A stretch of 43,107 nt of DNA from a virus (taxonomy: Duplodnaviria > Caudoviricetes), in the IMG/VR virus record IMGVR_UViG_3300037439_000026, positions 1 to 43,107 of that record, one strand, 5' to 3'. A program made the position numbers and the translations under genes. Position 1 is the first letter of the stretch. Each line of letters starts with the position of its first letter. Below, piece after piece: positions 1 through 43,107 of this stretch. The notes under the pieces were generated by a model. The model saw nothing but the letters and a program-made list of their open reading frames with translations, was not told the origin of the DNA and did not search any database.

Positions 1-7
1 ATGCAGA

Positions 8-40
8 AGGGGGGTGGAGTTTGCGAGACCCCTCCCCCCT
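8..40. repeat. Imperfect inverted repeat at the genome end
   Basis: agggggg (8-14) pairs with cccccct (34-40), with further internal pairing. Confidence 0.6.
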
Positions 41-61
41 ATCCTTTGAAATCCTGCAAGG

Positions 62-298
62 CTATCTTTGTGCCACCTTTCGATAGAGACCGAGAACATT
101 CTCTTTCACGATCTCATCGATTCCTTGTTCGATTGCCAAGTCTTGATCAGCTTCACTGAGTTCATTGGACGATCTCACGATTCGAGCTAAGAACTCAGTA
201 GTGTTGTAACCTTGTCGCTGATCAAACGCATACCACTCATCAAACTGAGTGAAGGGATCGAACGGATTGTCAACAGTAGTAAGCATGTGTTCAGCCAT
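62..298 (-). CDS. Conserved phage hypothetical protein
   Basis: ORF immediately after the 886-aa gene; GGAGG RBS before ATG at 298 (MAEHMLTTVDNPFDPF). Confidence 0.75.
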   Translation of the reverse strand: MAEHMLTTVDNPFDPFTQFDEWYAFDQRQGYNTTEFLARIVRSSNELSEADQDLAIEQGIDEIVKENVLGLYRKVAQR

Positions 299-300
299 TC

Positions 301-2961
301 TCAACCTCCTTCACTAATGGATGTCTTCAGAGTAGTGAGTGACACACCAAGAGCATCAGCAATCTCAGCCTGGGTGTAGCCAGAGTTGGCCATAGCCTGG
401 GCTCTTTGCTGCTTAGAGGGGCTCATCAGCAGCGTTGTCTTAGGTGTGGCAAGCTGCTTGACTTGTTCTAGGTCTGCGTGATTCAGAATCTGATTCAGTT
501 TGTTGTTACTCAACGCACCAGCTTGAATGGCGGACCATTCATCATTGGTGATCACGATTCGTTGTTTGTGTGCCCCAGTCCTTGTTCGCATCTCTGCTAG
601 GGCCTGTGCCTTCAACTTCTTGACCTCAGAGGGCTCTAGGTCCGGATTGTCACGCCTCTTCTGGGCAAGTACGGCGTTGGCTAGGACCTGGGCTTGTCTC
701 TCTAGGGGGGCGTTCCTGAGAGCCAGGGTCAACTTAGAGTTGAGTGATGCTACTTGCTTGGAGTAGGCGGCCTTTGCTGAAGGCGAATAGGGCGTGGTTC
801 TTGTTGATACTGCCGCCTTCCTTGCTGAGTTAGCCAACCCCTTCAACTGATTCGAATGTTGTGCATACACCTTCTCAATTGGAGTACCAGAAGACAGAGT
901 GAATGCATCATCCGTTTCAGCTAACTTTGTGGATCGTTGAGTCTTTCGTACCACCTTGCCTTGCTTGTTCGTATAGGTGGTTCCGGTTTCTTCATAGACC
1001 CGCTTTCCAGTAGCCTTGTCTACAGCACCCCCTTTTGCTGCGGACCGGGGCTTTCTTTCAGCTACATCTAGGCGGGATGTTGCTCTCGAGATGAGCGTTG
1101 ACGCGCCTGCCCTTGCGCTACCTTGATACTTCTGCTTGAGTTGTGCAATGCCATTGGCTTTGGCTGACTCTTTCCAGTTGAGTCCGTGCTTCTCTGCATC
1201 GATGACTACCATGGAGTGCCGAACTGCTCGAGCAAGCTCGGTCGTGTTTGCTCCACGAATAGTCATGTCGGTGATGAGGTTGGATACATCACCCATCTCG
1301 AAGGCCTTCTGCCTAGCCGTCATCTTCTTCATTCCTGAGTAGCCAGGATAGGCGGCCTGAGGATCGAAGCCCTTCAATCCAGCAAGAGCAGGCGAAGTCT
1401 TGATCTTCTTGTTGTTGTTCGGGATGACCAAGACCGTGTCACCATCGAAGTCTGCACCAGATAGTCGTTGCGCCACCTTGCTATTGATGCCTATGGCGTT
1501 GGGTGGTCGACTACCTAAGAGCTTCTTCGCACCTGGATGGCGATTGTTTACAGTCAACTCAGGGATCTCGAAGATTCCACCATGTGGGAATCGAACCAAC
1601 GCAACCCGTTCTCCATTACGGAAGTTGGGTGCGTAGACTTCGGTTTCCTTGAGCGAATTGACTGGAAGGATGACGTGTGTCTTCTGCCTTGGAATTGCTG
1701 CTGCCTTAAGGTGCACAGCAGCCGAGTCAGCGTCATCGGCGAATGATTCAAGAAGCTTACGCCGAACAGCTGGGTTGGTCAAGCTCATGATCTCATCGAA
1801 CGTTTGCTTGCGACGTTCATAAGTCACGGCCAACTGTTTCTGTGCAAGGGAAGGACTTTGCTTCGATAGCATCTGAGAAGATAGACTTCGAGACCACTTC
1901 TCCCAGTCAGCCTCATCGTTGACGATGTTCATCGCTGATGTGACTTTGTCTTTGCCGTCGCTTCCCTTCTTGACAATCTGCCGAACCACAGCACCAAAGG
2001 GATTGTCGGGGTCATCCTTCAGTTGCTTCATGGCGTCGAGCTTGTTGCCTGTATTCTTCTTGTTAGTGTTGAACACGAGATCTACGCCGTCTGGTAAATC
2101 ATCCTTGTAGATCGCCATGCCTTTCATGTAGTGCGTACCGTCAACAGCGATACGAACCTGAGCATAGCGATTAGCACCAAGCGATAGATCAGTCTTTCCA
2201 GGTCGAACATAGATGACGCCATCCGCATCGGCACCACCATCTTCTGCATAACGAATCCCAATCCTCTTGGAGTTCACATGCATTGGTGGTTGGAGACCAA
2301 GGTACGAGCGACCACCATCATCAGAGAAGTCAGTAACCTGTTTGATGTTGGCTCGGTTCTTGTAGACTTCTGAGTATGACACGTCAGGCTTAGACAGTAC
2401 CTTGATAGTGGTCTGTTGTCCAGTGCCGAGTTGCTCGACCTTGACGTAGTGAACGCCATACCCTTCTTGTTCGAGCATGGCGATTGCCGTGTTCAGTTTT
2501 GTCCTACTGACACCAGTTGGGATGTGATGTTCCACACCAGTACCGACATCAATAAGACCCTTGCTCTCAACCTGACTCTTCAGCATCTGCGCTGTTACTT
2601 GAAGAGAGTCGGCCTTGTCTTTCTGCCCAGGGACCAACAGAGAACGAACTGTTGATTCGTTCATTCCCATGCGTTGCCCAATGGCTATATTGGAGTAACC
2701 TTTGTCCTTGAGTCGCTGAGCCATGGCAATGTTAGACTGGCGTTCTTCAGTCTTCGCAATCGACTTTGCTGCGCGGAGCTGAGTGGTCGTCATCTTCAAG
2801 CCTTCTGCGATTTGAGTCTCGCTAAGACCTTGTTTTTGAAGACTACCAACCATTCCAAGGAAGCTCGAGGGAGACGCGTTGTCACCAGAACCCCATGGGT
2901 AACGACCCGATCTCCTGATGATGCCGTAGTGAGCCAGGAAATCTTCTTCTTTGATTATCAC
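301..2961 (-). CDS. Putative single-chain two-barrel (YonO/RdRP-like) RNA polymerase with N- and C-terminal HTH domains
   Basis: LSGADFDGD metal-binding loop, upstream RFP, YAQVR..HYMKG, GDVSN and HSMVVIDAEKHG match cellular RdRP/YonO motifs in the expected order; three or four HTH-like segments. Confidence 0.8.
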   Translation of the reverse strand: MIIKEEDFLAHYGIIRRSGRYPWGSGDNASPSSFLGMVGSLQKQGLSETQIAEGLKMTTTQLRAAKSIAKTEERQSNIAMAQRLKDKGYSNIAIGQRMGMNESTVRSLLVPGQKDKADSLQVTAQMLKSQVESKGLIDVGTGVEHHIPTGVSRTKLNTAIAMLEQEGYGVHYVKVEQLGTGQQTTIKVLSKPDVSYSEVYKNRANIKQVTDFSDDGGRSYLGLQPPMHVNSKRIGIRYAEDGGADADGVIYVRPGKTDLSLGANRYAQVRIAVDGTHYMKGMAIYKDDLPDGVDLVFNTNKKNTGNKLDAMKQLKDDPDNPFGAVVRQIVKKGSDGKDKVTSAMNIVNDEADWEKWSRSLSSQMLSKQSPSLAQKQLAVTYERRKQTFDEIMSLTNPAVRRKLLESFADDADSAAVHLKAAAIPRQKTHVILPVNSLKETEVYAPNFRNGERVALVRFPHGGIFEIPELTVNNRHPGAKKLLGSRPPNAIGINSKVAQRLSGADFDGDTVLVIPNNNKKIKTSPALAGLKGFDPQAAYPGYSGMKKMTARQKAFEMGDVSNLITDMTIRGANTTELARAVRHSMVVIDAEKHGLNWKESAKANGIAQLKQKYQGSARAGASTLISRATSRLDVAERKPRSAAKGGAVDKATGKRVYEETGTTYTNKQGKVVRKTQRSTKLAETDDAFTLSSGTPIEKVYAQHSNQLKGLANSARKAAVSTRTTPYSPSAKAAYSKQVASLNSKLTLALRNAPLERQAQVLANAVLAQKRRDNPDLEPSEVKKLKAQALAEMRTRTGAHKQRIVITNDEWSAIQAGALSNNKLNQILNHADLEQVKQLATPKTTLLMSPSKQQRAQAMANSGYTQAEIADALGVSLTTLKTSISEGG

Positions 2962-3518
2962 CGCGGCACCTCCTTACTCCACTCAGTGATGTACTTGTCA
3001 AAGGTAATGATTTTGTCCATGATGTGCATCAGATCATCGGGATCTGGGGCATACACCTGGACTTCGTCGTTTTGGTAGATGCGAAGTTCAATGTCGATCT
3101 CGAACGGCCTAAAGCGGTACTCAAGACAAAAGAGCGCCGCGTAGACTTCGAGTTGGTGCATCGACGCTTCGATCATTCCGGTTTTGAGGTCATGCACTCT
3201 CAGCGTATTAGCTCTGAATCCAATAGCATCAGCGGTACCGAAACAGAAATCAGAGTAATACAAAATTTGCTCGGGAGACATTCGAAACCCGATCGCATCG
3301 TTGACATACATATTCAATGTCTTCTTGAGATCTGGAAGTTTCACACCTAGACGAATAGCTCGTTGTGCAAACTCATGAAGCTCAGTCCCCCGTTGAGCAG
3401 CTACGGCTGCATGAAATACGCGAGCGAGCTTATCTTCGTCATAGTTGATCCAGTGGTACTTGCTTGCGCTAAGAAATGCGTGGCCTCCGGCCAGGGTAGA
3501 ATGCGCGTTGAAGTTCAC
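2958..3518 (-). CDS. PD-(D/E)XK (Cas4/RecB-like) exonuclease
   Basis: GTELHE, GTADAI, VHDLKTG and QLEVYA motifs. Confidence 0.8.
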   Translation of the reverse strand: MNFNAHSTLAGGHAFLSASKYHWINYDEDKLARVFHAAVAAQRGTELHEFAQRAIRLGVKLPDLKKTLNMYVNDAIGFRMSPEQILYYSDFCFGTADAIGFRANTLRVHDLKTGMIEASMHQLEVYAALFCLEYRFRPFEIDIELRIYQNDEVQVYAPDPDDLMHIMDKIITFDKYITEWSKEVPR

Positions 3519-3780
3519 GGACCACGTCCTCTTCGTTTTCCGGGTAGACGAAGGCTGCGTATGACATCCGATTCAGCTCATCAATGTAAAACTCTTGGTT
3601 TGGCTGAACTGGTGCGTCTTCGAAACCCTTCACCTCGAGTATCCCCCAACGCTTTTTATACAACAGCGTCAGATCTGGGATGCCCTGCATATAGTCGGTG
3701 TCGTTCTTTAGAATGACACAACCAGGGAACTCCCGCCGAAGTCTCTGGATGAGTAAGGGTTGGTACTTTCGCTCCAGCAA
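3469..3780 (-). CDS. VRR-NUC / Holliday junction resolvase-like nuclease
   Basis: GIPDL..LEVK..QPNQ motif; about 100 aa. Confidence 0.8.
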   Translation of the reverse strand: MLERKYQPLLIQRLRREFPGCVILKNDTDYMQGIPDLTLLYKKRWGILEVKGFEDAPVQPNQEFYIDELNRMSYAAFVYPENEEDVVRELQRAFYPGRRPRIS

Positions 3781-3863
3781 GGTCTCCCCCCTTCGCAGGA
3801 AAACTAAAGAAGCTTGTTTCCACTCCTTCTATTATATCCTGCGATCCTACACTGAGTTAGTAT

Positions 3864-4373
3864 CTAACGGACTATAAAGCGGAATGAGTACTGAGTCGGG
3901 AAGGGCTTCTTCTTATGGGGAGCATGCGAATATGCTGAGTTCAACACATCATTCCACAGCAGTCCGTACTTGACACACACCTCTTTCATCTTGTTGAATG
4001 TCTCGCCAGTCTCGACAATCTCGAATGGACCGACCATATCATGGAAGACACGGTCCTTGAATTGCTCGTGATACTTTCTCACGAACCATCGAGGACGCCA
4101 TACCAGATTGTTTATGTTACAGTTAGTGCGAACACCATCTAGATGCATTGGTGTGTCGTAATGCTCTGCGGGTTTCTCGATGAATACGGACGCCACCAAT
4201 ATAGCAACAGAGCGCTTGTACTGTTTCCCTTCAATTACCAAACCAACGTGAGGCACACCTGTCTGGTTGACTGAGATCGCTAAAATGTTCTGGGTCTTCA
4301 TGTTATAGACTTGCCCGTAGTTGCTTACGAGATGGTCTGGAAAACCCTCAACATCCTCCCACTTTTCTCGCAC
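3864..4373 (-). CDS. NUMOD4-HNH endonuclease-like protein
   Basis: EKWEDVEGFPDHLVSNYGQV (NUMOD4) and HLDGVRTNCNINNLVW (HNH); GTG start at 4373 with a GGAGG RBS. Confidence 0.75.
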   Translation of the reverse strand: MREKWEDVEGFPDHLVSNYGQVYNMKTQNILAISVNQTGVPHVGLVIEGKQYKRSVAILVASVFIEKPAEHYDTPMHLDGVRTNCNINNLVWRPRWFVRKYHEQFKDRVFHDMVGPFEIVETGETFNKMKEVCVKYGLLWNDVLNSAYSHAPHKKKPFPTQYSFRFIVR

Positions 4374-4414
4374 AGAGCCTCCATGTCCGATGTGTCTAAA
4401 TTGTCTCCAGATTG

Positions 4415-4750
4415 ACAAAAACCAAAAATTTTGCTCAAAAAGTTTTTAAAAACACCTACTATTAGTATCTACCTAGATACTTAAAGTCTCTTATTATAAA
4501 ACTTCTTAGGTGTTTTTTTTGTTTTTGACAAGATTAGAGATCAAAAACACGCCTTTTTGCCCGAGTATCATCCCTTTCGTCTCCGGTACGGTAGGATTGG
4601 ACCAACAGTGTCCGCTTTTAGACTGATCCGCCCTAATAATTATCCCTTTCGCACCAGTATGTGAGTTTGCCGAGATGTTGATCTTGATCTTTCGTCCTTT
4701 TTGCCCACGTTAGCTACGTCTCATTATCACGTCGCCCCACATTGTCCCTT
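4415..4750. other. AT-rich non-coding region with inverted repeats, candidate replication origin
   Basis: Long A/T runs; AGTATCTA-cc-TAGATACT (4464-4481); AAAAACACCTA (4448-4458) pairs with TAGGTGTTTTT (4507-4517). Confidence 0.45.
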
Positions 4751-4751
4751 T

Positions 4752-5921
4752 TCATCCACCTATAGACCGAATGAACCTACTTTCGTTGAAGCTCTTCTTA
4801 TCACTCAGTGCCTTCCAAATGGCTTTGTCAATGAGGCTGTTACTCTTGAGCGTGTAGTAGTAGAGCTCCCTGAATTTGGTGTTCATTCGATCAATTCTGC
4901 CGTGTGCTTGATGCCACATCTTGTATGAGTAAGTCATCGAGTAGAAACACATAGCGTCGGTCTCTATGCAATTCCAACCCTCAGAGCCTGCTGCATACTG
5001 AACCAGATATACCCACGAGTCGGTCTTTGGTATCGGCTCGTGTTTGTGCCCGTTCCATTCAGCAACCGTAAATAGGTCACTAAGTTCCCGTAGTTTCTCC
5101 AATTCGAAGTTGTAGTTGTAGAAGACGATCAACTTCTTGTGATTCTCTAACAAGGTTCGCAAGGCACTCAAGCGGGCTGGATCCGTATTGACAACCTTCC
5201 TCATTACAAGGAAGAGTTCCACCACGTCCCGGATTGGTCTTCCCTCGAATACATTCCATCGGTCTCTGACCACCTTATCGAACATCTTCGTGTTGTACGA
5301 AACTTCAACGTCCTTACACTTCCGCACAGTCTCCCGCCGATATGGCATGTGCACCAGCAGGTTGTTGCGCAGTCGAACAAGTTTCCCCACACTTGTGTAG
5401 CGTTCTACTTTTGGAAATTTGGAGAACGTGTTGTAGACCACGTGCTCTCGCTTAAACTCGGTCCTGTTCTTGTAGTACCCATTCGCTACGAAGACGGGGA
5501 TGTAATCCAGCCAGTTGTCCCCGGGGGTAGCACTCAATAGAATCCAGTTGTTCTTCTTTGCGATCTTCAGGAACTTGGTTGTCCAGACCCCGGCCCCGAC
5601 GAGTCGTTGTTCGTCAAAGATGAAGAAGGCTCCGGCCACGTTCTCATACTTGCCGATCTGGTTCCAGGAATCAACAGTAAGTACGCCACCGACAGTGGCA
5701 GCCTTAGCCCCTCCGATACCAAACTTAGCAAATTCGCCTTCCCAATCCAGCGAATCACGCTTCTTGGCGGTGGTGATGACGTAGACATCTTTTGGCGTCT
5801 CCCTTTTCATGTAGTAGGCCACGGCTGTGATTGACTTGCCTACTCCTACACCACCCCAGAGAATTCGTCCGTTAGAGAGCTTCTCAACGGCCTCTAGCTG
5901 GTGGGGTTGTAGCTCGACCAT
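4752..5921 (-). CDS. SF2 (SNF2-like) DNA helicase
   Basis: LQPHQ Q-motif, GVGVGKS Walker A, FDEQ, SATP and QAHGRIDR; GGAGG RBS before ATG at 5921. Confidence 0.88.
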
Positions 5922-5949
5922 TAGCCCTCCTTTCGACAAAACCATAAGC

Positions 5950-6090
5950 CGAGTAGGAGGGAGCCCTAAGACCCCCTCCTACACCCGTGGACTGCTATTC
6001 AGTTGTTATACCTGAGGTTGTAGTCGATGTCGAAGTCGTATTCTTGCTCAGTGGTTAGGGCATGATAGCAACCTCCTAACGTCTCAGGAA
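5950..6090 (-). ncRNA. Candidate structured RNA (hairpin with possible loop-loop pairing)
   Basis: 9-bp stem 5953-5961/5974-5982; its loop is complementary to 6055-6061; additional helices are possible. Confidence 0.3.
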
Positions 6091-6128
6091 GGATGACGAG
6101 AGTCATACCCATCATCCAACCTGAAAAG

Positions 6129-6299
6129 TCAGAGATCGCTTGGTTGTTCTATTTGTCGACCAACGATGTTACCCATTGAGTTAGGGAGCACTTCAACCCA
6201 CTCAAACGTGTTCGTGTCGACGCGATACTGAAACTGCCAGTAGTTTCCCTGTTTATCTTTGTACCAGTCGTTACATTCGTACTTGATTTCGTCAGGCAT
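6129..6299 (-). CDS. Small hypothetical protein, 56 aa (absent from the ORF track)
   Basis: MPDEIKYECNDWYKDKQGNYWQFQY...; start overlaps the upstream stop (ATGCCTGA). Confidence 0.6.
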   Translation of the reverse strand: MPDEIKYECNDWYKDKQGNYWQFQYRVDTNTFEWVEVLPNSMGNIVGRQIEQPSDL

Positions 6300-6768
6300 T
6301 TAGTCCCAACTCTCGATCGAGAACTCCGGTCTCGGACGGAGAGAACCGGAACACTGCGGTCTGCTGCTCACCAGTGTCATAGAGAACTTGGTCCACACTG
6401 GGACGCCCATCGGTGTACGTGCCAAGTTCATCATACTGAGGCGCGCCCGGCATGCTGTTCTTCTTCACCAACCAGGCGTACTGCATGCTCTGAACCAACT
6501 TCCGCTTCGTACCATCTGCGTAGGTCGCCAACATGTACACGCATCCGTCATTTGGCGATAGAAAAAGGTGCGAGACTCGGAACCAGCGGTTGAACTTGCG
6601 GGCCTGCTCCTCGTCCCCCGGAGACGCGGGCGTCTGGGACAGGTCGAACCGAAGCGGGCTGTCCGCAGCGATGACCATGTCGTTCTGGAGGTAGTTGGCG
6701 TCGAACAGGAGGTCTTCGGTTGCCGGGTCCATCTCGTAGTACTTGGTGATGTAACCTTCGGGAATCAT
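6292..6768 (-). CDS. Hypothetical protein
   Basis: AAGGAG RBS; phage-like codon usage. Confidence 0.75.
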   Translation of the reverse strand: MIPEGYITKYYEMDPATEDLLFDANYLQNDMVIAADSPLRFDLSQTPASPGDEEQARKFNRWFRVSHLFLSPNDGCVYMLATYADGTKRKLVQSMQYAWLVKKNSMPGAPQYDELGTYTDGRPSVDQVLYDTGEQQTAVFRFSPSETGVLDRELGLNA

Positions 6769-6849
6769 TCTGGAGCTCCTTTACAATTGGGGCCTGGATG
6801 CCTCCGGGAAGAAGTGGGAACCCCCGTACCCCACCTCAACCCGCAAACG

Positions 6850-7341
6850 TCAGAGCTCAGTCACGATCATGCTATCTGGATGCTTATAGTGCGAAATTGT
6901 CGTGCATCCAGGCAAGTTACACATTTCCGGAAGACGATGTGCTTCATCAATCTCGACCAAGTGCGCTTTGTTCAGGTTCGGAAACACATGCATGGGTACG
7001 CCCGGTCGATGCTGTAGGGTAGTCGGCTCTGGATCGATGAACGTCCCGTAGTCGTAGTCGTCCTCAGATGGATCGAACGTGTTGAAGAACGCCTTGGCCG
7101 TATAGATCTTGAAGCCGACTCCAGCCTGGAGAACGAAATCTCCTGGGAAAGCCATGGTCTGCTTCTCGTTCAGCGGCCTCATGACACGGACCTTCACATA
7201 CTTCTGCCGAGGTTGTCCAGACCGCGGAGAGGCCTCACGGATGACGCCGTCGCACCACTTCGCAACGTCCTCGAGATTCTCGATCGTGACCTGCACCGCG
7301 TTGACGAAGAAGGGCTTCCTGACGTATCGCCAAACCTTCAT
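6850..7341 (-). CDS. PGDYG-like domain protein (paralogue 1)
   Basis: YVRKPFFVNAVQVT..WCDG..AFPGDFVL..FFNTFD. Confidence 0.65.
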   Translation of the reverse strand: MKVWRYVRKPFFVNAVQVTIENLEDVAKWCDGVIREASPRSGQPRQKYVKVRVMRPLNEKQTMAFPGDFVLQAGVGFKIYTAKAFFNTFDPSEDDYDYGTFIDPEPTTLQHRPGVPMHVFPNLNKAHLVEIDEAHRLPEMCNLPGCTTISHYKHPDSMIVTEL

Positions 7342-7372
7342 CGTTATCCCTTCAATTTGGAGTTACCGTGGG

Positions 7373-8008
7373 CTAACGGATACGGGCCTTAGCCCTACAC
7401 GGTGCGAGTTGCTGGGCGAATGCAAAGTCGAGGATCTTCTTCTTTCCATTCACATACATCCATACAGTGCAGAGTAGTGTTGACTTTCGCGCATCTGTGT
7501 GTGCCGCAGTGATCCAAGCTTGCTGACCAGCCTTTGCCGTAAAGCACGTCTGGAAAGTTCCCTGCTCCGCGGGAGGCTCTCGCCCAGAGTCTGATCCGAT
7601 CTCCCAAGAGTTCCTGATCTTGGCCTTCGGATAACTGACCGAGTCAACGCAGACAATGCGCTGCTTCTGGTTATTCACAACGTTATGTTGCTTGTATTTC
7701 GGATTTAGCGGAGCATCCGGAAGATCAGGGAATTCCCTTGCTTCCTTCTTACAATCTGGCCACTGATCATTCATTTGGCAGGTGAAGAACTCCGCTTCCT
7801 GAACCTTGACCGTGGAAATCTTCTTGTTGCCATCCGACCCCATGTCGACGTTGTCCTTGTAGGAGATCTCCAGCGCACCGTCTTTGGTGACTTGACGATC
7901 GCAGACGATACCAGTTCCACATCCCAGAAGGAATACTGCCACCACGAGTCCGATTGCGATGTTCCGAATCTTCTTACTCTTTCGGCCCTTCATCATTCCC
8001 CTTGCCAT
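7373..8008 (-). CDS. Predicted lipoprotein or membrane-anchored Cys-rich protein
   Basis: Basic N-terminus, hydrophobic stretch and LLGC lipobox-like motif; the start may lie a few codons downstream. Confidence 0.65.
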   Translation of the reverse strand: MARGMMKGRKSKKIRNIAIGLVVAVFLLGCGTGIVCDRQVTKDGALEISYKDNVDMGSDGNKKISTVKVQEAEFFTCQMNDQWPDCKKEAREFPDLPDAPLNPKYKQHNVVNNQKQRIVCVDSVSYPKAKIRNSWEIGSDSGREPPAEQGTFQTCFTAKAGQQAWITAAHTDARKSTLLCTVWMYVNGKKKILDFAFAQQLAPCRAKARIR

Positions 8009-8126
8009 AGTCGGCCGGAAGTTCCCCAGAAAGAATCTTGCGATGGATGTCGCAGCACCACTTCAACCCGCGGAAGCACATTGGCTTTCGGTCGTCAGTT
8101 TTTCCGCATACCCCGCAGGTGTACAT
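7974..8126 (-). CDS. Small putative zinc-binding protein, 50 aa (absent from the ORF track)
   Basis: MYTCGVCGK...WCCDIHRK; GAGAGG RBS; starts just after the upstream stop codon. Confidence 0.65.
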   Translation of the reverse strand: MYTCGVCGKTDDRKPMCFRGLKWCCDIHRKILSGELPADYGKGNDEGPKE

Positions 8127-8127
8127 G

Positions 8128-8517
8128 TTACGACCTCTCCCGAAACAGGATGCCCTCGTTCTGTATCCCGATGATAATGTCGGTGATTAGTTGAGAGACA
8201 TCGTGTCCTCTCTCCGAACTGAACCGCGCAGACAGACCCGACTCTATGCCGGCTCGAACCTTGAGTAGAGTTTTCTCGTCGAAGTATTCTCCTCCGTCCT
8301 CGATCCCATCTTCCTCGTCAAGCAGAGAGGAATACAACGAGACGGAGGAAAAGCGGGGACTGAGTTCTCTCATGTCCTGACAGAAGCGGTTGTGGATCTC
8401 GTCCCACTCCACGGAACCACGAACCAGAACACTCAGACTGAGTCCGTGAGTCGGCTTGTTGTGAGGTAGTAGCTCGTCCGGGATGTCGAACAGAGCGTCA
8501 GTGCCATCCGTCATCAT
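8128..8517 (-). CDS. Hypothetical protein
   Basis: AAAGGA RBS before MMTDGTD. Confidence 0.65.
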   Translation of the reverse strand: MMTDGTDALFDIPDELLPHNKPTHGLSLSVLVRGSVEWDEIHNRFCQDMRELSPRFSSVSLYSSLLDEEDGIEDGGEYFDEKTLLKVRAGIESGLSARFSSERGHDVSQLITDIIIGIQNEGILFRERS

Positions 8518-8668
8518 CGTTCCTTTGGATCGGAACAATGACCGTCTCGTCATTGTTGTAGGGAGTGTTCTCGGCCTCTTTCTTGGCTTCCCTCTTGGTC
8601 TCAGTCTTTGTGACCAGAGCAGCACCAAGAAGGACGCCGGCGAGGGCGATAAACGCCCCCGTCAGCAT
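8498..8668 (-). CDS. Small membrane protein
   Basis: Hydrophobic helix GAFIALAGVLLGAALV; fills the gap in the operon. Confidence 0.6.
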   Translation of the reverse strand: MLTGAFIALAGVLLGAALVTKTETKREAKKEAENTPYNNDETVIVPIQRNDDDGWH

Positions 8669-8678
8669 CTGAAGCACG

Positions 8679-9173
8679 TTACTCGACAACCTTTCCGGAA
8701 TTCGTTGGGAGGTCATCCATGGCCGCATACTTCAGGTCCAGGTAGTCCTCTTCGATGATTACGTAAATGGCCTTCAGGTAGGCCTTGATGCCCGTCTTTC
8801 CGTTGACCTCCCAGTGATACGGGCTGATCGAGAGGTCTACCATCACCCTGTCGACCTGATCGAGGATCTCACACGAGTCTTCGTCAAGTTCGGTTCGTCT
8901 GCGGGTGGTCTCGCCGATCATGATGATCCGCGGAGGCCGCACCTTGAAAGCCACGGCAACCTCGAGGAGTGGCTGGTCGGGTTCGCCTGCTTCTCGGCTC
9001 TTCAGACCCTTGACGTTCCAACCGTCCGCGAGCAGCTTCGCGGCCGTGTCGTCATCCAGAAAGACGCAGAAGTTCCGATTGCCCTCCCGATTAAAGTTGT
9101 CTTCCTTGCCAGAGAAGTTCACGAAGACAATTTTCGCGTCTTCGATGGTGATGACGCCGTCGTTACGAGCCAT
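8679..9173 (-). CDS. Putative single-stranded DNA-binding protein
   Basis: FVNFSGKE..NREGNRNF and GIKAYLK pattern typical of this phage SSB family; lies in the replication module. Confidence 0.7.
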   Translation of the reverse strand: MARNDGVITIEDAKIVFVNFSGKEDNFNREGNRNFCVFLDDDTAAKLLADGWNVKGLKSREAGEPDQPLLEVAVAFKVRPPRIIMIGETTRRRTELDEDSCEILDQVDRVMVDLSISPYHWEVNGKTGIKAYLKAIYVIIEEDYLDLKYAAMDDLPTNSGKVVE

Positions 9174-9456
9174 CGCTGATCTTCCTAGCAGCTTCGTAGT
9201 GCGTGTTGAACTCAACATCGGCCATGGTCACGAACCCGTTGTCCTTGGACAGGATCAGGTAGTCGCTAAGTTTGGCTTTCTTGACTCCGTCCAGGGTCGG
9301 GAACATGACGTGTTCGACAGTACTGCTGCCATCGGGCTGCCGTTCAGTCTTCCGAACCACCCGACCATGACACCACGTTGCGGCGAATTCGGCACTGTCT
9401 TCGGTGATCTGAAGAGCCTTGACGCTAGAGCCCTTCGGACGATACGTCTTGTACAT
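9163..9456 (-). CDS. PGDYG-like domain protein (paralogue 2)
   Basis: YRPKGSSVKALQIT..WCHG..PTLDG..DYLI..EFNTHYE. Confidence 0.65.
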   Translation of the reverse strand: MYKTYRPKGSSVKALQITEDSAEFAATWCHGRVVRKTERQPDGSSTVEHVMFPTLDGVKKAKLSDYLILSKDNGFVTMADVEFNTHYEAARKISDGS

Positions 9457-9688
9457 TTTCCACCTCATCTTTCTGTTTCATCATTCGACCGAGCTCCACA
9501 AAGTTTCTGTTCAGAGCCTCTGTATCCCCGACCAGATCCTTCATCATTCGACCGTGCTCCACCAAGTTTCTGTTCAGAGCCTCGGTAACCCTGACCAGAT
9601 CCTTGATAATCCGGTTTGTGTCCTTCTTGATGGTGTGATCCAGATTTTGAAGCGCACGAGTTAGTGCACGAATATCAAGTTCTGCCAT
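9425..9688 (-). CDS. Coiled-coil protein with a 21-aa tandem repeat
   Basis: AGGAG RBS before MAELDIR; repeated ALNRN(L/F)VE(H/L)GRMMK. Confidence 0.65.
   Translation of the reverse strand: MAELDIRALTRALQNLDHTIKKDTNRIIKDLVRVTEALNRNLVEHGRMMKDLVGDTEALNRNFVELGRMMKQKDEVENVQDVSSEGL
9477..9613. repeat. 63-bp tandem repeat, about 2.2 copies
   Basis: 9477-9539 and 9540-9602 are nearly identical; a partial third copy follows. Confidence 0.9.
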
Positions 9689-9698
9689 CTTAACACTC

Positions 9699-9980
9699 CT
9701 AGATGGGCTCGTACTTGGTTTCGAACTCATGTTGGCGCATGACGCGGAAACGTCCCCTTGCGGTTGGCGACATCTCCTTGACGACGTAATCGCCTTCTCC
9801 AGCCCGCTGGACGCCGGAAAGAGTGGGGATGTTCAGCGCAGAGAACTTCTTGGTGTTGTCGATCGGATCGATCTCCTCAACCTCAATACCACCGCACCAC
9901 AGCGCAGCACGATGTACGGATTGGGGAGTAACCTGGATTGCTTCGACCGAGATAGGGATTAGCCGATACTGCCTGGGCAC
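9699..9980 (-). CDS. PGDYG-like domain protein (paralogue 3)
   Basis: GTG start; YRLIPISVEAIQVT..WCGG..IPTLSG..GEGDYVV..EFETKYE. Confidence 0.65.
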   Translation of the reverse strand: MPRQYRLIPISVEAIQVTPQSVHRAALWCGGIEVEEIDPIDNTKKFSALNIPTLSGVQRAGEGDYVVKEMSPTARGRFRVMRQHEFETKYEPI

Positions 9981-9990
9981 GTGTCCCCCC

Positions 9991-10311
9991 TCAGCTAACG
10001 ACAGCATCAGGAATGCAGACGTTGTCGAACTTCTTGTAAGCGTCGATGTACGTCTCGCGCTGATTCCCATTGTAGGTGACCTCGTAGTACATCCCGTCGG
10101 GAAGGGTAGTACTGAGCAGGGCCTTCCAGTTCTGGAGGGTCTTGGCGAACCAGACGACGTAGACGTCGTAGTTGGGTCGCTCATCCGTCTTCTCCAGGCG
10201 AGTTTCGATGTATGCGATGACGGAACCTACCGCTTCGGCCAGAAGATCGGCCTGAACACCTACTCCTGGTCGGAAGGCATCACCATGTACGTCGATGAGT
10301 TCTTCCATCAT
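9991..10311 (-). CDS. DUF6275-like phage protein
   Basis: VYVVWFAKTLQNWKALLSTTLPDGMYYEVTYNG..YIDAYKK signature. Confidence 0.75.
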   Translation of the reverse strand: MMEELIDVHGDAFRPGVGVQADLLAEAVGSVIAYIETRLEKTDERPNYDVYVVWFAKTLQNWKALLSTTLPDGMYYEVTYNGNQRETYIDAYKKFDNVCIPDAVVS

Positions 10312-10628
10312 CCTTCCTCCAACGGTGCGAGCTCAGCGATGGACTTGTGGGTCCACATAGACGCCGTTTCCAACTCGGTGAAGGCCACCGACTTGGCGCG
10401 ACCTGGAGGAAGAACACGGTCGAGCATGTCTGCGAACTCCATGAACTGAACCCGCAGGTAGGCGTGTCGCGGAGCGGTAGCGTTCGGACCCTCGATGGTT
10501 CCCTTGTGGAATCCGAAACGATGCTTGATCTCCAGCACACCAAGCGTTGTGTTGTCCTCTTCGATGTCGAAGTCTTCGTACCGCCCAAATTGACTCTCGG
10601 GCGGACCGTTCTCGGTCAGATGACTCAT
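10308..10628 (-). CDS. Acb2/Tad1-like helical hairpin protein (candidate immune-signal sponge)
   Basis: RFGFH...PPGRAKSVAFTELETASMWTHKSIA resembles the family's RExSLAxTxLEEAxMWxxxxIA helix. Confidence 0.6.
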   Translation of the reverse strand: MSHLTENGPPESQFGRYEDFDIEEDNTTLGVLEIKHRFGFHKGTIEGPNATAPRHAYLRVQFMEFADMLDRVLPPGRAKSVAFTELETASMWTHKSIAELAPLEEG

Positions 10629-10635
10629 CCTTCTC

Positions 10636-13600
10636 CTATCCGATGAATGTCACAAGAGGACCGAAGTAATCAATGGTCTCTCTTGCGTCGTCGACCAGCT
10701 TATCGAAGAACGACATGTCCACAGCTGCCATACCGAGCTCCTTGGCCATCTCCGCCTCGAGCCAGAAATAACCCTTCGTCCCAGAGACTGCGTACTGCTT
10801 GTCGTCCTTCACCCGATAGAGGTTACCCCCTCCGTAACCCTCCTTCACCGGAACAAACAGACCCGTCCTTCCTACGAAGTGCATGCCAGTGTACTTAGGC
10901 ATCTGCACATCAGTGAAGTCCAGATACATGGTGCCAACGGTGACCGACTTCGTCTCACAGAGATCCTCGAACGTAATCGGATTGTTCCGATCGAACAAAG
11001 TCTTGAAGACGTATGGATGCTGGAACTGCGCACCCACTGCGGTCCACTTCGGTGTGTTGCAGTCATCCTGACGCGCTATGTACACCGCGTCATTCACGAG
11101 ACAGAACTGGTCGTACGTAGCCTCGTGTTCGAATGTGTAGCCGTACTTCTCGCCGAACCCCTTGACGAAGTCGATGATCTCCGGCGTTGCGTCGGGAATC
11201 TTGACCGAGTCTGTCTTGATGTGGGCGACCGTGAAGCCTTTCTCCTGAATCGCGTGCTTCAGATCGATCATGAACAAAGCGCCGCGCTTGGCAACGATAT
11301 TGTCTACGTTTCGAACGTCCCGGAATGGGTTGTCGAACTTGGCAGAGGTAAGTCCGTAGACGATGTTGATGACGATCTTGAGAGCGTAGGATAGAGCCTC
11401 AGAATCGTCAGGATTGGCCAGATGCTTGGACAGTCGACCACCAAGAAGAGTTTTGGCCACGTCATAGTCTCGATGTTTAATCGCCAGACGCGCTTGCTTG
11501 AGTTCTCCGAATCGTCTAGTATACTCCTCCCCAAAGAGATTGAGACATTCGATACTCGTCGGATGCATCGAGGCCACATCAAGAAGAGCAACGTTCTGGT
11601 ACATGCCCGGTTCAGCGTAGACGTATCCACCTTCTCCGGTAACCTCACTTCGGTAAGAGCTCTTACCTCGATCGTAGGAGTATCCGGGGAACTCCTTACT
11701 GAGGTCTGTATAGACGAAGCTTCGTTGAGGGTTGCGATCGCCCTTAAATACGATCTGAGCAGTATGCTTAGCAGTAGTGTCATTGACACTGAGGCCACTA
11801 AGATCAGCCAGAATTTGCCTGGCAACGAAATCACCCTTTCTGGATTCGAAGGTAGCTTCGGTCGCGACGACGTCGTTCACGCAGTACTCAACGACCCGCG
11901 AAATGTCCTTCTCATCGACCGGCTGATCCCACGGAAGATCCAACTCCATGTGGTGCAGACCGAGCTCGATCTCAAACTTCTTCAGACCCTGCTTCTTCGA
12001 CGAGAAATCATAGATGTCCGTGTAGGAAATCTTGTACGCCTCACCGAACAGTGCCGAAGCGGCCCCAGAAATGATCTTCTGAGACAGCCGGTACAACAAC
12101 TCGTTACTGTAGCCCATGTACCTAGCGTACATGATATGGTTGTCATACCGACGATTGTTGAAGCCCACGAGCTTCATCCGGAAGAGCTTCTCGACCTCTT
12201 GGGGTGTCGGGTTGATCATGCGAACGACGTTGGGGTCACCCTGGTACTTCCAACACACCACGAGCAGGTTCGGGTAGACCTCGATGTCAAAGAAGACAAG
12301 ACGATCGTCGTCTGGCTTCTCGGCCTCCAAGACCGGTTCCACGCTTTCTTCAGCAGATTGGAATCGCATCTTCATCACGGTCTTCAGGCACACGAGTGGT
12401 TGATTCGTGCTGCTGTTGGCGAAGGCCAGGATCTTCGGTCGCAGATCGATGACGTCGTATCTCATCCCCGAGAGATATGCCTCCTCGAGGATCTTGTGGA
12501 TGAAGTCGATGCTCGGCTTTGTTCCTGGGTGAATCTCCTTCCGCAGATTCCGAGCGATTAGTTCCCGAAGTCCCCTCTCGCTTTTGACTGTGTCCACCTG
12601 CAACATCTTCTTCTCCTTGAGCGGCAGACCGCTGTTTATAGTTGCGATGGGGACGTTATTGCACTTGGTGAGCCTCCGACGAAGAGATGCGTCACCGGTG
12701 AATACTTTGACCTCAATTCCATCAGAGTAGGCACGGGCAAGCTGGTTGGTATCTCCGTCGTAGATATAGTGCAGATGAACGCCACTTTCACTCTTGCTAA
12801 GCTCACCGTATGTCGCGGGCCAAGAGCTAGCCGCCTCGAGATTCTTCTCCAGAGATTTATATCCATCATCGTCCTTGAGATCGAAGTCGATCACAATATG
12901 TTGTTCTGGGACGGCGACGTAATGCAACTGTGAGGTATCGATCTCGGCCAAAGTGGTCTTGACCATAGCCCACCGCTTCTGCGGAGTCCCATCTTCTTTT
13001 GCGTACTGAGCCGCTAGATCAGCGTACTCGAGGTCAAATATCGACTTAGTTTCATCCATCACCAGCGAGAAGATCTTTCCGTCATCGCTGATTGGAGTCT
13101 TGAATGCCGACGCAGTGAATCCCGAGTAGTAACTTCTCATAGTGGCTCCATCAACTGTCAGTCTATCGTGGAACTCTTCGAAATAGTTCCTTAGCTCCTC
13201 TCGAACCTTATACTGAGGAAGAGGCTTTTCGATCCCAGTGTCTGTGCAGAATTCTTTGTACAGACTGTACGCCTGCTTAAGAGTTGCCCCGTTCTGGTGC
13301 TTGAAGATGTCAAAGTGTGCTTCGATGAAGTTGAAGAATATATCCGTTTGGAGCATCATCTCCAACGGGCGGTAGGAATTGTAGTAATTCTTCCCCATAG
13401 CCCGATAGACCTCAAGGCAGTGATGCGCAACAGCACCAAGCTCGAAGTCAATCCTCGACATCAACGTATGGTAGTGATTAGGCGCGAATCGTTCGCCCGT
13501 CGGGTGCACATCAATAAGACGTCGAATAATACCCGACTTGGCGTCCGAGATCTTGACCGGCTTGTTAGTACCCATGAATAAGAACGCATTGATCCGAGCC

Positions 13601-14379
13601 GTGTAGCTCGGCTTGTGCTTCTCATTCATCGTCATCTCTTCGTGAGATACGATCGAGTTTAGTTTGGTGTTGTCCTCGATCCTGGAGAGATCACCGTCGT
13701 GTTGGATTGCAACAAGAGGGTTACCTCTGAATATCTCTGTAGAGAATGTGTTCCCGTTCGATCCAAGAGCTTTTGCTTCGAACGAGGTTGTGTACCCATC
13801 GAAGAGTTTTTGGATGATGTCGAGAACAGTAGACTTGCCGGTTCCTGCGCGCCCGTACAATACTAGGAACTTTTGGAGCTTCTTCGAGTCGCCAGAGACC
13901 ACAGAGCCGATAGCCCATTCGATCTTGGCTCGTTCTTCCGGAGCATACAACTTTGAGATCAGTTCGTCCCATGCTGAAATATCCCCGGGGGCTAGCATGT
14001 ATGGAAGCCTTCTACTGATGTAGTCGGACTTCTTTACCTTCGTATTGGCGAAGGTTAGCGTCTCGTCAAGTTGATGGCTGTTGTCACTGATCTGGCTTAT
14101 GAACCGACGGAACTGGTTCCAGACGTTGTTGTTAAACGATCGCATGTATTTGACATCGGCCTCAGGACCATTTGTCTTGGCGGCCTCTGCTAGTTTCATG
14201 TCGACCAAGCGCTGGACATCGTATTCGTCCGTAGACCATAAACCAGCTTCTTCATCCCAGATCGCATAGAACGATCGTCCCCGCACCATTAGATCTTTGG
14301 AACGACCGACAAGGAAGTCTGGATAGACCTCTACGCCACCGCCCTTAGTCTTCTTGGTACAGATCTGAAAGAAGTCCAT
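10636..14379 (-). CDS. Multifunctional SF3 helicase / primase / 3'-5' exonuclease / family B DNA polymerase
   Basis: GRAGTGKST; IDFD..SGVHLHY (prim-pol); FDIE, FNNRRYD and YCVND (ExoI-III); DVASMHP, KIVINIVYG and KTDS (PolB). Confidence 0.9.
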   Translation of the reverse strand: MDFFQICTKKTKGGGVEVYPDFLVGRSKDLMVRGRSFYAIWDEEAGLWSTDEYDVQRLVDMKLAEAAKTNGPEADVKYMRSFNNNVWNQFRRFISQISDNSHQLDETLTFANTKVKKSDYISRRLPYMLAPGDISAWDELISKLYAPEERAKIEWAIGSVVSGDSKKLQKFLVLYGRAGTGKSTVLDIIQKLFDGYTTSFEAKALGSNGNTFSTEIFRGNPLVAIQHDGDLSRIEDNTKLNSIVSHEEMTMNEKHKPSYTARINAFLFMGTNKPVKISDAKSGIIRRLIDVHPTGERFAPNHYHTLMSRIDFELGAVAHHCLEVYRAMGKNYYNSYRPLEMMLQTDIFFNFIEAHFDIFKHQNGATLKQAYSLYKEFCTDTGIEKPLPQYKVREELRNYFEEFHDRLTVDGATMRSYYSGFTASAFKTPISDDGKIFSLVMDETKSIFDLEYADLAAQYAKEDGTPQKRWAMVKTTLAEIDTSQLHYVAVPEQHIVIDFDLKDDDGYKSLEKNLEAASSWPATYGELSKSESGVHLHYIYDGDTNQLARAYSDGIEVKVFTGDASLRRRLTKCNNVPIATINSGLPLKEKKMLQVDTVKSERGLRELIARNLRKEIHPGTKPSIDFIHKILEEAYLSGMRYDVIDLRPKILAFANSSTNQPLVCLKTVMKMRFQSAEESVEPVLEAEKPDDDRLVFFDIEVYPNLLVVCWKYQGDPNVVRMINPTPQEVEKLFRMKLVGFNNRRYDNHIMYARYMGYSNELLYRLSQKIISGAASALFGEAYKISYTDIYDFSSKKQGLKKFEIELGLHHMELDLPWDQPVDEKDISRVVEYCVNDVVATEATFESRKGDFVARQILADLSGLSVNDTTAKHTAQIVFKGDRNPQRSFVYTDLSKEFPGYSYDRGKSSYRSEVTGEGGYVYAEPGMYQNVALLDVASMHPTSIECLNLFGEEYTRRFGELKQARLAIKHRDYDVAKTLLGGRLSKHLANPDDSEALSYALKIVINIVYGLTSAKFDNPFRDVRNVDNIVAKRGALFMIDLKHAIQEKGFTVAHIKTDSVKIPDATPEIIDFVKGFGEKYGYTFEHEATYDQFCLVNDAVYIARQDDCNTPKWTAVGAQFQHPYVFKTLFDRNNPITFEDLCETKSVTVGTMYLDFTDVQMPKYTGMHFVGRTGLFVPVKEGYGGGNLYRVKDDKQYAVSGTKGYFWLEAEMAKELGMAAVDMSFFDKLVDDARETIDYFGPLVTFIG

Positions 14380-14395
14380 GCTCCTCCTTTCGGTA

Positions 14396-14920
14396 CTAAT
14401 CTTCCAGGAGGTACGCGCTCAGTTGGTACCAGAGCTCGACTTCTCGCTGATCTTGTTTGGGGTGTTTTAGTGGGAATATACCACCAACACCATCAGGTTC
14501 GTAAGTCCTCCAGATTACACGCTCAAGAATTTCGTCGATGCGGTCTGTTGAGATGATGCGTGCGTCGCTGTAGATCCGCAAGCCTAGATTGTCCATCATG
14601 TGCCAGAACCAGCCGGAAGGCTCACCATCACCTTCGAAAGCAAGCCTTCTCGACAGTCCGACAAAGAGCTCGAGCATGGAGCAACCTATACCGATCCAGT
14701 ATGGATCCTCGACGGCGATGTTCTGATCCGTCAAGAATTCCATTCTGAGATCGCGTCCGTCTTCTACTCGGTTGTCATCGTTCGGAACAACCCAGACAAA
14801 CTCCTTCTTATGAAGTTGTTTCAGCAGTTCCCAGTAGGTCTTAGTTTGATTCTTTACATTTACCGAGCCGACTTGACTGTACAGCCATTGGAAGTACAAC
14901 TCGTCAAGTGGCGGAGACAT
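14396..14920 (-). CDS. Conserved phage hypothetical protein
   Basis: Tightly packed ORF upstream of the polymerase gene. Confidence 0.8.
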   Translation of the reverse strand: MSPPLDELYFQWLYSQVGSVNVKNQTKTYWELLKQLHKKEFVWVVPNDDNRVEDGRDLRMEFLTDQNIAVEDPYWIGIGCSMLELFVGLSRRLAFEGDGEPSGWFWHMMDNLGLRIYSDARIISTDRIDEILERVIWRTYEPDGVGGIFPLKHPKQDQREVELWYQLSAYLLED

Positions 14921-14921
14921 A

Positions 14922-15575
14922 TCAGTCGTCCGTCACACCGAGGACTTCGGTCGAGAACTTCCCCATGCTCCTAGAGATCTCGATCTCGAGCTTCAGATCG
15001 TTGTTGCGCACGTAGAGAATATGCGCTTCCTCGGCCATGTCGTCGTAGGTCTTGAGTGCGTTGCCGACAAGATCCTGCAACCGATCATCATCAATCGGCT
15101 CGTCCTTCTCATCAGCCAGGACACCATCACCCGCGTACCAAGTCATCGAGACCTGATCGTATCCCGTCTCATTGCCGAGGAACTCGTCCTCGTCGATGAC
15201 GTGCGGATAGTTCTCGTCGATATCTCTCAAGGACGGCTTCGGCTGCTTCCAGACGTTCTTGACGATCAGACCGGTATCGTCATCCTTCGCACCCGGATTG
15301 ATAGAAACGCCCTGGTAGTTCGTCAGAGCCTTGACCGCGGCGTCCAGCTTCGGGTCTTCCCCGATGAGCTCCTTCACGGCCTTCTCCGGAGTCTCAAACG
15401 GCCCGGATTTCCTTACCGCGGCATAGAACTTCTTGGCCTCAGCGATCTCTTGCTGAGCCAACTCGCTGTACTTCGTCTCGAGTTGCTTCTTGGTCAGGAA
15501 ATACCCGACAGCAGCTCCAGTCACAGTGGATGTGACCACAGACAACCCAAGGATCAATGCGTTCTTGTTCATCAT
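14922..15575 (-). CDS. Hypothetical protein with an N-terminal membrane anchor
   Basis: N-terminal hydrophobic helix, coiled coil and acidic C-terminal domain. Confidence 0.8.
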   Translation of the reverse strand: MMNKNALILGLSVVTSTVTGAAVGYFLTKKQLETKYSELAQQEIAEAKKFYAAVRKSGPFETPEKAVKELIGEDPKLDAAVKALTNYQGVSINPGAKDDDTGLIVKNVWKQPKPSLRDIDENYPHVIDEDEFLGNETGYDQVSMTWYAGDGVLADEKDEPIDDDRLQDLVGNALKTYDDMAEEAHILYVRNNDLKLEIEISRSMGKFSTEVLGVTDD

Positions 15576-15580
15576 GACCC

Positions 15581-16483
15581 TCAGATCTTGTCCCAGATGA
15601 CACCGTCGACGTTGAAGTCGAGCAGCACGGACCGTTCGCTACCATTGACAAACTCCTGTCCCGTGTACGCGTCGCCCGAGAACACGCCAAAGTCAACGAA
15701 GCCGTCACCATCCTTGCCATCCAGAAGCCATCCGACGACAGCGCCTTCTGGAGACCGCTCGAGACCCAGCATGTCATATACCTCGTTCAGGAACATGTGG
15801 CCGCGAGCACGAAGCTTATCGTTGGCGTAGTTCTGCTGGCACTGGACGAAGTACTGGTTCTGGTAGGGCGCCTTACTCCACGACGACGAAGTCTCGTCGA
15901 AGAACCGTGCGTAGATCGAGACGTTCTTCCCGCCGAGGACCTTGACCTTCTGGATCTTGGTGCCCAGTTCGGTATCCTCCGAGAGCTCAGTCTCGATGGC
16001 CTCACCGTACCGGAACTGTCGGTCCTTCTCCGGACCAAGCTCATCCAGAACCCGCTTGCGGTACTGCTCGAACCCCTTCTCCAGGGCTGCATACGCTGCG
16101 GTCACTCCAGCCAGCCGCCGGTTAAGAACCACATGCGATCCCGTCAGGGCAGCAACCGAAGCCGCGCCGATAAGAAGCGCAGGGCCGTACAACTTCACAA
16201 GCTTGACGGCAGTCTTGGTGTACAGCAGCGCTAGATCTCGCTGGCGATCGGCATCCGTGTATTCCTTACCAAAACGAACGCCCTCGACCATCATCTTCAG
16301 CTTCTCGTGCTCCTCGAGGGTCTCTTCGACCTTGAGGGTGGCCTTGCTGGCCAGAATAACCGTAGTGACGACACCGGCGACACCGGCAGCGAACAGTAAC
16401 GCAGGAGAGTGCTTCTGAACCGTCAGAACCTGACGACCCATACGACTCGTTAGTGCGTTCTTGACGAACTGGAGCTTGTTCAC
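15581..16483 (-). CDS. DUF6353-like membrane-associated protein
   Basis: HSPALLFAAGVAG, AAYAALEKGFEQYR, FLNEVYDMLGL..VVGW, DFNVDG. Confidence 0.75.
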   Translation of the reverse strand: MNKLQFVKNALTSRMGRQVLTVQKHSPALLFAAGVAGVVTTVILASKATLKVEETLEEHEKLKMMVEGVRFGKEYTDADRQRDLALLYTKTAVKLVKLYGPALLIGAASVAALTGSHVVLNRRLAGVTAAYAALEKGFEQYRKRVLDELGPEKDRQFRYGEAIETELSEDTELGTKIQKVKVLGGKNVSIYARFFDETSSSWSKAPYQNQYFVQCQQNYANDKLRARGHMFLNEVYDMLGLERSPEGAVVGWLLDGKDGDGFVDFGVFSGDAYTGQEFVNGSERSVLLDFNVDGVIWDKI

Positions 16484-16501
16484 GGACCTTTCCTTTCTAA
16501 T

Positions 16502-17149
16502 TTAGTCGAGAGTTTCGGGGCGAGGCATCACGAGCAAATATCCTGTTCGGAGCCTCTGGATCTTGGTGCCTCTCAGATCGTTCCAGCCCCACTTCTCGTT
16601 GACGTAGTTTCCAGATATGCCGACCAGTTCGTACAGGTCCGCGACGGTAGCCGAACCGTACTTCTCCACCAAGTCAAATAGACGATCGATGACTTCCTCA
16701 GCCTCTACTCGAGTGGCCAGGATGATCTCGTCGAATTCATGGCGCTTCTTTTCGTACGGAGGCCTAGGTTCCTCGCGTCGAACTTGTGCGCCATTGGAAA
16801 GGCGGTTGTAGCTGACGTAGCCACTTGTGCCGCTGTTAGGGCGATAACCCGCACGACGACTAGTTGAACGAACTTCACCGAACAGCATCCGTTCGATACC
16901 TTGACTGAACGCATCTGCGATCGTGTCCTTGGCCGCAGGAAGGAGGACATCCATCATTACGTAGCCCAGAACACCTTTTGCATCACCACCGATGAAAGTC
17001 TCGAGGAATCGCTTGCTCAAAGGCTTCTTTCGACGAATCGCAGCCTTCTCGACGACTCTTTCGACTCTCTTCTCTTCTACCGGTTCGGGCTTTTCAACTT
17101 TTTCCGTGGGCTTCAATACCCGACGGCTGTTGCCCGGGAACTCGTCCAC
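16502..17149 (-). CDS. Conserved phage hypothetical protein
   Basis: Long ORF with a GAGGG RBS; C-terminal ATVADLYELVG..KWGW. Confidence 0.8.
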   Translation of the reverse strand: MDEFPGNSRRVLKPTEKVEKPEPVEEKRVERVVEKAAIRRKKPLSKRFLETFIGGDAKGVLGYVMMDVLLPAAKDTIADAFSQGIERMLFGEVRSTSRRAGYRPNSGTSGYVSYNRLSNGAQVRREEPRPPYEKKRHEFDEIILATRVEAEEVIDRLFDLVEKYGSATVADLYELVGISGNYVNEKWGWNDLRGTKIQRLRTGYLLVMPRPETLD

Positions 17150-17169
17150 ATTTCCCTCAATCCCTGGAG

Positions 17170-17204
17170 AAAAACTAACAGACCACGTTCGGTCCGCTAG
17201 TTTT
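17170..17204 (-). terminator. Hairpin/terminator after the 17210-17458 gene
   Basis: Minus strand AAAACTAGCGGACC-gaacgt-GGTCTGTTAGTTTTT. Confidence 0.65.
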
Positions 17205-17209
17205 GATTT

Positions 17210-17458
17210 CTACTTGTGGAGCTTCGGCTTGACGTTCTCGTTCCACCAGGCGATGGCTTCGTCGATCTTGGCATCCGTGTACTTCTTCGAAGCGTCTGCG
17301 GCGATGCTACCCAGAACGAACGACGCCGAGGTGATGGTCACCACATCGGTGATCTTTTCGGGGTTCGTGTTGTTCTTGATAACACCAACAACGATCTTGG
17401 AGGTACCGGTGCCAATAACGGCGCTAACAACTAGCTTAGCGATGTCGAGCTTGGTCAT
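17210..17458 (-). CDS. Small hypothetical membrane-associated protein
   Basis: Has its own promoter motif and AAAGGA RBS. Confidence 0.8.
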   Translation of the reverse strand: MTKLDIAKLVVSAVIGTGTSKIVVGVIKNNTNPEKITDVVTITSASFVLGSIAADASKKYTDAKIDEAIAWWNENVKPKLHK

Positions 17459-17474
17459 TGGGGTTCCTTTCGTA

Positions 17475-17506
17475 GGGTCTCATTACATGGCGTGTTTTAC
17501 TTGCGA
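17475..17506 (-). promoter_or_regulatory. Conserved phage promoter motif, copy 1
   Basis: TCGCA-agtaaaa-CACG-cca-TGTAAT-GAGACCC. Confidence 0.75.
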
Positions 17507-17664
17507 GTCAGGTATTCGCTCACTCGGACCAACGCCATTGTTTTCCCAACGCATACCCAATGCGTTTCATCGACGGAGTTGCTTTCCAACCATTCTTTGG
17601 TGTCTTCGGGCGTGCCATTGAAAATGGGCCGCATGTTGCTAGTAAGTACGGCATCGAAATACAA
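17497..17664 (-). CDS. Small hypothetical protein, 55 aa (absent from the ORF track)
   Basis: Perfect AGAAAGGAGGTG RBS and TTG start; MYFDAVLTSNMRPIFNGTPEDTKEWLE. Confidence 0.7.
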   Translation of the reverse strand: MYFDAVLTSNMRPIFNGTPEDTKEWLESNSVDETHWVCVGKTMALVRVSEYLTRK

Positions 17665-17704
17665 GGTTCACCTCCTTTCTTTTAAAATTTAATTTGCGAG
17701 AGGG

Positions 17705-17804
17705 TGAAGGGCGCATGTTCGCCGGAGGTCTTCGGCTGTCGTTTAAGTTACGCCTCCGGGTAAGGATCCGGACCCCAAATACAGATCCTGGCGTAACCCC
17801 TTCA
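17705..17804 (-). ncRNA. Candidate multi-helix structured RNA
   Basis: Perfect helices 17705-11/17798-804, 17747-54/17790-97, 17763-68/17784-89 and 17722-28/17753-59. Confidence 0.45.
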
Positions 17805-17808
17805 AATG

Positions 17809-18405
17809 TCACGACAACAGGTCGTCGGAGCCTCGAACCAGCCGATTTCGAGCCTGCTGCTCCTTCAGTCGGTTGAACTCGTCGTCCGACAGTTCCGCGA
17901 GCTCGACTCGAGTGTAGTCCTCGATGGACTTCGGCCTCGGCGCAGGATTGCTGAGTTCCGCGAGCTTCTCGGGGGACAGAGTTGGAACCGCCTGAAGCTT
18001 AGCGGTCGGAAGGTCCACGATGTTCTTGGACTGCGTCTTCTCGACTAGATCCTGCGGGAAGACCTTGTTGATGAAGTCCGCGCTGAACTGGGCGTCTGTG
18101 ACGAGCTGCATGAAGAGAACGGAATATGCATTGCTAGACAAGAAGTCCTCGATGATCTCCGCATTCTTTACGAATCGCCTGCCATCAGGCGAACGTCGGC
18201 CGACGGACTTCAGCAAGATCTCCTTGAATGCCGCTACGGTCTTAGCGGCGTCTCCCTTCTCGACGATGTCCGCGAGGTACTGGGAAAGCCCACCTTTCGT
18301 GGAGAGCTCCATCTCCGCAGCCTCTGCTTTTGTGATGTTGAAGTAGAATTCCTCCGTGACGGTCTCGCCGTTGAAGTCCTCATATGTGATTGGGTGCTTG
18401 AGCAT
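17809..18405 (-). CDS. Conserved hypothetical protein (tail-chaperone-like N-terminal region)
   Basis: ITYEDFNGETVTEEFYFNITKAE; GAAGG RBS. Confidence 0.7.
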   Translation of the reverse strand: MLKHPITYEDFNGETVTEEFYFNITKAEAAEMELSTKGGLSQYLADIVEKGDAAKTVAAFKEILLKSVGRRSPDGRRFVKNAEIIEDFLSSNAYSVLFMQLVTDAQFSADFINKVFPQDLVEKTQSKNIVDLPTAKLQAVPTLSPEKLAELSNPAPRPKSIEDYTRVELAELSDDEFNRLKEQQARNRLVRGSDDLLS

Positions 18406-18423
18406 TTGCTACCTTCCCGAGAC

Positions 18424-18467
18424 AAAAGAATGAGGCCCAGTAGCGTCTAAGTCTACTGAGCCCCATC
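18424..18467 (-). terminator. Hairpin/terminator after the 18498-18668 gene
   Basis: Minus strand GATGGGGCTCAGTAG-9 nt loop-CTACTGGGCCTCATT-CTTTT. Confidence 0.7.
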
Positions 18468-18497
18468 CGTCTTTGGTGATCCTCTTTCTTGCTTCTA

Positions 18498-18668
18498 TCA
18501 GGCCTCGGTCTTCTCCTCGGTCTGAGCGTCCTCCTCGACGTTCCGGAACTTGACGGCCAGAGCGACGGCGCCGGTGACGATAACGCCAACGGCAACGCCG
18601 ATCAGAACCTTCTTGTTCAGGGGGGTCTTGGTGACGGTCTCGACGGTGGTCGAAGCGGTCTGGTCCAT
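18498..18668 (-). CDS. Small single-pass membrane protein
   Basis: GAAAGGA RBS before MDQTAST; TM segment VLIGVAVGVIVTGAVALAV. Confidence 0.75.
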   Translation of the reverse strand: MDQTASTTVETVTKTPLNKKVLIGVAVGVIVTGAVALAVKFRNVEEDAQTEEKTEA

Positions 18669-18692
18669 GATGGTCCTTTCAAAAATGGGATC

Positions 18693-18724
18693 GGGTCTCA
18701 CTATAGGCCATGCGTTTCTTGCGA
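18693..18724 (-). promoter_or_regulatory. Conserved phage promoter motif, copy 2
   Basis: TCGCA-agaaacg-CATG-gcc-TATAGT-GAGACCC. Confidence 0.75.
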
Positions 18725-18725
18725 A

Positions 18726-19508
18726 TTACTGGACGCGGTAGAAATCCCGAATAGGCGCTACCGCATAGTCGATGGATATGCAGGGACGTCCGTCCGGAGC
18801 CAGCGTCGTCGAGTACTGCACCTCCAGGAGCTTGTTGCAGTTCCAGCCAACTTCATCAGACATGGAAGTCTTGTCCAGACCGATTCTATCATAGAAGTCA
18901 GTCAGAGCCGCGTAGTAATCGTTGTTGACCTGATGATTGGTGTCGTTCTCAGCCTTCCTCAGGGTCTCCATGTCGCTCAAGAAGAAGCGACCGGTAAAGG
19001 CTTCGTAACAGAGCACCGATCTACCGTCAATGACGACCAGTTGACTAGAGTTCGCTGGATTGCGATTCACTCGATCCTGGGCGAGCTCATCACGAACCGC
19101 TTGTTCCTTCTTCTCCCCCAGCTTCTCGACAACCTTGTCCCGATACTCCGAGAAAGCTTTCTCGGAGAGCGTGTAGGCTGCTGCCACAGCGGCAGCGCGT
19201 CGGGTACCGATTCGATTGGCTCCGATAATGCAGGTAACCGTCAGCAAACCAGTAGTAACCGGAGGAATATAGAGCTTCCATGTCAGCGCCACCTTCTCTT
19301 TCAGATCGAGCGGATCGATGGCGTAGTCGGGGTGGTTGCTCTCGAACCGGTTCTCCTCGTTCTTGAGGACTTCAGCAGCCTTGAGTGTTGCGGTCCCGGT
19401 CAAATATGCGGTCATGACTGTACCTGCCACGGCCACACCGGTCAGGATCGCCGGAGAGTTGTCGATTGTCAGTTTTTGGGCTCGCTTGAGCACATCACCG
19501 AGATTCAC
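18726..19508 (-). CDS. DUF6353-like membrane-associated protein (paralogue)
   Basis: NSPAILTGVAVAG, AAAYTLSEKAFSEYR, DFYDRIGL..EVGW. Confidence 0.75.
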   Translation of the reverse strand: MNLGDVLKRAQKLTIDNSPAILTGVAVAGTVMTAYLTGTATLKAAEVLKNEENRFESNHPDYAIDPLDLKEKVALTWKLYIPPVTTGLLTVTCIIGANRIGTRRAAAVAAAYTLSEKAFSEYRDKVVEKLGEKKEQAVRDELAQDRVNRNPANSSQLVVIDGRSVLCYEAFTGRFFLSDMETLRKAENDTNHQVNNDYYAALTDFYDRIGLDKTSMSDEVGWNCNKLLEVQYSTTLAPDGRPCISIDYAVAPIRDFYRVQ

Positions 19509-19755
19509 TAAAGATCTCCTCGATCACCTTGAAGGCCTCCGTACGCTGTTGGCGTCGTTTCTGCGCACCGTGCCTTGACATGTAGACCCGACCGCCATAT
19601 CGGCTACGGTGGGTACGAATGAGCTTCCGCCGCTTGCGAGCCTTGTAGGCATCAAACGGCATGAGACAAAGTGGGATGACGATAAGCAGGAATATAGTCA
19701 CGATACCGAACAGAATCGCGATCTCCAGCATCGTCTTCAGGATGATCTCAAGCAT
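19495..19755 (-). CDS. Small membrane protein with a basic tail
   Basis: ATG overlaps the upstream stop (ATGCTTGA); one TM helix. Confidence 0.65.
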   Translation of the reverse strand: MLEIILKTMLEIAILFGIVTIFLLIVIPLCLMPFDAYKARKRRKLIRTHRSRYGGRVYMSRHGAQKRRQQRTEAFKVIEEIFSESR

Positions 19756-20110
19756 GAGAAAGCTCCAATTCAAATACGTGTCTGTGCAGCTTCGGGTGAC
19801 GTGCAATATAAGGGTGAGTAAACGGAGTACTCTTGGAGATCTTCTTTCGACTGATATCGACGAAGAAATAACGGACCCAGGACTCATCGTCCTTAGTCGC
19901 CTTAACTCTGTGCGCACGCGTTGCCCGGTGACGACGAATATCATTCGTCAGCTCAGACCTATCAGAAGTTCCCCATGCCTTCTGATAGACGTCAAGCTCT
20001 TCCCTGAGCAGGTCAGCAATCAGAGCCAATGCTGCAATGACCACCAGTCCTCCGACGCCGATGACCACGATCTTCAGCGTCTGTAACAGGATAAGAACGA
20101 TGTCGATCAT
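19748..20110 (-). CDS. Membrane protein
   Basis: GAAGGGA RBS; N-terminal TM helix. Confidence 0.65.
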   Translation of the reverse strand: MIDIVLILLQTLKIVVIGVGGLVVIAALALIADLLREELDVYQKAWGTSDRSELTNDIRRHRATRAHRVKATKDDESWVRYFFVDISRKKISKSTPFTHPYIARHPKLHRHVFELELSHA

Positions 20111-20134
20111 GGTGCATCCCTTCGTGTTATGGAG

Positions 20135-20566
20135 TTACTTTGTCATCTTGATCGTTGTGGTCACACCCATCACTGTCAATGGAAAGGACAGCATCCCGTC
20201 TTCGTACGTAAACCTCTTCGTTGGATCTCTGGAGGCCAGCAACGAATTCTCCATGGCGGCCGTGTCCCCGTTAGATGTAATCCAGAGTCGGTTTGTGTTG
20301 GAGACCGCCGCAGGAGCTTCGAAGGTTCCTTTCCAGTAAAGCGCTGTAGTATCCGGAGTCTCCCACATGATCTCGATGGCATTCTCGGAGACTGTGGCGA
20401 CCATCTTGGTGGTACTCGATTCGCCAGTCCAAGTGCCGACAAGAGAGATCGGGCTATCCGTGACCTTAACGGAGTTATTCACGAGGAAGGGAGTAATCAC
20501 CGCGGCGATGATGAGCAAGGAACCGCCGATGACGCACATTGTACGGACGAACTTGTTGTTACTCAT
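20135..20566 (-). CDS. Membrane-anchored beta-rich protein
   Basis: GAAAGGA RBS; TM helix followed by LVGTW...LYWKGTF. Confidence 0.75.
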   Translation of the reverse strand: MSNNKFVRTMCVIGGSLLIIAAVITPFLVNNSVKVTDSPISLVGTWTGESSTTKMVATVSENAIEIMWETPDTTALYWKGTFEAPAAVSNTNRLWITSNGDTAAMENSLLASRDPTKRFTYEDGMLSFPLTVMGVTTTIKMTK

Positions 20567-20588
20567 AATTGTCCTTTCAGGCACAACG

Positions 20589-20617
20589 AAAACCTAAACC
20601 CTTGCGGGAATAGGTTT
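20589..20617 (-). terminator. Hairpin/terminator with a GCAA tetraloop
   Basis: Minus strand AAACCTAttCCC-GCAA-GGGttTAGGTTTT. Confidence 0.6.
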
Positions 20618-20634
20618 GACGGTCTAGATGGGAT

Positions 20635-20814
20635 TCAGTTATTTTCGTTCTTCTTGTCGAAGCGCCTCTCGAGAACGTTCGCTACAACCTGAACGGCAAC
20701 GATGGCAACGACGGGTGCGACGATTCGGGTCAACACCAGCCGGACAGCCAGCTTGCGGTTCATGGCAGCGATCTGCTCAGGAGACATTGCTTCGATTTCG
20801 GCGAATGAAAGCAT
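20635..20814 (-). CDS. Small membrane protein, 59 aa (absent from the ORF track)
   Basis: MLSFAEIEAMSPEQIAAMNRKLAVRLVLTRIVAPVVAIVAVQVVANV; has its own promoter motif and GAAAGGA RBS. Confidence 0.75.
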   Translation of the reverse strand: MLSFAEIEAMSPEQIAAMNRKLAVRLVLTRIVAPVVAIVAVQVVANVLERRFDKKNENN

Positions 20815-20830
20815 GATTGTCCTTTCATAG

Positions 20831-20862
20831 GGGTCTCACTATAGCCCCTGTAATTTCTGCGA
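20831..20862 (-). promoter_or_regulatory. Conserved phage promoter motif, copy 3
   Basis: TCGCA-gaaatta-CAGG-ggc-TATAGT-GAGACCC. Confidence 0.75.
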
Positions 20863-20903
20863 GCCTTGTTCAGAAAATCCTCCCCGGGGAATTTTCGAGA
20901 TTC

Positions 20904-20935
20904 AAAACCTAAACCCCGTGTGGGGGCTAGGCTTT
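20904..20935 (-). terminator. Hairpin/terminator after the 20941-21168 gene
   Basis: Minus strand GCCTAGcCCCC-acac-GGGGtTTAGGTTTT; 3' arm resembles the 20589 hairpin. Confidence 0.6.
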
Positions 20936-20940
20936 AGAGA

Positions 20941-21168
20941 CTACTTCAGGAGTCCTCGAGCAGCGATCTCGAGTAGGTTGCAGGTGGTTTTGACAAGCTT
21001 GATGCTGGCATACACCTTGACGACAGTGACACCAACACTCAGAGCCAGGCTCGAAATATCTTCGGGCGTGATCATCTGGGTTTCGATGGCAGGGAAATCG
21101 TTTTCGGTGCTGTTCAGTTGTGGCTTGTTCTTGACCAACCGTACACGGAACTCATGATTCTTGAACAT
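20941..21168 (-). CDS. Small hypothetical protein
   Basis: GAAAGGA RBS before MFKNHEFRVRLVK. Confidence 0.75.
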   Translation of the reverse strand: MFKNHEFRVRLVKNKPQLNSTENDFPAIETQMITPEDISSLALSVGVTVVKVYASIKLVKTTCNLLEIAARGLLK

Positions 21169-21183
21169 GGCTTTCCTTTCGTA

Positions 21184-21215
21184 GGGTCTCACTATAAGCC
21201 ACGTAAACCGTGCGA
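21184..21215 (-). promoter_or_regulatory. Conserved phage promoter motif, copy 4
   Basis: TCGCA-cggttta-CGTG-gct-TATAGT-GAGACCC. Confidence 0.75.
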
Positions 21216-21249
21216 CCCACCTAAAAATATAACCCATGTAGGAACCACG

Positions 21250-21295
21250 AAAACGTAGAAGGCATGTAGATTCTTTCGCTACACACCCTCTACGT
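21250..21295 (-). terminator. Long hairpin/terminator after the 21323-21844 gene
   Basis: Minus strand ACGTAGAGGGTGTGTAG-9 nt loop-CTACATGCCTTCTACGT-TTT. Confidence 0.7.
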
Positions 21296-21322
21296 CTTCA
21301 TGACGATATGGAGTCTAGATGT

Positions 21323-21844
21323 TCACTTCATTCGAGTCAGGAGACCAAGGGCTTTTGACGCGATGACGTTTGCTCGTTCGTATCCGAGAATCATCACGAT
21401 TCCTAGCACGTTCGCTCCAACGATGGCCAGCGTGTCAGGGCTTACTCGCCACGGCTGATCCACATCCCTCTGCTTCAGTTGAGCATCGAGTTTCTTCACC
21501 TCGCAGTTGGTGTCCGATTCAGCTTTCCTGATCTCGAGGTCGGTTTCCTTGACTCGGATCTCCGCTTCCTTGTTCGCGATGTTCGCGAGGAATTCGTTTT
21601 CCTTGAGTTGAGTCTCGGTTTCCTTCGTTCGAATGGAAGCTTCGGATTCGTTCTGCTTGAGGTTGGTCTCGATCTCCTTCAGTTTGAGGGCGATGTGAGT
21701 TTCCTTGGCTTTGTAAAGCTTGACTAACTGATCCACCATGGTGACGTAATGCTCGGAACCGCATTCTCCTTCAGACAACGTACGGAGCAGTTTGTCGATG
21801 GCGGTTTCAAGCGCATTGACATCCAGTTCGATGTTGGTGTTCAT
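21323..21844 (-). CDS. Coiled-coil protein with a C-terminal hydrophobic helix
   Basis: KE-rich heptad repeats; SPDTLAIVGANVLGIVMILGYE. Confidence 0.8.
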   Translation of the reverse strand: MNTNIELDVNALETAIDKLLRTLSEGECGSEHYVTMVDQLVKLYKAKETHIALKLKEIETNLKQNESEASIRTKETETQLKENEFLANIANKEAEIRVKETDLEIRKAESDTNCEVKKLDAQLKQRDVDQPWRVSPDTLAIVGANVLGIVMILGYERANVIASKALGLLTRMK

Positions 21845-21860
21845 GTTGTTCCTCTCATAG

Positions 21861-21892
21861 GGGTCTCATTATAGCCCATGCTAAATATGCGA
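21861..21892 (-). promoter_or_regulatory. Conserved phage promoter motif, copy 5
   Basis: TCGCA-tatttag-CATG-ggc-TATAAT-GAGACCC. Confidence 0.75.
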
Positions 21893-21902
21893 CCCCCACA
21901 AG

Positions 21903-22277
21903 CTACTTCTCGACCCGGAAGACGACCTTGTCCATGAATTCCAGGTCCTCCGGATCTCCGTTCAGCTTCAACAGATACGTCTTCCTGCCGTCCCCAGTCT
22001 CCTGGAGTTCAATCGAGCCGTCGAAGTCGGTCGGATTGGATTCAGCCTGTTCCATCTTCTTGTTGTAAGAAGAGGTGGATAAACCCAGAAGTACACCCAG
22101 AAACGCGTCCACCACCGTGATGGTGCCGACGACCTGAGCCGCATTCGGAAGGTTCCAGATCTCGGCTAGACCGAAATATAGAGCTCCGACAGCCGGTAGA
22201 CCGATCTGCGCGAACCACTTCGCGACATCGTAGACTTGGTTGCTAAGCAGCGTTCGAACTTCGTTGACCATGGTCAT
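21903..22277 (-). CDS. Holin (Dp-1 holin-like)
   Basis: LSNQVYDVAKWFAQIGLPAVGALY..IWNLP..FLGVLLGLS; two TM helices. Confidence 0.8.
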   Translation of the reverse strand: MTMVNEVRTLLSNQVYDVAKWFAQIGLPAVGALYFGLAEIWNLPNAAQVVGTITVVDAFLGVLLGLSTSSYNKKMEQAESNPTDFDGSIELQETGDGRKTYLLKLNGDPEDLEFMDKVVFRVEK

Positions 22278-22626
22278 GCTCCTGTCCGCTTCTTCGCGTG
22301 GCGTTGATGATCTCGATATATTTGTTAGGTGATCGAAGCGGTAAATGTGTTACTTCTTCCATTACTCGCTCTGCTACACCATTCCCGCCAAAGTCCTTGT
22401 ACGGTTCGTACAGGTACTTACGGAACTCCTCGTACTCATCTTTTGAGATCCAGCCTCGCTCGATATAACTCAAGCCGAGAGTTACGATCTTGTCGTAGGC
22501 CAACCCTAGCAGGAGACGAGCAATAGCTGTTTTAGTGTTGTCTCGCTTCTGAACGAAAGTCCAGAATCCCGTAGAAGCAAGAACACTACCTAGTGCGACA
22601 ACCACCGCCTGGAGCCAGGGGTCCAT
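22243..22626 (-). CDS. Membrane protein (lysis-associated)
   Basis: N-terminal TM helix; LYEPYKDFGGNG motif; adjacent to the holin. Confidence 0.7.
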   Translation of the reverse strand: MDPWLQAVVVALGSVLASTGFWTFVQKRDNTKTAIARLLLGLAYDKIVTLGLSYIERGWISKDEYEEFRKYLYEPYKDFGGNGVAERVMEEVTHLPLRSPNKYIEIINATRRSGQEHDHGQRSSNAA

Positions 22627-22646
22627 AATCATCCTCTCTCGGGTTT

Positions 22647-23711
22647 TTACTTGGTTTCTTTCCAGACGCCTGCGTGACGAGTCCACGGTTTGGCAAGCTT
22701 CCACACACCACCGTCGCGCACGTAAGGAACAGCAAGTTTCCACTGAACCCCAACGAGAACTTTCGCTCCAGCAACGGTTTGCGCGGTAGCTGCCGAAGAC
22801 CAGGCGCCCCACCCGATAGAGTTCTGAGCTCTTACCCAGAAGAAATATGTCGTTCCCGGACTAAGGCCGGTTAGAGTTCTTGGTGAGGTTCCACTCACCG
22901 TAGTTGATGGACCTGTCGAACTCGTTCCGTACCCGACTTGATAGCCAGTAATCGCTGATCCGCCATTGTTAGGTGGGGTGAAATTCACAATAGCGGAGGT
23001 CATTGTTACTGCCGTAATGGTTGGCGTAGCCGGAGCTGAGGGAGTACGCAGCGTGGTTGCTGTGCCTCTTGGGCCCCATGCTGTTGTTCCTGCAACGTTT
23101 GTTGTTCGAGCCCAGAAATAGTATGTCGTTCCTGGGGTCAGACCAGCAATGCTGGTAGATCCATCCGAGGATATGATTGACTGAGTACTTGTTGAGCTCG
23201 TACCATACCCGATCTGTCGAGACGTGATCGGCGCCCCACCACTACCGTCCGTAAACGTCGCAAAGACGGAGGTAGATGTGATGCTCGAGAGAGTAACGAT
23301 GCTCGGCGGATTTGACATCCGCGGAATTTGCGTGAGGGCAAAAGAACCAGAAACGGTTCTAGTTCCACCACCACCAGCGGAGGAAGGACTAAATTTCCCA
23401 GATACAGAAACCGTCGCTCTTCCATCAACAGCATGCGTTACAGTGAACGAGCCGGTTTTGTACACGTAATCCTGGTTGGTTCCACCATGAGGCCACGCTC
23501 TAGTTCCAGATTCAGACCACGAATAACTAGCCGAACCTAGACTTGCCGAGAAAGAAATTAGTTTGTTCGTTGCATTGAAGTAGTAGTCGCCGAAATGGAC
23601 ACCAAACTTGAAGCTGACTGTGGACGTATTCGCGGATTGGTTCTGCGTGTATGTATAGTCAACATACAAGTAACATCCACCTTGGAAGGAGGCGCCTTTA
23701 ATTCTGGCCAT
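22647..23711 (-). CDS. Minor tail / receptor-binding protein with two fibronectin type III repeats
   Basis: GGAPITSRQIGY..GLTPGTTYYFWART and GGSAITGYQVGY..GLSPGTTYFFWVRAQN. Confidence 0.8.
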   Translation of the reverse strand: MARIKGASFQGGCYLYVDYTYTQNQSANTSTVSFKFGVHFGDYYFNATNKLISFSASLGSASYSWSESGTRAWPHGGTNQDYVYKTGSFTVTHAVDGRATVSVSGKFSPSSAGGGGTRTVSGSFALTQIPRMSNPPSIVTLSSITSTSVFATFTDGSGGAPITSRQIGYGTSSTSTQSIISSDGSTSIAGLTPGTTYYFWARTTNVAGTTAWGPRGTATTLRTPSAPATPTITAVTMTSAIVNFTPPNNGGSAITGYQVGYGTSSTGPSTTVSGTSPRTLTGLSPGTTYFFWVRAQNSIGWGAWSSAATAQTVAGAKVLVGVQWKLAVPYVRDGGVWKLAKPWTRHAGVWKETK

Positions 23712-23720
23712 GCGCCCCTC

Positions 23721-23960
23721 CTATCCAACGATTTGAAAATAGATGTCTCCGTCGGTGCCACCAGTTGGTGCCGCGGTTCCGGACGAGATTCCGGCGGCCG
23801 ATCGGTATCCCGATTTTCCATTGGGTACCAGAGCCTTGACCTGAGCGATGAAGTCTCTGGCCCGGTTGATCTCGCGCGCTCCCCAGCGAACTCGTCCTTC
23901 TTCACCGTTTTCGGGCACGAGAGGAAATCCCGCAGCCGCCGCAGCATCTCCTACGGCCAT
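23721..23960 (-). CDS. Small minor tail protein
   Basis: Position among tail genes; SGTAAPTGGTDGDIYFQ tail-fibre motif. Confidence 0.7.
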   Translation of the reverse strand: MAVGDAAAAAGFPLVPENGEEGRVRWGAREINRARDFIAQVKALVPNGKSGYRSAAGISSGTAAPTGGTDGDIYFQIVG

Positions 23961-23981
23961 CTTAAACCTCCCTCACTCTGA

Positions 23982-25151
23982 TCAGGGTTGGTCCTCCCAG
24001 TACTCTGTCGCGCCCATGTCCTCCCACACCTGATTGTAATCCCAGCCAAGCCAGGAACCAGGAGTGATGAATGTGTTCAGAGACAAAGTAGGATATGACC
24101 TCTCGCCCTCACTGTCAGACACGAAGATCTGTTCAGTGACTTGCATGTTGTTTGTTGATCCGGTTTCGCCACGTATCTCTACCATGTCGCCTAGTTGGTA
24201 GTCTACGCCATACCTGTAGTTGCTGTTCTGCGTGAGTTCCCCATCGAACCCCTGGAACCTTCGACTCTGTGCGAGTGCTTCGTTACCTCGCTGGATCATC
24301 TTATCAGATGCATCGGGGTCTCCGACCTCAATATCATCCGCTTTAATGACCATCGCCCTACGTTCGAAACCCTCAACCTCAGGTTCTACATCGAGAGGAT
24401 ATACCACTTCTATGCCAGCCGGAGACAAGACGTAACACACGTTCTTGTACAAGGCTACTGTGGTTAGCTCCGTTGTGTTGCTTAGGTTGTCAAGGTCCGG
24501 CGCAAATATAACTGCCGGCAGAGTCGTCTGCGATGAGGTCCGATCACTGCCCATGTACACGTCCCAATACAATTCGGACGTGTCGAAATTCCGAATCAGT
24601 CTGAAACCCATGTCGTACAGGTCACAGAGATTCTTGATCGCATCGTAGACTGTTGTCGGCTCAAGCTCCACCGTGATGAGCTCAGTCGACTCCCCGATCG
24701 TATCCATTGGAAATATGCTGTCTTCGATGACATAGGGAATGATGTCACCCGTGTCTAGAACTCCCGTCACACAAATATCGTGGAAGATCTGCCTAACAAT
24801 GTTCGCTGGCGTATCTGTGATCACCCACTTAGGCAACGTAGTCAGATCAGCGAGTGACGGTCGTGCAACCCGGTCGAGTAAGATGGCTTCAATCGAGCGA
24901 CCACTGAACTTGAGGAAGGCTTTCCCTTCATCATCCGTAGTGTCCTCGACAGTCTCAGCCATCATGACACGATATGAATCGTTCATAGCCAACCAAGACC
25001 CAATGGGAATCCTCGTTCGATTCTCGTGAGTCGAGTGAAGGTATAATTCAAAGTCGCCGTAGGCCCGCATTCTCTCGGTCCAGATGAACGACTCGAACGA
25101 ATCGATTACCGTTTGGCGACGGAGAAGACTATCGAGGACATACGCCTCCAC
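23982..25151 (-). CDS. Minor tail protein (baseplate hub, ReqiPepy6 Gp37-like)
   Basis: FESFIWTER..GDFEL and YGVDYQLGDMV; follows the distal tail gene. Confidence 0.8.
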   Translation of the reverse strand: MEAYVLDSLLRRQTVIDSFESFIWTERMRAYGDFELYLHSTHENRTRIPIGSWLAMNDSYRVMMAETVEDTTDDEGKAFLKFSGRSIEAILLDRVARPSLADLTTLPKWVITDTPANIVRQIFHDICVTGVLDTGDIIPYVIEDSIFPMDTIGESTELITVELEPTTVYDAIKNLCDLYDMGFRLIRNFDTSELYWDVYMGSDRTSSQTTLPAVIFAPDLDNLSNTTELTTVALYKNVCYVLSPAGIEVVYPLDVEPEVEGFERRAMVIKADDIEVGDPDASDKMIQRGNEALAQSRRFQGFDGELTQNSNYRYGVDYQLGDMVEIRGETGSTNNMQVTEQIFVSDSEGERSYPTLSLNTFITPGSWLGWDYNQVWEDMGATEYWEDQP

Positions 25152-25972
25152 TACAACCCTCCGTACCTAGGCGTGTACGAAATTTCGTATGGGATCGGAT
25201 CCCCAAGCGCGTAGACTCGGATGTCGTTGTCACCGTGCTCGAGTTGAATCCAATTCGATTGTGGTGAAACCCCGTACAGGATTGAACTGGTGGTTGTACC
25301 ACGGAGAAGGCTCGCGAACTTGTCACCAACGATTGTGCTGATAGTGACAACATCGCCGAGTTCGAGTGAAGCTGCGAAATCCAACTGACGAACCTGATCG
25401 TCCGGAGGCTTGTGGTAGATCGTGAACTCAGTCAGAGTACGATCCACATTCAGCGTAAGAACAATTCCAGTTTCCACAGTTCCATCGTACTCGATCAAGG
25501 TATCTGTTTCGTCCGCCACGGTATCACCAACCAATGTAACTGCGTCAAGAACGACGAAGTCTGGTTGGAAACACATGACCGAAATATCGACCTTCGGGTC
25601 CTTTGAAAAGAGTTGAGACTCGAATGACTCAACCCTGCCGTCGATATCCACAATCAACTCGTCTTCCATGTAGAAGCGAAGATTGATGCGACTCTTCGGC
25701 ATCAAGAACCCATATAGCCGATTACGAATATCCCTGACCGACTCGAGGACGTAATCAGGTTCGAGACCCAACTCCATGGTGATGTTTCGTGGTTCTCGTC
25801 GACTGGAATGGTACTGCTCCCCGTCCATCTGAGCAAAACTTGACGACACGAGAGTCGCCTTGACGGGGTCCAGTCCATCGATGTCCTGCACGACGATGCC
25901 GTTTGACGTGTCCTCCAGCGGAAGGCTCAGCATAGTGCCCGCCACCGTGCGAATTTCAACTTTGGTTAGCAT
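25151..25972 (-). CDS. Distal tail protein
   Basis: Directly after tape measure; IDGLDP..DG..RNI and WIQLEHGDN. Confidence 0.8.
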   Translation of the reverse strand: MLTKVEIRTVAGTMLSLPLEDTSNGIVVQDIDGLDPVKATLVSSSFAQMDGEQYHSSRREPRNITMELGLEPDYVLESVRDIRNRLYGFLMPKSRINLRFYMEDELIVDIDGRVESFESQLFSKDPKVDISVMCFQPDFVVLDAVTLVGDTVADETDTLIEYDGTVETGIVLTLNVDRTLTEFTIYHKPPDDQVRQLDFAASLELGDVVTISTIVGDKFASLLRGTTTSSILYGVSPQSNWIQLEHGDNDIRVYALGDPIPYEISYTPRYGGL

Positions 25973-28900
25973 TACGGTGTCAGAGCTCCCTTCGCCTTAG
26001 ATAGCTGGTTCTTCGTCTGTCGGTAAATTTGCGCCGAAGACAATGCCTTCGGTGAGTAGTTATTCTGTGTGAAGCTAACTGAACGTGCGGAGACCGGCGA
26101 GTCATCCTGGTCATCGTCCTGAGACGTTGCCGGCCGAGTGGTTGCGGAAACGTCGGCAGCTTTCGAATATGACACGGCTGCGACAAGTGGTCTAGTGGCC
26201 AGAAGCTTGCTGATCTGCCCAGCATCCTTGCGGATGTCAGTCAGGTCAAGAACGGGCCGAATCATCGGAGTCGTGTCAATATCATTATCGAGAATGCTAG
26301 GCATCTTCGAAAGCGACATCTTCATAGAGTTCAAAGCACTGTCACCAACGTTGGCCGCAGACTTCTTGACAATCTTCGTGTACTTGGTAAGACCGTTTGC
26401 CAAACCCTTGTCTGACATCTCGCCGATCCACTCGAACTCCTTGGAGGGAGACCGAATACCAAGCACGCTCATAGCCGCATTAAGCGCAGACTTCGCTGCG
26501 TTCTTAGCGGCCGAAGCAACTCTTCCAACACCAGACAGGAGACCGCCAGTCATACCATCGATAATCGCAGTAGCGAGGTTTCGACCGGCTGCTCGCATAG
26601 CTCCAGAATTCGAACGAATTGCATTTGCCAGACTATTGACAAACTTAATAACAAGATTTACACCCGACTGAATAACACTTGGGATGTTCTGACTGATGCC
26701 CGCCAGGAACTTGTTAACAAGATTAGTCGCTGCCGTGACGACTCGTCCGATGTTGTTTGCGACACCGTTCAAGAAACCGATAAGGATTCGAAGACCCGAT
26801 TCGGTCATTGGCTGAATATGCTTCTCAATAGTCTGAAGCATCTTCATGAGAAGGATAGCCAGCGTCTGCTGAATCTTTGGAGCCAGCTTTAGGATGGCAT
26901 CCATCAAAGCCGTGAGAACGGTTACGATCGCCTTGGTAATCGCTGGTCCAGCCTTCGAGATGGTTTCAGCGAAGGATATGACAGCAAGCCCAATCTGCTT
27001 TGCCACTTCGGGGAGAAGACCCAGCATTGCAGACACTATTGCAACTAGTGCAACGGTTCCCGCGGTTCCTGCCACAGCTAGTGCCGTCAAAGCCGCTGCG
27101 AACAGAAATACACCTGCACCAGCAGCAAGAACACCGACACCTAGAAGGGTAATAGCAACACCAAGACCTATCAAGACTGGCACTAGCGCGCCCAGAACAA
27201 GACCCGCGGCGCCAAGCACCACGAATACTCCTGCCAACATGAGAAGACCCTTGGCTATCTCTTCCCATGACATCTTGCTGAAGAGCAGAAGGATTGGCGC
27301 AAGGATGGCTAGCGAAGCTGCAACCACCAACATTGCCGCTGCACCGGAAAGAGCGCCAGTCATCACAGTTACCGCGGCTGCAATCAGAATAAGCGAGCCA
27401 GCGAGGACCGTCATAGCCTTACCGATCTCGCCCCAACTCATCGCCGCCATTTGATCCAGAACATCTGCCACCTTCAGCAGAGCTACCGCTGTGATCAGAA
27501 TTCCAGCAGCACCAAAAGCAGCCGTTGGTGGGATGACAAACAAAGCCGCGGATATGATTGTCAAGGCACCAAGCATGGCTGTTAGGCCACGTCCGATTTC
27601 GCCCCAACTTAGTTCTGCCATTTGGCCTAAGGCATCTGCGACTCTACCCAACGACAGAGCTACGATGAGTACTCCAGCAGCAGCCAATGGCGCTGTGGGA
27701 GGAATCAACAGCAACGCTGCTGCCACGATAGCCAAGGATCCCGCCATAGCGACAAGGCCTCGACCAATCTCTTCCCATTTGAAACCGGTAAACTCCTCAA
27801 CTGCACTGGCCAGGATCTTGATGGCAACTGCCAGGAGAATAAGACCGGCGCCTTGCGCCAATCCACCCTTGTTTACCCCAGCGAATTTGACAAAGAGTCC
27901 AAGAGCTCCTAGAAGCGCCCCAACCCCAACCAAACCCTTTGCCAGTTCCCCCCAACTGTGACCGGAAAGGTCCTCTACCGCACTCGCAAGGACCTTAATG
28001 CCAGCAGCCATCACGAGCAGACCTGCGCCGGTCGAGATCATTCCGGCTGGATTTGGCATTAGCTTCGCGGTGGCAATCATGATGCCCATTAGAGCAGTCA
28101 CGCCGATTAGACCCTTAGCGAGTCCATCCCAATCGAGCTCAGACAACGCCTTGACTGACGATGCAAGAACTCGAAGTGCGACGCCCAATATAATCATGTT
28201 GGCCGCAACCAACGGCATGGTTAGCAAACCCTTGAACCCAGCGAGTTTCTCGAACAACAGCATCATTCCGAAGAGTTGTCCGAACATTACTGTGATAGCT
28301 GTCAGCGCTCGAGTCAATCCGCCGGTATCTATCTTGGATAGAGCAACGACCGACAGTGTGAGAACCCCGATAGCTCCAGCGATCTGGAGGAGAGTTGCAG
28401 CCCTCAGCGTATTCTGCATCGTCTTCATGGAGCCAGTAAGACCATCAAATATCTCACTGACATTTCCAACCAACCCGCGGAGTGACAAGAACAGAGACGC
28501 AAATGCGCCAGTTCCAAGAACCGCGAGAATGCTCTGAAGATTCAGACCTCCGCCGAGACTGAGCCCAGAGAACGCATCCTTGACTTCGTCGAAGAATGAG
28601 GAGAACTTAGACGCGATTGGAGCGAAAGCAGCAGCGACATTGTCGAGTATGCCGACCACTCGAGCCCAGACATTAGCTGCCAAGTCGCCGAGACGACCAA
28701 GAGGCTCCAACTTTTTCGCGTATTCAGTTACTCTGTCGGCAGCTTTCGAGCCTTCGAACCCATCAAACAGACCGCCAATAAATGCAGCAGCCTGCTTTAC
28801 CAAGCGGATGACGAATTCTAGTGCATCACCGATCTTGTCGAAGACATTCGTGATGAGGTTTCCCTCTTGAATGGCCTTCCGGATTCCTACGAGGAAATCA

Positions 28901-30357
28901 CCGATGTTACCGGTGAACTCAAGGATCCCACCAGAACCTTCAGTCACAACACCGAAGAGACGGAAGAATAGGCTGATGCCTGCCTTCAGAATATCCCATC
29001 CGATACCAAGTACTGCAAACACCCCGGCAAATGTCCTCCGGAGGTTTTCTGCGGTTTGACTTCCGATCATCAAACGCTGAGTGAAGTTTCGAAGATTCAC
29101 TGTCAGATCGTAGAGTTGCTTTCCCGTGGTAGCCGGGAAGATCTGACGAAACGCGTCTCGGATCGGCTTTACTACAGCAATCAGAGCTTTGAATGCGTTT
29201 CCGATTGCCTCAATCAGAACAGTTCGACCACCGAGCTCTTTCCAGTCACCAAGGACCTTGTTCCTGGCATCTGCCGAAGCAGAAATGAATCCCCCAAGAA
29301 AGTTACTCACGTTGGTGAACATGTCTCGAGCTTCCTCGAAATCACCAAATATGAGCTGCCACGTCTTAGCCCAACCTGACCCAGCAGCTTCCTGCAAGGT
29401 ACTGATGAGTTGAGACATGGTCTTGACCTTGGTTGCCGCATCCTGAGCGGTCTTACCCATCTTCAGAATTTGCGCAATCTGCTGCTGATTGTAGCCCATG
29501 GTCTTGAGCTGCGCAGCAGTGAGATCCCCAGTGAACTTACTCAGGGTCTCAGTGAGGATCTCGCCAGTGAGCCATCCTTCTTGCAGTGTATTTCGGAAGC
29601 TTCCAGCATCTTTCACCATCTCGTCGATGGCTACCCCATGGATCCTTGCGGTTTCCATGAGCGCTTCTTGGAATACTCGGCCACCCATACCTGCATTAAC
29701 AACCGAGTTCCAGTCTTGCAGCGCGACCTTTCCCGTGGCCAGAGCCTGTGAGAGTTGGTACATCGCTGTAGACGCTTGCTGCGAGTTCGATCCAGAGATG
29801 GCCGCTAGGTTTGCAATACCCTTGATGGCCTCTGTAGCCACCTCGAGCTTTACACCGGCCGCTGTGAACGTACCGATGTTTCGGGCCATCTCAGAGAAGT
29901 TGTAGATGGTCTTGTCGGAATACTCGTTAAGCTCGTCCAGAGCTCGATTGACATCCTTAAGACCGGTGTTCTGCCATTGCGTATTCGAGAGGATCGTCTG
30001 AATCGAGTTGAGGTTTGTCTCGTACTCCCTCAAACCCGCTATGACTGGTTCAACAGTCAACGACTTGACTAGTCGAAGGCCTGCATCTACTGCTCGATTC
30101 GCAATGTTGGTGAGCGCGGTAAGAGCAATGACAGACATCGCTTTAAACTTACTAGCGATGCTATCAACAGCCGACGAAATATGACCAAGGTTGACGTTCT
30201 TGCTTGCAGCGCTGACGTCAGTCAGACCTTTGGCGGCGCCCTCTAGCTTCAAGCCCTTGTTGAGAGCTTCTAGAGCTTTCAACGTGGATTGGATACCACG
30301 CTCGAACTGCGCGTTGTCGAACTTCATTGACACAACGCGTTCGTCAATGCTACTCAT
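25972..30357 (-). CDS. Tape measure protein
   Basis: About 1460 aa, Ala/Leu/Gly-rich with W-spaced repeats; LGIRSPSKEF; ATGA overlap with the upstream gene. Confidence 0.95.
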   Translation of the reverse strand: MSSIDERVVSMKFDNAQFERGIQSTLKALEALNKGLKLEGAAKGLTDVSAASKNVNLGHISSAVDSIASKFKAMSVIALTALTNIANRAVDAGLRLVKSLTVEPVIAGLREYETNLNSIQTILSNTQWQNTGLKDVNRALDELNEYSDKTIYNFSEMARNIGTFTAAGVKLEVATEAIKGIANLAAISGSNSQQASTAMYQLSQALATGKVALQDWNSVVNAGMGGRVFQEALMETARIHGVAIDEMVKDAGSFRNTLQEGWLTGEILTETLSKFTGDLTAAQLKTMGYNQQQIAQILKMGKTAQDAATKVKTMSQLISTLQEAAGSGWAKTWQLIFGDFEEARDMFTNVSNFLGGFISASADARNKVLGDWKELGGRTVLIEAIGNAFKALIAVVKPIRDAFRQIFPATTGKQLYDLTVNLRNFTQRLMIGSQTAENLRRTFAGVFAVLGIGWDILKAGISLFFRLFGVVTEGSGGILEFTGNIGDFLVGIRKAIQEGNLITNVFDKIGDALEFVIRLVKQAAAFIGGLFDGFEGSKAADRVTEYAKKLEPLGRLGDLAANVWARVVGILDNVAAAFAPIASKFSSFFDEVKDAFSGLSLGGGLNLQSILAVLGTGAFASLFLSLRGLVGNVSEIFDGLTGSMKTMQNTLRAATLLQIAGAIGVLTLSVVALSKIDTGGLTRALTAITVMFGQLFGMMLLFEKLAGFKGLLTMPLVAANMIILGVALRVLASSVKALSELDWDGLAKGLIGVTALMGIMIATAKLMPNPAGMISTGAGLLVMAAGIKVLASAVEDLSGHSWGELAKGLVGVGALLGALGLFVKFAGVNKGGLAQGAGLILLAVAIKILASAVEEFTGFKWEEIGRGLVAMAGSLAIVAAALLLIPPTAPLAAAGVLIVALSLGRVADALGQMAELSWGEIGRGLTAMLGALTIISAALFVIPPTAAFGAAGILITAVALLKVADVLDQMAAMSWGEIGKAMTVLAGSLILIAAAVTVMTGALSGAAAMLVVAASLAILAPILLLFSKMSWEEIAKGLLMLAGVFVVLGAAGLVLGALVPVLIGLGVAITLLGVGVLAAGAGVFLFAAALTALAVAGTAGTVALVAIVSAMLGLLPEVAKQIGLAVISFAETISKAGPAITKAIVTVLTALMDAILKLAPKIQQTLAILLMKMLQTIEKHIQPMTESGLRILIGFLNGVANNIGRVVTAATNLVNKFLAGISQNIPSVIQSGVNLVIKFVNSLANAIRSNSGAMRAAGRNLATAIIDGMTGGLLSGVGRVASAAKNAAKSALNAAMSVLGIRSPSKEFEWIGEMSDKGLANGLTKYTKIVKKSAANVGDSALNSMKMSLSKMPSILDNDIDTTPMIRPVLDLTDIRKDAGQISKLLATRPLVAAVSYSKAADVSATTRPATSQDDDQDDSPVSARSVSFTQNNYSPKALSSAQIYRQTKNQLSKAKGALTP

Positions 30358-30731
30358 GCTGAGGTCACCACCTTCCACACTTGGTCAGCTATCTGGTCAA
30401 ATACTGGTCGGATTGCTGGATTGATGAAGTCTTGTCCTCTGACAAAACCCCCGGTGCCGGTGCCGTGCCCATATTGGAGCATGATGACGACAGGAAATCC
30501 ATTTTCGATGTCGCTGTTAGTCCACGTGATGGTGTAACCGCCACCAGACCGAGTAACTTCATACCCCCATGAACTAGAAGCTCTTCCGGTTTCTGTGGGG
30601 GTATTTCCGGCTAACGCAGCGACTCCGACTCTACCGTACGAATTGAGAATTCCCATGATGTCGAGTTTTGACACCTTCTTTAGAAATGACTCAGTTCGTT
30701 TGAAGGAGCCGCTATCTACGAAGGATATCAT
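30354..30731 (-). CDS. HK97 gp10-like tail completion protein
   Basis: TPTETGRASSSW, LQYGHGT and FINPA. Confidence 0.7.
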   Translation of the reverse strand: MISFVDSGSFKRTESFLKKVSKLDIMGILNSYGRVGVAALAGNTPTETGRASSSWGYEVTRSGGGYTITWTNSDIENGFPVVIMLQYGHGTGTGGFVRGQDFINPAIRPVFDQIADQVWKVVTSA

Positions 30732-30743
30732 CAGGCTCCTTCC

Positions 30744-31490
30744 TTACGGATTGACTTCGACGTCAGAGACGCTAACCTCCGAAGTCCCATTCCACAGAGT
30801 TACCGTCGCCGCGACTTCAGAACTGCCATTCCAAACGGTGGCCGCTCCTCCAGCGGGAGGAAGGTTGTAACCGTCATACCAACCTCCGACATCCCTGGCT
30901 CGAACTGTGTCGAAAACCCAGTGTTTCGGAATGGTTGAGCTGCTTTCTGCCCCCATGATAGCACGAGAAGGAGTTTGTGTTGCTGGCGTTAGCGTTCCAG
31001 AAATATCCGCAGTGTCGGTAGCCAGTGCTTCTGGATTTGTTGTGTAGACCTTCCAGTCGAACGTAGTTCCATGGATGTACCAGTCGAGACGGAACACCTG
31101 ATCGACCGGAATCTCGTTCAGACTTCCTGAACGCACCTCAACACTACTGACTCGAATCGAAAGAGCGTTGCTCGGTCGCGCGCGAAATTCGACGATGAAC
31201 GCGTTGCCCGAAGAAGCGAGTCTCCAGAAAATGACAGAAGCGCTTCCACTACCGTGCGCCGTTGGGTTACGGAGATAGACAGATCCCCAATGATCTCCAG
31301 AGACACCGAGATCTACTCGAAATCGTGTATCTGCCGTATTTGCTGCGGTACCCGCCTGGACTGCTGCATTCCCGTGGATTCCCGCTACAAACGATTGACT
31401 GCCGACCTGGACAACCTCGACGTCGTTTTCGCCGGTGACTGTCGCGTTTCCAGGCGTTCCGCCATCGAAGGTTCTGGTTGCCTCAGCCAT
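30744..31490 (-). CDS. Putative virion protein with a beta-sandwich (lectin-like) domain
   Basis: Located in the tail region; beta-rich, W-containing sequence. Confidence 0.6.
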   Translation of the reverse strand: MAEATRTFDGGTPGNATVTGENDVEVVQVGSQSFVAGIHGNAAVQAGTAANTADTRFRVDLGVSGDHWGSVYLRNPTAHGSGSASVIFWRLASSGNAFIVEFRARPSNALSIRVSSVEVRSGSLNEIPVDQVFRLDWYIHGTTFDWKVYTTNPEALATDTADISGTLTPATQTPSRAIMGAESSSTIPKHWVFDTVRARDVGGWYDGYNLPPAGGAATVWNGSSEVAATVTLWNGTSEVSVSDVEVNP

Positions 31491-32209
31491 TAGGTTGTCC
31501 TGACGATAACCGTGTTCGCTGGAGTGCCAGACGGAACAGCTTCTACCGGACCCAACACCAACACATGGGACATCAGAATCTCGGTATCTCCAACTCGAAT
31601 ATCGCCCTGAGGGTAGATGCCGAAGATCGGGTTCCGGTTTGTTCGATCGTCCATGATCTGAACCATGGGCACGTCGTTATCCCTGGCTGTGGATTGGACG
31701 GTAGAGTTGTCCCGAACGAACAGTCGGAGTGGAACTGTGTTGTACTTGGCCGGAATCAAACGCAACTCGAAATACTCGTTCAGGAAGAACACCAAGCGAC
31801 GAAGCGAATCGCTGGCGCCAGGTGGGCGGAAATATGCCCGAAGACGATTCACCCACCCAGACGTACTTGTCGAGTCGTCGTTCACAGTGAACTCTTCGAC
31901 GAAGCTCGTAGCACCATCGCCGTCGAATTCGACTTCTGCTTGCGTGTGGGGTCTTGCGTCATCAGCCTTCGTACCCTGCGCAGTTGTTGCGAAGTCACCA
32001 CGAGAACCATCAGCGAGTGCATATTGCGTATGGTCATCGTCGCCGAGACCAGTCAAACCACCGTGATCCTTGATGTTTCCCAGATTCAGAGAACTACCGC
32101 CCTGTTTGGTTAGGACGAGTTCTCCGCTTCCGTTGATAGTCCCGCTGACCAATCCGTTATTAATCAGCGCCATCACTGCGTCTGCGCTAAGCACAACAAC
32201 AGTACCCAC
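31490..32209 (-). CDS. Putative minor tail/fibre protein
   Basis: HGGLTGLGDDDHTQY fibre motif; VPSGTPANTVIVR C-terminus. Confidence 0.65.
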   Translation of the reverse strand: MGTVVVLSADAVMALINNGLVSGTINGSGELVLTKQGGSSLNLGNIKDHGGLTGLGDDDHTQYALADGSRGDFATTAQGTKADDARPHTQAEVEFDGDGATSFVEEFTVNDDSTSTSGWVNRLRAYFRPPGASDSLRRLVFFLNEYFELRLIPAKYNTVPLRLFVRDNSTVQSTARDNDVPMVQIMDDRTNRNPIFGIYPQGDIRVGDTEILMSHVLVLGPVEAVPSGTPANTVIVRTT

Positions 32210-32223
32210 TTTTGCCTCCTTCC

Positions 32224-33012
32224 TTAAGCCGAGCTGACTTCCGCACGGTCTGCATCAATTGGTACAACGGTATCCGCAGTGATCTGGAATTGTCCAGATG
32301 AAACTTCAAACACCGCAAGATCTGAACCAGAGATCTCGAATTCATCGTCTCCGAGATCAGTAACGATGAATGTCGAAGAGTCCGTAAATATACTTACGAT
32401 CTCATCTGGTTCAGGGAGTCTTGGCGAACTCAACTCTGTTCCATAAAGGATAGCTTCGAGTTCCGCCAAAGCAACCGGCGAAGCTTTTGTAGAATCGATC
32501 ACCAAATATGAGCTGTGAACCATTTCAGAAACAGGCCGAGGCTTCGTGGTGATCGACCAGCTAAGGAGAGAGACTTCTGGTTCATCGCCTGTCGTCTGAT
32601 GCTTCTTTGTGCTGGGCTGCGCCAAGGCGTTGTAGATGAGATGAATCTTGTACCCGTGGTTCGCGCCGGAAACGTCATTACCGATTCCTGATCGATAACA
32701 AAATCCGAATGGTTTACGACGCTGCTGACCAACCATTAAACCCGGACGAAGTGTTCCGTACCCATCACACTCATCGAATTCAGCAGGGCTGTAAACCGCA
32801 GTAATGCTAGCGGCGTACTCTTCCCTAGTGGACACGTTTAGGTACTTGACCCCATCCATGTAATAGGCTTTTGTCTCCCCACCAGAGGGAGAAACGTCGA
32901 CCGACACTAGCCCACTCCAGGGATAGCCAGCCTCATCGATGTATAGAACGCCTCTATCAACGCCCGACTCGAATAGGCGGCCACCTACAGAATGCCAAAT
33001 GAGCTTCGCCAC
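32224..33012 (-). CDS. Second major-tail-protein paralogue
   Basis: FESGVDRGVLY and GYKIHLIYNALA align with the 33589-34473 protein. Confidence 0.8.
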   Translation of the reverse strand: MAKLIWHSVGGRLFESGVDRGVLYIDEAGYPWSGLVSVDVSPSGGETKAYYMDGVKYLNVSTREEYAASITAVYSPAEFDECDGYGTLRPGLMVGQQRRKPFGFCYRSGIGNDVSGANHGYKIHLIYNALAQPSTKKHQTTGDEPEVSLLSWSITTKPRPVSEMVHSSYLVIDSTKASPVALAELEAILYGTELSSPRLPEPDEIVSIFTDSSTFIVTDLGDDEFEISGSDLAVFEVSSGQFQITADTVVPIDADRAEVSSA

Positions 33013-33027
33013 GTTTCATCCCTCCTT

Positions 33028-33570
33028 TCATCCGGTAGTTTTGTACTGCGCACGTCTCTGCGCATTCAGCTCTCGGTTTCTTCGAAGAAGTTCCGAACGA
33101 CTCATCTTCTGTTTGGGTTGGTTCTTTCGAGAACAAACCTTGATGAGCGTCAACAGTCTATTCAAATGCCAATGCTGACACTCGAATGAGATATTAAACG
33201 CAATCATCCAGTAATAGATGAGCTCTGCGGTGATCGTCTCTCGATTCGGTGCTTGATTCCTGACTTCTGTGAACCAAGTTGCTGTCATCTTTGCATTGAT
33301 GTACGTGTTGATCTCGTTGATGTTCTTGTCAGAGAGTCTGTCGAAAATCTCCGGAGGAACTCTGGCGTCCAACACCATTGCTTTGATGTACCAGAGAGTC
33401 TCTTCGGTCGTTTTCTCATCCTTGCCGAGAAACGGCTTTTCGAAATGAGACTCCCATTTTGACAGAGAGAACAGAGAGTGCTCGATGGTCAAGTCAAATG
33501 ATCTTGCCACGACGAACTCATTCGTCTCTTCGTTGAACTGTTCGTCGATAACTACTTGAACTTCGAGCAC
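33028..33570 (-). CDS. Probable tail assembly chaperone
   Basis: Directly follows the major tail gene; [12 protein letters not shown] and [10 protein letters not shown]. Confidence 0.55.
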
Positions 33571-33588
33571 TCTCTGCCTCCTTTCGAA

Positions 33589-34473
33589 CTACGGCGTGTA
33601 CGGGAAGAACCAGTCGTCATCCGAGATCGCCGGGAAGCGGTAACCCGGAGCCGGTTCTGCGGTCACAACGGTGTTCTCGGTGATGACAACCGCGCCGGTG
33701 ACAACCTCGCTGTCGATCATGTACACCACGCCAGTAACCGACGGGATGGTGATCGTGTTGGTCTCCGTAACGAGGGTCGGAGCCAGCGGAACGGCTTCCA
33801 CCGTGGTGCCCGCGAACAGCGCGATCACGTCGGCCGGAAGCGGAAGCTCCGGATCCGAGCCGACCGTCCCGTACAGAAGGTTCTCGAGCTCTTCGAGAGC
33901 CGTCGCGTCGACCTTCGTTGAGTCGACCGTCAGGGAAGCCGTCGGCTTGTACTCGACATCGGCGATCGTACCGACCTCGACCGGAGTGGTAGTGATCTCC
34001 CATGAGAACGTGATCGCTTCGGGGGAGTCGTTGATCGTGTTGTAGCCCTTCTCCGACGGAGCCGCCAGAGCGCCGTACACGAGATGCAGCTTGTAGCCAT
34101 AGTCCGTACCAGCCAGGTCGTTGCCCATTCGAGTACGGTAAGCCAGTCCGAACGTCTTGCGATTCTGCTGTCCAACGGATAGGCCAGGCTCAGGCGAAGC
34201 CGTACCGTCGCACTGCCCGAACTCATCGGGGTAGGTGAACGCGTCGATCGTGGCGCCGAACTCCTCCGCCGACAAGAGGTTCAGGTACTTGATGTTGTCG
34301 GCATACTGCGGGTTGGCTTCGGCACCCGAGGGAGCCTCGGTCACGGACACAAGTCCGTTCCAGGCGTAGCCCGTATTGTACACGCCGGTCGCATTGGGAA
34401 TGTAGAGAACGCCGTGGTCAACGCCGGTCTCGTAGACCCGCTCACCAACCTTGTCCCACATTAGTTTGGTCAT
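33589..34473 (-). CDS. Major tail protein
   Basis: YETGVDHGVLY, WNGL and YADNIKY; strong codon bias; C-terminal Ig-like extension. Confidence 0.88.
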   Translation of the reverse strand: MTKLMWDKVGERVYETGVDHGVLYIPNATGVYNTGYAWNGLVSVTEAPSGAEANPQYADNIKYLNLLSAEEFGATIDAFTYPDEFGQCDGTASPEPGLSVGQQNRKTFGLAYRTRMGNDLAGTDYGYKLHLVYGALAAPSEKGYNTINDSPEAITFSWEITTTPVEVGTIADVEYKPTASLTVDSTKVDATALEELENLLYGTVGSDPELPLPADVIALFAGTTVEAVPLAPTLVTETNTITIPSVTGVVYMIDSEVVTGAVVITENTVVTAEPAPGYRFPAISDDDWFFPYTP

Positions 34474-34483
34474 GAGGTACTCC

Positions 34484-34795
34484 TCAGAAATAGAGGTTGA
34501 GGACGTAGTGGTTGAGGTTGTTCGCTATGTAATGCCTACTGAAAGTACACGTAGGCAATCCAGCGACCAACATCGGGATCGAGCTGTCAGGATTCCGATC
34601 GATTACGGTTACCTGATACCGCCTGTCGAAGCGATATGGCCTATTGCCAGCGAAATCTGTCCGAATATCATCAAGTTCATAGACGATGCACGGATAGTTC
34701 ATCGACAGATTCGGTGGAGGTTGGAAGTACACGTTGGAATTATTCAGGAGTGTCTCAAGGAGACTCTGGAGCTGCAACCGGTCCATTGTAGACAC
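34484..34795 (-). CDS. Tail terminator
   Basis: VYFQPP..YPCIVY; position before the major tail gene. Confidence 0.75.
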   Translation of the reverse strand: MSTMDRLQLQSLLETLLNNSNVYFQPPPNLSMNYPCIVYELDDIRTDFAGNRPYRFDRRYQVTVIDRNPDSSIPMLVAGLPTCTFSRHYIANNLNHYVLNLYF

Positions 34796-35093
34796 CTCCC
34801 AACCTCAGGATAAGGCGGGGCCTCTGTACCTCAACTTCTGAGACTTTCCACAAAGACCCCGCCCATTCCACATACCGAATGGCGAAGAAATGCTCGTTGG
34901 CATAAGCGTCTGCCAGGATGCTGATCGAATTTCCAACAGAAAGATCGTCATTAACTTTCTCTCCATTGACCAGTCGCCTAGTATTTCGAATCACGTCGCC
35001 GAAATATGAATGCTCGGTTATGACGTCTTCGTGGACACCAGGAGCTGTTTCGATCTGTTCACCGTAGCCGACTTTGCCGCGGTACTTCACCAT
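34755..35093 (-). CDS. Head-to-tail stopper/adaptor
   Basis: Follows the capsid gene; 112 aa, beta-rich. Confidence 0.7.
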   Translation of the reverse strand: MVKYRGKVGYGEQIETAPGVHEDVITEHSYFGDVIRNTRRLVNGEKVNDDLSVGNSISILADAYANEHFFAIRYVEWAGSLWKVSEVEVQRPRLILRLGGVYNGPVAAPESP

Positions 35094-35108
35094 TGGCCTA
35101 GCCGCTTA

Positions 35109-37205
35109 TCAGGCAGCCGGACGCGTGAACGGCCACTCGTCGTTGGCGTTGGTGGCAAAGTAGTACCCGGTGTCCGGAACAGCGTGGACAGTCAGGGTGG
35201 CACCCGGGTCCAGAGCGGTCTGAGCGCCAGCCGACAGGACACTGTCGTCGGAAGCGTCCTGGTACACGACACCTTCCACGGTTGGAATAGTGACCACGCC
35301 AGTGCCCGAGACGAAGGTCGGCTTGGTCGGAACAGCCAGTTCGTTGGCCACGTCCGTCTTCTTCAGAATCAGCGCCGACTTGATCTTCACCAGTGCACCC
35401 GAGAGACGAGTCTCGTACAGGTACTTATACTGGTTGTAATCGATATCAAAATCATCGAAGAAGTTCACCTCGCCACCACGATCAGTGCCGATGTTGTAGT
35501 CCGTCAGGTTGACGATGATGCCGAAGAGATCGGTCTCGTTCTCCATCGGCTCGACCTCGACGATCTCCTTCAGCCTCATGGCCGTAGCGAGCTCGCCCAC
35601 GTTGGCCCACAGACGACGCTGCATCCCGTCCTTGGTCAGAAGCATCTCGGTGAGAACCTGCGCCGTAGTGTAGAGCGTCGGGCGACCAGTGCCCTTGTAG
35701 AAGCGAAGAGCCCGAAGAACATCCTCGACGATGGTGTTGTAGTTCGGGGTCGCGCCGATGTTGATGTTGACGGTGGTCGCGTAGAGCTCGTGCTCATTCA
35801 GGATCGAACGGATACCGCTGCCGTCCGAAGCCGCGGCGGGGTCCTTGATCTTGTCGTCGTCGTCGACTGCGCGACCGTCGCCGATCAGGATGGCCCGACC
35901 GAGCTCCTCCTTGAGCATCATCTCCATTTCCATCTTGAGCCACGCGACGACGTCGAAGTCGGTGATGTCCAGGATGTCGTCCCGGTCCAGCTTCTGCTTC
36001 TTGTAGATCGTAGTCGGGCCGGTGATCCGCTTCGAGACCCTGAAGAACTCCTCCTTCTTCAGGTTTCCCTTGACGTAACCCTTGGCGCGAGCATCATCGA
36101 AGGTCAGGTCCGCCACGAGCGACTTCACGCGCGAGAATGGGGTGTGACGTGTGCCATTGAGAACGCCAGCCACCCACTCAGTCTGCCGCTTATCAAACTC
36201 CGGCCGATCGGTGAGAGACTTGGCGTCCGGGAACAGAACATCGATGTTCTCGATGCCGTGCTTCAGAGCGTAGCCCTTCACAGCATCCTTCAGCGAGCCG
36301 CAGCTCACGGCGTCGGCGACGATGCCCTTCACGTCCTCGTGGGACAGCGAGTGCGTGTCGCTCTTGCCCTTGTCGTTGCCCGTCTCGAAGACGTTGTGGC
36401 GCATTTCGCCAGTTCCTTCCTTGTCGGTGTTGCTGTCGTCCTTGTCGTCCTTGTTGGTTCCAGACTGCTTAGCGGAACCACCCGTCTGAGTATCCAGAGC
36501 AGCACCGATCATGTAATGCACGACGTTCTTCTGCTCCTCTGTCAGGGTGTCGTAGACCTCCTGAACGGTGGCATGCTCGAGATCGCTATACATGAGATCG
36601 GTCGATGATCCGTCGTCGAGGGTGCGTGTCGAATCGTTGGATGTGGTTCGAGTCGCAACGACTTTTCCATCGACGAGATCCGTTGTGGTGGATGACGACT
36701 TCGTTGCGTAGGTTTTGACCGCGTGCTCCAGCTTTAGGCCGGTGTAGATGATCGCGGTATCGTCGGAAACCGTCACATCGTCGGGATCGTCACTGTGTTG
36801 AATCGCCACGAAGTCGATCTTGGCGCCTGGATTTGCACCAGAAAGAACCAGACTGACTTCGCGAATGACGCCATGGAGAACAGCCTTGGCGCCCTTCACG
36901 GCCTTCTCGACTAGACCATTTGCCCAAATGGACATGGAGTCGATGTCGTCGTGCTCTACCAGAGTCTTGGCGTTCTTACCCTGCTTCGTGTCGTTGAAGT
37001 ATCCATCGGCACGCATGCCATCATCGACAGCAGTCAGGAGCACATGTCCAAGAACGTTGTCAGGACTGTTGTGACCGTGTTGCCACAACAATGGGACCTT
37101 ACTGCCATCCATGTGCTTGAAGGCTTCGGGCGTGATGGTCCGACCGTCGGAGCACCGGATGCCGGCCTTGGTGGCGTAGCCGCTAAAATCAGGCTTCGCT
37201 CCCAT
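35109..37205 (-). CDS. Fused prohead protease-scaffold-major capsid protein (HK97 type)
   Basis: FSGYA, VPLLWQH, SMSIWA and IREVSLVLSGANPGA (HK97 protease); capsid domain; start at MGAKPDF. Confidence 0.9.
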   Translation of the reverse strand: MGAKPDFSGYATKAGIRCSDGRTITPEAFKHMDGSKVPLLWQHGHNSPDNVLGHVLLTAVDDGMRADGYFNDTKQGKNAKTLVEHDDIDSMSIWANGLVEKAVKGAKAVLHGVIREVSLVLSGANPGAKIDFVAIQHSDDPDDVTVSDDTAIIYTGLKLEHAVKTYATKSSSTTTDLVDGKVVATRTTSNDSTRTLDDGSSTDLMYSDLEHATVQEVYDTLTEEQKNVVHYMIGAALDTQTGGSAKQSGTNKDDKDDSNTDKEGTGEMRHNVFETGNDKGKSDTHSLSHEDVKGIVADAVSCGSLKDAVKGYALKHGIENIDVLFPDAKSLTDRPEFDKRQTEWVAGVLNGTRHTPFSRVKSLVADLTFDDARAKGYVKGNLKKEEFFRVSKRITGPTTIYKKQKLDRDDILDITDFDVVAWLKMEMEMMLKEELGRAILIGDGRAVDDDDKIKDPAAASDGSGIRSILNEHELYATTVNINIGATPNYNTIVEDVLRALRFYKGTGRPTLYTTAQVLTEMLLTKDGMQRRLWANVGELATAMRLKEIVEVEPMENETDLFGIIVNLTDYNIGTDRGGEVNFFDDFDIDYNQYKYLYETRLSGALVKIKSALILKKTDVANELAVPTKPTFVSGTGVVTIPTVEGVVYQDASDDSVLSAGAQTALDPGATLTVHAVPDTGYYFATNANDEWPFTRPAA

Positions 37206-38433
37206 TTTGACCGTCTCCCTTCCTTGTCGTTTGGGGTGTTGAAGTTGGCTCCGACGGAGCCGGCATGTTGCTGTTCCTGAGTTCATCAGCCTTCGGATCA
37301 CTCGAAGGTCGAAGACCAATCACGGAACGAATCTCGTTTGCCGACAGAATCTCGTTGCGAGTAAACTTGTCAGCAATCTCAGCGATGTCTTCGATCGGAA
37401 CCAACTTGAATGGGTTCCTAAAGTAAGCAATTGACTGACGCTGCGACCTTGCGGTCTTGGTCAAGAACGCACGCTTCATCGCTTCGGTGATCGCCGCAAG
37501 AATAGGCTCGATCGTTCGGTTGCTGTAGTTCAGCATGGCCTTCTCATCAGCCGTGCCGTTCATCACTTCTTCCGTTAGACCAAGCTGCGCATAGAGCATA
37601 CCAACTAGGTACTTGACTCGCTCCATGAGATTGTTCTCGGCAGGCCTGTTGAGCTGAGTGATCTTCTCGGCCCCGTCAGTATAGGCAATGCCGTACTGAC
37701 TGCCCTTGAGCTGGAACTCGATGTCCTTACGACGCTGCTCAGCTTGTTGTCGCCGAGTCTCAGTCTTGATGACGTATGGTAGCTGGATGATCATGTCCAG
37801 CTTCCCTGACGCTGATTGCTCATCAACCGAATCCAGTCGATTGAGTGTGCGAATCAAACGTTGAAGAGTCGAGTTTGGCTCATTCATCACAGCGTAGAGC
37901 GGATTCTCTACTATTGCAACGAACTTCTTCTCGAGAGTGATCTCTTCTCGTCGGCCCCGATCCTCGTTGTACAGACTCACTCGAACATGGCGCGGATGCC
38001 AACCAACTATCGTGCCGACACGAAGCGTCTTGATGTCGAAGCTTCCTGAGACCGAAGGGTTGATCGTAGTATCCACAGGAACAATCGCGGCTACACCCTC
38101 GCCAAATAGGGTCATGGCTATGTCCTGCCGGAAGTGCCGAGCAGCCTGATCTATGTTCGCCTCAACAGTAAGACAGTTATTAAGACCGCTATCAACATCT
38201 TCGACGTATCGATCTTTATCGTCTAGTCTTACGTGTCGAACCTCGATACCAGAAACATCGATGCTCAATCGCGTGTAGATCGAAGAGATGATGGAGCGTT
38301 CGTTTGTGATCGAAAGGCGTGTTCGATCTGGACGTCCACCGTAACTGGTTCCATAGTCATAAAGTCTACGATTTTCGTCCCAGTTAACAAACGCGTTCCA
38401 GGCGTGTTTCAATCGATCAGTAATAGCTCCCAC
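37189..38433 (-). CDS. Portal protein
   Basis: Between terminase and capsid; ILSANEIRSVIGL HK97-portal C-terminal motif. Confidence 0.9.
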   Translation of the reverse strand: MGAITDRLKHAWNAFVNWDENRRLYDYGTSYGGRPDRTRLSITNERSIISSIYTRLSIDVSGIEVRHVRLDDKDRYVEDVDSGLNNCLTVEANIDQAARHFRQDIAMTLFGEGVAAIVPVDTTINPSVSGSFDIKTLRVGTIVGWHPRHVRVSLYNEDRGRREEITLEKKFVAIVENPLYAVMNEPNSTLQRLIRTLNRLDSVDEQSASGKLDMIIQLPYVIKTETRRQQAEQRRKDIEFQLKGSQYGIAYTDGAEKITQLNRPAENNLMERVKYLVGMLYAQLGLTEEVMNGTADEKAMLNYSNRTIEPILAAITEAMKRAFLTKTARSQRQSIAYFRNPFKLVPIEDIAEIADKFTRNEILSANEIRSVIGLRPSSDPKADELRNSNMPAPSEPTSTPQTTRKGDGQNGSEA

Positions 38434-38448
38434 GATTCACCCCCTTTC

Positions 38449-40197
38449 TCATTCGAACGCCTCCTTGTTGATCTTATACGCGACCCACGCGTCCATTAAA
38501 GCGGCTACGTTGTCGATCTTCTCCTCTTGTCGCTTCTTCAGAAGCTTCCTATTGCCGTTCGTGTCTTCAATCGTGATGGCATTACCCATAGCGAACGACA
38601 TGAGTTGCTGATCAAATATCAGCAGACGCTCTTCGCTTAGGATCTTCAGTTCACCAAGAGGAACGGATTCCGTCCTGGCGCCCTGAATAACTTTCTCGAT
38701 CCCAAAGGGACCGTTCTCAGCCTCCCAGCGACTAACGAACTCCTTGGCGTTGTATGGGTCATACCCGAATGCACGAACATCATACTCAGAATCCTCAATG
38801 AACTTCTCGAGGTCGTCGTACACCTCCATCATGTTGAGGATGGTTCCCTCAAGAACATGAAGACTTCCTTCATTGATGAATTCATCGTACTTTTGACGCA
38901 TAGCTGCCTGGAGTTTGGTCAACGTCAGTGACGTAATGTAGCTCCTGGTCTTTACGCCGAATCCCCGACGAAGTGGAAAGAGGAACGTGAACGCACAGAA
39001 GTCATCGCCTTGCGAAAGGTCTGCGCCAAGAGCACAAGGCATTTGCCAGAACGTTCGTGGACGATGGGAAAGGGTTTCCTCATATGTGAAGAAGTAGGTG
39101 TACCCTTCCATAGGAATGCCGAATCGCTTAGCCAGAATATCGTTCCTGGAAGCGGGGGCCTTTTCAGCTCTCTCGACATCCAAGTGGTAGGTATCGTACG
39201 TGACCGTCTTACCAATGTTCGGTTGTGCTTTTGGCCACATTGCTGGATTGCCTACTTCTTCAATCTCATCAAGCTTGTAGTGCCAGATAGACACGTGCGG
39301 AGCCTGATACTCGCCCTTTAGAATATCAGCAAGCTCCATCTTAATCGTGTCACCAGAACCATTACGCACAGTTCCTTCTGAACTAACAGCAATGATGAGG
39401 TAATCGTCAAGTTTTGATGCACCTTGCTCAATTGCGCCGATCACGTCTTCGCGGATGTCACCGGAAAGCCACTCGTCGACCGTGGCTATCTTTGTCCTTA
39501 ACCCCTGTAGCTTGTTAATTGACATCGGGCGGACTTCGAGTAACGATCCGGTTAGAAAATTCTCGACACCCTTCTTTGTTGCTGCGAGCTTCACGCGATT
39601 AGCCCGAGAGCCAGTTGTGTTCTGAAGCGAGCCTTCAGTGAGGAACTGAAATAACGGACCTCGACTACGAGTAATCGCCGTTCGAATTGGCGACATGACC
39701 TCTTCGGCCTGCTTCATCGTGGGAGCAGTGGTGATCTGATGAGTAGTTGCTGTGTCTACGTTGAGAAAATAGCTTTGCAGACACGACTCGTAGACCGACT
39801 TGGCTGCCCCTCGAGCCACAATCAAGTATTGCTTTGTGGTAAGCCGTTTCTTGATTGTCTTAGTGACGTAATGACCCCCATGACCATCCTCGAATGGTTC
39901 ATACACACTTCGCTCAACGAAGTAGTACCATCCGAAAATTTGTTCCGACCATAACTTGAAGGTCGGTAGTAGATGTAGGTCACTACCGTCAGTAAGTGTT
40001 AGTTCGTTCTCGCAGTAAAGGATGAATCCCTCGACCGCCTGATCGTCGTAGTAGATCCTCGGGTTGGCGATGAGCGCATCGATGCGATTCATCTCCGCCG
40101 CGATTTCCCGGTTTACTGGAATCTCACCACGTAGAACCGCTTCACGAAACTGACCATAGTAGATCGGTGTCGCGGTGTTCGATAACGCCATCGCCAA
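38449..40197 (-). CDS. terL: Terminase large subunit
   Basis: VARGAAKS Walker A, VDEW Walker B, GADLSQGDD, YDPYNA and KIDNVAALMDA. Confidence 0.92.
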   Translation of the reverse strand: MAMALSNTATPIYYGQFREAVLRGEIPVNREIAAEMNRIDALIANPRIYYDDQAVEGFILYCENELTLTDGSDLHLLPTFKLWSEQIFGWYYFVERSVYEPFEDGHGGHYVTKTIKKRLTTKQYLIVARGAAKSVYESCLQSYFLNVDTATTHQITTAPTMKQAEEVMSPIRTAITRSRGPLFQFLTEGSLQNTTGSRANRVKLAATKKGVENFLTGSLLEVRPMSINKLQGLRTKIATVDEWLSGDIREDVIGAIEQGASKLDDYLIIAVSSEGTVRNGSGDTIKMELADILKGEYQAPHVSIWHYKLDEIEEVGNPAMWPKAQPNIGKTVTYDTYHLDVERAEKAPASRNDILAKRFGIPMEGYTYFFTYEETLSHRPRTFWQMPCALGADLSQGDDFCAFTFLFPLRRGFGVKTRSYITSLTLTKLQAAMRQKYDEFINEGSLHVLEGTILNMMEVYDDLEKFIEDSEYDVRAFGYDPYNAKEFVSRWEAENGPFGIEKVIQGARTESVPLGELKILSEERLLIFDQQLMSFAMGNAITIEDTNGNRKLLKKRQEEKIDNVAALMDAWVAYKINKEAFE

Positions 40198-40209
40198 CCC
40201 TCCCCTCCA

Positions 40210-40491
40210 CTAGAACAGCGGGAACCACTTCCAGGTGGGCGCCGAGCTGTGGGTGATCGCGACCGAACTACCCGGTCGAAGGATGAACATGCCAGAAGTA
40301 CGACCCACCGACTCACCATCGATGGTCACCGCGGTCACCGTGCCGCCAGTGATTTCGACCCACATGTGGAAGTCGGTTTCGTTCTCCACCGCAACCGTAG
40401 TCGCCGGAACTGCGGGCTTGTCGTACCAGTCACCATTCGGGATCCGATCCTCGGAAGCCCTCTCGGTCGTCCTGTACTGCTCGACATCCAT
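40210..40491 (-). CDS. Small beta-rich hypothetical protein (possible virion protein)
   Basis: GAGGAG RBS; lies in the head region. Confidence 0.7.
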   Translation of the reverse strand: MDVEQYRTTERASEDRIPNGDWYDKPAVPATTVAVENETDFHMWVEITGGTVTAVTIDGESVGRTSGMFILRPGSSVAITHSSAPTWKWFPLF

Positions 40492-40505
40492 CGTTGGTGT
40501 CTCCT

Positions 40506-40886
40506 CTACTTCTTCGCACTCTTAAGTGCGTTCGCGATGGCTTGAGCCGACTGCTGACGAGCGACAGTAGCCGCTTGTTCCTTCCCGATACCGAGAAGTG
40601 TAGAGGCGATCCACTGCCGAGTTTTCTCTGACGCCGACTTCGGACGAAGGCTCTCGTACTGACGCTCGAGATTCATCCTATCGATTGCAGTTCTGAGATC
40701 CTTGTTAGAGGCAACGTCAGTGGTTCTGTTTGTTCGGACTCGACCAACGACCGCCTTTGCCCGTTTGGCGTCGCCATGGGTTGGGCCCGTCGGTTGCCGC
40801 TTACGAACCCCCCATTTCATGCCTTTAGTACCGTAGTGAGCAAGAACTCTCTCTACGGCGAGACGGGAAGCGTCGGATCGATCCAT
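40506..40886 (-). CDS. HYGxKGMKWG-motif protein
   Basis: VLAHYGTKGMKWGVRK; AGGGAGG RBS before MDRSD. Confidence 0.75.
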   Translation of the reverse strand: MDRSDASRLAVERVLAHYGTKGMKWGVRKRQPTGPTHGDAKRAKAVVGRVRTNRTTDVASNKDLRTAIDRMNLERQYESLRPKSASEKTRQWIASTLLGIGKEQAATVARQQSAQAIANALKSAKK

Positions 40887-41233
40887 GCGGTCCCCTCCCT
40901 GTAAACGTTGAGACGCCATTCGAGCTCTTCGATCTGCTTCTTCATTGCCTCTTGCGCATAAGCAGTTGACGGCGGATCGAACAACATGCGTACCCGAAGG
41001 TGCATGTAGGTCTTCACGGCGTTGAGATTCGGATCGGTTCCGAGGAAGGTGTCCCACGTGGCCGAGGAATCCTCGATCTCGAACCCAGCTTCCGGTCCGA
41101 TGCCCAGTTGACTAAGCGTCGAGAAGACCGAGTTGATGTGCGTCATGATGTCGAGGTCGTACGCTGTGTACTCCTCTTCGACCCCAAGGATCTTCTTTGT
41201 ACTGGTGAGGATACTTGTCGTCACGTAGGACAC
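40853..41233 (-). CDS. Conserved protein, possible head-tail adaptor
   Basis: SILTSTKKILG..HINSVFSTLSQLG..FDPP..ELEWRL; the start may be GTG at 41224. Confidence 0.65.
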   Translation of the reverse strand: MSYVTTSILTSTKKILGVEEEYTAYDLDIMTHINSVFSTLSQLGIGPEAGFEIEDSSATWDTFLGTDPNLNAVKTYMHLRVRMLFDPPSTAYAQEAMKKQIEELEWRLNVYREGTAWIDPTLPVSP

Positions 41234-41260
41234 CCCCCTTCCATTTTGACTTGTTGGTGG

Positions 41261-42079
41261 CTACGGCTTGATGTTGTACTTGGCGAACTCGGCCCAGGTC
41301 TTCGGACCGACAATGCCATCGGCCTTGAGCTTGGAGCGACGCTGGAACTCCATCACCTTGACCTTGGTGGACGGTCCGTAGAACCCATCCCTTGCCAGTG
41401 TACTGGCGTAGAGCGGGAAGTGACGCCACAGACCGGTCTGTACTGACTTGACGTCGTGGCCCTGCATCAGCGGCTTACCCTTGACATACTCCAGGACTCG
41501 CTGAGTGACCGGCGGATTCGAAGGTTGGCCAACACCCTGAGCGACGAGCTTCTGAATGGCGGCGTAGTCGTAGCCCGCCTTCGTCAGTCGATTCTTTCGG
41601 TCCACACCATTGCCCCACTTGCCCTGCCAGACCTCAGCCGCGATCTGCTGATTAGTCTTCTTGGTTGGGTTGGACACCGGTGTCGTTACGAGAGGCGGCC
41701 TGTACGTTCCACCGAAGTGCAGCGTGTGAACATGGTCGTAGTGGTTGGACGTAGCGTTGCCACGGTCCTCCATCTTTCGACGCTGGCCGATTTGAATCGT
41801 GGTCGAGGTGATGTGTTGTTCCCAGATGACATGATGCAGCCGGAGACGAGCGCGATGCTTCCAGAGATAGTTGCGAACGAAGTCGCCGCCCGCCTCATTC
41901 CGCACCATGAGGTCGAGAGCAAGCCCGGTCGCGTGTTCCACGCTAGTGCCCATGCCCCAGATGTACCAGATCTCATGGCCAGCTTCCTTCGCTGCCTCGT
42001 AGACCTCCTGGGCAATCTTCTTTGTCTCCGGCTTGACCTTGCCGATCTTCTTACTTACAGACGCGAACGTGCTTGCCAT
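41261..42079 (-). CDS. Endolysin: zinc peptidase-like domain, Cpl-7 (CW_7) repeat and peptidoglycan-binding domain
   Basis: EHATGLALD..HYDHVH; IAAEVWQGKWGNG.DRKNRL; DGFYGPST..FQRRSKLKADGIVGPKTW. Confidence 0.85.
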   Translation of the reverse strand: MASTFASVSKKIGKVKPETKKIAQEVYEAAKEAGHEIWYIWGMGTSVEHATGLALDLMVRNEAGGDFVRNYLWKHRARLRLHHVIWEQHITSTTIQIGQRRKMEDRGNATSNHYDHVHTLHFGGTYRPPLVTTPVSNPTKKTNQQIAAEVWQGKWGNGVDRKNRLTKAGYDYAAIQKLVAQGVGQPSNPPVTQRVLEYVKGKPLMQGHDVKSVQTGLWRHFPLYASTLARDGFYGPSTKVKVMEFQRRSKLKADGIVGPKTWAEFAKYNIKP

Positions 42080-42081
42080 GT

Positions 42082-42252
42082 TCAGCCTTCCTTGGGGTTA
42101 CTTTCCTCGACCGTGAAGTCTGCCGAGGTCTCGTCGGCATCCAGATCGGCGCCTTCGAAGTCGTCCTTCTCGTGACGAGCAGGCTCGATGAACTGAACCG
42201 AAGCCGGCGACTTGGTCTCATCACCCTCGGTCGGATTCACGCGCTCAGTCAT
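42082..42252 (-). CDS. Small acidic protein
   Basis: GAGGAG RBS before MTERVNP. Confidence 0.6.
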   Translation of the reverse strand: MTERVNPTEGDETKSPASVQFIEPARHEKDDFEGADLDADETSADFTVEESNPKEG

Positions 42253-42269
42253 TCTGTTCTCCTCTCCTG

Positions 42270-42686
42270 TTACCACAACTTTGTATCGCCACGTCTACGC
42301 TCAACCAGTTGTTGAGGGAGCAATCGCTCATCTCCATAGTGAATGGCGTTGTGGGTCTTGTGTGAAACGGTGATGAGGTACTCTGGATCGATGATGTCTG
42401 GATTGCCGTGACGTAGGTCGTCCATAGTCATCGGATTCATGTGATGGATGTAGAGACCCCTATGGATTTCAAATCCTGGTACACCCAAATCACATCCGTT
42501 ATCTCGGACGATCACTACGTCACGGACGCTTCTCCACTCGCGCGAGGTATAGAACTGTTGATTGAAAATACGGTCGCTTCCGAAGGTCCTGTCTCCGACT
42601 TCACCACGGAGCGATAGGTAAGCAAACCGTTCTTCGAGGGTACCGAGCCTTCTTAGCTCGGAATATGTTCTAATCCTCGTAGCCAT
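42270..42686 (-). CDS. HNH endonuclease (packaging-associated)
   Basis: FYTSREWRSVR..VRDNGC..IHHMNP..THNAIH; near the genome end. Confidence 0.85.
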   Translation of the reverse strand: MATRIRTYSELRRLGTLEERFAYLSLRGEVGDRTFGSDRIFNQQFYTSREWRSVRDVVIVRDNGCDLGVPGFEIHRGLYIHHMNPMTMDDLRHGNPDIIDPEYLITVSHKTHNAIHYGDERLLPQQLVERRRGDTKLW

Positions 42687-43023
42687 GTGTGGGGTCCATC
42701 GGTTCGTAACCCGCGTAGCTTCGCATAGCGTTCAGAGCATTCTTGTACAACTCCTCAACGCGCTTCTGCGATTCTATCGCTTCCTTCTTGACCTTCAACA
42801 GTTCGTTCTCGTGGGTCAAACGCTCTTGCTCGAGTCGTTCGCGGGAAGAACCCAGCTTGAGATAATGACTGATGACCTGAGCCGAGGCTGTACCATCACC
42901 CAACTGCCTCTCGACGAGGTCTACGGCCAAGGAAATCAATTGTTCTTCTCGTCGCTGAGGAGTTGTGGCTGGTCTACGCCGAGTTTGTTCTTCCTCTGGT
43001 TCCTTTTCACGGCGAGAGGCCAT
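42670..43023 (-). CDS. First gene; hypothetical, possible terminase small subunit
   Basis: GAAAGGAG RBS before MASRREK; helical; position before HNH and terminase. Confidence 0.6.
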   Translation of the reverse strand: MASRREKEPEEEQTRRRPATTPQRREEQLISLAVDLVERQLGDGTASAQVISHYLKLGSSRERLEQERLTHENELLKVKKEAIESQKRVEELYKNALNAMRSYAGYEPMDPTHGYED

Positions 43024-43107
43024 ACTATCCAACTCCTTTCGCACTAGTTCCGACCCGGTAATTGACGGAAAAGTTGTCCGAAAACTTCCCCCGGAGCATT
43101 TTTTTAG

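Follow-up and report, generated by a model that had tools for sequence, protein, structure and literature searches.

The polymerase gene and its setting

The window, i.e., the whole stretch of 43,107 nucleotides analyzed here (IMG/VR record IMGVR_UViG_3300037439_000026), is a cos-to-cos genome of a dsDNA siphovirus. An operon at one end contains the following genes, all assigned by profile or domain matches:

3469..3780, minus strand: VRR-Nuc endonuclease gene, which opens the operon (Pfam, PHROG)
2958..3518, minus strand: Cas4/RecB-like exonuclease gene that overlaps the start of the polymerase gene (PHROG 3953)
301..2961, minus strand: predicted single-chain two-barrel RNA polymerase gene (PHROG 4291; motifs, profile match, AlphaFold model)
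62..304, minus strand: conserved gene (80 aa) that overlaps the stop codon of the polymerase gene (PHROG 4303, profile); possible accessory factor

The polymerase gene comes after VRR-Nuc and exonuclease genes and is followed by a small conserved gene that closes the genome, an arrangement typical of its family. The exonuclease-polymerase order is the same in phages HotFries, Gordon and Kerry, and the 80-aa gene is also the last gene in these three phages, P162 and 1706. A primase-polymerase is encoded separately by the same phage (PHROG). No RNA holder is listed for positions 300-3000.

The open reading frame at 301-2961 has a GTG start and no internal stops and codes for 886 aa. All motifs on which the initial annotation based a polymerase reading are present, and its coordinates are right. 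DGVIYV starts with D247 (2221-2223); YAQVR..HYMKG supplies R270 (2152-2154) and K280-G281 (2119-2124); RFP corresponds to residues 457-459 (1585-1593), GADFDGD to residues 502-508 (1438-1458) and MGDVSN to residues 556-561, and ELARAVRHSMVVIDAEKHG ends at G593. In a protein of the same composition, chance would yield about 0.01 DxDGD and 0.00016 DFDGD. The protein contains, in the right order and spacing, the eight residues (four Asp, two Arg, Lys and Pro) listed in passages of PMC2919709, assigned here by motif and spacing rather than by residue-level structural alignment.

These residues (D247, R270, K280, R457, P459, D504, D506 and D508) are invariant in 149 of 149 aligned rows, 32 of which are at 43-60% identity. 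The polymerase reading had been made dependent on conservation of DFDGD in homologues, and DxDGD is kept in 58/58 near-full-length viral-contig relatives (57 DFDGD, one DADGD; the other 13 of the 71 loci were shorter and excluded) and in all 121 stored proteins, query included. Its presence in 74 of 75 GTDB loci was not counted as evidence, because that scan selected on the motif.

Routine annotation, as had been predicted, calls such proteins HTH proteins: 25 of 40 records among the matches listed carry this label. Only HTH families exceed Pfam cut-offs; the RdRP family (PF05183) gives a weak match to residues 495-596 (15.1-16.7 bits; core alone, 16.7 bits, E 0.003), below its gathering score of 23.8. 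When solved structures were searched by sequence, neither the protein nor the 149-row profile recovered a polymerase; all matches were HTH and helical-repeat proteins. In the ESM Atlas, the protein matched the family's own clusters, and residues 225-630 matched an RdRP-labelled viral cluster at 0.88, which we treat as a lead only. The Pfam result and the HTH labels would suit a regulator that binds DNA and retains an inactive relic of a polymerase, but the catalytic residues are invariant in every aligned row, and the core is better conserved than the HTH ends. We regard such a relic as very improbable.

Predicted fold and relatives

An AlphaFold model of the protein (pLDDT 82.3, pTM 0.67), together with profile matches, suggests the following layout:

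2647..2862, minus strand: two HTH-like helical modules, approximately residues 34-105 (Pfam HTH_38 at 82-105, PHROG HTH at 69-107, model helices)
2347..2610, minus strand: predicted winged-helix domain, residues 118-205 (VIA-align; weak Pfam GntR/HTH_36)
1912..2286, minus strand: predicted first (beta-like) barrel, approximately residues 226-350, with D247, R270 and K280 (invariant residues; boundaries approximate)
1417..1689, minus strand: predicted catalytic double-psi beta-barrel, residues 425-515, with R457, P459 and D504/D506/D508 (VIA-align, invariant residues)
1186..1317, minus strand: conserved helix pair past the catalytic barrel (MGxxSN ... HSMVVIDAEKH), in the same order as IGEYSN ... 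IDFAK of YonO
310..420, minus strand: C-terminal HTH, residues 848-884 (Pfam HTH_23, HTH_24 and Sigma70_r4_2; model helices)

The comparison of a model with known structures that the initial annotation had proposed gave QDE-1, RDR2 and P74-26 gp62 as best matches. Foldseek E-values were 2.5e-9, 2.1e-6 and 5.3e-7, respectively, with low whole-chain TM-scores (0.25-0.35, rmsd 12-22). Using VIA-align against 48,161 chains, we obtained Z 15.4 for RDR2 (rmsd 4.6, 363 aligned), Z 12.3 for QDE-1 (rmsd 4.4, 365 aligned; model 227-716 versus QDE-1 683-1185), Z 11.5 for gp62 (rmsd 4.5, 355 aligned) and Z 8.4 for the phi14:2 virion RNA polymerase (rmsd 4.8, 374 aligned). The catalytic barrel of the predicted model matched double-psi beta-barrel domains at Z 10-10.5 and rmsd about 2, among them a designed one (Z 10.5, rmsd 1.9, 77 aligned), and beta'/Rpb1 chains (Z 10-11.7). 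The first barrel region falls inside the range aligned to QDE-1, RDR2 and gp62.

The polymerase reading also required a pair of such barrels. In the model the catalytic one is matched directly and the second lies within a single alignment of 355-365 residues to QDE-1 and gp62 (model 223/227-716/720), which would place both on one chain; their packing was read from this joint alignment (Z 11.5-12.3, rmsd 4.4-4.5), in which the second barrel was compared only together with the first. The winged-helix domain gave middling Z values with a TFIIIC TauB chain (Z 8.0, rmsd 2.7, 86 aligned) and the T138 extended winged helix (Z 7.9). Taken together, residue conservation and the predicted fold support a two-barrel polymerase, and by fold the protein is almost certainly one.

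The template is a separate matter. The model does not distinguish DNA from RNA, and its best folds are eukaryotic RdRPs. We infer DNA dependence from the dsDNA siphovirus setting and from YonO, a strictly DNA-dependent enzyme (PMC5467207, Results); of the initial reading as a phage DNA-dependent RNA polymerase, the two-barrel part stands on residues and fold, and the DNA-dependent part on this argument. D504, D506 and D508 very probably bind Mg, with the enzyme polymerizing NTPs on DNA. A different job for a two-barrel polymerase, such as the RNA-templated synthesis that its PHROG name implies, replication priming or production of an RNA that acts as a signal or in anti-defence, would agree with the RdRP folds, with the operon shared with two nucleases and with the role left open in passages of PMC2919709. 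Against it are the several DNA-binding HTH modules, the phage's own primase-polymerase and the DNA dependence of YonO, gp62/gp64, gp96 and phi14:2 gp66 (bioRxiv 2022.12.01.518664, in part, for the P23-45 enzymes; PDB title 6vr4), and we consider it quite improbable.

As had been noted from the motifs, the residue order is common to YonO and eukaryotic RdRPs, with similar spacings: 23/10/177/2/45/2/2 here, 17/5/221/2/41/2/2 in YonO and 29/5/219/2/43/2/2 in QDE-1. YonO (Bacillus phage SPbeta, 839 aa) is likewise a single chain of similar size, with the eight residues and two downstream motifs in order, but its barrel connector is 221 rather than 177 residues, and the HTH and winged-helix modules and an N-terminal tag (see below) are features of the protein described here. 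A profile comparison with the single YonO sequence (hhalign) gave a probability of 2.5% with the core unaligned, so that short motifs alone correspond, and SPbeta hosts were absent from the organism tallies of tblastn at E 10. By sequence and profile homology, the polymerase thus falls outside the narrow YonO (SPbeta) family. QDE-1 and RDR2 are the best structural matches over both barrels, and their Pfam family (PF05183) gives the weak match noted above, but that match is below the Pfam cut-off, identity is 11-14%, and the present protein belongs to a dsDNA phage and has DNA-binding ends. Other single-chain two-barrel phage RNA polymerases include, from Thermus phages, P74-26 gp62 and P23-45 gp64 (non-virion) and gp96 (virion), and crAss-like phi14:2 gp66 (Z 11.5, 8.7 and 8.4 for this set; 11-17% identity). 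Whereas gp96 is fused to a tape measure protein and the phi14:2 chain has 2166 aa, here a single gene specifies an 886-aa enzyme with HTHs at its termini and a candidate tag for loading into the head.

The initial annotation left prior description open, and the family has in fact been described, in PHROG 4291, PMC2919709 and bioRxiv 10.1101/842583; the polymerase is a further member of it, and its novelty is not confirmed. The PHROG 4291 profile matches residues 3-884 of 886 (1347 bits), and its name, RNA-dependent RNA polymerase, is also that of 6 of 40 records among the matches listed. Identity is 64.5% to Streptomyces phage HotFries gp56 and 39% to Lactococcus phage 1706 orf75. Full-length homology, HTHs at both ends, DxDGD and the same end-of-genome operon leave no difference of kind from the PHROG 4291/1706 orf75 family. 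In section 8 of PMC2919709, the phage-1706 family is listed among YonO-like proteins, with SPbeta and 1706 proteins kept as separate families; section 11 of bioRxiv 10.1101/842583 gives an HHpred RdRP match, an HTH at either end and DxDGD, and this preprint treats the family as the signature protein of the BI/AM/AU/AW/CC/DJ/EL-Lactococcus supercluster. Neither set of passages links the family to a repeat element or an N-terminal tag, and passages of PMC5513430, PMC7302621, PMC13313380, PMC5559632 and PMC5883640 do not include the polymerase. Literature searches, which covered papers outside subscription, found no bench test of the PHROG 4291/1706 family.

Members include the actinophage "HTH domain protein" (clusters BI, AM, AU, AW, CC, DJ and EL) and a protein of Faecalibacterium phage Oengus, which carries a tyrosine integrase; temperate family members thus exist. 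The family comprises at least 8000 clusters at 90% identity, 250 of 50,697 phage records and 308 stretches in GTDB genomes. A quick tree, used for placement only, puts the polymerase in an uncultured branch as a new sequence.

A promoter-like element with fixed spacing

The element TCGCA-N7-C-N6-TATART-GA precedes five early genes in the window, and a degenerate copy stands at the polymerase operon:

21861..21892, minus strand: element copy 1, start codon at 21844
21184..21215, minus strand: element copy 2, start codon at 21168
20831..20862, minus strand: element copy 3, start codon at 20814 (59-aa ORF)
18693..18724, minus strand: element copy 4, start codon near 18668
17475..17506, minus strand: element copy 5, ahead of a gene run leading to the primase-polymerase
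3825..3855, minus strand: degenerate element before the VRR-Nuc/exonuclease/polymerase operon (relaxed rule only)

A matrix built from three genomes other than this one gave the five copies 32.6-42.0 bits, compared with 1.0 for the next site and shuffled maxima of up to 7.6. This matrix missed the operon copy, and the relaxed rule that found it also gave one match inside a gene. In the window as in HotFries, Gordon and Kerry, the copy at the operon is more degenerate than any other, and 29 of 42 viral-contig relatives have the element at this same place ahead of the operon. The element lies 500-1500 nt upstream of the gene in 17 of 75 GTDB loci overall (controls, 0-5) and in none of the 16 loci on contigs >100 kb, which are probable prophage members. 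Among probable-prophage genomes, the strict pattern was found in 1 of 5, and inspection by eye showed variants in all 4 regions retrieved. All 37 of the exact-element contigs of at least 41 kb that were searched (of 43) encode the polymerase, a lineage-level co-occurrence that any core gene of these phages would show equally.

The element is common to phages of Streptomyces, Arthrobacter and Gordonia, with a variant in Lactococcus. Among 213 distinct IMG/VR sites, position 13, which was not queried, is C in approximately 100%. The -10 box is near-perfect for sigma70 (TATAAT), which is partly set by the search pattern. The other sigma70/sigmaA features, either a -35 box spaced by 16-18 nt or the TGn of an extended -10, are lacking in nearly all of these sites: the best -35 match is ≤3/6 in 205 of 213, and TGn occurs in 2 of 213. 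The coding strand has no sigma70 consensus in 16500-22500 or 1-6500. Actinobacterial promoters often function without a -35 box, so that the host may nonetheless use the element. The element also resembles the T7 promoter, a likeness that we take to be chance.

Phages of clusters AU and DJ have a 32-50 bp intergenic repeat (passages of bioRxiv 10.1101/2020.01.10.891226, PMC9671010 and PMC10868162) in the same place before small mid-genome genes, the DJ repeat having the same TATAAT core, and the element itself occurs in one AU genome and one DJ genome that we searched. Those passages interpret the repeat solely as marking a boundary of recombination or as a -10 motif for sigma70 (the latter in PMC9671010 and PMC10868162); the lack of -35 and TGn, the invariant C13 and the position before the polymerase operon are added here.

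The matrix found no copy upstream of the 21 kb of structural genes, which fits a YonO-like late polymerase: host sigmaA holoenzyme, with or without a phage activator, would read the TATART elements as early promoters and express the polymerase gene, and the enzyme would then transcribe the structural genes from a promoter at or across the cos junction. The near-perfect -10 box, the temperate members (the 308 GTDB stretches and Oengus) and a conserved G-run/C-run element immediately before cos speak for it, as does YonO, which transcribes the late genes of temperate phage SPbeta as one operon (PMC5467207, in part). However, nearly all element sites lack both -35 and TGn and have fixed spacing with an invariant C13, sigma70 consensus is missing from the two coding-strand regions above, the same element extends over different host genera and phyla, and a tag shared with head proteins is left unaccounted for. 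On balance we find a late polymerase of this kind rather unlikely.

Because it holds TCGCA, the inverted repeat of G-run and C-run at the right end was considered as a late promoter and rejected; across 34 ends, the positions of its TCGC are only 47-62% conserved, and the search pattern itself selects for the runs. We read it as a cos/terminase signal.

A tag shared with head proteins and the proposed mechanism

The N-terminus of the polymerase carries a short motif that recurs in the head module:

2890..2937, minus strand: LxHYG...WG tag, residues 9-24, also present in DUF7211 head-module proteins; candidate signal for head loading or the protease
40509..41057, minus strand: DUF7211 head-module protein with LxHYG tag at 40830-40844 (Pfam DUF7211, E 2.7e-11), its true start probably near 40886
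35109..37319, minus strand: protease-capsid fusion with N-terminal hydrophobic-x-His repeats (Pfam Peptidase_S78 and capsid)

Tag residues H11 and G13 are present in 139/139 aligned rows having a residue there, and the tag is kept in 73 of 75 GTDB loci; residues 9-31 of the model have pLDDT <50. Polymerase and DUF7211 proteins share the tag in the window, HotFries, Gordon, Kerry and P162. In residues 39-354 of the protease-capsid fusion, a range picked after looking, position -2 is hydrophobic for 11 of 14 His (background 0.22, p 1.3e-5), and the fusion is a candidate for the enzyme that processes the tag. GenBank labels both 1706 orf75 and the tag-variant 1706 orf7 "structural protein", a label also given to tagless 1706 orf62 and orf71.

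Our preferred model, held tentatively and at somewhat less than even confidence, is a virion-carried DNA-dependent RNA polymerase that reads the element. The tag would load the polymerase into the head, the injected enzyme would start early transcription, its own HTH modules would read the repeated element and, because its operon carries the element, new polymerase would amplify its own expression. Recognition of the element by the polymerase appears reasonably probable, and packaging with early action marginally so. We counted in favor the "structural protein" label of 1706 orf75, the tag shared with head proteins and the precedent of P23-45, for which passages of bioRxiv 2022.12.01.518664 describe a virion RNA polymerase and an AT-rich motif and propose that its enzymes have promoter motifs of their own. 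Counted against were the late-gene role of YonO, the only characterized bacteriophage relative of this size, the inability of an induced prophage to use a virion enzyme, the near-perfect sigma70 -10 box and the degenerate operon copy in the window. Transcription of the 21 kb of element-free structural genes is not explained by the model.

Induction would be accommodated by a non-virion polymerase whose operon is transcribed weakly by host RNA polymerase from the degenerate TATAAT site, with the enzyme then taking over the consensus elements. The degeneracy of the operon copy in all four genomes and the close folds of non-virion enzymes of the gp62/gp64 type agree with this, but the conservation of the tag and the structural label of the 1706 protein do not, and we rate this scheme as distinctly unlikely.

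In its fullest form, the virion-carried model would describe a 97-kDa sigma-independent polymerase with HTHs for its own promoter and a short tag cut by the capsid protease, loaded into siphovirus heads, injected and served by one promoter of fixed geometry across phages of two bacterial phyla, a combination that we find possible but doubtful. The promoter and factor requirement of YonO are left open in the literature. Here, a candidate enzyme, a candidate promoter of sharp consensus and cultured phages (HotFries, Gordon, Kerry and 1706) are all at hand, so that sigma-free promoter start by a minimal two-barrel polymerase is directly testable. If working, the pair could also provide actinobacteria and lactococci with an orthogonal expression system. 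If the model is true, these phages would have a T7-like self-contained transcription system built on a cellular active site.

The predicted polymerase and its family

The open frame at 301-2961 (minus strand) encodes 886 residues, and the polymerase motifs quoted in the initial annotation are all found in it, each at the position assigned to it. By composition, about 0.01 occurrences of DxDGD would be expected in this protein. This motif is conserved in 58 of 58 near-full-length relatives on viral contigs (71 loci, 13 shorter ones excluded). All 121 stored proteins have it too; since these are closely related (74-95% in the core), most of the weight falls on 32 alignment rows at 43-60% identity. 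Eight residues common to all two-barrel polymerases are listed in the accessible text of PMC2919709. Their counterparts here (D247, R270, K280, R457, P459, D504, D506 and D508) are invariant in 149 of 149 aligned rows, the conservation of K280 being partly selected because one of the six patterns in the contig scan for relatives included it; that the protein is a dead polymerase relic is very improbable. YonO and QDE-1 have these residues in the same order and at nearly the same spacing, but the barrel-to-barrel link is shorter in the window protein (177) than in YonO (221) or QDE-1 (219).

An AlphaFold2 model (mean pLDDT 82.3, pTM 0.67) gave 21 Foldseek matches at E ≤0.001, the 18 listed being QDE-1, RDR2 and P74-26 gp62; cellular largest subunits came further down the ranking, short of the E 0.001 threshold, and TM-scores over the whole chain were low (0.25-0.35). 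Among 48,161 chains compared by VIA-align, the top matches were RDR2 (Z 15.4, rmsd 4.6, 363 aligned), QDE-1 (Z 12.3, rmsd 4.4, 365 aligned), Pol I (Z 11.7, rmsd 3.5, 159 aligned) and gp62 (Z 11.5, rmsd 4.5, 355 aligned). Residues 425-515 of the model resemble isolated double-psi barrels (Z ~10, rmsd ~2). By VIA-align, residues 118-205 resemble winged-helix domains (Z ~8), and Pfam places HTHs at residues 82-105 and 855-883. A 95-kb relative has a second frame of 360 aa (G035:C1:16753-17496, minus strand) whose match is confined to the N-terminal HTH part of the protein (residues 48-208, 37%), possibly a stand-alone copy of the DNA-binding module.

Against this reading, sequence searches with the protein matched no solved polymerase structure, its Pfam RdRP match stays under the cut-off, and no alignment of YonO with the family was obtained. 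The predicted fold does not fix the template as DNA or RNA; a dsDNA host, DNA-binding ends and the precedent of YonO suggest DNA dependence. YonO has been shown to depend strictly on DNA and to transcribe late genes; the available portion of PMC5467207 leaves its promoter open.

PHROG 4291, "RNA-dependent RNA polymerase", matches across the whole length, and relatives occur in 250 of 50,697 phage records. Among 40 relatives listed, 25 are called HTH or DNA-binding, the label foreseen for this gene, and the others RNA-dependent RNA polymerase (6), hypothetical (8) or transcription factor (1). The accessible text of PMC2919709 includes a phage-1706 family among YonO-like proteins, and 1706 orf75 is 39% identical to the window protein. 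For the same family, the accessible text of bioRxiv 10.1101/842583 describes terminal HTHs, DxDGD and an HHpred match to RdRP with a probability of 95.68%, and treats the protein as a supercluster signature. The identification as a two-barrel polymerase was right, and the window protein adds one member to a family already predicted in 2010 and 2021. A quick tree placed it among uncultured sequences, with the Streptomyces phage HotFries among the nearest cultured rows and the fork unresolved. One related genome, G038, has two intact polymerase genes; in it, 15 CRISPR-like repeats with a 66-68 nt period lie beside a probable prophage, ~29-30 kb upstream of the polymerase gene (L345, G038:C5).

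Genome organization

The window holds the genome of a tailed dsDNA phage; every identified gene lies on one strand, and the genome is collinear with HotFries. Genes for terminase, portal, a protease-capsid fusion, two major tail proteins, tape measure and holin are followed by small mid-genome genes, primase-polymerase, helicase, HNH, VRR-Nuc, exonuclease, the polymerase and an 80-aa gene. Features include:

4420-4560: non-coding and AT-rich, with A/T runs, separating the helicase and HNH genes; possible replication origin
6850-7341, 9163-9468, 9699-10184, minus: three small paralogues, PHROG 4159 (nucleotide pyrophosphohydrolase) and PHROG 419; possibly MazG-like counter-defence
9477-9602: tandem 63-nt duplicate, two copies, 92% identical, within ORF 9425-9730
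10308-10628, minus: Acb2/Tad1 hairpin domain protein (Pfam PF24729, E 1.2e-11); candidate sponge for cyclic-nucleotide defence signals
10636-14379, minus: primase/helicase-DNA polymerase fusion, 1247 aa (PHROG 4210, DUF5906); lineage core gene
15581-16483, 18726-19508, minus: two DUF6353 genes (PHROG 2152)
32224-33012, 33589-34473, minus: two major tail protein genes (PHROG 2645)

CheckV puts completeness at 73%. The genome is probably complete, because both termini match the ends of cultured relatives, minus a ~9-nt cos overhang. These ends (1-45 and 43070-43107) are conserved across actinophages, Lactococcus phages and gut phages. Just before cos lies a G-run/C-run inverted repeat that terminates in AT, and cos is followed by an A-run/CCGGGG/T-run element. 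The conserved end element, which also contains TCGCA and the reverse complement of GAGACCCC, is probably a terminase signal.

A promoter-like element before early genes

A 32-nt repeat occurs in five copies at 17475-21892. Its coding-strand sequence is TCGCA-N14-TATART-GAGACC; a ribosome-binding site comes next, and the start codon lies ~18-30 nt downstream. The same element is the top gapped word of HotFries, Gordon and Kerry, and Lactococcus phages P162 and 1706 carry a variant. With a matrix trained on the first three genomes, the five window copies scored 32.6-42.0 bits, against 1.0 for the next site and no more than 7.6 in ten shuffles; the scan found no copy upstream of the structural genes. 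The operon copy at 3825-3855, before the VRR-Nuc, exonuclease and polymerase genes, is degenerate and was detected by a relaxed rule only.

A scan of 16 of 64 parts of IMG/VR yielded 181 loci and 213 distinct sites. Position 13, outside the query pattern, is C in ~100% of sites and position 14 is A in 91%. In 205 of the 213, even the best -35 match covers no more than three of six positions, and an extended -10 TGn is present at two. The polymerase is encoded by all 37 contigs searched (of 43 element-bearing contigs of at least 41 kb), which shows only that element and polymerase are markers of a single lineage. In 29 of 42 viral loci a C13-bearing copy is found 860-1160 nt upstream of the start of the polymerase gene, a count made without a control and with two loci near-identical. 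Among 75 GTDB loci, 17 have an upstream copy, compared with 2 on the reverse strand and 0-5 in shuffles.

The repeat has been interpreted as a recombination boundary (available part of bioRxiv 2020.01.10.891226) and as a sigma70 -10 motif (available parts of PMC9671010 and PMC10868162). The near-perfect -10 box argues against the polymerase reading the element. Also against self-recognition, the element lies within 1.5 kb in none of 16 loci on contigs >100 kb, and its strict pattern occurs in one of five genomes with such contigs; variants are visible by eye in four of four regions inspected. At locus L347 (G040:C2), a terminator-like hairpin occurs six times, in some cases followed by variant elements with TATTAT, which we read as terminator-plus-promoter cassettes between small genes.

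The N-terminal tag and a possible mechanism

The protein begins with LxHYG...WG, in which H11 and G13 are kept by all 139 rows that extend over these positions; AlphaFold2 models this region with low confidence. LxH[YH]G also heads DUF7211 head-module proteins, with tagged members in the window (1), HotFries (1), Gordon (5), Kerry (4) and P162 (2). In residues 39-354 of the protease-capsid precursor, a region picked post hoc, position -2 is hydrophobic for 11 of 14 His (p 1.3e-5). GenBank labels 1706 orf75 and the tag-variant orf7 "structural protein", a label that we infer to be based on virion mass spectrometry; orf62 and orf71 are likewise labelled, yet lack the tag.

The simplest account of protein, element and tag, which we favor tentatively, is a virion-carried, DNA-dependent polymerase whose own HTHs would read the element. 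Element-driven transcription would cover the small early genes, the replication genes and the polymerase operon, and new polymerase would be repackaged via the tag. There is precedent in the P23-45 virion enzyme with its AT-rich motif (available part of bioRxiv 2022.12.01.518664). The main rival, a YonO-like late enzyme with the early promoters read by the host, is rather unlikely. A polymerase that serves the element without entering the virion is improbable, and one with another job altogether is quite improbable. The virion-carried model accounts for neither late transcription nor prophage induction. A literature search, outside which most subscription papers lay, found no bench study of the PHROG 4291/1706 orf75 family, and for this family the present case offers a sharply defined hypothesis of promoter use and packaging that can be tested.
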